DNA from: Fimicolochytrium jonesii
Lineage: Eukaryota
DNA: 64,000 bases
Assembly: GCF_025526975.1 (NCBI RefSeq)
Contig: NW_026515692.1
Coordinates: 62,001-126,000, forward strand
Reading direction: 5' to 3'
Shown: piece by piece, positions 1 to 64,000 of the stretch
How the letters are laid out: each line of letters begins with the position of its first letter
How positions within the stretch are numbered: position 1 is the stretch's first letter
Translations under genes and position numbers: made by a program
The notes under the pieces: generated by a model
The model's input: only the letters and a program-made list of their open reading frames with translations
Database searches by the model: none
What the model was told of the DNA's origin: nothing

Positions 1-317
1 AAAAGGCGGCATAACGAAGGAGAAAATGAAAGAGGCAAAGCGCCGCAGTGATGCGGCCTAGAGACGGGAGCGAGACAAGATGATGAAGCGACTCCAGTAC
101 TTGCGAAAGCACATGGATGATTCCTCTTCGAGTGATGATGGAGACGGTGACGGAAACGGCGGGGGAGGTGGTCCAGGGGGTTCGCCTGGTGGAGGCGGAG
201 CCGGAGCCAGTGGAGCCACCGGTGCCGGGGCAGCGGCGGCTATCATGGTGGCAGGGTAAGGTGCTGAAGTCGTATATAGTGCCCAGAAGCTGCCCCAGTA
301 TGTGTGTTCTGTATGTC

Positions 318-1690
318 TCATTCGGACGTAGTCGTCGCCGGCTGTCTATTGCTAGCGACATGACCTTCTTGAATTGCTTGAATAAATTTCGTATGTGTCT
401 CGGGAGGAAAGGGCTTTGTGAAGTAATTAGCCAGTTGTTCCTGCGTTGCGCTGTCGAGGAGTACGACGTCTTTCTTTGCCACGCCGTCGTGTAGCTTGTG
501 GTAGCGTACGTAGATGTGTTTGGAGCTTTGACTAATAGCCGTGGAGTTGGCAATCTTGCGGGCGCTTTGATTGTCAATGTGGATTGGCGTGGGGTCCTTG
601 ATGTTGCCGTATTCGTCGCCGAAGACCTTCGCGATGATCGAGCAGAGCCAGTAGACCTCGTTGTAACCAAGGGCTGCGGCGATATACTCAGCTTCCGTGG
701 AGCTGAGAGCTACACACTTCTGTTTGGTGCTTTCCCAGTAGATAAGCTGGCCTTTGAAGAAGCTGGCGATGCCCGCGGTAGATTTGCGGTTGTTGACATC
801 GTCTGCGTAGGATGCGTCTGTATAGACGCTAAGTCCAGCCTGATCTGAATGACCGGACTTGTAGGTAAGCTCGAAGGTGCAGGTACCTTTCAGGTAGCGC
901 ATGATGCGAAGTACATCATTCCAGTCGGCTTGGGTAGAAGCTGAGACTTGACGTGCGACGAAGCCTACGGCAGTTGAAATATCCCAGCGCCAGGTAATGG
1001 ATGCCCACGTGAGGGCCCCAACTGCTTCCTGGTAGAGAAGCTTGTTAGGAAAAGGGGGGCTTGCGGAGGTGGTCGGGTACGCGCAGAGACGGCGCACGGC
1101 GTAGAGACCGGGGTAGCTTTTTGTTGTCCAAATCGTTCGAGTAAACCGTCGATAGAGGTAACATTGCTGATTTTGAGTTGGTTCCCGGACGGCGAGAGCT
1201 GGTAATTGAAGACCAGACCCAGGCAGTTTTTGATGGGACCGAGATCCGTACAGTTGAAATGAGAACATAGTTCACCTTTCACTTGCTTGACGTGTAAGGG
1301 AAAGCAGCAGGCGATGAAATTGTCCACATAGATAAGGAGCATCCGGAGGGCGACCAGAGTGCGCATCGTTGTCGCGCAGCGATAGAAGACGCAAGGGCAG
1401 TTCTTTAGCGCAGTAAAGCCGAGAGAACTGAGGGTTTTGCAAAGGGTACGGTACCAGAGAAGCGGAGATTGCGTCAGACCATATAGAGCCTTGCGTAAGA
1501 GGTATACCCAGTCTGCACGCAGCTTGTGCAGATCTTCGTAGCCTTGAAATTGTTCAACATAGACGGGTCCATCGATATCGCTGCGTAAGAACGCGTTGGG
1601 GACGTTGAGTGGATGGATTTCCATACCGAGAGAGACAGCAATGGAGAGGAAAAGGCGAAGAACTGACATGGGTAGGGTTGGAGCGTAGGT
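318..1690 (-). pseudogene. Ty1/Copia reverse transcriptase + RNase H remnant (frameshifted, 5' truncated), left-arm copy
   Basis: AFLRSDIDGPVYVEQ, KALYGLTQSP..W, LLIYVDN (degenerate YVDD), YTDASYA..NRKSTAG, KQKCVALSSTEAEYIA, IHIDNQSA, SKHIYVRYH, split over two frames. Confidence 0.9.
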
Positions 1691-1746
1691 GTCGTTATAA
1701 TCAATACCCTTGGATTGACAAAAACCTTGAACTACACTGCGGCCCT

Positions 1747-3654
1747 TGTCGGGGATATCTCATCTTCACTTGTATTTCATATTATATCTCTTTACTTTTA
1801 CTTGATCTGAGACCCGGGCTGGCCACCCAAGCTCGTAAGACGCAAACGGCCCATAAGACGGTGAGACCAGCAGCCCCTCCAGCTGCACCTCCGCCAGGAC
1901 CCTCACGACCGACTACGCGCTCTACGCGCGCTTCGTCCGCAGCGTCCGCAAGCGGCTCTTCGATATCGAAAGCCCGAGTTAGAGAAGCTCTTCGATTGGC
2001 GACAGAGGTATCGACGTTGAGGACGCACAAACTCAAGCTATCGTTGCGGCTGTCGCAGCTGCTTTTGCTACTCAGCAGTGTGCTGTTACGCAAGACACCC
2101 AACGAGCCGAACGCTTCAGACTTCTTATGGACGCTTGCGAGAACAAGCTCGTCGAATACGATGGCGCCAAAGCTGCCAAAAAGACCGAAGAGTTCGTTAC
2201 ATCTCACCACAACTTTCTCGAGTCTTTCACTGTCCCGGCTGTAGCAGCTGGAACAGACGGTACTGGAGCTGCCAATGCCATACCCTTTACTATGGCAGAG
2301 TATGCTCCTACGCTCACTACCTCCCTCAAGGGTACTGCTCTTGAGTGGTACAATACGACTTACGCCGCTGGACCTCCCGCAAATTGGGCAGGTTTTGAAA
2401 CGGCTCTTGTCGCTCACTTTTATCCTCGCAATTTGCGTAATACTATTGAGCTCAAGCTCTCTGGCCTCAAGCTCGGCGACTCTCTTGAGAAATATATCAA
2501 GGAGTTTCAAGACACCAATAATGAGCTCGAAGCTGCTCATCGTCTCGATAACACCCAAGGTACAATTCCCCTTATCGATCAGATTCGATACTTCAAGGCC
2601 GGTCTTCTCAGGAATACGGTAATCAGTCATTATCTCGCTGAAGCCGTTACGAACTTCGAAGTCTCGGGCACTACCAATATCAACACCCCTATCACTCTCG
2701 ATCAAGCTATCACTGCAGCTCGTCGTGCTCATGTGGCTCACAGGTTCACTGACGGCAAGCAAGCCAATACGCCTCGTCCGATCGCCTCGGCAACAAGTGC
2801 TTGTGGCGGCGGCGGAGCCAGTCGCGGTCGAGGTAGTCGTGGCAGTGGTCGTGGCGGACGATTTGCCCTTTACACCAATTCTCGAATTACGGAATTCGAG
2901 CAAGACTTAGGTGATATGACCTTTGGGCTCAATGCCCTCAGTACGTCATACTATCCCCCTGGAGTGAGTCGTCTCACTACAGGTCAAGTTCTCTACCAAC
3001 GTCAACAGCCCTTCCGTCGACGTGGACAATGGCAAACTACTCACGTTCCTCGTCAACGTCCAATGACTCCTTGTCCCCTTTGTAACAAAATGGGACATTG
3101 GAGTGTTGAATGCTGGTCAAATCCCAAAAATTGACAGCAAGGCTCGCAAACCCAGAACCGACACGGTGGTTTTTGACAGCGCGGTCGTGGCGCTCAAACT
3201 CAGCAGCGCAGTCGCCAACCTAATCAACAACAAGGTTCAGCCAATCAGGTTGATGCTGGGTCACGCATCACGGAAATTCTCGATGACGCCGTCAACTCTG
3301 CGAATACTACAAATACTACTACAAATCAATCTTCGAGTTTTTTCCAAGGTCATTAGAGCCCCTCGGTAGCTCTGCTCGGCCTACAACATACGATCCTACC
3401 GATAAACCTGCGTTTGCACCACTGTCTGCTGGACTCTGGGTCTCTCATTGTCGCATCGGAAACAAGTTTGCTCGTGTTCTTTTCGATAGCGGCGCAACTG
3501 GGTTATTCCTTGATAAGACATTCTTCGAAAAGCACAAATTTCCCAAGAAACGTATCGAATTGAAGCAGATATGGCTGGCCGACAAAGAATCATACATGAT
3601 TCTCGAAACGTTCGTTTCGGAAAAGTTAGATCTATGGGATCTCGAATCTCAGTC
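1747..3654 (+). mobile_element. Ty3/Gypsy-type 5' fragment: LTR-like start, gag (2127-3134) and aspartic protease (about 3400-3654), cut at the palindrome centre
   Basis: Gag motifs LKGTALEWY..NWAGFETALVAHF and CCHC knuckle CPLCNKMGHWSVEC. Protease ARVLFDSGATGLFLD (GAT at 3485) is in the frame of ORF 3560. TGTCGGGGATATCTCAT at 1747 is shared with the LTR at 10376. Confidence 0.8.
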
Positions 3655-3705
3655 GGGTTCACAAAGTACTTCCTCGACTTGGGAAGTTGTTCAACTAAGA
3701 AAAGT

Positions 3706-5613
3706 GACTGAGATTCGAGATCCCATAGATCTAACTTTTCCGAAACGAACGTTTCGAGAATCATGTATGATTCTTTGTCGGCCAGCCATATCTGCTTCAA
3801 TTCGATACGTTTCTTGGGAAATTTGTGCTTTTCGAAGAATGTCTTATCAAGGAATAACCCAGTTGCGCCGCTATCGAAAAGAACACGAGCAAACTTGTTT
3901 CCGATGCGACAATGAGAGACCCAGAGTCCAGCAGACAGTGGTGCAAACGCAGGTTTATCGGTAGGATCGTATGTTGTAGGCCGAGCAGAGCTACCGAGGG
4001 GCTCTAATGACCTTGGAAAAAACTCGAAGATTGATTTGTAGTAGTATTTGTAGTATTCGCAGAGTTGACGGCGTCATCGAGAATTTCCGTGATGCGTGAC
4101 CCAGCATCAACCTGATTGGCTGAACCTTGTTGTTGATTAGGTTGGCGACTGCGCTGCTGAGTTTGAGCGCCACGACCGCGCTGTCAAAAACCACCGTGTC
4201 GGTTCTGGGTTTGCGAGCCTTGCTGTCAATTTTTGGGATTTGACCAGCATTCAACACTCCAATGTCCCATTTTGTTACAAAGGGGACAAGGAGTCATTGG
4301 ACGTTGACGAGGAACGTGAGTAGTTTGCCATTGTCCACGTCGACAAGAGGGCTGTCGACGTTGGTAGAGAACTTGACCTGTAGTGAGCCGACTCACTCCA
4401 GGGGGAAAGTATGACGTACTGAGGGCATTGAGCCCAAAGGTCATATCATCTAAGTCTTGCTTGAATTCCGTAATTCGAGAATTGGTGTAAAGGGCAAATC
4501 GTCCGCCGCGACCACCGCCACGACTACCTCAACCGCGACTGGCTCCGCGGCCGCCACAAGCACTTGTTGCCGAGGCGATCGGACGAGGCGTATTGGCTTG
4601 CTTGCCGTCAGTGAACCTGTGAGCCACATGAGCACGACGAGCTGCAGTGATAGCTTGATCGAGAGTGATAGGGGTGTTGATATTGGTAGTGCCCGAGACT
4701 TCGAAGTTCGTAACGGCTTCAGCGAGATAATGACTGATTACCGTATTCCTGAGAAGACCGGCCTTGAAGTATCGAATCTGATCGATAAGGGGAATTGTAC
4801 CTTGGGTGTTATCGAGACGATGAGCAGCTTCGAGCTCATTATTGGTGTCTTGAAACTCCTTGATATATTTCTCAAGAGAGTCGCCGAGCTTGAGGCCAGA
4901 GAGCTTGAGCTCAATAGTATTACGCAAATTGCGAGGATAAAAGTGAGCGACAAGAGCCGTTTCAAAACCTGCCCAATTTGCGGGAGGTCCAGCGGCGTAA
5001 GTCGTATTGTACCACTCAAGAGCAGTACCCTTGAGGGAGGTAGTGAGCGTAGGAGCATACTCTGCCATAGTAAAGGGTATGGCATTGGCAGCTCCAGTAC
5101 CGTCTGTTCCAGCTGCTACAGCCGGGACAGTGAAAGACTCGAGAAAGTTGTGGTGAGATGTAACGAACTCTTCGGTCTTTTTGGCAGCTTTGGCGCCATC
5201 GTATTCGACGAGCTTCTTCTCGCAAGCGTCCATAAGAAGTCTGAAGCGTTCGGCTCGTTGGGTGTCTTGCGTAACAGCACACTGCTGAGTAGCAAAAGCA
5301 GCTGCGACAGCCGCAACGATAGCTTGAGTTTGTGCGTCCTCAACGTCGATACCTCTGTCGCCAATCGAAGAGCTTCTCTAACTCGGGCTTTCGATATCGA
5401 AGAGCCGCTTGCGGACGCTGCGGACGAAGCGCGCGTAGAGCGCGTAGTCGGTCGTGAGGGTCCTGGCGGAGGTGCAGCTGGAGGGGCTGCTGGTCTCACC
5501 GTCTTATGGGCCGTTTGCGTCTTACGAGCTCGGGTGGCCAGCCCGGGTCTCAGATCAAGTAAAAGTAAAGAGATATAATATGAAATACAAGTGAAGATGA
5601 GATATCCCCGACA
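3706..5613 (-). mobile_element. Mirror copy of the Gypsy gag-protease fragment (right arm), with an extra CGA>TGA stop in gag
   Basis: Reverse complement of 1747-3654. ORF 4529..5233 ends at GASRG* where the left arm reads GASRGR. Confidence 0.8.
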
Positions 5614-5669
5614 AGGGCCGCAGTGTAGTTCAAGGTTTTTGTCAATCCAAGGGTATTGATTATAACGAC

Positions 5670-7042
5670 ACCTACGCTTCAACCCTACCCATGTCAGTTC
5701 TTCGCCTTTTCCTCTCCATTGCTGTCTCTCTCGGTATGGAAATCCATCCAGTCAACGTCCCCAACGCGTTCTTACGCAGCGATATCGATGGACCCGTCTA
5801 CGTTGAACAATTTCAAGGCTACGAAGATCTGCACAAGCTGCGTGCAGACTGGGTATACCTCTTACGCAAGGCTCTATATGGTCTGACGCAATCTCCGCTT
5901 CTCTGGTACCGTACCCTTTGCAAAACCCTCAGTTCTCTCGGCTTTACTGCGCTAAAGAACTGCCCTTGCGTCTTCTATCGCTGCGCGACAACAATGCGCA
6001 CTCTGGTCGCCCTCCGGATGCTCCTTATCTATGTGGACAATTTCATCGCCTGCTGCTTTCCCTTACACGTCAAGCAAGTGAAAGGTGAACTATGTTCTCA
6101 TTTCAACTGTACGGATCTCGGTCCCATCAAAAACTGCCTGGGTCTGGTCTTCAATTACCAGCTCTCGCCGTCCGGGAACCAACTCAAAATCAGCAATGTT
6201 ACCTCTATCGACGGTTTACTCGAACGATTTGGACAACAAAAAGCTACCCCGGTCTCTACGCCGTGCGCCGTCTCTGCGCGTACCCGACCACCTCCGCAAG
6301 CCCCCCTTTTCCTAACAAGCTTCTCTACCAGGAAGCAGTTGGGGCCCTCACGTGGGCATCCATTACCTGGCGCTGGGATATTTCAACTGCCGTAGGCTTC
6401 GTCGCACGTCAAGTCTCAGCTTCTACCCAAGCCGACTGGAATGATGTACTTCGCATCATGCGCTACCTGAAAGGTACATGCACCTTCGAGCTTACCTACA
6501 AGTCCGGTCATTCAGATCAGGCTGGACTTAGCGTCTATACAGACGCATCCTACGCAGACGATGTCAACAACCGCAAATCTACCGTGGGCATCGCCAGCTT
6601 CTTCAAAGGCCAGCTTATCTACTGGGAAAGCACCAAACAGAAGTGCGTAGCTCTCAGCTCCACGGAAGCTGAGTATATCGCCGCAGCCCTCGGTTACAAC
6701 GAGGTCTACTGGCTCCGCTCGGACATCGCGGAGGTCTTCGGCGACGAATACGGCAACATCAAGGACCCCACGCCAATCCACATTGACAATCAAAGCGCCC
6801 GCGAGATTGCCAACTCCACGGCTATTACTCAACGCTCCAAACACATCGACGTACGCTACCACAAGCTACGCGACGGCGTGGCAAAGAAAGACGTCGTACT
6901 CCTCGACAGCGCAACGCAGGAACAACTGGCTAATTACTTCACAAAGCCCTTTCCTCCCAAGACACATACGAAATTTATTCAAGCAATTCAAGAAGGTTGT
7001 GTCGCTAGCAATAGACAGCCGGCGACGACTACGTCCGAATGA
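5670..7042 (+). pseudogene. Ty1/Copia RT + RNase H remnant, right-arm copy
   Basis: ORFs 5691..6395 and 6092..7042 carry the same Copia motifs. RSKHIDVRYH is intact here. Confidence 0.9.
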
Positions 7043-7594
7043 GACATACAGAACACCCATACTGGGGCGGCTTCTGGGCACTATATACCACTTCAGCATC
7101 TTACCCTGCCACCATGATAGCCGCCGCTGCCCCGGCACCGGGGGCTCCACTGGCTCCGGCTCCGCCTCCACCAGGCGAACCCCCTAGACCACCTCCCCCG
7201 CCGTTTCCGTCACCGTCTCCATCATCACTCGAAGACGAATCATCCATGTGCTTTCGCAAGTACTGGAGTCGCTTCATCATCTTGTCTTGCTCCCGTCTCT
7301 AGGCCGCATCATTGCGGCGCCTTGCCTCTTTCATTTTCTCCTTCGTTATGCCGCCTTTTCCTTTATATCGCGACTCCAAGACTGCCTTACATCCCAGGTA
7401 GTCTGCCTCCTCCATCAATGTCTCGAACAACCCCTTCTTTCGCTTCGATCGATCCAGTTTCGCCTTCGTAAACGCCAGGTGCTTGGCAAGGTTCTCATGG
7501 TTATCCTTCCGGTACCTCAACGTCGCCACCTCCGTCGCCAATCGAAGAGCTTCCCTCACTTGGGCTTTCGACATCGAAGAGTCGCTTGTCCCCG

Positions 7595-7809
7595 GTTAGG
7601 GTTCCCGTAGTTTATTTCCTCACATGACTCCCCTCCCGCTTACGCCACGCTTCCGCGTACGGGACTTCACTCTTTTCTTCCCTTCCGGACCTCGCGTCCT
7701 CTTTCTACTTCAGACTTCTCTGCATTACTTCTTATACAATACAGTACTACATCTCACACAACATAGAGTTCGCTCAGTCATCTGCTTCCTCTGCCGACTA
7801 CTGCTAAGT
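7595..7809 (+). repeat. 5'-truncated Copia LTR in + orientation, same family as 9396-9630
   Basis: Clear similarity to the reverse complement of about 9396-9600, ending ...ctctgccgactactgctaagt. Confidence 0.85.
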
Positions 7810-9630
7810 GAACCTACCTACGGGAACCCTAACTAAGGACTCGGGAGGATGATACCTCCAACACCCCCACTCAAACTCACGAGTCTATCTAAGTGAAAGA
7901 TAAATCTGAACAATGAGTAGAAGGTGATCGTGCGCGAGAAGTGGGCGGTTGCGGGATGTGTATTATACGCCGGTATGGATGCGAAGACCTTGATTACTGG
8001 ACGTATAGGTAAGCGCGACGGTGCGGGTTCGTTGAATGCAGCGCATGATGTGAAGTACATCTTCCCGGTCGGCTTGGGTACGGAGCTGAGACCTGACGAC
8101 GACGAAATGAAGCCGACGGCAGTTGAAATGTCGCAGCGCCGAGATGCCCACGTGACGGCCCCCACTGCTTCCGGGTGGAGAGAGTGTTCAAATGGGGAAA
8201 CTGCAGAGGCGGGTTGGGTACGCGCTGAAATGGCGTATGGTGTGGAAGCCGGGGTAGCGTTTTGTTGTCCAAATCGGGTTAATCCGTTGATGGGGGTAAC
8301 GCCTTTGAGTCTCTTTATCAGTGCATTTCGCAGCTGATATAAGAGGTTTGGTAAGACCGGGACCTGAAAAACACCCCGCGGGGAGCGGGCGCGTTGCCAC
8401 TGGACGTAGGGTGGATGAGAATCCCCGCAAGTCCAATAAGGCGGTGGTGGTCTTGAAGAGATGGATCTAGTACGGTGTCCTTTTTCTGCGAAGTAAGGGT
8501 ACTAGAATCCATACAGCCCGAATTCGCCGTGAAGAGGCAGTCGTCGTGTGTGGCTGGGATTTGAACGTGCATGGCGTGCGCCATGGAAGGGGCAGCGGGG
8601 GCCTCCTTCTTATTGTTCATTGGGGATGTTACCAAGGTAACTGTTACTGGGGTAGCTGGCTGCCGTTCCGGGGCTTGATAAGCGTATGGAGCGGTGTAGG
8701 CCGTTGCGCGCTGAGAAGGCGCATGAGGTGGCTGTCGTCCTGGGGCTTGATAAGCGTATGGGATGGAGTAAGCCGTAGCGCACTGAGAAGGCACATGGGG
8801 TGGCCTCAGAGGTTCACTTCGGTGATCAGCGAAAGGAGGGCCTTGAGTGCCGGGTTGAGGTGCCGGTGTAGGGCTAGCCGAATCAGAACAAGTGCTGAAT
8901 ACTGGCGATTGGGTGAGCGGGTTCACTGAGGGGACGGTAGGTCCGCCTTGTTGTGGCGCTCGTTCCTGATTCAAGAGAGAGGTAACTAGTCCAGCCGTCC
9001 TCTCAGCGAAGAAGCCTTCTTCCTGCTTGATAGGAATATACCCTTCCTGATTGGGATCCATAATTGGGGCCGTCAGGAATGGGTTGATTTCGGTTTCCAC
9101 GGCTCCGCGCAATTCAGGCGCATCCACATACGGCGTGGTTGCGTCTCTCAACTCTGCCAAAGTTGCAGAAAACCTCTCCTTCCCCTTCTCCCCTTCCACA
9201 TATCCACCAGGCATTTTGTCGGCGTCAGCGGGTCCAGGCAAGCGCGTATTAGGGGCAGAGGGCTTGCCGGCTGCTAATGCAGCAGAGCGTGCTTTCTGAG
9301 TTTGTTGAATCGAAGTTGGGAGTCGGCGCCGGGAGACCAAGAGTTCTTTATCCTGACCCACCCGCTAGTTGCGGGCGGAGCCAGGGCTCATAACCACTTA
9401 GCAGTAGTCGGCAGAGGAAGCAGATGACTGAGCGAACTCTATGTATGGTGAGATGTAGTCCTGAGAAGTATGTATTCAAGTCTCTTGTGGAAAGAGGACG
9501 CGAGGTCCGTAGGGGAAGAAAAGAGTGAAGTCCCGTACGCGTAAGCGTGGCGTAAGCGGGAGGTGAGTCACAAGGGGAACCTAGCTACAGGAACCCTAAC
9601 TAAGGACTCGGGAGGATGATACCTCCAACA
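7810..9630 (-). mobile_element. Internally deleted, non-autonomous Ty1/Copia element: 5' LTR 9630-9396, PBS 9395-9381, gag-like ORF 8318..9361, RT remnant about 7960-8310, PPT, truncated 3' LTR 7863-7810
   Basis: LTR TGTTGGAGGTATC...CTAAGT is followed by GGTTATGAGCCCTGG (half-tRNAiMet PBS, as in copia/Ty5). GAGTGGGGG precedes the second TGTTGGAGGTATC. EAVGAVTWASRRCDISTAVGF matches the arm RT region. Confidence 0.85.
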
Positions 9631-10060
9631 GGGATAATGTTGGGCTGGAGAAGGCCGTACGGTTTGTGTCGACTGGATTTCGCTTGGCTACAGATATCGC
9701 AGGACTTGACGTAGGCTTTGACAAAGCGCCACTGGCTGGGCCACCAGTAGTTGCGGGAGACGAGTTCGAGGGTCCTGGATACCCCAAAGTGGCCGGCTAG
9801 GGGCGTATAATGCATGTCGTGGCAGATTTCGGCTCGGAGCTCATTGGTGGGGACATAGACAAGGTTATAGTACAGCAGAATCCCGTGTTCATCTGAGAAA
9901 CGCTTGATACGATCCTGGGCTTCTCCGGTCCGTTGGGCAAGGGAGATCTTGAGCTGTTCGTGGATGGTCTTTGCAAGGTCATCAGTGGTGTAGGCAACTT
10001 TGATCTTTTCGAGGATTGCAGAATCAAGGGGAGTGAGGAATGCAGCGGCAACGCAGCGGC
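9631..10060 (-). pseudogene. Ty3/Gypsy (Tf2/chromovirus-like) integrase zinc-binding domain fragment, interrupted by the Copia LTR
   Basis: VYVP..LRAEICHDMH.TPLAGHFGVSRTLELVSRNYWWP...YVKSCDICSQAKSSRHKPYGLLQP. Confidence 0.9.
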
Positions 10061-10375
10061 AGCAGGAATGCAGCGGCAATGCTGGAGCCTGAGCCTTGGA
10101 GCCTGAGGCTGGCGTAGGGGGTTTTGCAACCTCTTTGGCAGGTTTTGCAGCGGCAGCTTGCTTTGGTCCTGCCGTCGTTGCCGTCTTTGCGTCTGCAGGG
10201 GCAGCCGGTTCGACAGGTATTCCAAATCGCTTTGCCCTAGCTATTCGCTGCTCTTCTTCCGTCATTGCAGCCTGCCAAAGATAGGAGGATGTTGAGCGCA
10301 ATGAATACTTTCATGATTACACCTTGGGGCAATCTTCCACAGACTTACCTTATCACCAGCAGGTGGTGTGTGTTG

Positions 10376-10585
10376 TGTCGGGGATATCTCATATTCGCGG
10401 TTGCTGCACTTCCCAAAATTCCGCTGTGGATGAAAAGCACTAACCCTAAACCCCAACCCTAACCCTAAGGAAAAGCCTGCAAAACGAGGTGGTTTACCCC
10501 TTTCTCTATAGACAACGCAGCATAGACTACTAGTACAACCTGACCTTTGTCGGCTACTGCCGATCTAGTAGGTTATGAGCCCTGG
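10376..10585 (+). mobile_element. Copia-type 5' LTR (10376-10570) plus PBS (10571-10585), internal region lost
   Basis: TGTCGGGG...CTAGTA followed by GGTTATGAGCCCTGG. The 3' end (gtcggctactgccgatctagta) resembles that of the other Copia LTR. Confidence 0.7.
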
Positions 10586-10663
10586 TTGCAAAGTTGAAGA
10601 AATCTACGGTTCAGAATCATACGAAGATAAGGAGTAGTGGAACAATTGCCTTTGGTGGTTAAG

Positions 10664-10890
10664 CTGGATGGGTTGTATGCGGATTTGTGTCGGCAGCAAC
10701 ATGTATGATGTGGGGGTGGAGGAAGGGGGTTGCCAGCTCTTGGACAACATCCGGTGGATGCATATACTGCGGGCAGTTTCCCCTCCTACATGCTTTTTCA
10801 AAAGCTCAAATGGAATATAGCTTGCAAGTTGTGTCAGGCTTTCCGTATTTGAGGCTGGAGATTGTAGCAGAGGTTATGAAAAAGCGGTAG
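10664..10890. repeat. Dispersed repeat of about 230 bp, copy 1 (copy 2 at about 25014-25251)
   Basis: gctggatgggttgtatgcggatttgtgtcgg...gcggtag aligns with 25014-25251. The minus-strand ORFs share HVGGETARSICIHRM..PPSSTPTSY. Confidence 0.9.
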
Positions 10891-11082
10891 TTGTACGGAA
10901 CAGAAACGCTGTGCGCATTGTAGCTTCCTCCCTACTCCAATAGGGCATTCTCAACCCCAACTACCATGTATGACCCATCCAGAACCTCATTCTACTCATT
11001 TAACGACCGATGACAAAAGGAGTCCAAACTTCCTTTGATCGGGGTTTCCAATCTGCAATCTATCGCTACTGAGTTTGCCTAA

Positions 11083-11916
11083 CTAAAAGCAGTCAGGGAT
11101 CTGCCTCCGGAAGATGCGGGTTGCATTTTTTGCCGCGCTCTGTCCACAGTGGGTCAACTCCCAATGCTGAAGTAAGGCGGACAACACCTTGAACCGCCGT
11201 CTGCAATTGATGCAGGGATAATGATCTGGCTCGTGGGTGATCAAATGTTCGTTGAGTTGGCTGAGTTGCGGAAAGGACCTGTTACAAACGCAGCAAGCAT
11301 AACCCGAGCCGTTCCAACTTCTGCTGGTGGCTTTCTCCGGAAGGGAAGGATGATCTCCGTAAGTGATTCGAGGCTGGAGGATGGTACCAGGGAGTCCCGT
11401 AGCACGCTCGCATACACGGACGATGTTCTTGATTTGTTTGCGGGTCATCGGCATGACCTCGCAATTGCCGGATTCGATGTGTTGCGTCAGACCCGAGAAG
11501 GTCCGGAATGATTCCCCACAGTAGTTGCAATCCACCGTCCGCTGCGTATGAATTCCCGAATTTACATGCTGGTCGAAGTCTTGCTCTCGGCGGAAGGTGC
11601 GGCCGCAATCGGCACAGCTAGGATGCTCTTCTTCGATGTGACGGGCGAGGGCATCGTCGTCTTGGCAGACGTTGTTGCAGTATTCGCAGGTAGAATGATA
11701 TTGATGGAGGTGGTCGGAGTAGTCACTGTCGCTCCAGAAGTACTCCTCCCACCAGGCGCATTTGACATGCATGGCGCGCGAGTGTTGATGCAATGACTGA
11801 GGGGTCGAAAATACCCTGGCGCAAACAGTGCAAGGGAAGTGGGTCGCCCACTGATGCTGGTAGAGAGAGCTGCTCGTACGGAAGCACCTGTCGCAGATGG
11901 GACAGTCGTAATACAT
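11083..11916 (-). CDS. C2H2 zinc-finger protein (277 aa, intronless)
   Basis: Multiple CxxC-x12-HxxxH fingers (CPICDRCF..LYQHQWATH, CADCGRTF..HVNSGIH) and the fungal-type HIESGNC motif. Confidence 0.85.
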   Translation of the reverse strand: MYYDCPICDRCFRTSSSLYQHQWATHFPCTVCARVFSTPQSLHQHSRAMHVKCAWWEEYFWSDSDYSDHLHQYHSTCEYCNNVCQDDDALARHIEEEHPSCADCGRTFRREQDFDQHVNSGIHTQRTVDCNYCGESFRTFSGLTQHIESGNCEVMPMTRKQIKNIVRVCERATGLPGTILQPRITYGDHPSLPEKATSRSWNGSGYACCVCNRSFPQLSQLNEHLITHEPDHYPCINCRRRFKVLSALLQHWELTHCGQSAAKNATRIFRRQIPDCF

Positions 11917-12156
11917 GGCGCCGAAGGCTCAGGCAATGGTTTCCATTCCAGTTCCGTTGGCTGTAAGGTAAGCCAGGAAAAGCGCAAGGCAGCGTCGACA
12001 CTTTCCTGCAGCGGACTGCCCGCAAGGTCAAGGAAACTGTGTGTTGTATACTGTATATGTACTGTATATGCCAAGGAAGAAGGAAGAGCAGAATGCGTTT
12101 TGGACAGCGCCTCGATGAATTTTGACTTGGAGCGGATGGCAATGGCATCCACGCGT

Positions 12157-12353
12157 TGTGGTGCGGTGAGGAAACAGGTCATATTGCCGCAACCCTAACT
12201 CCCTGCGGTAACCCTACCCCACTAGCTAGTTTATATCCCCAGTCACCTGACTTGTTGTCGTATTTTTCTACTTGTACATATCCGCGCGCGACTGCGCCGG
12301 CTTTCTCTTTTCTTCTTTACCCATAATACATCTATATATCCCTGCCTACCTCA
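12157..12353 (+). repeat. 5' LTR
   Basis: TGTGGTGCGGTGAGG...CCTACCTCA, duplicated at 20618-20814. Confidence 0.97.
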
Positions 12354-12356
12354 TTC

Positions 12357-12367
12357 TGGTGGAGAAT
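12357..12367 (+). promoter_or_regulatory. Primer-binding site, probably for tRNA-Ala
   Basis: TGGTGGAGAAT, 3 nt after the LTR, is complementary to the ...ATTCTCCACCA 3' end typical of eukaryotic tRNA-Ala. Confidence 0.7.
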
Positions 12368-12780
12368 TGGGAAGTAGGTGTTTTGGGGACACCCACACCG
12401 TCGCTACAACCGCAACAAAGAAGAGTATCCGTTCTTCCGTTTCGTCCATACTTGGTGTACCGTTTTGAGCATTCCACGCCATTCCCGCCACTTTCCGCGT
12501 GGCTATAGCGATTTCCTTAGTTACCGGCGGCGATCCCCGGCATCCATCCATCCATCAGTTCCCGACAACAATCCACCAATCCGACGACGGCTTCCTAGGC
12601 ATCATCGTCCCGGCTATCCATTCCCGCTGAGTATCCATCGATTGGACCACTCTCCGCAACGATCCATTCATACACGTCGTCGTCCCGTGAGAAAAGCCCA
12701 GCTTGAGGTGCAGCCTGGATTTGGGCACTCGCAACAACACAGAGACCGTACTTTTCGTAACCGTCCGTCGAGAATATCCA

Positions 12781-14547
12781 ATGGCGTTCCCTGGCACTCC
12801 CGCCTTCTTCGGAAGCAACGATTGGCGTGACACTCGTCCTCTTTTTAGCGACACCCAAGAAGACAATGAACTCAGCGAGCACGACAGCAGCGACGGCCAC
12901 TCCGCTTGCGCCTGCGCTACGGAGTCCGCGCACGCGCGCATCGACGCCTTCCTTGCCCGCTCACAAATCGAGCATGCGGGTGTAAAGATCGGATTGTATG
13001 GCGCCATTTCGCATGTCGATGCAGAAGTCCTTGTCGGCTTGCTTCAATTCTGTACCGATATGGGCATTAGCTTCGATTCAGTATGTGAAGGCTTAGCGGA
13101 CGGTACCCTTGATCGAGTCTACGTCCAATCCCTCAAGTTCGCACTCGACGCTCATCCCGCGCAATTCGCCCTCCGTGAATTTGCGAACATCGTCAAAACT
13201 GCCACTGTTTGGCGTCTCTCGCGTGATCGCTACCATGCCGGCCCGCATGCGGCGACTCGTCCTCAGTCGGCGCCCTCAAACAACCCTACTTCTCGTCCTC
13301 CGCATCGCGCTGGTGCTATACCTTCGGCACCTGTAGCCGCTGCCCCTCTAGATGGCGCCGTTAGTCAACAGGATCTCGTCACGTTGATGTTCCGCACCCT
13401 CGAACAACTTCAGCGCACCCCGCAGACAACCAATTCACAAGCGTCACTCAACAAAGGCCTGCCCAAATACGAAGGCAATAAATATCATCAGGACTCGTCA
13501 CGAATCTTGCAATGGCTCCGCACCTTCGACAAGCTCGCTGACTCTTGCGGCGTTCAAGAAAAGGACCGCTTCCGTTGGCTGTCTAAGGCGATTGATGACA
13601 AAGACCAGCTCACTTGGACATGGTTTACGTCGTATCAAGGCAACACCCAAGATTGGAACCACGTTCGTACCGATATGGTTTTAGAATGCGCCTCGTCGGT
13701 CGACCGCGACCCGTCGCTCCTCGCCGACCGCATCTCAACCTTCCAGCGCGCTCCGGGGCAAACCATTCGTCAGTACGGCAGCCTATTCTTGTCATTAGTT
13801 TACGAACTCGAATACCTCAATAAACACATTGCAACGGTCGCTACGGAACTCACCCGGACCCAAATTGCTCGAGCTTTTATCCGCGGTCTAGGCGATAGTG
13901 CTACGCTGGCGCACGCGCTTGGTTTGCCGAACTTCAACCAGCTTCCAATCGAGGAGTTGATTCGGGCTTGCGCCGATTACGCCGAACGCAAGGACGCATA
14001 CTCAGCGCCAAACGTGCCGTATCAGGCGTCGACTCGTCCATCGTACCCCGCACCGACGGCTACGAACATCCCGGGCACCAACAACCAGTATCCCTCAAAT
14101 GCGCGGAACCAGCGTCCTTCGGTACCTCGCGCACAGCCCGCTCCACGGGTCTTGCAACCAGCGCCGCAAGCTTCGGCCCCGACGACTTCGGCGGCTCCGG
14201 CAGCGTCTGGTCCGGATGACTTGACTGCCCGCATGCGCGACCTTTCCATCAAGACCGCCGGTAATAGCAACCAGTATCCTCCGGGCCTTCCCAGCGCGCG
14301 CCCTCAACGCCGCGACCGCGCCTGCTTTCGTGGCGGACAATCCGGCCACATCTTCAGGGATTGTCAATCCACCACGAAACTGGATACCTGGCATGGGTAC
14401 CAGTTAGCGGCCGCCTTCTACCCCAAAGAAGTCCATGAGTACGACGAAGATCATACCGAATATTACTCGATGGTCCTCCGCGATGTGGGCCACTACTACG
14501 CGGACCCGGAAGACCAGGATTTTCCCAATGGGAGCTCGGAGCAGTAG
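12781..14547 (+). CDS. gag: Gag of the Gypsy element
   Basis: Long ORF (12703..14547; first ATG 12781) with capsid-like LPKYEG..ILQWLRTF..TWF..DWNHVR..FQRAPGQTIRQY and a degenerate knuckle CFRGGQSGHIFRDC. Confidence 0.85.
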   Translation: MAFPGTPAFFGSNDWRDTRPLFSDTQEDNELSEHDSSDGHSACACATESAHARIDAFLARSQIEHAGVKIGLYGAISHVDAEVLVGLLQFCTDMGISFDSVCEGLADGTLDRVYVQSLKFALDAHPAQFALREFANIVKTATVWRLSRDRYHAGPHAATRPQSAPSNNPTSRPPHRAGAIPSAPVAAAPLDGAVSQQDLVTLMFRTLEQLQRTPQTTNSQASLNKGLPKYEGNKYHQDSSRILQWLRTFDKLADSCGVQEKDRFRWLSKAIDDKDQLTWTWFTSYQGNTQDWNHVRTDMVLECASSVDRDPSLLADRISTFQRAPGQTIRQYGSLFLSLVYELEYLNKHIATVATELTRTQIARAFIRGLGDSATLAHALGLPNFNQLPIEELIRACADYAERKDAYSAPNVPYQASTRPSYPAPTATNIPGTNNQYPSNARNQRPSVPRAQPAPRVLQPAPQASAPTTSAAPAASGPDDLTARMRDLSIKTAGNSNQYPPGLPSARPQRRDRACFRGGQSGHIFRDCQSTTKLDTWHGYQLAAAFYPKEVHEYDEDHTEYYSMVLRDVGHYYADPEDQDFPNGSSEQ

Positions 14548-14563
14548 GGGACTCCGACCTCCC
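14517..14563 (+). promoter_or_regulatory. Putative -1 programmed ribosomal frameshift signal (G_GAU_UUU plus stem-loop)
   Basis: GGATTTT at 14517-14523 in gag phase, 6-nt spacer, then hairpin GGGAG-C-TCGGAG / CTCCGA-C-CTCCC (14530-14563). The -1 frame is open into pol. Confidence 0.8.
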
Positions 14564-17500
14564 GCAATACGATCCTCCGGATCCCCGCCCAATGTCGTTG
14601 GCGATTTTTATGGCTGAGAAGAGAAAAGCGGATGAGCTCCCGTCCGAACCGGCTTCGAAACGACTGAACACTTCGACGCACCCGATGCCCTTCCCGGCAC
14701 GGCCCCCGCTCAAGACTCGTCCCTCGGTGACGCCCGCCCGCCCGCCGGGTGTCCTTCCTTCACGTTACACTGTCGGTCAACAACAGAGTACGCCGATGCC
14801 GGCGCGGTTTCCCCCGGTACCTCCCCCGCCGACCAGATTACCTCCTACACCCATTGTCGAGTTACCTCGCGTTACTCCACCGCCTAAATCGGTACGCTTC
14901 AACACTCCCACCAGTACACCGATGGAGATCGATCCCCGGGGGACATCCGGTCCAACCCGACCTGCCGCACCGCACAAGCCGCCGTCACCGATTGTTCCCA
15001 CCCGCAAGTCCCCCTCACCGCCGCCCCGCGCCGATTCCCCGGTCGGTGATGACGATCCGCGCATTCCTGCTCCCATCCGTGCGCTGATTGACAAGAAACA
15101 ATTCGATATCGTCAACTTCCTCAACGAGACTGAAGTGCGCGGACTTACTCTCGCTGACCTACTCCAATGGAGCCCGGCCTTACGCGAACGCCTCCGCGAC
15201 GCGATGAAACTCGTCCCCAAGGTGCGCCGCGCGGCTCTATGTTTTCGCAAACCTCTACTTGGTGCCTGGCACCCTGACACTGAGCCTCCGGACCATGACA
15301 ACGACAACACCCTCGACGGACGTCTCGACTTTCACCTCAAAGCTCTCTCCAAGGTTGATGTTTCCGCAACCGGCACCCATTACATGAACGCGCTCATCCA
15401 GAATTCGCCCGCGAAGTGCCTCTTCGACGGTGGTTGCTGCTTGATCGCCATCAGCGCCGAGGTCCGCAAGCGCCACCAATGGACTCTCACCAAGGTTCCT
15501 CCTACCTTTCATTTGCGCCAAGTTGACGGTTCCGCTCCTAAGCTCGAGGGAGAGGTCCACAACCTCGTCGTCACCATCGAGGGTCATCAAGTTCCGATCA
15601 ACGTCCTTTCCATCGTCGGAATGGACGCCGAGTGCTTACTAGGTCGTCCATTTCTGGAGATGGTAATGGGCATCACCCATTGGAAGAATTCCATTTACCA
15701 TTTCAAGATTCACGGCTCCTGGATCCTCGTCCAAGGTAGCACTGGAGAGACGCGCGAAGTCCGTACCCTCACGGCGGCCGAGGAACGTGAATGGGATCAG
15801 CACGGTCGTACACCCCTTCTCGATATCACTCCTCCGGCGCCACGCACCCGTTCCCAAACCAGGCAAGCCAACATCTCCTCATTGATCGCTGACGGCTTCA
15901 AGGTGGAGATCGATCACACGGGCGATCAGACGCTCGCTGACATTCGTAGTGGCGCTCTCTTCGGCATACTACAAACTGAGCCCTGTCCACCCCTACCCGG
16001 CGACGACTATTCCCCGGATTCCGATCAGATGGATTTCCGCATCAACCTGCTACGCACCTTCGCGAATGCCCCGGTCCCCAACCAGATCACCGTCCCGGCT
16101 TTCCGACAACTTAAACAGGCTTTGCAACTCGAGCCCAAACTGCCCGAATTCACTCTCCCCGCGACACATGAGTTCCGCTTCCTCACGTGGAATGTTAATT
16201 CTTTGCGCAACCTCGTCCGCAAGGGGGTCGACCTGGGCTCCCTCTTCAACCGCCTGAACCTCGATATCGTTTGTTTCCAAGAAATCAAGTGTTCGCGTTC
16301 TTCATTACCGCTGTCGCTCACGGACATTCCGGGTTACCGCTCCTTTTGGTCGCTCAGTGAGACCAAACAAGGTGTCAAAGGCGTTGGGACGTACGTCCGC
16401 GCTGAGTTAGCCGCTACGCTACGCAAGGTCACAACCGACGCTGATCTACCGATCGACCCGGACGCCGATTGTGAGGGCCGTGTTCTCGCCCTCGACTTCG
16501 ACCAATGCACCGTGATCAACGTCTATTATCCGAACGGCGGGATGGGCGACGCTGATCAACAGGCTCATGCGATTACTTCCAAGATCGCCCTCCATCAGAC
16601 TCTGCTTCAGATCGCCACCGCGGCCCGGACGAGCGGACGACATGTCATATTCGCCGGCGATTTCAACGTTGCGCATACCGATTCGGATGTTCACCCCAAC
16701 CTGAAACACCAGATGCACACCGGTGTGACCCCAGCGGAGCGACAACTGCTCACGCATTTGACCGATCACGATTTCGTCGACACTTACACTACCTGCCACC
16801 CTGACGCGCCGGCCGGTGATGGCTACACCACATGGTGGTTCTCCAAGCACGCGCGCGAACGGAACATTGGGCTTTGACTCGATTATATCTTCCTCGGTCT
16901 GCCGGATGCGGATTATACTCCTCATATCACTTGCGATGTCCTGCACGAACTCCACGGCTCCGATCACGTTCCGCTGTTATTCACCCTACGCACCATAGTC
17001 GAAGAAACGATCCCCGAGTATCACGCCAAGATGTCGTCGTTAGTCAACGCTTCCCCGGAGTACGTTTCGCCCCTAGCCCCCCGCGACTCACCTACGCTCG
17101 TCCGCCAAGTCGCCGGCATCACTATCGAGTCGATCACTGCGCGATCCATACGCCCGACACCCATGCGCCCACTCAAGGTCGGCACCCGCACCTTCCAGGT
17201 TGCCGAAGATTTACCACCCGCGGTCGTTACCGAGTTAGAACAACTTCTTCACGAATACCACGACGAGTTCTGCAATAAAGACGAAGTGCCCCGCACCTTC
17301 AAGAACGTGCCTGAAATGAATCCGGTCTTGAAGCCCGACCATACCGGTCAACGCAAACTCCCTTTCCCGAAAACGCGCGCGCACAGCCCCAAGGATACCA
17401 AGGTGTTAAACGAATGGTGCGACCGGATGCTCCGGTGGGACAAGATCGAGCTGGTTACCGATCCCCCAGTGGTCGCTGCGCTGCCCATCGTCGTCTACAA

Positions 17501-20351
17501 GAATGGTGTAGCGCGGGTATGTGCGCACTTCAAGGTCAACAGCGAGATCCAAGCTTTCCGGTACCCCATCATTCCCGCTCACCTTACCTTGCAACGTGTC
17601 GCCGCGGCCGACCGCATCACGGCCTTCGACTTCCGCCTCGGCTATCATCAGTCCCCACTCCATGTCGCCGCTCGTTACCTCACCACCATCTTACTTCCGC
17701 GCGGGATTTATCAGTACAAAGTCGGACCCATGGGCTTCATCGACACGGGCGAATGGTTCTCCTTCCAAATCGACACCATGATCGGCGAAGTCAAGTTACT
17801 CAAGGACCACACCCACCTCTTTCGCGACGACGCTTACCTGTGCGAAGACAATTTAACAGACCACTCCAGACCCACACACATTGACCGCCTCCGCGCATTC
17901 TTGGAAACCGCCCGCACTCACAACGCTTCAATCTCCGAGCACAAATGTCTCTTCGCCGCTGGCCGGGTCCCCGCGCTGGGCAAACTCGTCGGCAATCGAC
18001 AAATCGCGACCACCGCCAGTAAACTTGACGTCGTCGCCCAGTGGCCTACCCCACGCCATCAAGAAGACCTCCGTTCCTTCCGCGGTTTCATCGGCTTCAT
18101 CTCGGACGGGCTTCCTGACTACGGTCTCTTGATGGCACCTTTGAATACGCTCCTCCGCAAAGAATTTGCCGATAAACGCAAGTTCCGCGCCGAATGGCTC
18201 CGCTCCCAAGAGTACTGTCGCGCCTTTTTAGATGTCAAGCAGCTCGCATCCGACAGCTTCGTTCTTCACGCATACAACCCTAATCGGCCATTGATCATTG
18301 CCACCGACGGGTCCGGCACCGGCGCCGGGGTTGTGGTCGCTCATTGTCTCGATCCCGCCGATGACTACCGGGTTACGGCCGACACTCGCTACGTTCCATG
18401 TGAATTCTTCTCCCGCACATGGACCGGAGCCGAGCTTCACTACGAACAACCCGAACGAGAATTGGCTGCCATCATTTTCGGGTTGCTGAAAGCGGAAGTC
18501 CACCTCACCTTCGAATTCTACATTATCACGGATCATCAAGCTTGGGTCAAGTGTCAGAACGCGCATACCAAGAATCGACGCATCCTCAAATGGTTCAACT
18601 ACATCAACGCACTCCCTACCGCTGACGGTTGGCCGAAATATATCTTCCGCCGCACGGCCGCCCACATCGACGCCGACGCTCTCTCCCGTCGACCCGCAGC
18701 CCCGAGCGAACTTCTCACTTCCACAATCGACGATGAGCTGGATCTGACGCATCCGTGCCCGCTGAACGACATTCACATCAGCGCCAACATCAACCTCCTC
18801 ACGCTCGGTTGGGAACCGTACGACTCCATTCACGCTTACCTCCGGGGAGATCACGCATTCCTCGGTACCGACCCGGCACATGCTACGCGCATCCGCTCAT
18901 TGGCTCACCGCTTCTTCATCTACGACGGTCGCCTCTATCGCCGCAGCCTTCCTCGCATGCCACCCCGACTGGTCCCCCGTTTAGAGGATGTCGCAGCCAT
19001 CAAGCGTACCTTCCATGGCGACCATCCGGGCTCCTTTGGCCATCTCGGCGTCTTGACAGCGTATCAGATGATTGCCTTACGCTACTTCTGGTTCAACTTG
19101 TACAGCGACATTGAAGAGTGGGTGCGCGCCTGTCCAGTATGTCAGCTCCGTCAATTACGCCGCCCCAAGCAATACCAGCTGTTTCGCATCATTCCCCCGG
19201 CGCTCCTCTTCACGTTGTTAGGTCTCGACTGCGTCACCTACCCGAACGCCCAGATCGGTCGGTCTTCCCAAGTCTACATCGGCTGCCTCTGCGTCTTTGA
19301 TTACCCGTCCGGCTACGGTTGGGCCTACCCGCTCAAGGCGTTCGACGGCCTCAACATCGTTCTCGCGCTCCGCGATTGGTGCGCTCGGTATGGTGTCCCA
19401 GTTCACATCGTGGTTGACAACGCGCAGTATTTTATTGAAGGCGCATTCGCGGCATGGGCGTCCAGGAAATCGATCGAGCTCGTTCAAACGTCGACAATGC
19501 ACCCCATGGGGAATGGTCGGGCTGAGAAGTTTGTCCAGGACATCACTCGTGTTCTGTCTCACATCGTATTGCAACGGAACTTAGAAGCCAAGGTCGACCC
19601 CCCGGACCTGACGATTTGGCCCGACTGCCTCGATTCGGCGATGTACACTTACCTGAATCACGTCGCCCGGACCACAGCCGTTTCCCCCTACAACGTTGTA
19701 TTCGGCCAGCATTGCCACGTTCCCGGACATGCGACCACCGGCCTGCTCGACCCGGAAGCGCTCGACACCTTGCTCACTGACGAATACCGCGCCGACCGCG
19801 ACGTCCTCCGCACATGGGCTCTTCAGACCGCTAACCGCAACCGCATCCACGAAACCGAGGCCATCAACGCTACCCGCAAACCCCCGAGAACATATGCGGT
19901 CGGTGATTGGGTGTACGTTCATCGCAACGAGCTGGACACGACCTACGTCTCGACCCGCAAGCTCGTCAACCGTTGGACCGGTCCATATCAGATTTCCAAG
20001 GCTTACCCCGGTGGCGCCTATCTGCTCCTAGATGAACACGGGACCCCTGCTTTCAACTCGCGCCCTGTCAACCATCTCCGCTTAGTTCCCGCTCGAGTAC
20101 GCCCTGCGTGGTCCGCCCCCGCGTTTACCGCCGACCTCCCACTCCCGCTCCATGACGACCAATTGGATCCCCCTCCCAACGCTACGACTAAAGAGATCAA
20201 CAATGACTCTCTCTCCGTCCCTGAACCCATCCCGGACGACCTCCAAGTTTCCCTCGCCGTCCTTTCCGCGGCGCTTCCCTCAGACGACATCTCCTCATAT
20301 CCTTGCGAACGCCCCGTCGATCCCGCCCATCCTGTTCGCCGCAGGTGTTGA
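14520..20351 (+). CDS. pol: Pol polyprotein: protease, exonuclease III/AP endonuclease, RT, RNase H, integrase; one in-frame TGA at 16875-16877
   Basis: ORFs 14592..16877 and 17031..20351 are in the same frame, and 16878-17030 is open. PR: KCLFDGG..CLLGRPFL. RT: FDFRLGYHQ, PMGF, FRDD. RH: IATDGS..ERELAAI..TDHQ. INT: H..GHLG..CPVCQ, LGLD, VDNA, GRAE. Confidence 0.92.
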
Positions 20352-20600
20352 CTCTTCCTCTTTCGACTTCCCGCCTTTCTCCCGTTCCGCTTTTTTCTCG
20401 TTTCGGTTTTTTCGCTTTCGCTTCATCAACTCGAACGATCGCTCGCCTCCGTCACCACGCGCCCGCTAATGCCCCCGGGACGGTCCGTCTATACCGCGTC
20501 AGTGCCTCTGCGTCGATCAACGTCCTTTTCTTCTTCTTTTCGGTTTCGGATCACTTGTGTTGCGTCTTGTTTCGGTTTCTCGTGACTCGCTTGGCACTGT

Positions 20601-20617
20601 GGAGGCAGGGGGAGGAA
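20601..20617 (+). promoter_or_regulatory. Polypurine tract
   Basis: GGAGGCAGGGGGAGGAA immediately before the 3' LTR. Confidence 0.9.
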
Positions 20618-20814
20618 TGTGGTGCGGTGAGGAAACAGGTCATATTGCCGCAACCCTAACTCCCTGCGGTAACCCTACCCCACTAGCTAGTTTATATCCC
20701 CAGTCACATGACTTGTTGTCGTATTTTTCTACTTGTACATATCCGCGCGCGACTGCGCCGGCTTTCTCTTTTCTTCTTTACCCATAATACATCTATATAT
20801 CCCTGCCTACCTCA
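20618..20814 (+). repeat. 3' LTR
   Basis: Copy of 12157-12353, differing C/A at LTR position 91. Confidence 0.97.
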
Positions 20815-21638
20815 GCGTGTCAACGGCATATCCGGAGCATCCGGACGAGACGAGACGGCAGCCTCACCGCACGACATCGGCGTTGGCCCCATTACGCCTC
20901 ATCGCCCCTCAGCCACTCAACGGGCACCGCGAGCATCCAGCTCATATGCTCTCTCGCCCCGCTCGCTCATCCGGAGCAACTCCGACAGTGGACTTCCATA
21001 CCCGATTTCAAAAACCGGGAATAACGCGAGGACGGTGTTCTTAAAGGTTTGGTAACTTTGCTGTGCTGATACATTCACCTTCGTGTTGGTTGGAATCCAA
21101 CCGCCTTAAAGGGCGCTTTCTTCATTTGTCCAGCCATCGCTATCATGCCGAGCGTGAAGTCCATCCTCGAAACAGCGCCCTCTAGCGCGACAAGCGTGCA
21201 TCGGGGATGTCCTAATGGACGTAAATGCTCGTGCCATTTAAAAAAAGGAGTTCTGAAGGCAAAAGAAATGTTCATGGGAATATACCAGTAAACAATGTAA
21301 CGCATCTAAATGGCACGCAACGTAGTGTGCTTCCTTGATATTTTGAAAGATGTATATGGATCAGTTTGTCATGGAACTATGGTACATGGGAACAGGGAAA
21401 ATACGACGTGTTATTTCCATCTGAGTACTTGCAGCCCAAAAAAGTGGCGCGCCAAGGTGAGCCGATGCTGTGCTGTGTTCGTTCTATATCCAGCTGCCAA
21501 TGAGTCAAGAGCGTTTAGGCGGACGCTCGTAGGATTCCTGGCTGCGAGGGCTCTCTCTAGCTTCGCGCCGATCGTGTTCAAATACATAATTGGGAGGAGC
21601 CCGGCTGCTATCCCTCTTTCGCTTGCAGCAATGCGGCT

Positions 21639-23547
21639 CTAGAACATCGCTTGTCCCTCTTCGTACTGCTCCTTGAGGAAGATCTCAAAGTACTGTAGTG
21701 CACAGAAACGGGCAAGCATGTGAGTATATTTACCAGACCACCAGTGACCCCGCGACACGGAAGCATACCTGGTAGATGATGGTAACCGCAAGCAAGATAC
21801 CGGTCCCGGACCCAATAGCGCCGAGCAGGTCAGCAGAAACCGACAAAGCCCCAATACACAGGCCCCCAAAAGCCGCAGCAGTCGGAATGATCCGCTTCAG
21901 CTCCTTGTACATCGACTGATCACGATGACCGCGCATGACCAGCTGTTGCTCTTTCAGCTGTCTAACCACATCGCGCGGAGACGATCCCGACACCTCGATC
22001 CATGTTTTGGAAAGGAATGCGCATGCGGAGAGCATGAATGTGACGTAGATGACAAAGTGCACGGGATCGACGAAGGCCTCCTTGAGACTGTGGGGCGGCG
22101 AGATGTAGTAGGCAAATCCGCTGGCGGCTTGTTCTTGTGGAATGCCTTCAGGGCTCTGTGATTACGGGTTGAACAGTGAGGTGAAGAATCTCCCAGAGAC
22201 TGCCCTTCAATAGACAACGCACCTTCCACACGCCCAAAAGACGGACAAGCAAGTTCTCCGGCCATCTCTTATACAAAAGCTGGGAAATGAAAAAGACGTT
22301 GGAAACGAGCGCCGACTGTAGCATGATAGGCATGTTGGATGTGTAGAAGAGTTTGATCGGGTAGTTGCCCTGTTGCCCACGGTAGCGGTTGGACTTGACG
22401 GGAATGTCGATGCGGAAGCTTTGCAAGTAGATGACAACGGCAAAGACGACCAGGGTCGCAATCAAGTTGGAGAGGTTGGGCAGGTTTTGGCGGTACATGG
22501 CCTCCTTCAACGCGCGGAATTTGTCACTTCTGGTGAACAGGAGATGAAACAATGCGACAACGGCTCCTTCAAACTCCGTTCCTGGAATGAATGGCACAGA
22601 TTGGATATGTCATCTGACGATCAGGAGCCCATGCAAATGAATATCCTTTCCAAATCCTACCTCGTCCGGTGTTGTAGGTGGTGGGACTAAAGGCTTTCCA
22701 GATGATGGTTTCGCAGATGTTCGTGGCGATGAAGAGCGAGATGCCGGATCCAAGACCGTAACCCTTCTGCAGTAGCTCGTCGAGCAACAGGATAATCAAT
22801 GCCGCGATGCAGAGTTGAAGAATCAACAAAACAGAGATCGCTGGTCCGATATCCTTGGGATTTCCGTACACTCCCGACCACACCGCTACCGTCGCTTGAC
22901 CGATCGCAATCACCATTGCAAACACTATGGAGAGTGCCTAGAGTAAGTACCATCGTCTTGGGTATCCATACGCAGGGTTCATCCATCAACACTTACGTTT
23001 CTGAGCCCCCGAAAACAACGCGCGATCTTCTTTGAGGGAGTGATCGACCTCAATGATATTGGCACCGGCCAACAGCTGCATAATCATGCTGGATGTCACG
23101 ATGGGAGTTATCCCCAGCTCCATCAAGGTTCCTCTATTGGACGCCATGATGACACGGAGCCAGTACATGGGATCTGAGGATTCGGAAGACATGATTCCGA
23201 ACAGTGGGATCTGACTGCAGACCAGGAAGATGAAGAGCGTGATTGCGGTCCACATGACCTTCTCGCGGAACTGAACCTGTTGAAACGGGTGAAGCATCGA
23301 TAAATAAGCTTTTGCCGTAAGATGCATCTCCCATCGGGGCGTCGTTCGACGTCAAACCCATTCCCCTGTTTCCAACGGTCGTATTTTTGCCTCCCATACC
23401 TTGCGATCTGGCGAGACGACCTCGGGCATCAGCGCAATAAATGGCTTCAGCACATGAAGCAAGCGGACTGTGTGGGACGAATCGACGCATTAAAACCATA
23501 TCCGACAGATTTCGAAAGGACTTCCTGGCCGCAAACTTACACGACAT
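21639..23547 (-). CDS. SEC61: Protein transport protein Sec61 alpha subunit (multi-exon)
   Basis: Spliced [12 protein letters not shown]...[94 protein letters not shown]. Confidence 0.97.
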
Positions 23548-23961
23548 CTTGGGGGATTACTTGAAGTAAAGAAGGGAGCTTGGGGCGGGTCCACTGCCGA
23601 CTGACTGCTGGCTAGTGGTTATTAGAGAGCGTACAGTACAGAGAGCGTAGAGCGCGAGCGGCAGTTGAGCGGCAGTGACAATGCAGTCGGCGCATCGCAT
23701 CCATCCAGCCAATCAGCGCGCGCCAGTCATCGAAGCACCCTCCGAGCGTGTTCTCCAGTTTCCCTTCCTTTTGCTTCGTTTCCATTTTTTTTCCCAAGTG
23801 AACTTCAAACCCTCCTTGCCAACCTCAACCTCCGCACCCTCCTATGAACGCAGGTCAACGCACTCCCCTCCAACCCGCCCTCGGCTGCTTACACCCAACC
23901 TGCCTCCGACCCTAGTGAGCAGAGGGAACACGGCAACGTGTCGATTGGGGAGAAGTTGAAG

Positions 23962-24660
23962 ATGGAGGTGGACAAATCGGGGCGGAGGAGGAAAGAAAGG
24001 GGTAAAGACGACCGTCTCCGAGGCCGGGGCCGGGATGCGATGCGGAGCCCTTCTGTATCGCTCTCACGATCAAGGTCGCGATCCGAGTCTAGGTCTCGCA
24101 AACGCAATCGCGCGCCGTCTCGCTCGCCGGGGCGAGCACCTCTACCTCCCCGGGATACGAGCAGTGCTCCAGCTCCGCCTCGACCAATGCAGCCGCCTTT
24201 GCCCAGAGAGAGCTTCCGAGACGACCCGCCCTCTTGGCGAGACTCGAATCGGGAACGTGGTATGATGACAACATATCCGTCTGAAAGTGCACACCGCACT
24301 TCATACCCACAGCGGGAGAGAACACAGGAGAGGGGGAGGCAGAGGGAGCGGGGGAGGGAGGAGTGGGCGGCGGTGAATGCCGGGCGCTGGCAGCTAGGGC
24401 GCAAACACGTTCGGGATAACGCAGCGGCAAACCCGTGCCGCAATCTTTGGCGCTTGGCGGGGAGGGATGTGGGCTTGGATGGTAGTGCGGCGGCCGTGGA
24501 GCTGTTGGGTTGGGCCGCCCAAAACAGGTGGATAAGGTGCAAAACGCGAGGGAACCCTCACTGCGAGAACAATGAGTGCATTGTATGTTGCCACAATCGT
24601 GGCCTGCGCTGCCCACATCAGGTCCTGGACGAAATCAAACGGAAGAGGCGCCGCAGATGA
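23962..24660 (+). CDS. Hypothetical RS-rich protein with a C-terminal Cys cluster (possibly degenerate)
   Basis: Open frame divergent from SEC61, with an SRSRSRS tract and C-x7-C-x4-C-x2-CC-x6-C-x-H. Confidence 0.4.
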   Translation: MEVDKSGRRRKERGKDDRLRGRGRDAMRSPSVSLSRSRSRSESRSRKRNRAPSRSPGRAPLPPRDTSSAPAPPRPMQPPLPRESFRDDPPSWRDSNRERGMMTTYPSESAHRTSYPQRERTQERGRQRERGREEWAAVNAGRWQLGRKHVRDNAAANPCRNLWRLAGRDVGLDGSAAAVELLGWAAQNRWIRCKTRGNPHCENNECIVCCHNRGLRCPHQVLDEIKRKRRRR

Positions 24661-25013
24661 AAGTGTTTCCGGAGACGCTGCCTCATGCCTACAGGTTGGA
24701 GCAATATCGCAACAGTAGCTACCATACGGGATTGGGGAGCTGATCAGATTCATATCGACGAATCCCACAAAAGACATAGGCACTGCTAGGTACCTTTCAT
24801 TGTTTCCTCCCTGATACTCTGACCGCAACGCCCATCTCACAATGATGTATTTGTAGATCAGCGCTGGACAGCACGGCAGAAGCGGAAGTGCAGAAAGCTA
24901 TCGATCAGGCGGCTGTGGGGAGGACGAAGTGACTATTGCGCATCGGTGTGTGTGGCCGGTGGAGTGGTAGGGGCAGGAATGGGGTTTGAGGGTTAGGGTT
25001 TGAGGAGCTGGAG

Positions 25014-25251
25014 GCTGGATGGGGTGTATGCGGATTTGTGTCGGGAGCAACGTGTATGATGTGGGGGTGGAGGAAGGGGGTTGCAAGGTCTTGGACATCA
25101 TCCGGTGGATGCATATACTGCGCGCAGTTTCCCCTCCTACATGCACTTTCAAAAGCTGAAATAGAATATAGCTTGAAAGCTTGCTGCAAGTTGTGTAAGG
25201 GTGTCCATATTTGAGACTAGAGATTGTAACGGAGGTTATGACGAAGCGGTA
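25014..25251. repeat. Dispersed repeat of about 230 bp, copy 2, flanked by GGGTTAGGG-like motifs
   Basis: Similar to 10664-10890. Confidence 0.9.
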
Positions 25252-25649
25252 GGTTTAGGGTTAAGTTTGGCTCACTGCATATGGCCAGACTCTCGTCGGT
25301 TCCGTGATTCAGCAGATTTGTTATTTGCATAGAGCCCTCGATTCCATGATACATACTGTGGACGAAATGCTGCTTGGGTTGCGGCGATGGGTCTCCTCAC
25401 CCCCGCCTTGCGGCTAGAGCCGTATACTGTTGATCACTCGATGTACGACCGGAGGAGAGAGTGACTGGAACGTTCGTTTTGGAAAGGTAAGCCAATATTT
25501 GAAATTGAAGTCAACACTCTCCGTGACTTACCCGACTCTGTATTACGATAGCAGACTACCATCCTGATGTTGACGTGCGTAGCAGGTTGCCTGAAAGTGC
25601 CTTTTCCGAGCGCACCGTCAATATGCCGCGGCGTCTTCGGATTCCGTTG

Positions 25650-26240
25650 TTGAGCTTGGGTCGGAACTGCCGTCCGTGAGCTCTCCTCCATCTCAATCTG
25701 TTCGCGCATGACGATTACTCGTGCCAAGGTCTCGTATCATACTCGCCCGCAGTCGGGCTGGCGCTCTGGCGGCACTCTCTTCCAGAGTGAGTCAGTGCCC
25801 GGCGCTCTCTTGTGAGTGAGTGCCCGGCTTCAAGCAGCGCGAGTATGATACGAGTATGATGCGAGACCTTTGGCACGCGTAACCTCCCAATGCCCCTCAC
25901 GGCCGCAGCGCCAACATAGTTCGTTGGGAATTCCTCGAGAACGGGCTGGTTGGTCACCAGAGCTGGGGCGATGCGGAGCAGGGCACCTTGAGGCGAAATG
26001 TCCCTGACGGCCGCACTCAAATCGGATGACGGCATGCGTCGGATCTGGTGCGAAGCTGTCGCTGGAGAGGCGAATCAGATCCTCGCTAAGGTTCGCCGTA
26101 ACGTATGACCCTCCACGGACACGGTCAACCCCGTATTGTTCCATATAGCGCAACGTTAGCTCATCTTCCGATATGTCGCATATCGCGCGGGTCTCCAGCA
26201 ACCTGATCGGTCGGTGCAACTGTGTCCAAAGAGATTGCGA
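25650..26240 (-). pseudogene. GIY-YIG-like nuclease C-terminal half plus CCHC zinc knuckles, resembling proteins of large DNA viruses; frameshifted and MITE-interrupted
   Basis: WTQLHRPIRLLE...EDELTLRYMEQYGVDRVRGGSY, then FECGRQGHFASRC and CWRCGREGHWEV|NRHARTD. Confidence 0.7.
25718..25879 (-). mobile_element. MITE with TIRs and TA target-site duplication (Tc1/mariner-like), copy 1
   Basis: TA|CTCGTGCCAAGGTCTCGTATCATACTCG...GAGACCTTTGGCACGCG|TA. Homologous to 49475-49618 in the opposite orientation. Confidence 0.88.
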
Positions 26241-28953
26241 CTGTCAGGGGACAGCTATTAACCGCGGGAAACTCCAAAAGAGCCGTGACTGTGTAACACC
26301 CCTACGCCGCCGGATCACTTCCTAGATTCCTCACGCATCGCCGCGAGCTTTAGAGCTGCCCACTACCCACGGCGGCGGTGCCGTACGCCAGCATCCCACG
26401 AGCGCAAGTAAAACGGGTGTTTGGGGGTGGCAGTGGTGTTAGGTAGCGGTGTTTAAGGGCGTGAGGCCGAATGGGTGGAAGGGACTGGCGACGGTTCTTG
26501 CGGTTGAGGGCGCCGATCGGAGGGGTGATGCGAGGGACGGGTCACATAAACGTCGTCCCGGATCACTCGTGCCCATGGTCGCGCGGTGCTAGCTCCCTGG
26601 GCCCGCCAAATCACCGGACGATGTGCGCGTCATGATCTTCGAATACTGACAAATCAACGTCGTTTACGACTGCATTTTTCAATATGCCCTCCTCCATCTT
26701 GATCAATCCTTGGGTTGCGGTGCCTTGAAGAGCCTCCGATATGGTGTACCATTGGACACCGCTTCGTACAATCCAAGCCATTCCTCAGGCTCCACGAACT
26801 GTTCATACGAGTCAGGAATGTGTCCCGTCACCAAATCCCTGCTTTCATTGTACTGTGAGGGAAAGTGATTGAAGTATGGAGATCAGACCTGCATAATCTC
26901 ATCTTGGAAATCACATGCACTCACATTGTCTTGAGAAGCATGTTGTGGGTCGACGCCGCCTGGTTCACATTTTGATCCTCTAACAGCAGGTACGCTGCCA
27001 CCTTTCTCAACAATTTGGAGACATTCATCCCCCCGACTTGTACCTTTGTCAACAGAAAAATCGTTGGCACGGGGGGCATAAACCTCCAAAAAGATCACAC
27101 CTTTGTCGCACATCATTGGCATGGAGGTAGTTATAGTCGCCATTAAGTGCCTGGTGCAAGCCAAGGAGCTCCTCTACATCTCCGAGTTCTCCGGCGGAAG
27201 GCGCAATCTGCCCTTCCGTAAGACCCGTTTCGCCTGAGTCGACACGGTCCTGCGCGGGACCATTGCTTTCCGAGGCCGCGGTTTCATTCCCGTACAAGTG
27301 GTCTATTTTCCGCTTGCCCTTCAGCGGCTCCGAGCGAGCCCCGCATCATCCCGTGACGAGATCTATCAATCAAACGCCGCATTAGTCACGAAGCCAGAGC
27401 GCATGCAACCCACAGAGGAGTAACCGCTGTCGTTCGTGATAGAGCAGATGTCCCTTACCTGGGCTGATTGCCGTGAGACTAGACGGCGGCGTGTCTTCCC
27501 AGTCGTAGAGGCGGGCGTCCTCTCTCAGGAGATTCCTCGCACGTAAGAGACCAGAACTTAATTCCAACCGACGCATTCGATCGTCGTCCGACGGTTGTCC
27601 TATCCATCCAGAGATAGCGAACCCGGATGAATCGGTGTAAACGTTATGTACCCAGAGTTGCTTTCCAGGCCACCCAAGAGTCCAAAGCCTTCCACATCCC
27701 GACCATCTCGACCAACTGCCCAGGTTCTTGAGTGCCGTCCCATTCGTGCCGTTCGTCAAGAGCCTGAGCGCCTGGCCAAAATGGCCAAAATGGTCTGACC
27801 TTCCCTGCACCGCGCGTCGACTCCGTCCTGCCCCGCAAAAAGTCGACGACCATGGTACCTCAAATCGTGTACCCTATCATGTCGAAGTTCCGTAACCGCC
27901 TGCTCGAACGCATGTTTACCCTATTCCGTAGAAAACGAATAGTAGAGCCAAAGGCGTGTTAGTTGCGGCTTCCATCGGATTCAAGGGGTTTGATAAGCAT
28001 GGGGGGTGAAATTCTCGTCACGAATAAGCGGGACCTGACCCAGAAGTCCTCGGCCTTTGTCTGCAACAAACAAAGGTGATCTAGCTTGGTTTTTACGCCC
28101 CCAGATGGACAAGTACGCAGTCATGGCGCCTTGCCTAGGGGATTCACCAGTAATCGGTCTCTCCCCACTTCTGGATCAGGTGGTTACCCCGCCTCGAGAA
28201 TATTTGGGGATTTCAGTCATCTGAAACTTTTCGCTCAAGGATACAGATGTCTCATATGGATGATTACATGCACAAAAGTGGAAGATACAGATGTAATATC
28301 AGCTGTCTTGCGCTACGCCTAGCTACGCCTACCCTACGCATACACAGCCTTAATAACCTCCTCAAGAACCGGCTGGACCTGTTTCCGCAACGAGCGCACA
28401 TTCCGCTGCTCATACAACCTCGCCCCGGCGTCGATCTGTGTAATGACTGCGAGGTCAAGTGTTGACGCCTCAATCTTCGTCACAAGCTCCGTTTGCTGCT
28501 GTTCCGAGACCGTAGACGTGGGGAAGAGGAGCAGAAGTTCGCGTTTATATCCATGTTCAGCTTGTGCGAGAACGCGTCGATCCAGAAACGCACTCCCTAT
28601 GGGTTGCCTATGGGTCACCGGCGCTCGGCGTCCCTCCCCTAATATTAACGGTGTGGTTGTAGAGGCGGTAGAGTATTTGCCACCGTTCATTCCTGTTCGT
28701 TCTCCTTGGTGTGTATCCATGCTTTCTCAAAGTTTGGCTCACTGCACAAATAATATTACCGTAATAACCACACACAAAGGGAAATAAATACATGGCTACA
28801 CTATGGTACACGGGAAAAAGGGGACAATGCCGTAGTATATGTGCACGTGCAGGATATGCGGGAGGGGGAATCTATACTAATCGTCTACTTTGCGGTGTGT
28901 GATGGTGTAGGGTGGTTGGTTGCTGCTGCTGTATTGAGCAATGGGATTTGATC

Positions 28954-30192
28954 TCAATCCAGATCAACAACCTCTGCGGATGTGTCTTCATCGCCCAGTG
29001 TTTGGTCATGGGGTACGAAGAAGTCAGAGACTCGTAGTTGGCGTACTTTCATGTCCTGAGAGAATCAATGTGTGAGCATCGCAGATTGAAAGGTCGAAAG
29101 GTCATGGAGAAGTGAGGAACCTACACTTGCGTCGAATTCGTGTAAGAGATGTCCGTCTAGTTCACGGATGGCTTCTCTTATTGGCATCATGGCGGCGTTT
29201 CGGCATAATTCTTTGAGGTCGCTGCCTGTGGAACCAACGGCATATTGTCTCAGATTCTCGTGCGTTAAGGGGTTGGGACTAGGACGAGGGAATAGAGCCC
29301 AGAGGCCCAGAGCAAACGCACCTGAGTAACCTGCTGTCCTGTACACAAGCTCCTTGACATCGAATCCCGGCTCCAAATCCGCACCCGCCAGCAATAACGA
29401 CAGCACCCGCGTCCGTTGCTCCGCATCCGGTAACCTAATCTCGAACCGTTTCGGCATCCGCCTCAAAATCGCCTGATCGATATCGGTTGGACGATTCGTA
29501 GCTCCCAGTACCAGCACCCGCATATCCCCAGTGCTTAACCCATCCCACAACGTCATAAACTCTGCCTTCATCATCGCGGTCACTTCGTGGTCCTGGCTCT
29601 TCCTCTCTCTCAGGAACGAGTCGATCTCGTCAATGAAAATGATGCAGGGCTGCAGCTTATGCGCTAGTGAAAAGACGGCGGAGACTAGTTTTTGCGATTC
29701 GCCGAACCATTTCTCCATCAGCGTCGACACATGCAGGTTGATGAAGGTCGCTCCCGACTCCTTGGCGAGCGCTTTCGCCAGCATGGTCTTCCCACAGCCC
29801 GGTGGTCCGTAGAGCAGCACGCCTTTCGGTGCTCCCAGCAGTCCGGAGGCGGAGCTAAACAGCTGCGGATAACACAGGGGGTAGATGACGGACTCCTTGA
29901 GCGATTTGACGATATGGTCCAGCCCGCCGATATCCTTGAACCCGACGGGAATGTCTTCTGGATACACGACCTCCGCCGCGATGATCTCCTCGTGCTCCGT
30001 CAACTTCAGGACCTGCAGACCCAGCCTGCCCAGCACGCGCGTGCTCTTTGCTTTCGCTTCCTCCTTTTTCTTCTTGAAGGGGTCCATCCCTGCCAGCACC
30101 CATTTGACGCCAAAGTATAGGACGACCTGTGAGAGTGCGAATATCGATACGTCTACGAGGACTTTTTTAGAAGTTGGGTTCAGCTTCATCAT
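28954..30192 (-). CDS. MSP1: AAA+ ATPase Msp1/ATAD1 (two short 3' introns)
   Basis: N-terminal TM, DIGGLD, APKGVLLYGPPGCGKTMLAKALAKESGATFIN, IIFIDEIDSFLRER..DHEVTAMMKAEFMTLWDGL, LGATNRPTDID. Confidence 0.95.
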
Positions 30193-31261
30193 TGCGGCGA
30201 GTGTTCGGGCGGGGGAGGATGCGGTGGGTTGTGAGAGTGGTGTGAAGACCATTAAGAGGGGGGGGGTTGTGGTGAGTGAAAAGACTCGTTTTTTTGGCTG
30301 TAGAATCAGGGAGTGAAGTAGCAGGCTGAGGAGGACTATACGACGTTGACTGACTTGTGCTGAAGTGGGAGCTGTCGAGTATATGTATATATAGTGGTTG
30401 CGGTGAGCAACAAGTATCGGAAGTTGGAGGGGGGTATGTTGCGAACAAGAGGGGAACGCGGACAACGCAGGTTGGAGCGAGAGAGGCCCTTAATCTCGCT
30501 TGAAGGCATTAAGGGAAAATAAATAATTATCCTCAAGGGAGGGCGGAAGAACTTGAAGGTTCTCTTTATGCTCATACCTGACGCGAACCAGTGCTACTGG
30601 AAGACCCGGGCTCCGAGAATCAACGCGTTGATTTCAAACTATGAAGTCGGCCGACATCACGATCGAAGGGCCACCAAATACGGATTGACAGGCATGAGCT
30701 GCTTTGGTCACTATGCAGAAAACAGATGCCGCTTCTGCCTACCTGATCTGCAGACCTGATCTGCCCTGGCGACATGGTGTTCATCTCTGATGGAACAGTC
30801 AGGCGGAACAGCACTTTATCTTGCGGTAGTCATCCAAGAAGCGACCAAACGACAGGCGCCGTGCCTATCTGCAATTCACTCACCAGGCCATGTCAAATAT
30901 GGGCAATTGCAAACGAGATGGCCCGTGTCAAGCTGGAAGCTTTAGAGGCTCACAAAAACCTTGGGCGTGGTGGGCGGAAGAAGAAGGAGAAGAAGAAGAA
31001 CGAAGAAGGGAAACATCGGTGGGACACGGAGGAGGAGTTGAAGATGAAGATGAAGATGGAGACGGCGCCTACGACCGAGGCTATGAAGAAGATGAAGGAC
31101 GAAGAGGCATTGACGAAGATGGAGGAACCGGAGAGGGAGGATTTTATTGGAAAGCTAGAGCGCGGGAGAGCGCGGGTCTTATTGGGAGGTACGTGGGTTG
31201 TACGAGCAGTAACGAAATCTTCTTGCCCTCCTTTTGTTTTTTCCAACAAGTCCATCTCAGC

Positions 31262-33375
31262 TCACTTTACAATCACAGTGAATTCCTGAGACCCTCCCTT
31301 GTCGGAAGTGACTTTTACTTTGCGCGGGTTAATGTTGGTCGCTATGCGGACTTGCCAGGCATTCTTTGCGACGACTACCGGGGCAGGTGTTGTATAAGGG
31401 AGGTCGAATTTGGGCGATACGCAAGCATCATCGGAACACGAGGGATACACAGTGAGCTTGGCGCCTTCTTCGGAGCCCGTGCCCGAGATCCGCAACGACG
31501 CCTTCCCGTCGTAAGTGCCGATATCGATGGTAATCTTATCGTTAGGCTGAGGGTCGGAGGTCTTTCTTTCGCTGAACTTGCTGATAAAGCCTCCGGCGTA
31601 CTTGGTCGCCACAGCATAAGTGTAATCGCGTTTGCCAAATCGGCCGAAAACCGTAACCTGTGCCGCCGTGGTCTCGGTACTCAGAGTCTCGAAAGGGTCT
31701 CCAATCGTTGGACCCGTGCTGCCCTCGTATTCCTGAATGAGATACGATTTGGCATTGGCGTCTTTGTTCCAGGAAATCGTAACGATCGCAGCTCCACCCA
31801 CGACTTTCAGACCCGTTGGGACGGGGACGGGAGCAGCGAGGGTGTAAATGAACTGTGCCTTGGTGAACTCGTCGGAGTCGGAAAAGGCGTAGGCGACATT
31901 GAGTTCGACACGCCCGCCGGGGGCGATCGCAGGAGCTGATTGCGCTAGTTCGATAGGACCGGTATATACCTTGGCGGAGGCGCTAAAGATCGGTTTTGGT
32001 GATTCGGTTTCGTAGATCGGTGTGTTCAACGTGTATTTGATGATTCCGGCGTTCGAAGAAGTCAACTTCACAAACTGAGCCGTCTGGCCTGTGGCTGGCT
32101 CGGCGGCGAGCTTCAGGGGGCCGCGAAGAGTGAATAGGTCTGAAGTCCTCGTAGTCGGATTATCAGTCGGCCCGTGCTCAACCACAGCGCGAATCTGGAC
32201 CGACGTGGCGTCGATAATATTTGGTCCCACGACCGTTATCTGAGTTTGTGAGGCGGGAGCAGGGACATAGGCGCCGACAATGTCGCTACGGACCGCCTTG
32301 GAAGCTTTAGGCTGAAGGACCAGAACATCGTAGCCGGCCAGTGGATTTAATCCAGCCGGCATCGTGGGCTCTTTCCAAGAAACCGTGACAACGTTCTTGA
32401 TTGCCGGGGTTTCACCCGTGGTTTCCACGGTAGTCCAGTATTTGCTGGCAGGAGGCGCGAATTCTTGAGGTCCCGGAGGACAACCACCCATGCCAGGTCC
32501 ACCAGTTTCCCCTAATTCATGGATCGTCAGTCCTCGAGGGAGGGCGTCGGGTGTCACATCCAGCCAGCCCATCACGCGAGCTCCTCCTCCTCTGTAAGCA
32601 ATCTGTGCCGCTTCAACGTCATCAAAAGTGAAGGTGGCTACGAATTGATTATTGTCTGCAAGAAAGTATAGGTGGTCGTTTACTTTGTCTTCATTGCGAT
32701 TTTACAGCACTGGGGGATGACTAAAAATCACGTACCCGGGTTAATGACGAGGGTAGAAGTATAGCCGTCGTGGGTTGTAGGTTGGGGAGCCCGAATGTCC
32801 CGTTTTGTTACGAAAGGGCGGAGATCGGGATTTACGATTCGCACTTCGTAACAATCTTTACATTTGTCTTTGTTGAACGGGTCGACGTACCCTTTCAAGG
32901 TAAGGATTTTGCTGCCATCATACACGACGCTGGTTATTTTAGCGTCGAGTGTCCGAACCGAAGCCTCCTTGATGTTGTCGAAATACAGATCGATGATGTC
33001 TCCGCCAACAATATCAGGGGTGACTTTGATGTCGGTCCCTGCTCCCCAACAGTAACCGCCCGGGTGGTTAATGTCGAATGCATTGGCTCCTCCGCTGACA
33101 ACAGCCTTCACGGATGCGACGACTGTGAGGACGGCGTCAGCGGCTAACCCGGAACGGCTAACCATACGGCTAACCCGGACCTCAGCGATTTTGCCTTGCT
33201 GTGCCCAGTAAGCTTCGACTGTCAAGAAATCGCGATCTGGGAAAATCGATATGCCATTCGGGGGCATGGGAAGGCAGTCGCCACCATCCTGGCATGATAG
33301 GGGGGCGGCGATGGCTACAGCCAAGATAGTAGCCCACACGAGCAGAGACTGTACTACTGCCGAGCCAGAAAACAT
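31262..33375 (-). CDS. Secreted protein with fibronectin type III-like and chitobiase/hexosaminidase C-terminal-like repeats; bacterial-like N-terminal domain; intron 32656-32735
   Basis: Signal peptide MFSGSAVVQSLLVWATILAVAIA. Removing the GT..AG intron joins ORFs 32728..33375 and 31262..32575 in frame. Fn3-like VTVSWKEP..GYDV and VTISWNKD..SYLI; IIKYTLNT..VYTGPI. Confidence 0.8.
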
Positions 33376-33619
33376 GGCGGGCGTGCAGATTGTCGTAAAA
33401 TGTGGGCCGTCTCAGGTTTCTGAGAAGAGAGAGCACTGAGATTTCCTCCTCTGCACGACTACTGAACTTCAGTATCGGCGTCAGGAAATCTCTCGGTGTT
33501 TATAAGTCTTTTGGTTGTCCGCGCTGGGAGACGTTTGGATCCATTCCATTCAGTGAGCGGAAAATTCGCGGCTTACCTACTGTAAGGGTCGCGCTGTCGA
33601 TTTTTGTTGCAAACTTCTC

Positions 33620-33977
33620 ATTTTCGATTTTCCGCCGCTTACCTACAAGGAGGCCCATGTCGGATTCGTCTGTAGGGAGGGCAAGATCAATGGGATCCGG
33701 CGGCCCTCCCTGAACAACGATCCCTGAAGGCAGCACTTATACGCCTCTGCCTATATAGCACCCTGCAATCCGTCCCTGAGGGTGCGTATAAATAGAGGAT
33801 TTTCGATTTTCCGCCGCTTACCTACAAGGAGGCCCATGTCGGATTCGTCTGTAGGGAGGGCAAGATCAATGGGATCCGGCGGCCCTCCCTGAACAACGAT
33901 CCCTGAAGGCAGCACTTATACGCCTCTGCCTATATAGCACTCTGCAATCCGTCCCTGAGGGTGCGTATAAATAGAGG
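33620..33977. repeat. 179-bp tandem duplication in the divergent promoter, each unit carrying TATA-like boxes
   Basis: 33620-33798 and 33799-33977 match except for one substitution seen; each contains TATATAG and TATAAATA. Confidence 0.95.
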
Positions 33978-34037
33978 CGGCAACAGCAGTCATGTTTTTT
34001 CGGCATGTATTGCTAACACTGAGGACACTGCTCGGCC

Positions 34038-37000
34038 ATGCGCACATCGCGGCAGAATCTTGTAGGCACACTGCTGCTGGGTTCTCGTGGCGCTTGGGCA
34101 TTGTCTACGGCGGGATGCGGGGGTAGGAATTTCCGTCCAAGATCATTTTGATAGCGGGACTGCCACCCAGGTTTTCGTCGGCTAATGACGTTTGAACAGA
34201 TCCGACTTCCTCCATCGAGGGTGTACTTAGTGATCGGAACGCATGTGTCCCAGGTTCCGGTGTTCAATGCCGTCCCTGGGAAATCAGTAAGTTTTCATAA
34301 GCACCACTGGTATTGGGACCGAGCACTCCGAAAGCTCACACCACATGCTCTCTCTCTAGCCGTCGACGGGAACCGAGATTGCTTGGAGAAATCCACTACA
34401 AATGTCTTCCCCCCGACCGGGGCTGACTGGGTTATCGTCGAGCGTTCTTACGGAGAAAACTGCAAAGGATGTAAGTCACTGTTTAGCCCTTGGAGGTTGA
34501 GTCAGATGAACGCCGGACGATTCTTGACACATTGTGGCATTTGCTAGTTTTACAGGCGGCATGGACAAAGGCCTATAAAGTCGGCGCGCAGGCAAGCGAC
34601 AAATGCGTGTACAGCTGCCCGGCCGGTCATCCTCAACGAACATGCGGTGCAGTTGTCGAAGACTTACTGACTGATTGTGAGCTGGGCCGTACCGACAAAG
34701 ACTTTAGTGAGATATGGTATTGCGCGAGTACAACATGGCCAGGCGCGGGGTATACCTCGGTGGCACCCGGTGGAGCTCCAGCCACGCCCGGTGCGCCAGG
34801 CGAACCTGCTAAACCCGGTGAACCGCCGGTTATTCCGCCTGTGGCCTCACCAACGACAGCGACAACGACAAAGACGAAGACGACACGGGTGCCAACCCCA
34901 GTCCCGACCCGAGATGTGCGAAGTGGGGAGCGCTTCTTCCGTAAGATTGGATGGATGACTGACCACCCGCAGCTACTTTGACCACAACTCATCAACGTTC
35001 CCCATTCGCTTTCTCAGCGCTTATTGCAATAGGAGTGCCACTCGGTAAGAAGGACTTGCATTGCATTCTTATTATTCCTCAAATTCCTCAATCAGCACAT
35101 CGGTAGTGTACAACAACTACGGCGATCACGACCCGAAAGGTCTCATCTTCGCGCACGCGCGCAACAAAGAGCATCTGCTGCAAGTGATCGATGACTATCC
35201 CGACAGGCTGGCGGCGAAGGTGATATGGATCTATCCTCTGAGACCTTCCAAATCGGTTTTCCTGACATTAGCGTCTTACAGAATTTGACGGTCGATCCTG
35301 TTATCACCCCTTTGGTGCTGCGCGCCAGAGTCGGCGAACGTGTCATTATTCAGCTCGAGAATCTCATACCAGACAGATTTGTCGGTATCCATCTGAACGC
35401 CGCAGGATATAACACTTCCAGTGACGGGTCCGCTGTAGGGAAGAACCCTCATTCGCTTGTTGCGCCGAACGGTACGCGAGAGTACGTCTGGGAGCTCGAG
35501 CACGAAGGGCCGTTCTTCTTTCAAGGTACGTCAAGCAGATTGACCTATGGTAGGGCGTAAGGTGTTCACCACTCATGTGTAATACGGAGCAGATGCCGGA
35601 GACCTTAACGGTGGGAAGGAAGGCACCAACTCCCATGGCTTATTCGGAGCCATCATTGTTGAAGAAGCCCACGCCGTGTGGACTGATCCAGAAACTGGGG
35701 CGGAACTCATCGACGGACCTTACGCTGATGTTCACCCACCCAAGCGCGGGTAAGTAATGCATGGCGGCTATGACAATTCCGGAAGCATTCGGCCCCTTAT
35801 TATTGGCACAGGCGGCAGGCGCGAAACAATCTTCCTGGGTGGGGATCAGACCCTCCGAAATACCCGCCGGATGAAGCGTCTTATAGAGAATTCGTCGTAT
35901 TCATTCACGACGAAGTGGAGGCTTATAATCCTGACCTCGAAGAAGGTACGTGAGCATCATCACAGACATAACTCCTCCGAACTAGCCCTAACTGACTCTC
36001 CTAGTGCCAAGCCCTTGCGGAGCCGACGCTCCTAGTGCACAAATGAGCATGAGGAAGCCCGCGAATGCTCCAGAAGTCGAAGTTGGAGGTGCTGCGGATG
36101 CTGCTGCTGCGGAGATGCCGCATGCCGCCGAACAAATTGTTTTAGGTGCCCTTGCCGAGGCAGCCGAGCAAGCAGACAAGGACCTTGAAGGTCTGCCCGG
36201 TTTGCGAGCTGTGGAGATTATGCCTATAAGGTAACTTAGCGAGCTGCGAGTTGTGTGCTCGCTGCGTACGATGCCTTGCTGAAGCCTTTGTTGGTTTAGT
36301 TATCGCTCTGAGCCGATGTTAAACCGCCTTCGAATTATGCATAAGCGTTACAACCGAGGAGAGTACAAGGATGACCCTGATGCGCCCCATGATGAAGAAG
36401 GTAAGGATCGGAGCGGCTTTTGGACAGCTGTTGAGAAGAGGTCGACCGGGACTTAGCGAATCCTGTTCGCACCCATCCCCTTAGTGCACCATAGTTCATG
36501 GATGTTCGGCGACCCGGTTACCCCTATCTTAAGGAACTACATCGGCGATCCGCTACGGATCCACGTGTTCCACGCAGGTGTGAAGGAGACACATGTTTTC
36601 CACTGGCACGTTCACCAGTGGCACGCAAACTACAAGGACCGCACTTCCCCGTTGATTGATGCAATGCTTCTCGGACCGCAAATGGCCTATACCGCTGTTG
36701 GTCTTTACGGTTCCGGGTCTCGACTGCTAAATCCCGGAGATGTCATTTGGCATTGTCATTTGTATCCGCACTTCCACCATGGGATGTGGGGTATCCAAAG
36801 ATCCTATGACACGCTTCAGAATGGAACCATGAAGTATCCCGACGGCACTCAGATCAGGCCGCTCCTCCCTTTGCCGGATCGCGAACGCCCGCCGCTTCCA
36901 ACCGCTGAGAAACCTGGGTTTCCAAACTTCATCGCGGGGAAGATGGGCAAAAAGTCCCCCCGCGTGCCTTGGCCGGAGAGCAAATTCGGCCCTGTGCCCG

Positions 37001-39783
37001 AAGGCTACACCTACCGACCGGCGACGGAGTTAGAAGTAGCTGCCATGAACGACGACCCTGTCCCAGGAGGGCTCTTCGTCAAGATACCATTCTCGAGAGC
37101 GCTCCCATCCGTCCAGTATAACATCAGCGTTATCGAGAGAAAAACTAAGCTGAACGAGCATGGATGGTTCGTGGACCGCGCAACAATGTTCATCATGGAT
37201 AATGAGATTCCCGACGTCGATCCGTCCGAGCCTTATCCATACGAGCCGTTTGTGGCCCGAGCAAACAAAGGTCAGGTCATCGATATCACTGCCATCAATA
37301 GGTTGCCGAAAAAGTCCCTTGCCAATCGCCATGACAATGCGCTGCCCGTATGCGGTGCTATTGGTTATCAGGGCGAAAGTTCTTTCCATGTTCATTTGGT
37401 AAAGTTTGACGTGATGTCCGCAGATGGCTCATCGACTGGTTGGAACTACATCAGTGCGCCTAAAGCCGGCGAGAAGTTTTATTACAAATGGTGGGCCGAC
37501 GAGGAGTTTGGCAGTATCTTCTTCCACGATCACCTCTTTGCGAACACTCGACAGAAAGCCGGACTGTACGGGAACATGGTCATCGAGCCTGAGGGCAGCA
37601 AGTACTTCAATCCTCGGACCAACGCACCTATGATTGCTGGACTCGAAGCGAGAATCGAGACACCCACCGACTCTTACAGGGAGTTTGCGTTCTCCTTTGG
37701 CGACTTTGTACCTGCCTTCAACGGTAGTCTCAGCCAAGCCATCCGTCCGCCTACAGCACCTGGTGGTATGGACGATCCTGGTATCTCGATGATCGGGTAT
37801 CGAGCCGAAGACCTTAACTATCGAGCCTCGCGCGGAAATCCTGAAACGTGGTTCTCCAGTCGCAAATTCAAAGAACCCGTCACTCATCTCTACGAAGCTT
37901 ACCCTGGTGACAAGATCATCCTTCGCATAGTTCAAGGAAGTCACGAGGAGGATCACTCTTTCCAAATTTACGGCATGAAGTGGCGCGAGTTTTTGGATAA
38001 CCCTACATCCAAATGGACGAATCAAAAGTCGATCGGAATATCGGAGGCGACGAACCTTTGGATCGATCGAACGTACGGACCAGGCGATCATATGTATAAG
38101 CTTTCTGGAATCAATGATCTCTGGACGGGAAACTGGGGCATTATTCGGGTCCACGATGGCATTCGACCAAACCTACCCCTGCTATCTTCAAACCGGAAAC
38201 CGAACTTCCGTCCACTGTCAAACATATTTTCGCTCAACTCCGCTGCTGGAATGAAGACGCGGGAATACCGAGTCGTCGCAACCCGCAGGCAGATTGACTA
38301 TGACAGTGATCTCTCCGACCCGTTTGGCATCATGTATGAAGTGGACTCGTACAAGGAACCGGATGGCGCGTGGCAAGCCGTGTCGTCGTTTGGCAAGAAG
38401 CCGGAACCCTTGGTTCTCCGCGTGCGAAAAGGAGAGCTGCTCAAGATCCATTTGGAGAACCGGCTGATCACTTCAATGAAAAAGGAGCCGGCCTACGCGA
38501 GGATTGCGGTGGAGAACGACGCCCGAAACGTCTCCAATCACATCTCCATCCATGTGGATGTGTTGCAGTTCGACGTTCGAGACTCGATGGGTGTGAATCT
38601 GGGTTGGAACCCTGATCAAACTGTTCCACCAGGCCAATGGAAGACCTATACGTATCACGCTGACGAGGAAGTCGGAGCGGTACCCATGCACGATATGGCC
38701 GATGTGAGAAATCACCGTCGTCACGGAGCAATTGGAGCGGTTGTTGTTCTCGAACACGATGCTGTGCCTGATCAATGGGTCGGGACTTCGACGGTCATAC
38801 GTGTCCCTTCCACAGGGCTCATCTATGATCAGTCAGTGCTTGTTGTCCAGGATGGGCTACGCCACTTTAAGAACGGGGATTTGACGATGAATGTCCTAGA
38901 TACGCCTGTAAGTGATGAGGACGAGGATAGAGGTCAGAAGGGCATCAACTACCGTTCCTGCCCGACACACCGGAGGGTCAATGAGACCCACGTGCTCTTC
39001 GATTCCCCCGGGGCGCTGGTGTTACCAGGAAGGGCAGGACGGCGCCACAAGATTTCTGTCATCGGAGGTACGGAACGAGAAAGAATGATGACTATTCACA
39101 TTCACGGTCACACCTGGAAACGATGGCCGACACCTGGGGTCGCGAGTCCCTATGTCAGCACCATTGACGGCATTACATCGGGATCCGCGGTGTTGATTGA
39201 CTTGGAGAACCCCGTCGAAGGAGACTGGTTGATCCGTAACGGTGGGTAGCTATTCTGAACTTTTCGACGATGTGGTCATTGACTGGTAGTGGTTATTACT
39301 ATTAGGGGTCAGCCTCTTCGGCGTTACTGACGGGATGTGGGCAATTTTGCGTAACGGTCCTGCTCAGGCTGAAACGCTGGGTACGTATATGCATAGGCTT
39401 AATTTGCGCGAGAGTGCACCCCATAGGACGCCTGTTAATCTCCTATCGCTCACTATCAAACTACAGAGGAGAAACCTCGCAAGTCGTCGATACAACTTCC
39501 ACCCAAGACTACGCCGACGTCTGTTCCGAACGTCACCAAAACTCCCACGGCCGACGCCAGTAAGAGTGTCGACTCGAGCGTTTCAATAAATGAGGCCACG
39601 AGGATTCCGACCGTAATGCCGTCGAGCTCGGCCAAGGCAAGCCAACCCACTACGGCCAGTGTCCCTACGAGTGAGCACCGCGATGCGACATCGCCCGCCG
39701 TTGGAAATCTTCCGTCTCTGCCCATATTGACGACAGTTGTCTTGATTGGACTTGGAGGATTCTTTTTAGGACGCGGCTTTTAG
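34038..39783 (+). CDS. Large MnxG-like multicopper oxidase 1 (multi-exon; start codon approximate; C-terminal Ser/Thr stalk and hydrophobic anchor)
   Basis: NNYGDHDPKG, PLVLRARVG, EEVHHSSWMFGDP (across intron 36401-36484), GVKETHVFHWHVHQW, HCHLYPHFHHGMWG, HVHLVKFDV..DG..GWNY, FFHDHLFAN, QGSHEEDHSF, NHRRHGAIG, DRGQKGINYR; ends ILTTVVLIGLGGFFLGRGF*. Confidence 0.9.
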
Positions 39784-40911
39784 ACTTTTATGTCCTGTAT
39801 TGTCTGCTGAATATTTCATATCTTTGGCATGCTTGTTTGAGTCATCATGAAAATAACGTTGCAAGGATGGCACCAGATCGGCTGTGCAGGAGGCGGTGAT
39901 CCCGACCGCAAGAACCAATTCCATCTCCGATGTGAATTGAGTTTTCCCTACCTACAACACCTCGCCGCAACGACGCCGCGTCGTCAAGGGGGTCTGAGCA
40001 TCGCAGCAGATATGTGCGGAGTTAGAGGCCGATGCGGGAAATTTCACTTGAATTTGGTAGTCGATCTAACAGAATATAACCCAACGGACCCAGTGACATA
40101 TCCGTCTCCTACTACGAGGCGGTAGATGCCACTGTGGATTGGAAGTCCAGGAATTTCGCATAGCAATTGGTGGTTTGAATGTCCCAGCGGACGCTGACGT
40201 TGGAGGCCGCCTAAAGAGCTCCATCGGGCGCTGCAAACGAGGAGAATGTCGGAAAATCAGCGGTTGGAATCCGGTATGTTGCCACGACCGTTTGGCGGTT
40301 CGAAATGGATGGCCGTGCCAGAAGGGCTATACGGCCACCGCATAGATCGATAGACGCCCAAGAATGCTCCCGACACGGATGCTGAGGTGGTTGACTGTGC
40401 TGTTTGGTGTATGTATAACCGCAAGGGCGCTTTACTTCTAGGGAGCTGGATCCGGACTTACGACCTCATGTAACAGTATGTTGGGCCGACGGACGAAGCT
40501 GCGTTTGGGTGGTGTTGGAGACGCACCAGCCGCGCGTGGAAATCGACAGCGCGATCATCCGCTATACGTGTTCGTGTCCGCCACATGCGCGAGACCCTCG
40601 CAATCGAGTCTTTTTCAGTTCATATTCGAGACATGAAGCTCATCCAGAAGCCAGTCATCAAGTTACCGTTCTTTCGCACCTCCGAAAATTGCAAGTAAGA
40701 GGAAAAATGTTCCATTGAAATTTCATATACTGTACTATAAAGAATTGAAGATCTGATCCCAAATACGCCGTACACAAAGTAATGTCCAAAGAGTGGCAAT
40801 GTTCCCAAAACGAAAACGAAAGTCGAATGATGGAAAAGGAATAAAAGTGGTCGGGAAGGACGAGACAATTGCGAAACAGAAGGCAGGTCATCGCAAGTAT
40901 CCGAGCAAAGC

Positions 40912-43900
40912 TCAGAGATGACCGGAGAAACGAACGGACGGGATATCGGCAGTGCTCTTGTCGTCCTTGTCGGTCTTGTCCTGCTGCAGGCCATCATTTC
41001 GATGGGGAGCCTCGTCCACGAATTCGCTTCCCACATCTACTTCCTTGGGGCTCACGCGCAAGATAGACCACATTCCTTCCATAACGTGCGATCTGATCGG
41101 TGCGAGTACGGGAAAGGTATCGGTACTGTTTAGCATCACTCCTCCAAGCTCCCCGAAAAACAACGCCGTCATACCGAACAAGGCCGAACCGCCCAATCTC
41201 CTTGCCTGTCGGCCTTGAACACGAACGTCTCCGTGCGTCCCGGGTTGATCGCATTGTCCACGCCTGTCGCAGTCGCTCCCGCGTTCTCAATCTCCGAAAA
41301 CACATGTCCGTGCACATGCAGCGAAATCGCTCGCGGCTTATCGTTCGCGGCTACCATATGGAACATCTGGTACCTTCCTTGGACCGCATGCCAGATGGGT
41401 GTGGGCGGGTTGTCGGGTTGAAGCCAGATGGGGTCAAAGGTTGGTGCCGAGCGATAGTTCAGCCCCTTTTGTCCTTGATCTTCCGGGTCTGATCGTCGTT
41501 TGAGCAAAATGAGAAGGGGAACGGCGCGCGCTTGAAGAACAAAATGTTCCATCTTTACCGATCTGGTTTGCCAACCGCCGCATATGAGGGTGACACAAGT
41601 CCCGATCGTCGTCCGGCAAGGGCATCTGACCATGCTGCTCCTTCAACCAGACTGAGATGTTGCACGCCTTGAAAAAGAACGGGTCACGCAGGAACTGAGC
41701 AAGGGTGTGCGGTCTCGGGGCTTGCAAATCGTTCATAATCTCGGCATTCGCAACATCGCCGTCCGCTCCGGTGTTCACGTTCGTGTCTATGTCGGGGATG
41801 GGTTCGTTCGGATTTCTTCTGTTGAAGAGTCGCAAGCCTAGTAATGACAGACAGACAAAGTCAGCATGGGACCAAGCGACAGGCGGAAACAGGGGTGTCT
41901 CTTACCATCCTGCAACAAAATGACATGCTCATCCATGACAAACACATCATCCTCATCGATTCTTGGATGGAACCCCATAGCGCCGCCCGCTTGATTGAAC
42001 CGAATACTCGCGCTGTCGTCAAACTGCCCGGGTACTGACCATACGCGCTGTAGCGTAGCTTCCTGACCGTACCAACGAGAGGGAAGCCACCCTGGGGGGC
42101 GAACGACGAGCGCGCCGATTAGACCGTGGTGCCGATGGTTGCGGAAGTCGGATTGATCTTGAAGGACGATGGGGCTGCCATAGAACTGGGAGCCGGCGAA
42201 CATTCATCAGCCGAATGAATAACATAACGCAACGAAAAACAACGATTCTTCTCCTTTTGGTTAAAGCAGTTTCGTACCTGGTCCGCAAACCACGTGAAAG
42301 GCCGAGTTTCGCCGGGTGGGACGGTTTGGTCCGGATTGAAACCGACTGCAGCAGGAATGGGATTAGGGCCCGCCTTGAAGTCGCCACCTGAGGAACTTGA
42401 AAGACACGGATGAACCCACCATTGGTCCCATCGTTCGTACGGGTATCAAAGAGAACGATGTCAGCGTGGATGGAAACGTGTTCCGAGACTCTGCGGAAGT
42501 TCAACAGATCCACCGGGACTATTGAAGAAGAAGGAAAAGAACGGCATTAAGGGACGATTCTCGCCAAAAGGGCCAGCGTAGAGACCGCCCGCATAAGACT
42601 TACCTTCGGGTCTGTGCTTTTCCGCCACCAGGTCCCGACGAATATTGTTGGTGAGCCACACCGTCACAAACTCGCCGACCTGGGCGCGGATGACTAGCGG
42701 TTCCGGGTTCTTGCCCTTTTGCGCCACAGAAATCCATGTATTCGTTCCAGGCTCTACAAGGGCGGATTTGACCAGATGTTAGTTTACGCATCCTGTATGT
42801 TACACATAACCCCGAGGGAACGAACCTTTGTAAGCCTCGAGCCGATAAACCAAACCAAACGGATCCTTCCAGGCTGCCCCAAAAATCCCTCCGTATAATC
42901 AATCAGCCTCGTTTCCGCAACGACCCGGTATTCTCTGTGGCGGCTTGGGTTGATCTTAGCCGGTAAGTGCGGCGTGGTACGGTTGTTGAACGGGTCCGCA
43001 TTGCTGGGGAGCACCGGCAGCGATGCGTTCAGGTGGTCAAAGACACGAACGAGCGACCAGCACCCGAGCCATGTATCGTCGATCACGCCCCAGTAAATCA
43101 GGTGATCGCCAGGCGTGTAGTCTCCCTCGATGATTTTGGTGAAGGCCTTGGAGATGCCGAGAATTTGCTGATCTACGAGGCGCGAGTCGGGGTCTGTCCA
43201 GAGGTCGTGCCAGCGGAACCCGTACGCATTGAACGAATGAGACTCTTCGTGCGAGCCTTGCCCGATGCGTAGCCGGATGGTATCGTTTGGGTATGACTGG
43301 TAAATAGTGGTGAAGGGATCGCCGAAGACTTTGGAGTCCATCAGCAGACGCGGGTCCGGCTCCTGGTGATGCTCGCGGCGGAAGCGTTTGATGCGTTCGC
43401 GGAAAGGTTCAGACTTGTAGTTGACCACCATGACGCCGTTGTCGTTGAGTGCGGACGGGAAAGGCGGCGGGTTGATTGGGATCCCAACTCTTGTGAACGC
43501 TGGATGCTGGTCAGCCACAAACTGGACAATTTCGCAGAACCAGTCGCCGTCCGGCTTGCGGATCGCAGCTTGGATCCCCGTGAGCGTGCGTTGAGCCAGA
43601 TTGTTGTTCAAGAAGTATTCCGCACCTGGAGTAGTATTTGGAACCATTGATCAGAACTCTGCGAAGGCTGGCATGCACAGACCGAAAAAACTGCGGACAA
43701 CAGAACTCCGAAAGGCTCAATCGGCGACATTGCATACAATCCGCGCTTTTGACGGGTTTGTGGGAAGAGATGGTCGTGAAAGAAGACATGACCGAATTCC
43801 TCGTCTGCCCACCAACGCGCAATGTAGTACCGCCCGAACCGAGCGCCACTGATGTAGTTCCAACCGACGGAAGCTCCATCAGAACACTGGACATCAAACT

Positions 43901-46350
43901 TGACTAGGTGTACGTGCATGCCGACCTCCCCTTCCAAAGGATGTTTCGGGCAGTCGGGCACTGCCATTTCGAAAGCGTCTTCGGGCAGGAAGGTGTCGAA
44001 CTTGTTTTTAATCGTGTTGACGAGGACATTGCCGTGATTGCCGCGGAGAATCAATGGGTCGTATGGGGTAGGGGTGTTCCGGTCGCCAAACTCTTCCTCC
44101 TCAATCATGTAGATATGGCCTTTCGGATCATGCCAGCCGTAGTTGTTGAACAAAATATCTTTATTGATTGCTGAGACGTTGTGCTTGACCTCGCGTACAG
44201 GGATTCCGCGATCGATGAACCCCGTTTGCGGGTGGGAAACAGGGCCCAGAAGTTTCCGGGCTGGGGGTTGGCGTTCATCGCAGCAACCTCGATAGGGTTG
44301 GCAGGACGATAGTCTGATCCCTCAGGGATGGGGCCGAGTATTGCCTCGGGCCAGCCAATGCGAGGGGACTTCTGACGGAACTCGCCGGGAATGAAGTTTG
44401 GGAAACCAGGCCGAAGAGCGGTGGGTGGCGGCGGAGGTTGACGGTCGGGGAGCACGAACAGGGGCTGGATCTGACTGCCGTCGGGGTAGCGTTGAGACCC
44501 ATTTTGGAGCTTATCGAATACGCGGAAGATTCCCCACATGCCGAGCGTGAAGTGAGGGTACAAATGGCAGTGAAAGATCACATCGCCGATGGATTTCAGT
44601 CGTGAGCCCGAGCCATATAATGCGGTGAACGTCGTTGCCCATTGTGGTGACAAACTGAAGGAATCAGTGATAGGGCTGTCGGTCTTTCCGTCGACGGCAT
44701 ACCATTGATGCACATGCCTAGCGGGCGGAATGATAAAGTGAGCGAAACTTGTATTCGTTGCCCAGCTACAAATCTAAGCTCACAACTCACCAGTGGAACA
44801 CATGCGTCTCTTGGACGCCGCCGTGGACAACCCGAAACTTGGCGGGATCTCCAGCGTAGTTGGTGAACACCAAACCCGGGTCGCCATGCATCCAAGAGGA
44901 ATGGTGCTGTTCTTCCCCGAAAACGGGACGCTTAAGGATGCCGTTGTTAATGCGGTCGAATACGTCGGATTGACGGTTGCGGAGGGGTTCGGAGCGGTAG
45001 CTACGATGGAAATGAAATGCGTCAGGAATATGGGATTAGGGGGTAACCTCATGGGATCCGTAACCTACTTGATTGCGTGAACAGCATCATTGTCTCTTGT
45101 TTCGACGTCCGGCCTTCCGACAGACGGCCCCGGTTGCCCTTCGCCGCACGGGTTTTCCGTCAACTTGAAACCCTTTCTGACTTCCGCTTGATCATGGAAA
45201 ATAGTGACGTGCTCGCGGAATGAAGCGCTAGGGTCGTGCAATTCGGGCTCCTCGCGGAAGAAGTCGGCTTTGAAGTTCCGGTACCCCGATCGCTTCGGTG
45301 GATGGATATCAGCAGTAAGGCCGTCGCGGATAGGCTTGCCGGTGTGGGGATGCGTCCTGAATTTGGGACGGTGCTCCAGATGTCAGTCTTCTTCTTCAAC
45401 GCGGTGTGTCATCTCGACTTTAGCAACTCCGCTACTCACCAGCGAGAGCCGAAGGGTTCCACCACCAACGCCCCAAAGAGGCCGTGTAGATTGGTATCAT
45501 TTTCGCGCCCGCCGAGGTTGCCTGCATCACACCTTCGTGGCCACACTGCCAATGGTACTGATAGCGGCCGCCTGGAGGTGCGAGAGACGGAGGGTTCCTG
45601 CCGACTGAACCAGCAGTTACGATGGAGTGAATGACGAGGGCACCTCGCAATAAGAAGACTCACCAGCGGACCCGTCGTCCCTCACATCATGCCCATCCAG
45701 AGCAACGTGGAGGCCTACAGCATGCTTGCGAATGTGGTTCTCCAGGTTGACGGTGACGGAGTCGTGCAAGTTGCAGCGAAGCACAAGAGGGCGCACGAGC
45801 GGGTTGAGCTCAAACCGGCGTGCAGTACGCGAAGTCGCATTGATTGAGTTGGGGACAAAGTTCTCGGAATAGCGTTCGAGGGCTTGCTCGTTCTCTACAA
45901 GGGAAAAAGCAGCACCAGCTATTGCATCTAAGCTTTTTCAAGGTTTTGCCCAATGTACCTTTCAACGCAAACATGAGTCCGTTGGGATCGTGATCTGAGC
46001 ATCGGGAATTGAAAGCGCGGATGAGACTGAGTGATAATGATATGATGAGCGACAAGCAAATCCAACGTACCTCCGTAAATGTTGAACACGATAGGAACTT
46101 CAAGCGCCACGACATCTGTTCCGAGAGCACAGATGATATCGACAAGGAACCCCTGTATTAGTAACGGCTTGAAACAGCCTCGCTTGAATGCTTAAATCAC
46201 AAATCCAGTACCGTAATGACGATGCTGCCGTTCAACGGGCACAGTCAAGTCGATGCCATTAAGGTCATAGACCGGGACAGCCGGAAGTGCATTGATGCCG
46301 AGCACCCCGTACACAAGCAGTGACAATCGCGTGATGCGTTTAAGGATCAT
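40912..46350 (-). CDS. Large MnxG-like multicopper oxidase 2 (multi-exon, signal peptide)
   Basis: MILKRITRLSLLVYGVLGINA; DVVALEVPIVFNIYG|DHDPNG, GDVIFHCHLYPHFTLGMWG, HVHLVKFDVQCSDGASVGWNY, FFHDHLF, QGSHEESHSFN, NHRHHGLIG, DQGQKGLNYR, LHVHGH. Confidence 0.88.
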
Positions 46351-49300
46351 CGTGTAAGAATGTATCGGAAGAGGTGACAGATCGTAAATCGGATGCGAGG
46401 TGTAAAATGGATGAGGAGAGTGGGATGTGGGATCCGGAATGAGGATGGGTGGATACGACCGGCCTGCTCCCTTTTATAGCCAACGAGCTCGCATGCCGCT
46501 TCAGTGACAGTTCCAAAAAAGAACATCTTCCGCTCCCGCAAGTGGTTGTTCAGTCGCAAGGCCGCCAAAATTCCCATGACCGCACTAAGGCAAGCCTAAG
46601 GCAAGCGGAATGGAGAGCGAAAAAGTTTCAGCATGAACGATCAACCCAGTTGTTTGTGACCAGACCTTTTTTTTCGATGTTCACAAAGTCCGCTCCTTGG
46701 GGAAGTCCCCCTCATCCAGGCCCAGAAGCCTCCTCTTCCTTGCCTCGAGGGAAACGCACAACGATGCACAAATCCTCGCAAAACTTCATAAATGTCAACG
46801 GGCTGCGATGTTATCACAATGGAGCATGCGGTGAACTTACATGGACCCGTCACTGAAGCACTGCCCCTCACTACGCACTGACATCCAGCCGTTCCTCCTT
46901 GTCGCCATGTGGCATCAGTGCAAGGTCAAGGAACAATTTCGAATAAGGTGCAAGCAATATGTGCGCAGGATCGTCGAATGTTAGCACCGTGCGGTGTTTT
47001 GAAGTTGGTAGTCGCCCAGATTGTTGATGTGAACGTAATTGCTTGGAAGTTCCGATTTTTTAGTATGCTGTCACTACAGCCTGAACGTTCCGGCCGTAGA
47101 ATCCATGGGACAACGAGGGATCAGCTCCGCTCGTATGAAAAGAATCCATGGCTCTGCCCAGGGGTTGTGGAGCGACGTGCCCTTTTTAAGAGCGAATTTT
47201 GCGAACCGCTCAACATGTCGGGGGCCATTTTTTCGGCGGTGAAGGTTTCATCCGTGGCCAGGGCTGTTAGACATGGAAAGGGAGGCGAAAACCCACATAT
47301 TGCTCAGGTAAATAATTCGGAGGCGAGTCGGAGGTCCACATCAATGTGCTTGTGATTTTGGCCCTGCGGCGTTGTGGTTCGAAAAGTTTTTTGTGGGCGT
47401 GGCCCTGCAATCGGTGCTGGAGGAAGTCTACTATTGTAACTCCGACAAGCTTGTCAAAAGTGTCAGTCGCAGCGAAACTGTCAAACTGTCAATCATCGAT
47501 TAGCGTCTCTTCAACTTTTTGTGTTGTTGCAGTTCTTGGGATGATGTGCATCGACGGAGCCCAGGTGGCCGCGTACTACCGTACGATGCCTCTCCCTCAA
47601 TGCACTGTCCCGGTGACAACAGCCCACTTCAGCTTCAACATGTCCGAGGACGATCAGCCGCACAAACGATCTAGCACTACCCCAGCAAATATGCCTCAGA
47701 AGCACGGAATCCAGATATTTGTGGACTTGGGAAAGCAAAAAGGGCAATAACAACGGGAAAAAGCAGCAAAGGTAGAGCACAAAGGATCATCAAGAAAAAG
47801 AAAGCAAGCCTGTCAATCGCAGAGCTGCCGTTATCACAGCTTCCGATGAGCATCGATCGGTATCAGCAAGAAGTTCCGAAGCTCATGGCTGACCTGCGAA
47901 GAAGATTCGACTAGACGCTGATGGCGCTCGAACATGGCTGTCTGTCGATCTTGGGACCACAAGCGATTCTCCACGGGTGACCTGTCAGTATCGTATCGCG
48001 GTTTCTCGGGGGACAGGCGGCCAACGGGAAAAGTCTGTCTTCCGTTAAAGACGACCAAAGGTTTGTGTGCCTGAAAGCAGGATACTTGGTCGTATTCGCA
48101 ATTCGGCCCTTCACGATCTGGCCACGGCATTGTTTTTCTGCCCCGATTCCCCCAGTTGCAATGAAGTTTGAAGATCCCCTTCCGCATTGCAGCCATTTTG
48201 TGCATTGGTCTGAGGAGACTGGCATGCTCCCGGAAGAATCTGGTGTCGGTCCCGCGCCGCCCCGCCAGCTCTCCCGCAATTCCTTTCTTAATATCCATTG
48301 TAAGTTTCGACATCCCGGAAATATGAGGAACTGAGCCGCACCTCAGCACTCGAGATCGGACATGTGAACTTCATCTCGCCCTCCTCGCTGATAGGGAATA
48401 TTTCTCTTGTCAGCATTGTAGCGTACGGACAACAGCACGCTGAGCCCTCAGGAAAAGTGGACGAGACGAGAACGGAGCAATGCGGCGGAATGGGGGAGTT
48501 TGTGAGCCTCCACGCTGCACATTCTGCTGCCACGCTGCTCATTCTGCTGGCATTGTCCTCGCTGATTGTTCCCGCATTGACATTTTCCGCTTTCCGCGAA
48601 GCCAGCGCAGTCTTTTCCTTTTGTCTCTCGCTCGGTTTCGACGTTGGTATCTTGTCTACATCGACAGGTAAGCAGAGCCGCTTCCCGAGTACAGTACATT
48701 ACTTCCCAAGACACAAAAAACGCCAAATGACGCTTCCGAAGACATACAAAAAAACGAAAATCCAAATATCAACAGAAATGGAAGCCCTAAAGTGGTTGCT
48801 TCATCTGCAGCGAAACAGATCGGCTTGGAGTGTATGGTTTCTTCTTGCTCGCGATTCAGATTCAGGAAATCACAACTCCGACGCGTCGCGTGACGTAATC
48901 AGTTCCGACGCGTTCTTTATAGGGCAGGATTCCGGGAACATGCGGGAAGGGGTTACCCGTCTTAGGAGCAGACTCTCTGATATACTGTCCCACTGCTCTC
49001 ATGCGGAGAACGGATACTCCGGTCACTCCCCTGCGTAAACAGCTTCCTTCTGTCGCTTTGTAAATGAGTCCCTTCCGCTCTCAGAGTAAAACTGAGACCA
49101 CACGGACGACACCCCTTTGCTTCTCCTGCAGGTGACGCGAAGCCACTGTGGATAGATTTTCCAGAACGTGGATGGGAAAAACTTCTACTGATTGGATGTA
49201 TGTTTGAAGGATTTTGGATCCAGCACTTCTAATTGATGAAAGTCCACACTTTACTGATTGTCCATACCCTGTTTAGTGTGGTCCAATATTCTCAGGATTG

Positions 49301-49474
49301 ATGGTTGGGGTTTGTTGTTTTAATGGCAGGGAATGGGCCAGAAAAGGGAGCTGTGGGAAAAGCGGAGTTGTTTCCTGCCTCGCGACGCGACTGCTCAAAC
49401 GTACAGTATGTGCGCAGTGCGCACGCCGCACTGAGCTTTCTTTTGTGGGGAAAGGCCACCTTGCCACCTAAATA

Positions 49475-49618
49475 CCCGTGCCAAAGGTCTCGTATCATAC
49501 TCGACCCGGTACTTCCCGCGCTGCGTGAAGCCGGGCACTCTCTCCTAGGACCTGAGAGTGCCGCCGGAGCGCCCTCGGCGCGACTGCGGGCGAGTATGAT
49601 ACGAGACCTTGGCACGAG
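49475..49618 (+). mobile_element. MITE copy 2 with TA TSD
   Basis: TA|CCCGTGCCAAAGGTCTCGTATCATACTCG...CGAGTATGATACGAGACCTTGGCACGAG|TA. Confidence 0.9.
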
Positions 49619-50651
49619 TACTGTAGTGTGGAAAAGCACGTTAACATACAAGCTGGCTACGTCTCCCGCTTTCTTTTCTCGCACATAGCAGCATACAGCA
49701 TCCACCCAACGGAGAAAACTGCAGCATACCCGGCTTTGCGTTATGTCTCTGACAATCCAACTCACCTACTGTGACGAGGACTCGGTTTTCATCGCCAAAG
49801 GCGAGTTTCCCCTTACGGAGAAGAACCCATATCCTAACTCGATCTGCGCCGTGGACGGCGACTACGCTGGAATCGTACGCAGCATACTCGAACAAGCGGA
49901 GGAGTTCGCGCCCGGGACGAACCTACAGGTGAAAACTGACGCCAAGGTTCTCAACGCTTCTCTTTTAAACTAGTGTGCTCAGCGGTTCCGAGGCCCTGAT
50001 TTGGCGACAACCCTCGTCGCGGCCAAACTGATCCCCGGGAAGCCCTCTACGTGGTCCCATGGGTCCCCTTTTCTACCCCTTAAGCGTTGATACCATCTTC
50101 CTAAGGGGCAGAAGGCGCTGATACACGGCAGCGGAATCCCAGTCAGCCTCTCGATTCGCGGTTGATCGTTGAGAGTTATGTAAGCTCCTTCGTTCGCCTA
50201 TTTTTTTCCTGTTACGCGTTTTCTTCGCTTCCGTAAGGCCGCAGTGGTTCGCGCTTTGCGAGCGAGGGTAGAGGAGAGGATGGGGAAGGAGCGCAAGTGA
50301 TTCGAGTCTCACGTTTGCAGCCGTACCCACATTTGCAGCCGTGGAGATGACGGTCCGCCTGATAGCGTTGAGGTAATACGTTCTGAGGAAAACTGGAGGG
50401 TATTCGACGGATACTGACAAGCACTCGGAATGAAAGCGGGAAAAGCGTGATGCGGTGCCTCTAAATCTTAAGTGCCTTTCTTGAGTTGGGCGCGGAATCG
50501 AGCGTGGGCCTGTATAGTTGTCATAATGTATTTTGTGTGCAAGATTGGGGAGGCACGGAAAATGATTGAAAAACAAGGTTTTCCCAAGTCGCGCAATATT
50601 CCATCCTACACTACGCAACAGTCTCTACAACCTACTGCAACTACATCCCAT

Positions 50652-52891
50652 CTACAAGATCTCATCAACCATCTTGATACCTTCATCCTCCAGCGCCTTG
50701 ATAAGCGGGCCAGCAAGTTCCATGTCCATGGGCGCCAGGACTCCTGTGCGCGTGATCTTGCCTGAAAATAGAGCATACGTGTCGGTGAGAATTCGCACGT
50801 GTGTGGTGGAAGTTGGGCGAATAATGTATGAAGGAATGGGCAGGCAGGCCTTACCGTCAAGAATCAGCTGGGTGGTGATCGCGCATGGCACGCCGACAGT
50901 GACAGCCATAGCTGTGTCGCCGTTTGGCTCTCCGAACCATAGGCCTGTTGATGTACGAGATTGCTGTATGACAATGCAATCCCGTCAGTATTGCACTATT
51001 CGACGGCTTCTCTGCCCTATGTGACTAAGGGAGCATCGACGTCGGTTACCTTCGTGCCATCCTTAAGCTCAACGTCAAACTTATGCTGCAGCATAACCAT
51101 GTCGCGTTCGCCAGCTTGGTACTGCATCTTGTCTTCCAGAGTGGCGCAGAGGGTGTCGAGGATGTTTCCGCGCTTGGTGACGGGGGTTTCGGAGAAGAGG
51201 CCGAGCCTGGAGAGGTTGTACGGGATGAGACATTTTTGTAGAAAATGTCTCAGTTCGGCGGGGAAAGAGATAACAAACCACTTCAACCCGCGAATGACAC
51301 GCTCGCTCTCGTCGTCGTCCTTCAGGCCAGCTTTAGCCTTCACTGCCTTGATGAGATCCCTGTTGAAACTTACGTTAGTTACCAGCTCATTAACATTCCG
51401 CATGCCAACACCACCGCTAATATCGCTCGGTATACATACGCTTCACTTGCGCTCTGGCTGTTCAGCGATTTCGCCAACACCGCGTTCTGCAAAATGAGTA
51501 AATTCATACAAATTCAGCTGGGATACCCCACCACCCCACCATCCGTCCGCGCCCATATCACAGTGCTGCGTACCCAGGCGATAGCGGCAGACGACTCGTG
51601 CAAGAAGTCCTTCTCTTCATCGTTCAAGAATCCAAGGGCTACCAAGACTTTGACGAATTTGGGGAAACCCTGAATGAAATCAACGTTTGGTGAGGTCAGC
51701 CCCGCCACAAGGAGAGGGCGCCGTCTTTTGCCCACCCACCTGATAACGCAACGTCCCACGAAGAACGGTCTTGCACTCGGGGATGTTGTACCGCTTGTTG
51801 TAAGGAGTAGAGTCACGGTTGGGGTAACCCTCAAATGCAAAGGCGGGGTAGATGTAGATGGGCTTGGCACTGTCCATGAGTTCCGCGCCAGGTACATCGA
51901 CAGGCTATTTCGCGTTGCGTGCGTCAGTCCAGAGTAGTATGGGGCTTAAATCGACCCCCTGCACTCGACGAACCTTCCCGTTCTCGACGTATCTCGCATT
52001 GTTCCGGAGAGCTAAAAGGACACCACGGGAACTCCAGCTGAATTTGTATCCGAGAGGGTTGTTGGAGGCCTCGGGTGCCGGAAGACCGCCACAGTAGGAC
52101 AGGAAAGACAGAACCTGCCGCACGTCTTTAGTATATCCTTGTGGATAGAGCACCTCAATGACCAATGAGAGACACTACCTTTCCACCTTCGGCATGGACC
52201 TCCTCAATGGTCTTGATAGCGTACAAATGGTCGATACCTGTCCACCAACGTCAGCGCACTTTCACTTTTCCAAATGTTCTGCAAAGGACTACTCTCCTTA
52301 CCAGGGTCAACACCAATCTCATTGAAGATGGTCACACCAGCTTCCTTCGCCCTACAAGCCGGAGTCAGTCCCAACATTCAACATCCTACAGCAGCGCCTC
52401 GGACACACGCACGCAGCGTCATGAGCCTCCATCGCCGGCGAAACATAACTGGTCGTAACGACATGCTTCTTGTGTTTAATCGAGGCACCAATCACACGAG
52501 CGTGGTGGGTGTATGGGATCAAGCTGGTGGCCAAAGGGTTCACAGATCGTCAACAAGAAAGTCCATACGACAGTAAAGTATGTGCAACCCCACCTGATGA
52601 CGATGTCGTGCTTGGCAATCTCCTTCTCCAAGGCGGCATCATCGTTCACGTCGAGCGCGATGGGGATAGCACGTTTGTGGCCTTTGGCGAGCTTTTCACC
52701 GCTCTCCACTCTTCGACTTGCTGTTGCATGGGTTTAGAGTTAACCTTCGTGATCTGCATTTCATCGCCTGCATTCCACAGACACGCACCAATAGTCACGA
52801 TATTCTCCTCACGCCGCAACAGGTATCGGAGACAGGGACCGGCTACGAAGCCGTTGCCCAAGAGCAAGATTTTCCTATTCAGGTTTGACAT
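50652..52891 (-). CDS. LYS9: Saccharopine dehydrogenase (NADP+, L-glutamate-forming), multi-exon
   Basis: [108 protein letters not shown]. Confidence 0.96.
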
Positions 52892-53099
52892 CTTGGTTAG
52901 CCAATGCGGTCGACATGGCACTCATTGAGAGCCTGTTGTTGACGTGTCGGCCCACAGTAGAGGTACCACGGCCGCCTCACTCTGCCCTCCAAACTCACTT
53001 CTGCTGTGCTGGTGCCATTTTTGTAGTTGTGGGAAGTATGGTGCCTATGCCGATTGTAATGTGCTGCGAAGCGTGGGAATCTGGGAATGTCAAAACGCC

Positions 53100-53138
53100 A
53101 CGCACCGCGGGAAGTACCGGGTCGAGTATGATACGAGT
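53100..53138 (-). mobile_element. Fragment of the same MITE family
   Basis: cgcgggaagtaccgggtcgagtatgatacgag is the reverse complement of about 49489-49520. Confidence 0.75.
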
Positions 53139-53247
53139 GGGTTGCCGCCTCCAGAAAAGACTCGAGATCCGTGGGCTGGTATTGGCCGGAAGGCTGTTAT
53201 TGGCTGTTTCTCGCGCGGAGGGCCGTTATTGGCTGTTACTTGCGCAT

Positions 53248-53378
53248 GTAACCCTAACTGTAGGGTTATCCGTAGAACCCTAACTGTACACAAGGGTTAC
53301 CTACGGATAGGGTTACGGATAGGGTTAGGGTTAGGGTTAGGCTTAGGGTTAGGATTGGGGTTAGGGTTAGGGTAACCC
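53248..53378. repeat. Interstitial telomere-like (TTAGGG)n tract with degenerate and inverted CCCTAA units
   Basis: ...agggttagggttagggttaggcttagggttaggattggggttagggttagggtaaccc. Confidence 0.85.
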
Positions 53379-53946
53379 AGGCGACAAAATCCTTGTACGC
53401 ATTCAAGGCATCCAGTATGGATCTGCCAAACATGGCTCCCCCCTTAGCTACCGTCACCAGTGCTGACGAAGGCAACGGGCTCATGTTCGGCCTCCTGGGG
53501 AGAGAACAAAAGGCTTCGATGGGCGCTGTCAGCATCAGCGTAGAGAGACTGCGTACGAAATGCATGTCCGTATGGAAGCCGATTTGGAGTTGGGACTCGG
53601 GAGGGGGGGTTGCATTACGTATAGCCGTGGCTTTCGCTGACCTCTCCCGCCGGCGCGTCATCATCATCGGTTTGGCGCGAAGGGCGCGAGAGGCGTTCTG
53701 CAAAAAGTTGGCGTCGCAGGGCTCTTCTCGGCACGGAATGTTCCGCCGGCAAGGCTTGCGGTGATCGTATATAAAAGCGTGCTGCCTTCCCGAGAGCTTT
53801 TTCTTTCCAGCCAGGGCAGCTTCGGAGGAGTATTGAATCGTTTCTTGCTGGGTTTCAGGAAACAGTCGGAGAGTTTGACACTTTCCCTTCCTCGCTACTC
53901 ATACCAAGTGTTTGCTGCTCCCATACCACAACGACGAGAACAGAGA

Positions 53947-55876
53947 ATGTCTTCCCCCATGCTCACAACAAAGGCCGGAGCGGCCACTGCCCTCCTGGCT
54001 CTCCTCCTCCCAACTTCCGTGCTATCCTTCGACACCGGCCCGCACAACGACCTTGTTCGCAACACCCTCGAGCTGTACGGCTATTCCCGCGATGCCCAAG
54101 CGCTCTCCGCATTCGCCAACTGGGCCACCGACATGTACGCCTTCACACCCTCTCTGGGAACAGATTTTGCTATCGTCCCTGACCATATCGCCGACCTGGA
54201 AATGCAGCACTGCAACAACCTCTACTCGGTCGTGTATGGAGCAAACTATATTTCGCAACATGTGGTCAACTCAAAGGCGGCGATCCAGGACGCTGTGAAG
54301 AGGGGAAGCGTATTGGACTATTTGGCTGTTGTTGGGACTAGTTTGCACACCTACCAGGATCTCTATGGTGAGTTGGGCGCGTTAGATAGCGGGGTGCATT
54401 TTGATTGAGAGCGGAGGCTGATCAGAGGCGGTACTTCCCGAAACATAGCACACTCGAACTGGGCCGAGTTGCACCGCCGTAAGGACTGCGAATGCTACGG
54501 CGTCACAGACACCTTCATGGGTGAACTTATCGCGGCCAACAGTTCCGTAGACACCCTGCTCACAACCAGCCCCGAACTTTCCGGTTGGGCTACATACGAG
54601 TGGCTGGACCGTAACTACCCAAGTAAGATCATGGAGATTTTAGCCTATCATAGGATCCCTTACCAACCCCAGTTCCATAGACTTCAACGTTAAGGGTGGA
54701 ACAGTCGAACACGGCCAATACTGCTCTGGAGTCAACAAGGACAGCTATATCCGCCCATACTACGAGGAGACCTTTGCGTACGCTTTCGCCTCCAGTGTCG
54801 AGTGGTTGTACAACCTCGAAAAATGGGCTGGGGAGGTCGAGGCTAGCAACGCCACGTTGAACGCGGCGAAAAACTGGGCACCCGCGAACCAGACCGACCA
54901 CGACGCCTTGTACAAGAACTTCGACGAGGCGTTTGAGGTGTCGTACTCCACAACCAAAGGAGTTTTCGGCGATGACAACGGACACTGGAAGGGAGAAGGC
55001 TCCGGCTCTCTCGGCACTATGGCCAAATCGGTCGCGTCGTTCGCAAAAGACAAGACCACCTTCACCAACCTGTACCTCCGCTCCGAGAACCCCGTCTACA
55101 AACTGATCACCAACCCATACCCCTACAATTTCCTCAACACATCGACGGATGTTGTCACGGGCGTTGTTCTACCGGACGACTCGTTGATCGCACAAGCTAC
55201 GAGTGTTTACACACCTTGGGCGAGGCTGCCCGCGCAATACACGGACGTGACCGCGGTCGTGGTCCGCACCAAGCATTACCGCGTCTCCGACGACCTCAAC
55301 GGAAAGTTCTCCGACGCCGACCCATGGGCGCAAATCACCATCAACGGCATGGAAATCCGCGAATCTCCTATGCAAAACAAGAAAGAGTTTACACCCTACT
55401 GGACGACCCTGAAGTTTGTGCCCTCAAATTCCTCCCAAACCATCAACTACGTCCTCCAGGACGCTGCGGCGACCTCTATGATCGAGCAACAGATCCCCAT
55501 CTCGGACGATGCCAACGGTGCACTTACCCTAACCTTCGATACGAAGAGCAAGCGCGTGTCGGGGGGAAACATCAAGGAAGGCGTGTACAACAACTACACG
55601 CTGACCTTCATTTCGCAAAAGACCAACGGGTCCCTTGTCGAGCTCTACATCGACGCGCGGCCGTTGAAGTGCCCGAATGTGAGTGCCGCTGTCGCCTCGT
55701 CGCAGGAGTATGTTACGTTCTGCCCGAACACGGCGTTTGGCGAGTTGGGTGTGTTTACTGGGTGTGATGGGGCTAAGCTGGGTACGACGCAGAATACTGC
55801 TGAGGGCCCGGTCGTGGCAAATGTGAGGGTGGCGGCTGTCGTTGCTGCCGTCGTTGGTGCTTTCATGGCGCTTTGA
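53947..55876 (+). CDS. Secreted, probably GPI-anchored protein with a Het-C/vWA7-like Zn-dependent phospholipase C-fold domain
   Basis: Signal peptide, FDTGPH, NWATD, HCNN, LHTYQDLY|AHSNW across an intron, GVNKD, hydrophobic C-terminus VAAVVAAVVGAFMAL. Confidence 0.7.
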
Positions 55877-56853
55877 GGTGCCTCGCTTTTCCTTTTATAT
55901 TTTGGCTTGCATAACATACTTCCTCCTGCTGCATCCACGGCCCCTTATGCCTAGTCAATACCGTCCAAGAAAAACTGCTTTTACAAGTTGCCATCATCGG
56001 CGACGCCTCAGGCAGAGGTACAATGATGTGGATGGCAGATAACCACCACGGAAAATGGATTGGGGTGAAAATTCTAGACTACCGGTTACGGGAGATTGCG
56101 TCTGGTCATTGCGTCTGGTCTGCGGCCATTGCCAAACACCACCGAACGCACAATTGAGAGGAAATTCTTGGTGCTTAGGACGTCCCGATCGTGCACTTTC
56201 ATCCGTAGTGGTTGTCTTCCAGGAATCTCAAATGGCGTCCAGTCTTGGTTGATACATTCGGGGGTTGGGGCAACCCACCAATCCATGGACGTATTCCATT
56301 CTCCCCTTTCTAGCTTGCCACGGCCCAGCCTATCGCCCATGGCCCATGCCCGCTGCGGGCACTCCGGTTGCCAAAGTACAGTCAGTGGACAAAAAGCTGT
56401 CTCTCCTTCTAATTGAATTCAATGACCGTTTCAGACGGCGTCTCGCAATTATTAGGTCGTCACCGGTATACAAGACTAAACCCATGCCGCTCGGCACTGT
56501 ACAGTACTGTATGGCTTGGGGGGGGGGGGCGGCTGGTGCTGCCTTGCGAAGGATGTATCTTTGCCGTTTTCAAGGCGCCGTGGTGGTTGATCAGCAGATA
56601 GGCTGTCTAAGATCTATGCGGGCGCTTGGGGTGCGAGAGGGACGCCGTCACTCCGGCGGGATGAATATCAAAGGTGCTGCGCCACACGCCGAGAGGCCAG
56701 CGCTCCGACACTGTCACTTTTCCCTGCCGTTAACAGCGCTCCCGTGCACGGCCTTCCCACCGACACAACACAATCCTTCCTTCCACCTCTCGTCCATTAC
56801 CCCCACAACCCGTTCCTCTCATATCATTCTAACCCCAACCCCACCCGCCCAAA

Positions 56854-58217
56854 ATGACCTCCAGCCTAGCAAACGTCGAAGAATACTTCCGCATGAACAT
56901 GGAAAAGAAACTCATGGTGTACGTTCTGTTCTGCCTTACCCTTACCCTCCCCATCTGCTTTCCCCCCATATGCCCCATACCCCTCTCCCCCATCCCCCCA
57001 TCCCTCACTCACCAACCCCCCCATCCCCGCAGCCGCGCCCCAGAACAAGAGGACCACGACCTAACCCCCGCCACAAAGCTCCTCGAAAAGCGGCGGGAGA
57101 TGCAAGAGGTCGAAGACGGCCTCACGCATCAGAAGGAAGATTTTGCCATAAAAATCCAAGGGCTGGCAATGAGGCGCGAGGAGTTGGCGAGGAAGGAGGG
57201 GAGGTTGCGGGAGAGTTTGGGAAAGTTCGATAAATTTCTGAAGGTATGTGTCGGTCGGAGGGGACATACTGCATAGTGTTCTTCAGGGATGGGGTTATTG
57301 ATGAGTGTGATTTTTTTTAATTTTAGGAAAACGACGCAAAAAGAACCCGCGCCCAAAAAAAATCCCTCGACGAGCGGAAAGTCCGCGAACAGAAGGAGGA
57401 TGAGATCACCGTCCTTCGTACCAACATGGCTGAGTTGACCGACGTGCGGGAGAGGCAGGGGCGGAGTGTCGAGACCAGTCAGTAATCACCCTTAACATCA
57501 CCCCATTTCCCCGGGGGCTCATCAACCCCTTTCTTTTCTTGTGATGCTAGATTTGGCATACCAACGCTACCTGGAACTCCTCCTCGAAACCGTCGAGGAG
57601 TTCAGCGAAGTCAAGGACATTATCGCGCGGTTCGATACCCTCGCCGCGACCAACAGCGCCCTCCTCGACCGTGCACGCGAGGCGCAGGAACGCACCGAAC
57701 GTGACCGCTCCGGATTTGTTCATAGCACCGAGGTATGGGGTGCTAATGCGACAAAATGGTAGCTATTGAGTGATTGATATTTGGTCTGGGCAGGAAAAGA
57801 ACACAACAATCCTAAACCAAAACAACGAAATCGCAAAACTCCAGTCCAAACTCGAACACCTCCAATCCCGCACAACGAAACTCCAATCCGAATGCGATCA
57901 GACTATCAACAACGCCACCCAGAAATCCCTCCTATTAGGCCAGATCAAAATGTACGTCAAAAGGAACAAAAAAATCATATTTCTCTTCTTATCACACCCC
58001 TTGCCGGGGTTGTTGATGTCTGTCCATTTTCGATAGGGCAACGAATAATTTGTTCCAATTGGTGAAGAGCCACGTCAATAACCGGCTCGTGGCAACGGGG
58101 AGCACCGTGGTGCAGCTGGAGAAGATCCAGCAGTTTATTCTGGATTTGACGGATATTACCAGTGATATGGGGGGGAGGGGTGGTGGGGGAGGTGGGGGAG
58201 GGGTGGGTGTTGTGTGA
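56854..58217 (+). CDS. CCDC42: Coiled-coil flagellar protein CCDC42/CFAP73 (DUF4200), multi-exon
   Basis: LTPATKLLEKRREMQEVE..LRESLGKFDKFLK|ENDAKRTRA, EEFSEVKDIIARFDTL, LLLGQIKM|ATNNLFQ, QLEKIQQFILDL. Confidence 0.88.
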
Positions 58218-58772
58218 ACCCTGTTGTTTTGGAAAATGGGTGGGAGAGGGGAGGTTGTATATAGCGGGCGTAGAGGGAGGATGGTTATGCCCGATTGTCA
58301 AATTGGATTTCTTTCTCCCTATCCTCGATCGTCTCCCTGCGGACCGTGAGGACGCTGCCGAGGATGGTGGTGACCTGCGTGGAGCGGGATTGGTGTTGGT
58401 AGCCGGCGCCGAGCAGGGCGGTGAGGAGTTGGGCGGCGGCGTGACTTCATCTCGCTCTCGCTCTCGCCCTTCCCCCTCTTGGCCGGCCTGTCATACGACC
58501 ATAGGGACCATCACGGCAACATTATCAGTTGCCCATCCAACCCAAATGGTTTATTTCGGGCTCCGCGGATGTGAGGCATTCCAAAAATTCATATTACGAT
58601 TCAAAACACAAGACATCCAAAACGTGATCCAAAACCTTACAAGAAACTGTCCAAAACGACCCAGCGGTGTAGCTAAACCCGTAACCTGCCAACGCTGTCA
58701 AGTTCGTTTGCCGACAACCCGCTCCTCAATGTTTCCCACCACGTCTCCCCCGTTTGTTCAGACTTTCATCCT

Positions 58773-59730
58773 TCACTCAGCAGCAACGCCTCTCAAAAAC
58801 CACTGCTTGGTCGGCTTATCGTACCCGACGTCAACCGCATTCGGCGGGCCTTCCGGATCGCCCTCTCTGAATTGGTGGGCTGCGAAAGGTCCCGGCTCGG
58901 GCCCGGACCAAACCTCCAGATCTGGGCGCATGTCGTATTCCATCTCCTGAACGACGGGTAGGAAAAGAACCGGAGTGGGATGGGCGAAAAGAGGCCGATG
59001 ATGTTGGGTAAGGATGTCTTCCGCCTCTTGTCGCTGTCGCAGCATTGGGTCTGTGATCCGGAAGGAACCCAGGTCTAGATGGGTTGGCATTTTGCAGACG
59101 CTGAAGAGCTCGAGGTGTTCCAGTCTTGGCAGTGCATCCAGGATGTTCGTGACCCCGATGGGGGAGAGGTGTTGCCGATGCTGGCTCAAACCTTCAAGTA
59201 TTGTTGGCCATTCCGCGGAATGAAAACCACTGATACCATGAAGTGTCAGACTTCGTAATTGGTTCAGCCGCTTTATTTTTGCCAAAGCGCCCCCAATCTC
59301 CGGTGCTCTATAAGTTCCATAAAAGCCTGGTTGTTGCGGTCGGCCAACCAGAACCAGGACGCGGAGCGATTGAGACTCGTTCAACAAGATTTGCAGTGTT
59401 TCCATATCGGAAATCGCATTGTAGAGCATCAATTCCTGCAGGTTGGCAGCCAAGCCATGTCGCAGGAATGGCGCGCAGCAATAAGGCCAGGTGAGCGGTT
59501 CCCCATCGAGGAGGTAACCTTCTTCTTCATCCATTTCATCGCAGTCGCACCAGTCCGTGGGTAGCTACAGTGCCGCACGTCCTTCGTTCTGAACTGTGTT
59601 TGCTTTTGCGCTCCATGAACGAGTCCCCACTTCTCAAGCACACAAGCTCAGCATTCCAAACAATCCTCTCTTTTTTGACTGCCTTTGCCATTCTGCCGCA
59701 GCCCCTGCACACACCTCCGTACGTAGGCAA
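58773..59730 (-). CDS. Hypothetical protein with leucine-rich-repeat-like segments (boundaries uncertain, possibly degenerate)
   Basis: LQELML, LRVLVL, LRSLTLHG, LPRLEHLELF in the 253-aa ORF. Confidence 0.4.
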
Positions 59731-60537
59731 GGAGTGGGTAAGGAGTGGGTCTCTGAGCGTTGGGCTTCGATTTCAAGCTCGTATGGTCTTTTCTCACTTT
59801 CTTTCTTCACTTTGAGCAGCGCAACTTTAAGTTGAGTGAACCGCATACCGCAAAAATACATGGGACTCACGATTCCTTGCCATGTCAGCACCTTCAACGA
59901 CTACCGCTCTCGTCAATAGATGGCGACCGCAGCTGCCAGACCTTGTCTTGCGCCGTATATGCGATTTCCTCCCCACCGCCGACGTCAACGCCGCATGAGC
60001 AAACAACCGGTTGTTGGGGTGAGGTGCAGGGGGTGTGTTGCCCTTTTGAAGTTGGAGGGTGGTGGAGGGTTGTGGGGCGGCGGCGCGGATCCCGTTTCGG
60101 CCGTCCGTGATGTGCCATATTTGGGAGCAGCGAGGAGCGGCGGGCTGCTGCTGATGGGAGGCGGGATGTGCAGCGGGTTGATAGCATTGTTCCTGGGTTG
60201 AGCGAGCTTGGGAAGACTGCCAAGGAGGATTAACTCGGACACCAATGGCGGTACTGTAGCGCATCACCTAACATATTGCAGATTCTTCCACACCCTCTCT
60301 CACCGCCATTGCCAAGATCTTTTTTGAACTACACACCTACAGCACACCTGTCAGCTGCAGTAGTGTTCCAGAGTGGAACCCCAACTTTCTGCTCTGCTTT
60401 TGTTTACAAGGTGACTCCAAAACCAGTCTTCTCATTCTTGCCCCGGAAGTACATCCTTACGCCAACCACCACCCGTCTTGACCCAGTATATCCTTTCGCC
60501 GACCACTACCAGGTAACAACCGCAATCCTTCACCATT

Positions 60538-61262
60538 GGCTACGCTATCAACCTCCGCCATCGCTCGAGACAGCCCGGAATAGGGGCAGCCTCGCGGTTG
60601 GCTACGCTATCAACTTCCGCCATCGCTCGAGACAGCCCAGAATAGGGGCAGCCTCGCGATTCGCTCTTCACTTCACGATCGCTCGAGACAACCCGGAATA
60701 GGGGCAGCCTCGCGGTACGCTATCAACTTCCGCGATCGCTTCGCCGTCGTAGTCGTGGATGCCAGGGTGAGGAGAGGAGGTACCCTGCCCAGATGGTTTC
60801 GCGCATATGGCGCATGCATCCGGGGGATCAAGGAGAAGAGAGAGGGAGATAGAGAGAGAGAGCGGACTATACCCTGCCCAGATGGTTTGGCGGATATTGC
60901 GTATCCAACCACTGTCAGCACCCCCCGGATTGGCGCATATGGCGTATCCACCCAGGGGATAAAGGAGAAGAGGGAGAGAGAGAAAGGAGAAGAGAGAGGA
61001 GAGAGAGAGAGCGGGCTATTCCATGCTAGGAGAAAGATAATGCGTGTGTAGGAATAGGAGACGAGTTCCATCATCTCTTAAGCAGTGTGACGAAGTGTGA
61101 TAACTTCGCACGGAAGGGCTATAACTCCGCCCCGACGGGCTATAACTCCGCGCGGAAGGGCTATAACTCCGCGCCGACGGCCTATAACTCCGCGTGGAAG
61201 GGCTCTATCTCTGGTGGAAGGCGTGGCACCACAGCGCGGAAGGCTATGAGTCTGCCCGGAAG
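60538..61262. repeat. Composite minisatellite: about 62-bp units, then two GA-rich units, then 21-bp units
   Basis: ctatcaacctccgccatcgctcgagacagcccggaataggggcagcctcgcg about x3; taccctgcccagatggttt...GA-rich x2; ataactccgcgcggaagggct-like about x6. Confidence 0.85.
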
Positions 61263-62351
61263 GTGTGGCACCCGGCCAAAGTGGATACAGCAGCACCCTC
61301 GGACACATATACATAGCAATAGCAATAGGTCTATGATACAGAAATCGTTACCTGGGATTCCTCTCACCGATTTACTGATGTTATTGCTCTGATGTTCTTT
61401 GATATCCGCGTTGCCCCTTCGAAGACCCCCACACGATGTCGATACGTTCGAGAAAGTGAATGGTTGGGGACGGGGATAATGATGAAAGTCGGTGGATCTA
61501 TGGGGTGGGTACGCCGTCGCCGTACGATGAGTTCTGCGAACGAATGGTCCTGGGTAATTATTCATCCCATCCAGCCCGGAGTATCTACGTCCCGACATTG
61601 CTCTCTCTCGTTCCTGTTTCCCATGATGAGTATTGAGATCCGACGCGGGTGTGTTATACCACTGGTGGACGGTGTTTGTTCGTCAACAGCGTTCTGATCA
61701 ACAAGGCGTGGGTGGTGAGTCTGGACGGTGGGAATGTATTGGGTGGATATAAACGCTGGGCAATAGTTGGGAGATGAAAATGGGTGGGAGGGGTCGTGGA
61801 GTGTCTGGGTTGATTGGGGGCTGTATCTGTGGCCGCCGTCTTCGCGGGAGGAGGAGGACGGAGGCAGATCCCAGAGCGTAGAGGTGAGCGTTCATGTTTC
61901 TAACACAAGCTGATGAATGTCTCTGGTTGGATGGGGAAGGGGTGAGAACGGGGAGTGTTGTTTTGCAGGATGTGGAGGGAAGAGAGGGGCGTTGCGAGAG
62001 TTTGACGGGGTACTGTACTGTAGTTTGCTGTTGATTGGTGTTATATTCTCCGCCGCAATGTTTATTTCGCACTTCACGTGACTTGCGCGGTTGTTCTCTG
62101 TCTGGTGGCGGCCCCTCCTCCTCTGGTTTCTCCTTCTCCTTCTGCCACCAGCACATTGCAGTGTTACATAGTACCCAGTACGCCGCCCCCCCCCCCCCCC
62201 CCCCCCCCCACCACAGCGCACAGAGTCCTCCTGCACCTTCACTGTTTCGTCGCTCGCTCTCACTCACTATGCTCGGTTCATATTGTACGTAGGGTTCAGG
62301 TAAAACGAAACGCAGCGCCATCCGCGACAGAAGAAACACCTCCCACTGAAT

Positions 62352-63677
62352 ATGGCCCAACGACAACCACCCCCGCCAACTACCCCCTCTTGGGCGAAGC
62401 CAGGTAACCCTTTTCTTGAGGATCAACAACAGCAACCCCCAAAATCCTCACCGCCGCGATGGAGTGGGGGAGAAGAAGCTTCATCGCGAGATCATCTTGC
62501 TCACAACTCCACCCCAGCGACGGCAACGTCTGTCTTTGCGAATAACCCGTTTGTGCAGAGCGATTTGAGGGCGCAGAGTGCGCAGAGTCATGCTTCGACG
62601 GCCAGGGGTCCGAATGTGTATCAGACGACGGGCACATCATCGGTCTCCGCGCGCCCGAAGCCGGACCAGCCAACAGCAGTCTCCAACGTGAACCCGAACA
62701 CTGGTTCGAACCCCCCCTCCAAACCATCAAGGACCGTCCGCCCCAGCACCCCCCTAACGACCCCCACCCCGCCCTCCGAACCCCCCTCCCGCCCTTCCGC
62801 CCGGCCCCCTCCCCGCTCCGCCTCGCCCGCCCCACCACCAGCCGACAAACCCTTTTACGTTTCCTACCCCTTCTCCGATTTCAAACCCCCATCCCAGGTA
62901 GACCTCTCCCTCTCAACAGGCTGGTTCACCCACACCCCCCCAACCCTACCCCCATCCCTCCACGGCCGCTCCGCCTACCACAGCTACCACTCCTCGCGCT
63001 CCCGAAAGGGCACCCAAACAACGAACGAATTGATCCTAGCCTTCCAATGGAAACCCAACCTCGCAACCTCCCACTTCAAAATCACATGGATAAACGACGA
63101 TATATCAACCGCAAAAGCCGAACAACGTCATAAACCCCCACCCACCCCACCCACGCCTTTCCAACTCACCACATTCGCAACCCAATACGGTAACGCGGTC
63201 GCAACATGGTGCGAGGCCCGCATAGGCACCACAGTCGGCAACGGCGAATGCTGGACGCTCGCCCACGACGCCCTGCGCGCGTGCAACGCCATGCCTTCGT
63301 TAGGCTACACCCACGGCGCGTGCATCCTCTCCGTGTCCACAACGTCCGAATCCTCCACCCTCTCTGTATCGGGGGATATGCGCCTGGTCGCCCGCGGGGA
63401 TATTCTGCAGTTCACGGAAGCGGTGTTTAAGAGTCCGAAGGGGTATACGGTGACGATGGGGACGCCTGTGCATACTGCTGTGGTCGTGAGGGTGTTACCA
63501 CCGTCGAGTGGGGGTGGTGCGGGGTGTACGGTTGTATGGGAGGTTGTAGAGCAGAATACTGGGCTGGAGGTGGGTGTTGTGAGGTCGGTGGTGAGGATGG
63601 AGGAGATACGGAGCGGGGTTGTACTGGTGTACCGCGCTGTGGATCCGAGTTGGGGGAAGGTTGAGGCAAAGTGGTGA
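62352..63677 (+). CDS. Proline-rich protein with a C-terminal BBC1/AIM3-type cysteine-proteinase (CHAP/NlpC-P60-like) fold
   Basis: VGNGECWTLA, GDILQF, HTAVV, VVEQN; NPF motifs in the N-terminus. Confidence 0.75.
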   Translation: MAQRQPPPPTTPSWAKPGNPFLEDQQQQPPKSSPPRWSGGEEASSRDHLAHNSTPATATSVFANNPFVQSDLRAQSAQSHASTARGPNVYQTTGTSSVSARPKPDQPTAVSNVNPNTGSNPPSKPSRTVRPSTPLTTPTPPSEPPSRPSARPPPRSASPAPPPADKPFYVSYPFSDFKPPSQVDLSLSTGWFTHTPPTLPPSLHGRSAYHSYHSSRSRKGTQTTNELILAFQWKPNLATSHFKITWINDDISTAKAEQRHKPPPTPPTPFQLTTFATQYGNAVATWCEARIGTTVGNGECWTLAHDALRACNAMPSLGYTHGACILSVSTTSESSTLSVSGDMRLVARGDILQFTEAVFKSPKGYTVTMGTPVHTAVVVRVLPPSSGGGAGCTVVWEVVEQNTGLEVGVVRSVVRMEEIRSGVVLVYRAVDPSWGKVEAKW

Positions 63678-64000
63678 GTTTGAGTGGGGACAAATACTTT
63701 TTTGGGGGGCAAGGGTTTTTTTTTTGGATGCGAGTTATTCTTGGGGATTGGCTGGTGATGTATGTACGTTTGTGGAGGGTGGAGGAAGTGCGCTGGGGTC
63801 TTTTTTTTTGTAGCTCTGTATTTTTGGCCCTGTTGGTGCGTAGTGTCTCTGTGTATCGTGCGAATGGATAGCTGTTGTGAAGCGTCTCGGTAAGCGCCTG
63901 TCCGCAGGTGAGGTCAGAATGTAACCCCCGTGTCTTCACCCGGTGATGTGCGAAAATTGATGAAAGATTCCACCTCGCCGACCGTTGTGGGTTATTGGCA

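What the first reader, a model, noticed from the sequence alone, without database searches (positions are those of the whole stretch)
1..7359. Retroelement palindrome of at least 7.3 kb with a 51-bp spacer centred inside a Gypsy protease
The arms are colinear with no net indel (x pairs with 7360-x) but are not identical. The inner ORFs translate identically, while substitutions cluster near 2800-3015 and in the outer 1 kb. The axis truncates a protease, which suggests fold-back after a break or template switch rather than two independent insertions. Transcription from the gag side would form a multi-kb hairpin covering both Gypsy and Copia sequence, a possible siRNA source against both. Long palindromes with short spacers are normally unstable.
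Basis: partly seen in the sequence, partly recalled or inferred. Interest (0 to 1): 0.7.

Follow-up and report, generated by a model that had tools for sequence, protein, structure and literature searches.

The report
Fold-back palindrome in dead chytrid retrotransposons
A 7.3-kb mirror-image duplication of dead jumping-gene debris sits in a chytrid fungus genome assembly; it likely arose when broken DNA folded back on itself and was likely later part-rewritten arm from arm, with no sign of a function and an assembly error not excluded.

Summary
The palindrome is there: arms 1-3654 and 3706-7359, 51-nt spacer, 44 substitutions, no indels. The host is a Spizellomycetales chytrid. Each arm holds a broken Copia RT/RNase H joined head-to-head to a Gypsy gag-protease. 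A homologue aligns with the protease through the spacer on the minus strand, so the right arm is likely the original and the left the fold-back copy. The differences look like real mutation: 30 transitions, 19 at CpG (p=3e-5), derived changes on both arms, no coding constraint. They form two tiers: 3.4% (1-775, 2811-3015) and 0.26% elsewhere. Both arms share inactivating changes, so a dead copy was duplicated. Best reading (0.55): an aged large-loop fold-back inversion, partly homogenised by arm-to-arm conversion. Rivals: a recent fold-back patched from a third copy (0.2), or a fold-back chimera polished with paralogous reads (0.2). The order is reported haploid, which weakens the two-haplotype version; zero indels (p 0.01-0.05) and the arm reaching the window edge keep the artefact alive. 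No reads or genome were available. The siRNA idea has no support: the Gypsy piece has no recognisable 5' LTR. A known kind of rearrangement; modest interest.

The parts
1..3654 (.). Left arm, likely the fold-back copy; cut by the window edge
   Evidence: the protease reading on this side stops matching the homologue at the arm end (vs 36)
3655..3705 (-). 51-nt spacer; at least its first part is native protease sequence continuing from the right arm (predicted hairpin loop)
   Evidence: P0121 aligns to residue 130 on the minus-strand reading and only to 123 on the plus-strand reading; no notable fold of its own, z=-0.69; no 12-mer match elsewhere in the window
3706..7359 (.). Right arm, likely the original copy; continuous with the element sequence at 7360 onward
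1..775 (.). Diverged outer block (mirror 6585-7359): 23 events, 3.0%
   Evidence: best BIC segmentation
776..2810 (.). Near-identical block (mirror 4550-6584): 7 events, 0.34%
2811..3015 (.). Diverged patch in the gag 3' part (mirror 4345-4549): 12 substitutions in 10 events, about 5%
3016..3654 (.). Identical inner block (mirror 3706-4344), 639 nt
318..1746 (-). Decayed Ty1/Copia RT and RNase H, 5'-truncated and frameshifted (mirror 5614-7042, +)
   Evidence: RVT_2 E=6e-35; 491 of 967 candidates at E<=1e-20; conserved Asp lost in both arms in RT (D in 32 of 33 homologues) and RNase H (D in 115 of 120)
1747..1767 (+). 21-nt match to the start of the LTR-like sequence at 10376; marks the junction that cuts the Copia RT (mirror 5593-5613)
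   Evidence: 20 of 21 identical
1949..2022 (+). 74-nt piece 89% like 7515-7588, joined to the Gypsy gag at about 2022 (mirror 5338-5411)
1983..3134 (+). Ty3/Gypsy-type gag with CCHC knuckle (mirror 4226-5377, -, with a premature stop at 4529-4531)
   Evidence: Retrotrans_gag E=1.3e-7
3287..3654 (+). Truncated Gypsy aspartic protease (mirror 3706-4073, -, continuing into the spacer)
7015..7595 (-). Interrupted ORF antisense to the Copia; it crosses the right end of the visible arm, and its 3' part is mirrored at the window start
   Evidence: no Pfam match above cut-off
7587..7809 (+). Copia-type LTR downstream of the right arm; a candidate place for the true arm end
   Evidence: 84% like the LTR at 9396-9630
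7810..9630 (-). Neighbouring deleted Copia element (5' LTR 9630-9396, primer-site-like motif, RT/RNase H fragment, start of 3' LTR 7863-7810); outside the visible palindrome
   Evidence: the primer-site label is recalled

Best explanation
This is a 7.3-kb-plus inverted duplication of a dead Copia/Gypsy nest in a chytrid assembly, likely genomic, which likely arose when a broken DNA end folded back across a 51-nt loop and was likely later part-homogenised by arm-to-arm gene conversion. Shown: the geometry, the element content, the inactivating changes shared by both arms, the mutation spectrum and the two tiers of divergence. Inferred: (1) a break in or beyond the Gypsy protease, resection, and pairing of a short inverted match across the loop, which primed copying back along the same strand and lost the rest of the Gypsy pol; (2) a second rearrangement left of the window that stabilised the product; (3) independent, CpG-rich decay of the arms to about 3.4%; (4) one patchy or two separate conversion events, about 0.26% ago, that re-copied 776-2810 and 3016-3654 from one arm to the other. 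It is predicted to be a functionless repair scar.
For: Polarity: the only protease homologue found aligns through the spacer on the minus strand and stops at the arm end on the plus strand. Loop size fits large-loop hairpins in MRE11/SAE2-proficient yeast, median 36 nt (PMC7467729 section 10). Biological spectrum: 30 of 44 transitions, p=2.5e-6; 19 of 30 CpG-type against 27% expected, p=2.9e-5; at 361-362 the arms read TG and CA, the two decay products of one CG; 5mC is confined to transposons in Spizellomyces (PMC12695648 passage). Neutral: 3 of 14 (RNase H ORF) and 2 of 11 (gag patch) changed codons are synonymous, against about 30% expected. Derived states fall on both arms: CpG kept by left 7 times, by right 11 times. 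One dead ancestor: a residue conserved in 115 of 120 homologues is lost in both arms at about nt 428, inside the diverged block. Two tiers: 33 of 980 against 7 of 2674, p=2e-13; the blocks within each tier do not differ (p=0.19, 0.21). A 200-nt diverged island between near-identical blocks cannot come from one crossover. Spizellomycetales are described as haplontic (PMC9457484 passage), so allelic mixing is unlikely and the two arms are the simplest two templates. Conversion tracts in human palindrome P6 average 2068 bp (PMC3723533 abstract).
Against: No reads, no genome and no relatives could be examined, so genomic reality is not shown. Zero indels in 44 substitutions is unusual beside four other repeat pairs in the window (12 indel events in 114 substitutions; P about 0.01, or 0.045 on gentler assumptions), and substitution-only patches are what SNP polishing would leave. 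The 205-nt patch is about one short-read fragment long (inference). The left arm reaches position 1, which may be a contig end. The priming microhomology could not be measured without an unrearranged copy. At strongly conserved RNase H positions the left arm is the derived one 5 times of 5, some asymmetry that would suit a third donor copy. The polarity test rests on one homologue at 36% identity and seven extra aligned residues (score 58.9 vs 57.0 bits). Ploidy is known for the order, not for this genome.
Confidence: 0.55

Rival explanations
1. A real but recent fold-back (arms about 0.26% apart) whose diverged blocks came from a third, older duplicate of the same dead nest. The outer block would be where the fold-back product was resolved by recombination at a repeat, and 2811-3015 an ectopic conversion tract.
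For: [quoted passage not shown] The left arm is derived at 5 of 5 strongly conserved RNase H positions. The step at about 775-880 is sharp.
Against: It needs a third copy of both the Copia and the Gypsy parts that shares the same inactivating changes; none is in the window. The two diverged blocks are statistically one tier, which one duplication age explains without extra donors.
Confidence: 0.2
2. An artefact: a fold-back chimera from amplification or long-read sequencing was assembled at a contig end, and polishing with reads from a second copy (paralogue or haplotype) put substitutions into blocks of the arms.
For: Palindromic reads are common after amplification (40-50% of Arabidopsis WGA reads, 0.5% of controls; PMC6218980 passages) and occur in about 0.55-0.6% of ONT genomic reads (PMC12870357 passages). 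The arm touches the window edge, the inner 639 nt are identical, and there are no indels.
Against: A chimera of one molecule has identical arms, so a second template of the whole Copia-Gypsy composite is still needed: differences fall in the Copia part, the junction (1829) and the gag. The order is reported haploid. All 11 homopolymer runs of 5 or more have the same length in both arms. The spacer is element sequence. A nearby 8.7-kb Gypsy with matching LTRs and a 4-bp target duplication is cleanly assembled.
Confidence: 0.2
3. A functional hairpin locus kept because read-through makes double-stranded RNA against both Copia and Gypsy families.
For: The geometry would give a near-perfect hairpin RNA of up to 3.6 kb if transcribed across the centre. 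The homogenised blocks cover both RT and gag.
Against: No promoter-bearing 5' LTR was recognised before the gag: only a 21-nt LTR-like terminus, then unrelated sequence. The differences are neutral. The Gypsy and Copia neighbours in the window show no or at most 76-89% DNA similarity to the arms. The RNAi status of the host was not established (listing only).
Confidence: 0.04
4. Two independent, head-to-head insertions of one composite element.
For: The two arms have the same content in opposite orientation.
Against: The centre is inside a protease, with no LTR or target duplication there; both copies end 51 nt apart; both share inactivating changes.
Confidence: 0.01

Closest known systems
Large-loop fold-back inversions in S. 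cerevisiae (Li, Putnam, Kolodner 2020, PMC7467729; abstract and sections 6, 10, 13 read)
   Same: Inverted duplication with a short native loop (51 nt here; median 36 nt in MRE11/SAE2-proficient strains) and loss of the sequence beyond the fold.
   Different: Those are freshly selected laboratory events. This one sits in an assembly of a natural fungus, inside dead retroelements, with aged, mosaic arms. The priming stem and the secondary rearrangement are not visible here.
Arm-to-arm gene conversion in sex-chromosome palindromes, e.g. human Y P6 (PMC3723533; abstract read)
   Same: Multi-kilobase blocks of near identity between inverted arms; the 2.0-kb block here is close to the reported mean tract of 2068 bp.
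   Different: Those arms are much longer, exceed 99.9% identity and were shown to convert by population genotyping. Here arms are 98.8% identical, carry no host gene, and conversion is inferred from one sequence.
Palindromic chimeras of whole-genome amplification and long-read fold-back artefacts (PMC6218980, PMC12870357; passages read)
   Same: Strand switch with little or no sequence between the two copies.
   Different: They copy one molecule, so the arms should differ only by read error; these arms differ by CpG-rich transitions without indels.
Ty1/Copia and Ty3/Gypsy LTR retrotransposon remnants in fungi (PMC3248453; three passages read)
   Same: Degenerate, nested elements at one locus are described as common.
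   Different: The passages seen describe nesting by repeated insertion, not a fold-back duplication of the nest.

Membership tests
Fold-back inversion (ssDNA hairpin-primed) | Inverted duplication with a short loop of native sequence | tested here: met
   51-nt spacer; protease homology continues into it on one strand
Fold-back inversion (ssDNA hairpin-primed) | Pre-existing short inverted match (stem) at the junction | tested here: inconclusive
   Needs the unrearranged copy; none found; the only homologue, P0121, ends inside the spacer
Fold-back inversion (ssDNA hairpin-primed) | Loss of sequence distal to the fold | tested here: met
   No Gypsy RT or RNase H follows the protease on either side
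Fold-back inversion (ssDNA hairpin-primed) | Secondary rearrangement ending the duplicated arm | not testable with these tools
   Lies left of position 1; no genome is held
Fold-back inversion (ssDNA hairpin-primed) | Present in native DNA molecules | not testable with these tools
   No sequencing run was listed
Palindrome with arm-to-arm conversion | Blocks of near identity beside blocks of older divergence | tested here: met
   33 of 980 vs 7 of 2674, p=2e-13
Palindrome with arm-to-arm conversion | Donor is the other arm, shown with an outgroup or population phasing | not testable with these tools
   No outgroup DNA; no genome-wide search for a third copy was possible
Amplification or sequencing fold-back chimera | Arms identical apart from read error | tested here: not met
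   44 substitutions, transition- and CpG-enriched, no indels; polishing from a second copy could still produce this
Amplification or sequencing fold-back chimera | Located at a contig end, with single-copy depth | not testable with these tools
   The window's place in its contig is not given; no reads
Ty1/Copia element (arm content) | RVT_2 reverse transcriptase followed by Copia-type RNase H | tested here: met
Ty1/Copia element (arm content) | Intact, active element (gag, protease, integrase, two LTRs) | tested here: not met
   RT cut at 1747/5613, frameshift, conserved Asp residues lost
Ty3/Gypsy element (arm content) | Retrotrans_gag with CCHC knuckle, then aspartic protease | tested here: met
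   (protease score just under the Pfam cut-off)
Ty3/Gypsy element (arm content) | RT, RNase H, integrase and paired LTRs | tested here: not met
   Absent from the arms, so the Gypsy label rests on gag and protease only
Hairpin-RNA (siRNA) locus | Transcript across the centre and small RNAs from the arms | not testable with these tools
   No RNA holder listed

The most novel reading that the evidence does not exclude
A chance fold-back captured pieces of two retrotransposon superfamilies in one long hairpin, and repeated arm-to-arm conversion keeps it paired in a haploid chytrid, where it acts as a self-renewing double-stranded-RNA source against both Copia and Gypsy elements.
Probability: 0.05. 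Interest if true: 0.6.

Novelty: new member of a known kind. Interest (0 to 1): 0.28.

Why it matters
If real, it is a natural example of a yeast-type large-loop fold-back inversion that survived long enough to drift about 3% and then be partly re-copied. It would show that a multi-kilobase palindrome with a 51-nt spacer can persist in a fungal genome without any gene to protect, and that arm-to-arm conversion acts outside sex chromosomes. That is a useful data point, not a new mechanism. One search for long retroelement palindromes in fungal genomes (9 listings seen) showed no matching report, which is weak evidence of absence. If it is an artefact, it warns that polished fold-back chimeras can mimic aged palindromes.

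Tried and rejected
No whole genome is held, so the left boundary and other copies could not be sought. No sequencing run was listed, DNA or RNA (no RNA holder listed), so no reads were laid; this is no evidence either way. Earlier-finding look-ups by place, sequence and words gave nothing for this genome; one search listed eight unrelated findings. The gag had no homologue among 7992 scored candidates of near length. A 20-nt spacer pattern gave 0 metagenome matches; the protease gave 290 pattern hits and 0 confirmed. The Atlas look-up of the antisense ORF was unavailable. A second, sequential hairpin inside the spacer was considered and dropped: 45 of 200 shuffles fold as well. A sequencing-adapter origin for the spacer was rejected because it reads as protease; no direct comparison with adapter sequences was run. 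Plain sequencing error was rejected on spectrum. Divergence between active family members was rejected because the differences are unconstrained and both arms share null-type changes. GC-biased conversion could not be tested without an outgroup; the strong/weak counts (15 left, 21 right) are uninformative. No supplementary files were opened; genome-level ploidy and sequencing details could bear on the artefact rival.
Full report
Observation. The palindrome is exact in geometry. Pairing x with 7360-x matches 3615 positions; the next best axis tested matches 1098. The arms are 1-3654 and 3706-7359 with 51 nt between. They differ at 44 positions and by no indel. The left arm is cut by the window edge. 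The right arm runs on into continuous element sequence at 7360, so the true length is unknown.

Host. An AAA ATPase at 29065-30489 is 100% identical over the 291 residues searched to a protein that its source names from Fimicolochytrium jonesii (contig 459,799 nt); the next hits include Spizellomyces at 92% and Geranomyces at 90%. The host is therefore a Spizellomycetales chytrid. Two order- or genus-level facts matter. Spizellomycetales are described as haplontic (PMC9457484, passages). In Spizellomyces, 5mC is confined to transposons (PMC12695648, passages). Neither was tested for this genome.

Arm content, from the centre outward on the right arm: a truncated aspartic protease (RVP_2, E=7e-4), a gag with CCHC knuckle (Retrotrans_gag, E=1.3e-7), a 275-nt junction piece, then in the opposite direction a 5'-truncated Copia RT (RVT_2, E=6e-35) and RNase H, then an antisense ORF of no known family. 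The junction piece begins with 21 nt matching the start of an LTR-like sequence at 10376 and ends with 74 nt that are 89% like 7515-7588. No full 5' LTR was recognised before the gag. Right of the arm lie a Copia-type LTR (7587-7809), a deleted Copia (7810-9630), a Gypsy integrase fragment and another LTR. The locus is a nest of decayed elements.

Which arm is original. The search of 1.84 billion representatives found one protease homologue, P0121. It aligns with the minus-strand reading to residue 130, seven residues into the spacer, and with the plus-strand reading only to residue 123, the arm end. So the spacer likely continues the right-arm protease, and the left arm is the copy. The evidence is thin (36% identity, 58.9 vs 57.0 bits) but points one way. 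This is the anatomy of a hairpin-primed fold-back: resection, pairing of an inverted match, extension (PMC7467729 section 6). Loops in MRE11/SAE2-proficient yeast have a median of 36 nt (section 10). The priming stem cannot be measured here, because no unrearranged copy was found.

Nature of the differences. 30 of 44 are transitions (p=2.5e-6 against one third). 19 of the 30 are CpG-type, against 27% of sites (p=2.9e-5). At 361-362 one arm reads TG and the other CA, the two deamination products of one CG. Synonymous fractions are 3 of 14 in the RNase H ORF and 2 of 11 in the gag patch, against about 30% for unselected change. Derived states occur on both arms: the CpG is kept by the left arm 7 times and by the right 11 times, the right gag has a private stop, and the left RNase H has lost five conserved residues. 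This is neutral decay of methylated repeat DNA, not read error. Both arms also share damage: an RT/RNase H frameshift, an Asp conserved in 32 of 33 homologues in RT, and an Asp conserved in 115 of 120 in RNase H, the last at about nt 428 inside the diverged block. The duplication copied an element that was already dead.

Two tiers. BIC segmentation prefers four blocks: 1-775 (3.0%), 776-2810 (0.34%), 2811-3013 (4.9%) and an identical inner block. Pooled, 33 events in 980 nt stand against 7 in 2674 (p=2e-13), and the blocks within each tier do not differ (p=0.19 and 0.21). The simplest history has two dates: duplication at about 3.4% and re-copying of most of the inner 2.9 kb at about 0.26%. 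The second date is close to the age of the intact Gypsy nearby (1 difference in 197 nt of LTR). A 200-nt old island between two young blocks suits patchy conversion and not a single crossover. Arm-to-arm conversion with 2-kb tracts is known from human P6 (PMC3723533, abstract). Conversion is inferred here, and its donor is not shown.

Against. (a) No reads or genome were available. (b) Four other repeat pairs in the window show 12 indel events in 114 substitutions, so zero in 44 has P about 0.01, or 0.045 when CpG changes or the most diverged pair are set aside. Those pairs are older and not an exact control, but substitution-only blocks are what SNP polishing would leave. (c) The arm reaches the window edge. 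(d) Palindromic reads are common in amplified DNA and occur in ONT data (PMC6218980; PMC12870357; passages). An artefact still needs a second template for the whole composite, and in a haploid that means another genomic copy plus a chimera at the same locus. I give it 0.2. A recent real fold-back patched from a third copy gets 0.2; it fits how yeast fold-backs are stabilised at repeats (section 13) and the 5-of-5 left-arm bias in RNase H. Together, a real fold-back has about 0.8.

Function. Nothing points to one. Both elements were dead before duplication, no promoter-bearing LTR was recognised, and the other elements in the window are at most 76-89% like parts of the arms.

Earlier findings. 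e1-9511556 reads a 38-kb palindrome with a 41-nt spacer in another genome the same way. It is an unchecked note and was used only as the lead to PMC7467729.

Verdict. The fold-back origin is likely, the mosaic likely reflects conversion, the siRNA role is unsupported, and an artefact is not excluded. New member of a known kind; interest 0.28. The Gypsy element with an exonuclease III domain at 12157-20814 may deserve more attention than the palindrome.

Noticed in passing
window 12157-20814 (+): A young, full-length Ty3/Gypsy element (197-nt LTRs with 1 difference, 4-bp target duplication) whose pol carries an exodeoxyribonuclease III domain in frame between protease and RT (TIGR00633 148.7 bits, cut-off 99; PF03372), with one in-frame stop at 16875-16877. 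Possibly an undescribed domain capture.
   Followed up: partly
window 7587-7863: Two related Copia-type LTR pieces meet tail to tail at 7809/7810: one LTR on the plus strand abuts the first 54 nt of another element's 3' LTR on the minus strand, giving 15-nt inverted ends. Likely an insertion into an LTR.
   Followed up: partly
window 7015-7595 (-) and 1609-2244 (+): An ORF of no known family lies antisense to the Copia after RNase H; a related 74-nt piece is joined to the Gypsy gag at about 2022. It may be an accessory antisense gene of these elements.
   Followed up: partly
window 7596, 7825, 9592, 10442-10468, 12191, 20652, 53250-53372: Telomere-like TTAGGG/CCCTAA motifs recur in several different LTRs and in a cluster near 53.3 kb; possibly a shared host-factor site (inference).
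   Followed up: no
window 49473-49620, 25716-25881, 53099-53137: A family of about 150-nt self-complementary repeats, MITE-like.
   Followed up: no
window 36457-39249 (+) and 42784-44773 (-): Two related, convergent genes with His-rich motifs resembling multicopper oxidases (label recalled, not tested), 66% alike in DNA over 360 nt, beside predicted secreted proteins at 31262-33411.
   Followed up: no
window 33620-33977 and 60536-61216: A 179-nt tandem pair at 99% identity, and short tandem arrays of 21-, 41- and 62-nt units.
   Followed up: no
window 11083-11928 (-): A multi-C2H2 zinc-finger gene wedged between the retroelement nest and the intact Gypsy.
   Followed up: no

Follow-up and report, generated by a model that had tools for sequence, protein, structure and literature searches.

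Ty3/Gypsy retrotransposons (Metaviridae; Ty3 RT, 4ol8) have in common LTRs, a primer-binding site (PBS), a polypurine tract (PPT), gag, and a pol with protease, reverse transcriptase (RT), RNase H, and integrase (PR-RT-RH-IN). To our knowledge, LTR-type RTs have no proofreading nuclease. Nucleases of the EEP fold are treated among retroelements as a hallmark of LINEs, and the endonuclease of L1 (L1 EN) lies upstream of RT in a single ORF. Other captured enzymes known in LTR elements include dUTPase, DEDDy exonuclease, AlkB, and helicase (PMC5408684, PMC9289625, PMC6338049, PMC5718144). The dUTPase, a nucleotide-quality enzyme, is described in PMC5408684 and PMC6431247 from rotifer Juno/Vesta/TelKA, basidiomycete, and giant planarian elements. 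The DEDDy 3'-5' exonuclease of rotifer LTR elements is encoded by a separate ORF3, has been proposed to process RNA ends, and shows no clear departure from neutrality (PMC5408684). DIRS elements carry a Dam-like methylase of the PF05869 family (PMC3783388).

Here we report the analysis of a 64,000-nucleotide stretch of the genome of the chytrid Fimicolochytrium jonesii (hereafter, the window), which contains a Ty3/Gypsy element whose pol includes an EEP domain of the Xth/ExoIII class. The clade to which it belongs differs from other Ty3/Gypsy elements by this additional 275-aa domain between protease and RT and by an F/Y-R-D-D motif in the RT. The slot is that of the dUTPases, but the enzyme is an EEP-fold nuclease rather than a pyrophosphatase. 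Like the rotifer DEDDy enzyme it was captured, and its exonuclease role is predicted; in contrast to that enzyme, it has the EEP fold, is fused within pol, and evolves under purifying selection. It shares its fold and catalytic residues with APE2/Apn2, APE1, and Mth212, and with APE2 the loss of a pocket aromatic, but it lacks the PIP or zf-GRF tail and resides in a retroelement polyprotein. The arrangement recalls L1, although the domain is distant from L1 EN in sequence and the element has LTRs and a DDE integrase. A subclade of sibling elements carries a methylase of the same Pfam family as DIRS elements, upstream of RT in a Gypsy context with protease and integrase; the window copy has none. 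No report of an Xth/APE domain in LTR-element pol was found in the literature searched, the scope of which stopped short of Repbase, GyDB, and subscription journals; the passages and supplementary text searched in PMC3248453, and the passages searched in PMC9926174 and PMC11105155, describe none. The clade is apparently an old, undescribed branch of LTR retrotransposons.

Anatomy and state of the F. jonesii element

The complete Ty3/Gypsy element occupies window positions 12157-20814 on the plus strand, and has the following features.

12153..12156, + strand: left target-site duplication (TSD) GCGT, 4 bp
12157..12353, + strand: 5' LTR, 197 bp, TG...CA, 1 mismatch relative to the 3' LTR
12357..12367, + strand: primer-binding site TGGTGGAGAAT, 1 match in the window against 0.03 expected
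12781..14547, + strand: gag ORF, 588 aa, with weak similarity to sibling gags
14323-14364, + strand: gag CCHC knuckle, with Gly at the second Cys
14517..14523, + strand: heptamer GGATTTT, the likely site of a -1 frameshift where gag and pol overlap
15387..15659, + strand: aspartic protease (LFDGG), PF13975 E 4e-4, which is under the curated cut-off; conserved in siblings
16173..16994, + strand: Xth/ExoIII-class EEP nuclease domain, 275 aa, between protease and RT
16875..16877, + strand: premature TGA within the EEP domain, in the assembled sequence
17304..17996, + strand: reverse transcriptase, RVT_1 E 8.7e-8, FRDD motif at 17820-17831
18264..18626, + strand: RNase H, RT_RNaseH E 9.7e-15
19011..20021, + strand: integrase with HHCC zinc domain, DDE core, and GPY/F-SH3-like tail
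20601..20617, + strand: polypurine tract
20618..20814, + strand: 3' LTR, with the TSD GCGT right after it at 20815-20818

An earlier note on this DNA had described a genuine Ty3/Gypsy element with an integrase and with an EEP domain between protease and RT, and this description was borne out by the LTRs, TSD, and PPT, and by the order of the Pfam and NCBIfam matches in pol: protease, Exo_endo_phos, RT, RNase H, integrase zinc domain, and SH3-like tail. The element thus has TG..CA LTRs with a TSD, the PR-RT-RH-IN order, a PBS and a PPT, and an RT of the Ty3 type, Ty3 RT being the best PDB match of the RT-RH region (E 1e-27; the next match has 1e-11). In the integrase, the zinc domain matched Integrase_H2C2 (E 3.7e-12), the core was picked up by the IS481 model (E 1.2e-7) and by sibling matches, and the tail gave a weak match to SH3_Tf2-1. 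With 197-bp LTRs that differ by 1 mismatch and a 4-bp TSD, the element is a recent insertion; besides its two LTRs, the window contains no further matches to it. An intron-containing Sec61/SecY gene lies just upstream of the element. The PBS 11-mer TGGTGGAGAAT, also present in six of seven sibling loci, presumably pairs with the 3' end of tRNA-Ala, as we judge the isotype from general tRNA identity rules; a 4-bp TSD and a tRNA-Ala primer are also features of the Ylt1 branch of Gypsy (Ylt1, Tse3, Tmt1), to which the element may be related.

The gag ORF has no Pfam match, and its CCHC knuckle carries Gly at the second Cys, whereas the knuckles of sibling gags are intact. The pol ORF overlaps the end of gag in the -1 frame, and the same arrangement, with GGATTTT at the end of gag, recurs at all six sibling junctions examined; a hairpin search downstream of the heptamer gave nothing beyond shuffled sequences (z -1.13). 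The earlier note had called the EEP domain in-frame: the domain does lie in the pol frame, but the frame is not open, for the residue that the note had put in brackets is the TGA at 16875-16877, which it had not named as a stop. This codon divides pol into ORFs of 812 aa and 1157 aa, and falls at the APE1 R281 column, before the equivalents of D283, D308, and H309. Programmed read-through was considered and ruled out, as the 12 other clade rows with sequence at this column all have Arg there. With three catalytic residues and the whole downstream part of pol lost to the TGA, the window copy would depend on pol supplied by another copy. Because of this TGA and the Cys-to-Gly change in the knuckle, the element does not qualify as an autonomous copy; read from its assembled sequence, it is young but broken. 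The earlier reading also overlooked the Dam methylase of the siblings and the altered RT motif, both discussed below.

Class, relatives, and inheritance of the EEP domain

All ExoIII/APE1 motifs listed in the earlier note are present at 16173-16994 in the pol frame, and the model comparisons that it proposed placed the domain among Xth proteins. The domain matched Pfam Exo_endo_phos with E 8.5e-19 and the NCBIfam xth model TIGR00633 with 153 bits (cut-off 99); the scores for TIGR00195 (138 bits) and for the LINE-type PF14529 (20.9 bits) were under their cut-offs of 183 and 27.4, respectively. Of 19 related proteins, 15 also passed the TIGR00633 cut-off, and the four that fell short include two fragments (P0079 and P0144) and a protein of another lineage (P0130). 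The 57 PDB matches at E <= 1e-3 comprise Mth212, Mm3148, APE1, ExoA, Apn2, ExoIII, and Crc, and neither L1 EN nor any other LINE endonuclease is among them. A profile built from 11 clade rows scored Mth212 at 224 bits, APE1 at ~167, APE2 (6wcd) at 163, E. coli ExoIII at 121, and L1 EN at 53. An AlphaFold model made from the 11-row clade alignment (pLDDT 83; single-sequence folding reached only pLDDT 34) has the DNase I-like four-layer fold, with a TM of ~0.8 to Mth212/APE1 and a Foldseek E of 6e-20 against Mth212. Reading through the TGA, the window domain retains the equivalents of APE1 N68, E96, Y171, N174, D210, N212, D283, D308, and H309, and these catalytic residues are kept in every clade row that covers them. 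The D70 column holds Asn, as in prokaryotic Xth, and the Y128 equivalent has been lost in the chytrid sub-branch (the window element and P0079). These comparisons support the assignment of the EEP domain to the cellular Xth/ExoIII class rather than to LINE endonucleases, in agreement with the earlier note.

The search for other PR-EEP-RT-RH-IN copies that the earlier note had called for yielded a family of siblings. A HMMER scan with a PR-EEP-RT-RH query was run against 1.84 billion representatives, and among its best 150 matches were five polyproteins with both EEP and RT (P0038-P0042), as well as partial polyproteins of the clade (P0056, P0144, P0158, and P0163). Annotated fragments occur in two Spizellomycetales chytrids, F. 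jonesii (an EEP fragment, P0005, 54-55% identical, and a protease region, P0043) and Gaertneriomyces semiglobifer (an EEP fragment, P0079). A metagenome scan returned ten loci, of which seven are clade members; with L004 a repeat of L003 and L007 a repeat of L006, these amount to five distinct families. The P0040 cluster is encoded by L001 and P0038 by L002, and L001-L005 contain EEP, Dam, RT, RH, and IN in a single ORF. Of the other loci, L008 is an unrelated ORF with an EEP domain, L010 resembles part of a LINE, and L009 matches weakly over a short stretch. In total, EEP and RT are joined in one polyprotein in at least eight elements, with EEP identities of 23-53%. A word-based search for long proteins with an EEP domain found only three prokaryotic Xth-PolA fusions, and the 12 longer proteins matched by the clade alignment are two known members, the window protein, two fungal Apn2 proteins, and seven prokaryotic fusions; two scans of viral contigs returned 0 loci. 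For ORF3 of the siblings, a TET/JBP-like identity suggested by motifs was dropped, as neither Pfam nor PDB searches supported it.

Phylogenies of the EEP and RT-RH regions were compared to follow the inheritance of the domain. In the EEP tree, which took 46 of 81 rows, all 12 clade rows fall on one side (98/91, starred), with three subgroups: the window element with P0005 and P0079; P0039 with P0042 and P0158; and the Dam-bearing group. Near-copies (P0186-P0188 and P0036) and partial sequences (P0144 and P0109) were left out of the EEP trees, and two long branches (P0130 and P0171) out of the 46-row tree. In the RT-RH tree of 34 rows, the eight EEP-bearing elements and four fragments too short to score for EEP form one side (100/100). 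This side branches deeply, separate from the remaining Gypsy rows, and splits along the lines of the EEP tree, with the same two subclades. Its sister clade lacks the EEP domain in all five elements with an intact PR-RT span, and also includes one fragment. From the congruent trees and the EEP-free sister group, the domain was most simply gained once and then inherited with the RT. EEP and RT identities correlate with rho 0.86 over 28 non-independent pairs, and the mean identities over the eight elements are 0.36 for EEP, 0.44 for RT, 0.38 for integrase, and 0.21 for the linker. Nearest to the clade among cellular rows stand eukaryotic proteins of the APE2/Apn2 type, along with the unnamed protein P0007 (90/94, not starred), in a tree without a named APE1 row, and the kinship of the domain accordingly seems to lean to the APE2/Apn2 side rather than to APE1.

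Neutral evolution, a possibility raised in the earlier note, was not seen. Between the EEP domains of L002 and L003, dN is 0.14 despite saturated synonymous sites (pS 0.79), similar to the dN of the protease (0.135) and integrase (0.175) of the same pair; the near-identical pairs L003/L004 and L006/L007 hold too few changes for a selection test. By this measure the EEP domain is under purifying selection, and the siblings, the congruent trees, and this constraint together uphold the earlier view of a captured domain rather than a one-off insertion.

Eight other Gypsy polyproteins among the best 150 matches carry Xth-class domains elsewhere in pol, either upstream of protease or RT (P0090, P0113, P0131, P0143, P0146, and P0171) or after RNase H (P0124 and P0130). 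The RTs of these elements (groups B and C) lie outside the clade and have the ordinary YxDD motif. In an AU test with six of them and the clade, a single origin of the EEP domain was not rejected (p 0.25), so that repeated capture and exchange between elements are both compatible with the data.

The opened pocket, the RT motif, and possible roles of the nuclease

The clade differs from APE1 in the pocket that receives the abasic site, for which column numbering was verified on APE1 chains. In all 13 scorable clade rows, T, A, or C occupies the F266 column (Thr in the window), which is matched in Mth212 by W205. Of 56 other cellular rows, 50 have an aromatic at this column, and the six with a small residue are all on the APE2/Apn2 side. 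The W280 column holds F, M, or L in all 13 clade rows (Leu in the window), and is Phe in eight of them, so one aromatic is often left. The APE1-type F266/W280 pocket is thus absent from the clade. PMC5785985 reports that the F266A substitution in APE1 raises exonuclease activity ~20-fold (burst) and ~50-fold (steady state), and that APE2, which has no abasic pocket, prefers exonuclease substrates (also PMC6122073). An opened pocket would be compatible with nicking or AP-site cutting too, the exonuclease activity itself is predicted from sequence, and the small residue at F266 may be a simple inheritance from an APE2-like donor.

The RT active site is also altered. The x position of YxDD shapes primer placement and fidelity, as in M184 of HIV. 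Arg occupies this position in 10 of 126 RT rows, all from this clade, and all 10 clade RT rows carry F/Y-R-D-D. Most simply, a single gain of the EEP domain would have taken place on the branch that also saw the change in RT motif; the coincidence carries no statistical weight, since both are one event on one branch.

The explanation that we favor, with a probability of roughly 0.55, is that the window element is a young broken copy of an old Ty3/Gypsy clade in which an Xth-class nuclease is packaged with RT and works on the cDNA of the element itself, as a 3'-5' exonuclease or by cleaning 3' ends. A -1 frameshift at GGATTTT would yield Gag-Pol, so that each particle would receive the nuclease and RT in equal numbers. 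The nuclease, its pocket opened in an APE2-like manner, would clear away 3' nucleotides that are mispaired, non-templated, or blocked, allowing RT to continue through primer extension and strand transfers. Such an exonuclease could also erode the cDNA ends needed by integrase, and would therefore need restraint. A more far-reaching version, which we put forward only tentatively, is a proofreading RT, in which the remodelled R-D-D site works with a fused APE2-like exonuclease that edits nascent cDNA; Gypsy elements would also have recruited Xth into three places in pol, and one subclade would have added a 6mA methylase and an ORF with a PHD finger.

The same exonuclease-type chemistry could instead serve at or after integration, cleaning up 3' ends at the 4-nt gaps or blocking autointegration of the pre-integration complex. 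The nuclease would share a polyprotein with integrase, and host APE1, as part of the SET complex, helps HIV to avoid autointegration (PMC2644782); however, 4-nt gaps are normally filled by host repair, the sister clade transposes without an EEP domain, and the domain adjoins RT rather than integrase, which makes this role unlikely. It is also quite unlikely that the nuclease mends damage in the cDNA, as an AP endonuclease or by handling uracil, in keeping with the slot and role of the dUTPase that lies between protease and RT in the rotifer, basidiomycete, and planarian elements (PMC5408684 and PMC6431247). The top PDB match of the domain is indeed Mth212, titled a DNA uridine endonuclease, but this rank tells little of the substrate, since stand-alone eukaryotic proteins such as P0128 also match Mth212-type structures first. 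The pocket aromatic (F266 in APE1, W205 in Mth212) is missing in 13 of 13 clade rows, and cutting of single-stranded or hybrid intermediates would be expected to destroy the cDNA rather than save it. Among the functions listed in the earlier note, this loss favors 3'-exonuclease action or end cleaning and disfavors abasic-site repair.

Conversion of the EEP domain into a LINE-like nicking endonuclease, which would open target or template DNA for priming or site choice, appears improbable. The same fold did become a nickase in non-LTR elements, the pocket is remodelled here, and the Dam-bearing subclade has extra residues inserted in the loop that follows the F266 column. Against this, the integrase, PBS, PPT, TG..CA LTRs, and 4-bp TSD are those of ordinary LTR priming and integration, and L1 EN is distant in sequence (53 bits with the clade profile, against 224 for Mth212). 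Still less credible is a mark-and-cut pair formed by the nuclease and the neighboring Dam-like methylase and aimed at competing DNA or at silencing by the host: a Dam domain (DLFA, NPPW) does follow EEP directly in P0038, P0040, L003, L005, and L006, and in part in P0163, but EEP is kept in the window element, P0039, P0041, P0042, P0056, and P0158, none of which has a Dam match, and the nuclease is therefore not dependent on the methylase. Finally, there is next to no probability that the domain is a neutral passenger, a piece of a nested LINE, or a product of chimeric assembly, to which the stop codon inside the window EEP might point; these readings are refuted by an Xth score above cut-off with PF14529 below it, the same slot across 23-53% identity, congruent trees, purifying selection, and a GC3 for EEP (0.67) like that of the remaining pol (0.64-0.73).

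Implications for retroelement biology

The retention of a cellular Xth enzyme beside RT in a deep Gypsy clade, through ~70% sequence divergence, breaks the rule that equates EEP with LINEs, and annotation pipelines that label any combination of Exo_endo_phos and RT as a LINE would misfile the elements of this clade. The RT-EEP pair would also attract interest as an RT of higher fidelity, provided that the nuclease proofreads. The clade offers a natural system in which to ask if 3'-end editing limits the replication or the mutation rate of retroelements.

Domains accompanying the EEP domain in sibling elements

In the sibling Gypsy pols from metagenomes, the EEP domain, an Xth-class nuclease domain lying between protease and reverse transcriptase (RT), is followed immediately C-terminally by a Dam-like N6-adenine methylase (PF05869) with the motifs DLFA and NPPW, and an additional ORF lies downstream of pol at three loci.

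Features of the sibling loci
L001 2817-9272, pol with EEP and methylase
L002 4310-11476, pol with EEP and methylase
L002 12154-14184, additional ORF
L003 2568-9800, pol with EEP and methylase
L003 10984-12837, additional ORF
L004 (repeats L003) 6006-7859, additional ORF
L005 2354-9736, pol with EEP and methylase
L006 3307-6030, pol with EEP and methylase

The methylase is under purifying selection, and its dN between L002 and L003 is 0.09. This methylase family is otherwise recorded from DIRS elements (PMC3783388). The additional ORF, 29% identical between families, gives a weak PHD-finger match, at E 0.002 in Pfam and E 8e-5 to PDB 1wee, and has a C-terminal domain that comparison with Pfam and PDB did not explain.

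Relation to other Gypsy lineages

An F/Y-R-D-D motif in RT (window 17820-17831) was found in 10 of 126 RT rows, every one from the clade of the window element. In the RT-RNase H tree, a deep-branching sister clade (P0045, P0048, P0050, P0058, P0060, P0063), apparently unnamed, lacks the EEP domain and shares with the EEP clade a pre-protease motif and a D-G-G protease site. Among the best 150 proteins, Xth-class domains also occur in Gypsy lineages outside the clade (P0090, P0113, P0124, P0130, P0131, P0143, P0146, P0171), where they are placed ahead of the protease or behind RNase H, and are accompanied in some proteins by SET (P0146), PhoH (P0131) or N6/N4 methylase (P0130) domains.

Other features of the window

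1-7359, inverted repeat of 3654 bp (99% complementary, arms 51 bp apart) carrying debris of Copia RT, Gypsy gag and protease; either a foldback or an assembly artefact
31265-44773, both strands, large ORFs bearing multicopper-oxidase-like pieces (PF07732 match over 36457-39246); the region also has related segments in inverted orientation
60536-61238, clustered short tandem repeats (units of 21, 62 and 41 bp)

Cellular relatives of the EEP domain

Short eukaryotic Xth proteins (P0121, P0128, P0129, P0140, P0149, P0176, P0178, P0184) that are placed close to fungal Apn2 in the tree, and whose tails resemble a PIP-box, are candidates for the donor family of the EEP domain. In the prokaryotic proteins P0002-P0004 and P0192-P0198, Xth is fused to DNA polymerase I or to ligase domains, and the polymerase fusions provide a precedent in nature for joining Xth to a polymerase.

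Follow-up and report, generated by a model that had tools for sequence, protein, structure and literature searches.

The chytrid fungus Fimicolochytrium jonesii carries a gene, here called A, for an intact multicopper oxidase (MCO) whose sequence and modelled fold place it in the bacterial MnxG family. The best explanation of this gene, to which about even chances are given as a whole, is that it was acquired once by an early fungus and that its product is tethered at the cell surface and oxidises metal, most likely Mn(II). The gene lies in a window of 64,000 nucleotides (positions 62,001 to 126,000 of contig NW_026515692.1), together with a paralogue, gene B, and a gene for a predicted secreted protein, gene C. 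The arrangement claimed in the original prediction, two convergent MCO genes beside a divergent Fn3-type gene, is present where it had been placed: in the window sequence genes A and B converge, and genes C (minus strand) and A (plus strand) stand head-to-head. The features, in window coordinates, are:

31262..33375, minus strand: gene C, 677-aa predicted secreted protein, 2 exons (33375-32736, 32655-31262)
33620..33977, no strand: tandem duplication of 179 bp with 1 mismatch, inside the interval between genes C and A
34038..39783, plus strand: gene A, intact six-domain MnxG-family multicopper oxidase, 14 exons, 1608 aa (P0001)
34038..34940, plus strand: gene A exons 1-4, weak signal peptide, Cys-rich domain and Pro/Thr-rich linker
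36586..36786, plus strand: gene A domain 2 copper motifs, HVFHWH (H596, H599, H601) and HCHLYPHFHHGM (H649, C650, H651, H655, M660)
37387..37539, plus strand: gene A domain 3 copper motifs, HVH (H861, H863) and FFHDH (H907, H909)
37936..37974, plus strand: gene A domain 4 motif, GSHEEDHSFQIYG
39467..39783, plus strand: gene A last exon, Ser/Thr/Pro-rich stalk and hydrophobic C-terminus (from hydropathy)
46350-40912, minus strand: gene B, MnxG-family paralogue with signal peptide, about 15 introns and five breaks

Gene A keeps 12/12 canonical ligand positions (10 His, the Cys and the Met) in an intact frame, giving after splicing the complete T1/T2/T3 set that the original prediction required, with labels that we take from MCO convention. 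The order of the motifs is permuted, HxxHxH and HCHxxxHxxxxM preceding HxH and HDH. The series of MnxG motifs listed in the original prediction is found, in core versions and in order, in both gene A and gene B, and eight of these motifs have no match in six frames of the remaining window outside the two genes. In gene B, GDHxPxG is interrupted by an intron and GVQETH is present, against the GVKETH listed earlier. The EExHH and HEExH motifs, likely metal-binding sites, are kept in every chytrid row that covers them. The final His of the bacterial domain 4 motif is Tyr in 8/8 chytrid rows.

The only strong PDB match of gene A is MnxG (9bxa, E 1.4e-204), followed by ascorbate oxidase (5.6e-7), and the phmmer alignment to 9bxa is in register from residue 3 to 1090. 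A structure prediction covering domains 2-6 (pLDDT 92.5, pTM 0.93) matches the fold of 9bxa at E 2e-95 and TMq 0.88, with 33% identity in the structural alignment, compared with TMq 0.55-0.57 for ceruloplasmin and 0.23-0.24 for laccases. The MnxG equivalog of NCBIfam (NF041487) is still the best family match at 213 bits, although this is below the curated cut-off of 3100, which the Bacillus orthologue P0080 (348.5 bits) also fails. The PDB match, the permuted motif order and these TMq values bear out the assignment to the MnxG family rather than to laccase, Fet3 or bilirubin oxidase, and the three-domain identity was rejected on the last two. These fungal enzymes share the kinds of copper ligand with gene A and are secreted, and Fet3 has a C-terminal anchor; they differ in having three domains and another motif order. 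Ceruloplasmin, hephaestin and algal Fox1 are six-domain, extracellular and in some cases membrane-anchored. However, membership of the ceruloplasmin/hephaestin group was rejected: identity is 12%, with no phmmer match at E 0.001, the likeness is in fold only, and the trinuclear site lies between other domains than in the MnxG family.

The closest characterised comparison is MnxG of Bacillus sp. PL-12 (Mnx complex MnxE3F3G, PDB 9bxa), which shares with gene A six cupredoxin domains, full ligands, the permuted copper-motif order and the EEVHH and HEExH motifs. Gene A differs in lying outside the Bacillales clade, in having no MnxE/F nearby and in the His-to-Tyr change of domain 4, and has added introns, a leader, a Cys-rich domain, linkers and an anchor.

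Homologues comprised the best 120 of 1542 matches and the best 120 of 2453, many rows being unnamed, and the tree root was placed on a distant family member. Among the matches listed, the 14 fungal rows (chytrids and Basidiobolus) form one clade within the bacterial family, with support of 1.0 in FastTree (189 rows), an SH-aLRT of 100 (65 rows) and 100 under LG+C20 PMSF (36 rows, quick tree). The sister clade contains named Actinomycetota, cyanobacteria, Archangium, Belnapia, Pontibacter and others. Its soil-bacterial proteins (Actinomycetota P0005, Leptolyngbya P0006, Geodermatophilus P0052, Archangium P0033) are 48-50% identical to the fungal ones in trimmed columns of the pairs measured and, unlike gene A, have no leader and retain His in domain 4. 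These uncharacterised proteins, and not Bacillus MnxG as first proposed, are the nearest kin: the grouping of fungi with Bacillales, that is, Bacillus as donor, was rejected (AU p 4.9e-46; AU tests used fast constrained searches under LG+F+G4).

The supported fungal clade nested among bacterial homologues agrees with the predicted bacterial origin by horizontal acquisition, and the sequences suggest that an early fungus likely acquired an MnxG-family gene from bacteria once. When checked for grouping with vertically inherited eukaryotic MCOs, the proteins fall instead in the fungal clade inside the bacterial family. Integration into the fungal genome is evident from introns, eukaryotic neighbours and orthologues in related fungi; the introns of gene A (13) and of gene B, in a gene family otherwise bacterial, agree with the intron gain that had been proposed. 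It is very improbable, and largely refuted, that the family descends vertically from the last eukaryotic common ancestor with loss almost everywhere, or that the contig is bacterial contamination: further eukaryotic members could be hidden among the many unnamed rows of the two sets, but the fungal clade is nested in bacteria, the named eukaryotic matches in those two sets are chytrids and Basidiobolus only, and contamination is excluded because of the 13 spliceosomal introns and the eukaryotic neighbours. The latter (an AAA gene, an AIM3/BBC1 domain gene and retrotransposons) are consistent with a fungal contig, which the GC content of 0.544 also matches. A protein at 53.7-55.9 kb was considered as a candidate sign of a transfer hot spot and set aside, as searches gave no informative match.

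Genes A and B are 45% identical, and orthologues occur in other chytrids and in Basidiobolus. Two of the 9 introns in the oxidase region of gene A match gene B in site and phase (0.036 expected, P 6e-4; P 0.014 with a fivefold site bias), and the end of exon 4 at 34940 is an intron site common to gene B. The duplication proposed originally holds in that the two are paralogues, but it is ancient rather than local: on sequence evidence they are ancient paralogues, and the AU test rejects a recent tandem duplication that would make the two genes sisters (p 2e-7). A grouping of chytrid A and B copies without Basidiobolus is borderline rejected (p 0.038), and the grouping of gene A with Basidiobolus is not rejected (AU p 0.11), so that any branching order within the fungal clade is provisional. 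The history would then run from a leaderless bacterial gene that gained introns and a secretion leader, through a duplication into A and B lines before the split of the chytrid and Basidiobolus copies, to the later addition of a Cys-rich domain, linkers and an anchor in the A line and a recent decay of gene B in the F. jonesii genome.

Spliced at 13 GT..AG introns, gene A gives the public protein P0001 exactly. The region of exons 1-4, absent from the bacterial kin inspected, comprises the Cys-rich domain (about residues 22-160), for which no family match was found and an ESM Atlas search gave no usable match, and the Pro/Thr-rich linker (161-222). The C-terminus, with a 15-residue hydropathy of 2.37, is predicted from hydropathy alone to be a GPI or single-pass anchor, with nothing comparable found in the 13 remaining fungal MCO rows. 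Neither the added N-terminal domain nor this anchor figured in the original prediction. All 11 non-fungal proteins inspected begin at the first strand and have no leader, compared with a hydrophobic leader in most full-length fungal rows. Secretion signals had been predicted throughout the locus; the leaders of genes B and C (best 9-residue hydropathy 2.5 and 2.6) agree with this, but that of gene A is weak (1.9).

Gene B is probably a recent pseudogene, as indicated by comparison with the Powellomyces orthologue, 91% identical, against which its five breaks were called: 13 nt are missing near 45529 and a single nt near each of 44230 and 42873, the donor at 43708 reads GA instead of GT, and close to 41180 the sequence is short by a net 5 nt. 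With the true introns removed, translation of gene B ends at a stop after 270 aa, ahead of every canonical ligand. The public model P0181 (1303 aa) masks the breaks with false introns and is missing the FFHDH copper ligands; a first spliced-aligner model was discarded for false introns at the same breaks. The predicted length of more than 1000 aa is confirmed for gene A and not for gene B, which also lacks a complete ligand set in an intact frame. An unlikely alternative is that gene B is a functional second oxidase and the breaks are local assembly errors. Each of the five could represent a short deletion, in two cases of one base, and read-through gives a product without internal stops and with ligands intact. 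Assembly error keeps this degree of plausibility because there is no overall excess of amino-acid change (13 in gene B, 16 in Powellomyces); radical changes (6/13 against 2/16, p 0.09) and a relaxed-selection test are not significant. However, the adjacent genes A and C are unbroken (P 0.008 for all five falling in gene B under uniform errors), the 13- and 5-nt losses are unlike homopolymer slips, and residues at least 90% conserved in non-fungal rows are altered in gene B alone (K365Q, R739C, E262Q).

For gene A, Mn(II) is the best guess at the putative substrate, with Fe(II) a close rival. The tethered product would oxidise the metal ion while O2 is reduced to water. By established MCO chemistry, the substrate would donate electrons singly to the T1 copper of domain 2, and these would then follow the His-Cys-His path until they reach the trinuclear cluster, which sits between domains 2 and 3. 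Several observations weigh against this reading: gene A is 42% identical to the Bacillus MnxG orthologue in trimmed columns and its nearest kin are uncharacterised, one domain 4 His is Tyr in chytrids, the leader is weak and the anchor comes from hydropathy. Moreover, Bacillus MnxG activity requires MnxE and MnxF, according to one report (PMC5622069), and neither was found in the window. As the original prediction had also stated, no such partner is evident there: profiles built from 8 and 9 homologues and confirmed against the 9bxa chains gave a best E of about 4. MnxE/F are likewise absent at 7/7 loci of the nearest bacterial kin examined, so that their absence would be inherited and not a fungal loss.

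Ferroxidases, too, are built as extracellular MCOs anchored at the C-terminus. It is conceivable, at well below even chances, that a gene of the same origin encodes a cell-surface ferroxidase that, like Fet3 or hephaestin, would serve to take up or detoxify iron. The predicted anchor, the ceruloplasmin-like six-domain fold and the absence of MnxE/F would fit, and the algal six-domain Fox1, a ferroxidase according to one study (PMC3600357), provides a precedent. Against this, the sequence and motif order are those of MnxG and not of ceruloplasmin.

The Pro/Thr linker and small Cys-rich domain of gene A resemble the architecture of secreted fungal enzymes. It is imaginable, if unlikely, that gene A is a laccase-like oxidase of organics (phenolics, humic matter, pollen or dung polymers) that its Cys-rich domain and linkers keep close to the substrate. 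The His-to-Tyr change in domain 4 would fit, but EExHH and HEExH are retained, and to our knowledge the six-domain MCOs so far characterised oxidise metals. The promiscuity of MCOs in general, described in a further source (PMC3738974), also favours an organic substrate.

The N-terminal region of gene C is rich in beta structure, belongs to no named family and carries the conserved motifs NHPGGxCW and GGPGMGGCP; Fn3/Ig-like domains follow. Its frame is intact; the public model P0121 carries a false extra last intron. Actinobacterial Fn3/Fn3_assoc/CHB_HEX_C proteins (P0122 family) are about 35% identical over the full length, share the domain series and also keep H104, C109, W110, W244, E260, E263, M269 and C272. 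Gene C differs in one spliceosomal intron and in its position outside the actinobacterial radiation that was sampled, at the end of a long branch (1.68), which points to an old transfer; it was likely gained separately from Actinomycetota. No other fungal homologue was found among 56 matches. A fold search returned generic beta-sandwich matches only (TMq <=0.15), and the N-terminal region had no usable match in the ESM Atlas.

Sequence context makes it likely that gene C serves copper oxidases as an accessory outside the cell: at 32/80 actinobacterial loci a relative has a bilirubin-oxidase-like three-domain MCO no more than 10 kb away, and at five bacterial loci an MnxG-family gene at 0.2-8.6 kb. 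In a 400-genome sample the two families occur together in 3 genomes and singly in 3 and 2 (Fisher p 1.9e-5). Against an accessory role, the oxidases at the five loci belong to distant clades, and 0/7 sister-clade MnxG-family loci have a gene C relative. No fusion of the gene C domain to an MCO was found among the MCO proteins fetched, and a complex prediction for gene A domains 2-5 with the gene C N-terminal region, at a score of 0.00, speaks neither for nor against an association. The five loci and the age of the transfer would also suit a joint arrival of gene C and the oxidase in one bacterial copper-oxidase island, with C lost or missed in other fungi; this is improbable given the distant clades and the 0/7 loci, the lack of a second fungal match among the 56, and the intron numbers (one in gene C, 13 in gene A). 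Operon co-transfer with a close MnxG relative was rejected, a strong match occurring at 0/80 gene C loci and a distant one at a single locus; 5/50 genomes with such loci carry a match elsewhere.

Genes A and C are predicted probably to be co-expressed from a common promoter interval, 662 bp from start to start, with two TATA-like words in each copy of the 179-bp repeat; a bacterial promoter scan of this interval, of a type unsuited to a eukaryote, found nothing. It would be a bold and doubtful extension that the chytrid rebuilt a bacterial copper-oxidase island from two transfers, combining a tethered MnxG-family Mn-oxide maker lacking MnxE/MnxF with an actinobacterial accessory under one bidirectional promoter. 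If true, an MnxG-type system for manganese biomineralisation would for the first time be known from a eukaryote, and the so far unnamed gene C family would gain a function. Literature searches found no paper on fungal MnxG genes. A secreted single-chain fungal MnxG relative would make early-diverging fungi candidates for a part in soil Mn cycling. Gene A could also probe whether MnxG-family enzymes form Mn oxides without the MnxE/F ring, a question raised for pseudomonads (PMC13689576). Several steps by which a foreign gene can be tamed are visible at the locus, namely the gain of introns, a duplication long ago, the addition of domains for new targeting and the decay of one of the copies. The association of the gene C family with copper oxidases in Actinomycetota is a separate lead.

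The 31-46 kb region of the window holds three genes:

34038-39783, + strand: gene A, an MnxG-family multicopper oxidase (MCO) gene; 14 exons, 1608 aa, 13 GT..AG introns of 59-86 nt by spliced alignment
46350-40912, - strand: gene B, a second oxidase gene, with four frame shifts and a GA intron donor relative to its Powellomyces orthologue
33375-31262, - strand: gene C, predicted to encode a secreted Fn3-type protein; two exons, 677 aa

Gene A encodes an MnxG-family oxidase. A 921-aa open frame within it is identical, letter for letter, to the public Fimicolochytrium jonesii protein P0001 (1608 aa), which spliced alignment of the window DNA regained exactly, confirming an intron-containing MCO of more than 1000 aa. 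Of 177,635 PDB sequences, two match it and only one does so strongly, Bacillus PL-12 MnxG (E 1.4e-204), with which it shares the permuted order of copper motifs. The large exon (domains 2-6), modelled with AlphaFold2 from a 93-row alignment (pLDDT 92.5, pTM 0.93), likewise retrieves the MnxG structure 9bxa first in Foldseek (E 2e-95, TMq 0.88), ahead of ceruloplasmins (0.55-0.57) and laccases (0.23-0.24), in agreement with the original prediction of an MnxG-type rather than a laccase-type enzyme. The NCBIfam MnxG equivalog is also the top family match, yet far below its cut-off, as it is for a Bacillus orthologue. After splicing, the copper ligand set is complete at 12/12 canonical positions (H596, H599, H601, H649, C650, H651, H655, M660, H861, H863, H907 and H909), to which we assign T1, T2 and T3 roles by MCO convention. 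Also retained are EExHH and HEExH, two motifs outside the canonical set. At the position of the final His in the domain 4 motif, 8/8 chytrid rows have Tyr, whereas 6/6 Basidiobolus and 153/175 non-fungal rows have His.

At least 13 fungal-labelled proteins, from Fimicolochytrium, Spizellomyces, Powellomyces, Rhizophlyctis, Borealophlyctis and Basidiobolus, occur among the best 120 of 1542 matches. No other eukaryote is labelled in those 120, the others being bacterial or without taxon label; further eukaryotes may sit among unlabelled matches or outside the best 120. A second search gained, among the matches listed, gene B's own model as the only new fungal row. The fungal proteins form a single clade in three trees: 14/189 rows (support 1.0), 14/65 rows (SH-aLRT 100) and, in a quick tree under a site-heterogeneous model, 11/36 rows (support 100). 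The 65- and 36-row sets were hand-picked from the 189; rows below 940 aa and more distant matches were excluded. The fungal clade is nested among bacterial lineages, beside a mixed soil-bacterial clade, with Bacillales further out, which supports the proposed bacterial origin. A grouping of fungi with Bacillales was rejected (AU p 5e-46).

Genes A and B are indeed paralogues (45% identity), but not the local sister pair that a duplication in place implies (AU p 2e-7). A grouping of chytrid A and B is borderline (0.038) and one of A with Basidiobolus is not rejected (0.11); the Borealophlyctis orthologue of gene A is 59% identical to it. Intron gain, also predicted, is borne out by the 13 introns of gene A and by two sites, with their phases, common to A and B (chance 6e-4 to 0.014), one of them at the join of leader and first strand. 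These patterns are most simply explained by a single ancient transfer, after which introns and a leader were gained early, the gene was duplicated, and most fungi lost it; Basidiobolus may have received its copies from another fungus. In one Basidiobolus sub-clade (public proteins P0008, P0018, P0014 and P0017) HEExH is replaced by H(D/N)KxH. Two B. meristosporus copies are probably adjacent, since their accession numbers are consecutive and their contigs equally long.

Two MCO genes of more than 1000 aa had been proposed; gene A is one, whereas gene B is broken as assembled. Compared with its Powellomyces orthologue (91% identity over trimmed columns), gene B has lost 13 nt near 45529, 1 nt near both 44230 and 42873, and a net 5 nt near 41180, and its intron donor at 43708 reads GA. 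Removal of the true introns leaves a frame that ends after 270 aa; a read-through with X yields 1429 aa, free of stops and with every ligand present. Genes A and C are unbroken, for which P is 0.008 if errors were uniform. Gene B is quite likely a recent pseudogene, although over 611 columns that are invariant in four other orthologues it shows no excess of amino-acid changes over Powellomyces (13 vs 16), and its excess of radical changes (6/13 vs 2/16; p 0.09) is not significant. The public model P0181 is wrong: it masks the breaks with false introns and omits the FFHDH ligands.

Literature searches found no paper on fungal MnxG-type genes. The 23 MnxG homologues in PMC3600357 are all bacterial or archaeal. 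In a survey of transfers that covers Spizellomyces punctatus and Basidiobolus meristosporus (PMC11291939), five accession numbers of fungal MnxG-family proteins were absent from the passages and two supplement files compared; the main text of PMC7466969 lacks the words 'oxidase' and 'copper', and its transfer-candidate tables may include the Basidiobolus copies. PMC13689576, PMC10252929, PMC7036934 and PMC3738974 were also consulted. The eukaryotic branch of the MnxG family is real and apparently unpublished. This locus contributes a deeply divergent paralogue with a predicted surface anchor, a second copy that is probably in decay, and a neighbouring gene of the kind that occurs in copper-oxidase islands of bacteria.

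Outside the oxidase core (about residues 223-1495), gene A has a leader, a Cys-rich region with no match in Pfam or Atlas, a Pro/Thr linker, a Ser/Thr/Pro stalk and a hydrophobic C-terminus. Of the secretion signals predicted for both oxidases, that of gene A is present but weak; 11/11 inspected non-fungal proteins are leaderless and begin at the first strand. A similar C-terminus is absent from the other 13 fungal MCO rows, two of which look partial. Hydropathy predicts that the product is tethered at the cell surface. Once secreted and anchored, it would link one-electron oxidations at the T1 copper with the reduction of O2 by the cluster lying between domains 2 and 3. Mn(II) is the leading, still tentative, candidate substrate, because all characterised members of the family oxidise Mn and because the extra His/Glu motifs are retained. 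Three points weigh against it: Bacillus MnxG depends on its small partners MnxE and MnxF, the nearest kin are uncharacterised, and ferroxidases are also built as anchored MCOs. That shared build speaks for Fe(II), which is a less likely substrate than Mn(II), with organics close behind it.

The requirement of Bacillus MnxG for MnxE/F is described in PMC5622069. Profiles made from homologues confirmed against 9bxa chains matched 10/87 bacterial oxidase loci; in the window they found no counterpart (best E ~4), in keeping with the earlier failure to see such a partner. Since 0/7 loci of the fungal genes' sister clade matched either (three of them shorter than 5.5 kb), the lack is probably inherited.

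The region is fungal DNA, as its neighbours (an AAA gene, an AIM3/BBC1-domain gene and retrotransposon debris) indicate; its GC content is ~0.51-0.55. The AAA ATPase gene (29065-30489, - strand), immediately left of gene C, is presumably Msp1/ATAD1-like, judging by its motifs. Retrotransposon pieces at 318-7042, which we take from their motifs to be Copia-like, form a large, nearly identical inverted pair centred at ~3680. In a Gypsy-like element (12691-20351), an endonuclease/exonuclease/phosphatase domain lies between protease and reverse transcriptase in pol, an unusual order for an LTR element. A predicted secreted protein with a hydrophobic C-terminus (53641-55876, + strand) had no match in Pfam, NCBIfam or a plasmid search.

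Genes C and A lie head-to-head, 662 bp apart. Between them is a near-perfect 179-bp tandem duplication (33620-33977) with two TATA-like words per copy, which arose either by recent duplication of a promoter or as an artefact of the assembly. A search with the second exon of gene C gave 56 matches (7995 candidates scored): the window's own, four labelled actinobacteria and 51 without taxon label, with no other fungus labelled. Among prokaryotes, scanned at one genome per species, gene C has 447 relatives, of which the best 80 are all titled Actinomycetota. A bilirubin-oxidase-like three-domain MCO lies within 10 kb in 32/80 of these loci, in varied gene orders (24/65 with full flanks; 20/26 in Micrococcaceae, 12/54 in others); the one copy inspected has a twin-arginine leader, and an S26 signal peptidase is often present. 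Among 400 Actinomycetota genomes (evenly drawn, centre left out), six have an MnxG-family gene, five a gene C relative and three both (p 1.9e-5, kinship ignored). Five bacterial loci (L039, L137, L163, L165 and L170) place a gene C relative 0.2-8.6 kb from an MnxG-family gene. Bacterial members of the gene C family are associated with copper oxidases, and the position of gene C beside gene A is therefore unlikely to be idle. Gene C possibly landed in a region rich in mobile DNA. Its joint transfer with the oxidase is not supported: the MnxG-family oxidases of those five loci are only distantly related to those of fungi. Gene C itself forms a long branch that falls beyond the sampled bacterial radiation.

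Gene C is modelled as a string of beta-sandwich domains (pLDDT 74.9); His, Cys, Met and Glu residues are conserved in its N-terminal region. The public model P0121 is wrong in that the conserved C-terminal domain is replaced. No Pfam model covers the N-terminal domain, which appears to represent a new domain family; it occurs two or three times in long actinobacterial proteins (L165 13100-16927, L170 11231-15169, L168 6714-12119, L169 6609-12866). A literature search aimed near the Actinomycetota copper-oxidase island found no description of it. The island recurs at L008, L010, L012, L017, L039, L056, L165, L167 and other loci, and comprises a bilirubin-oxidase-like MCO, an S26 signal peptidase, a gene C family protein and often a BTAD/response regulator, with a long MnxG-family gene in some genomes and an additional small cupredoxin-like frame at L039.
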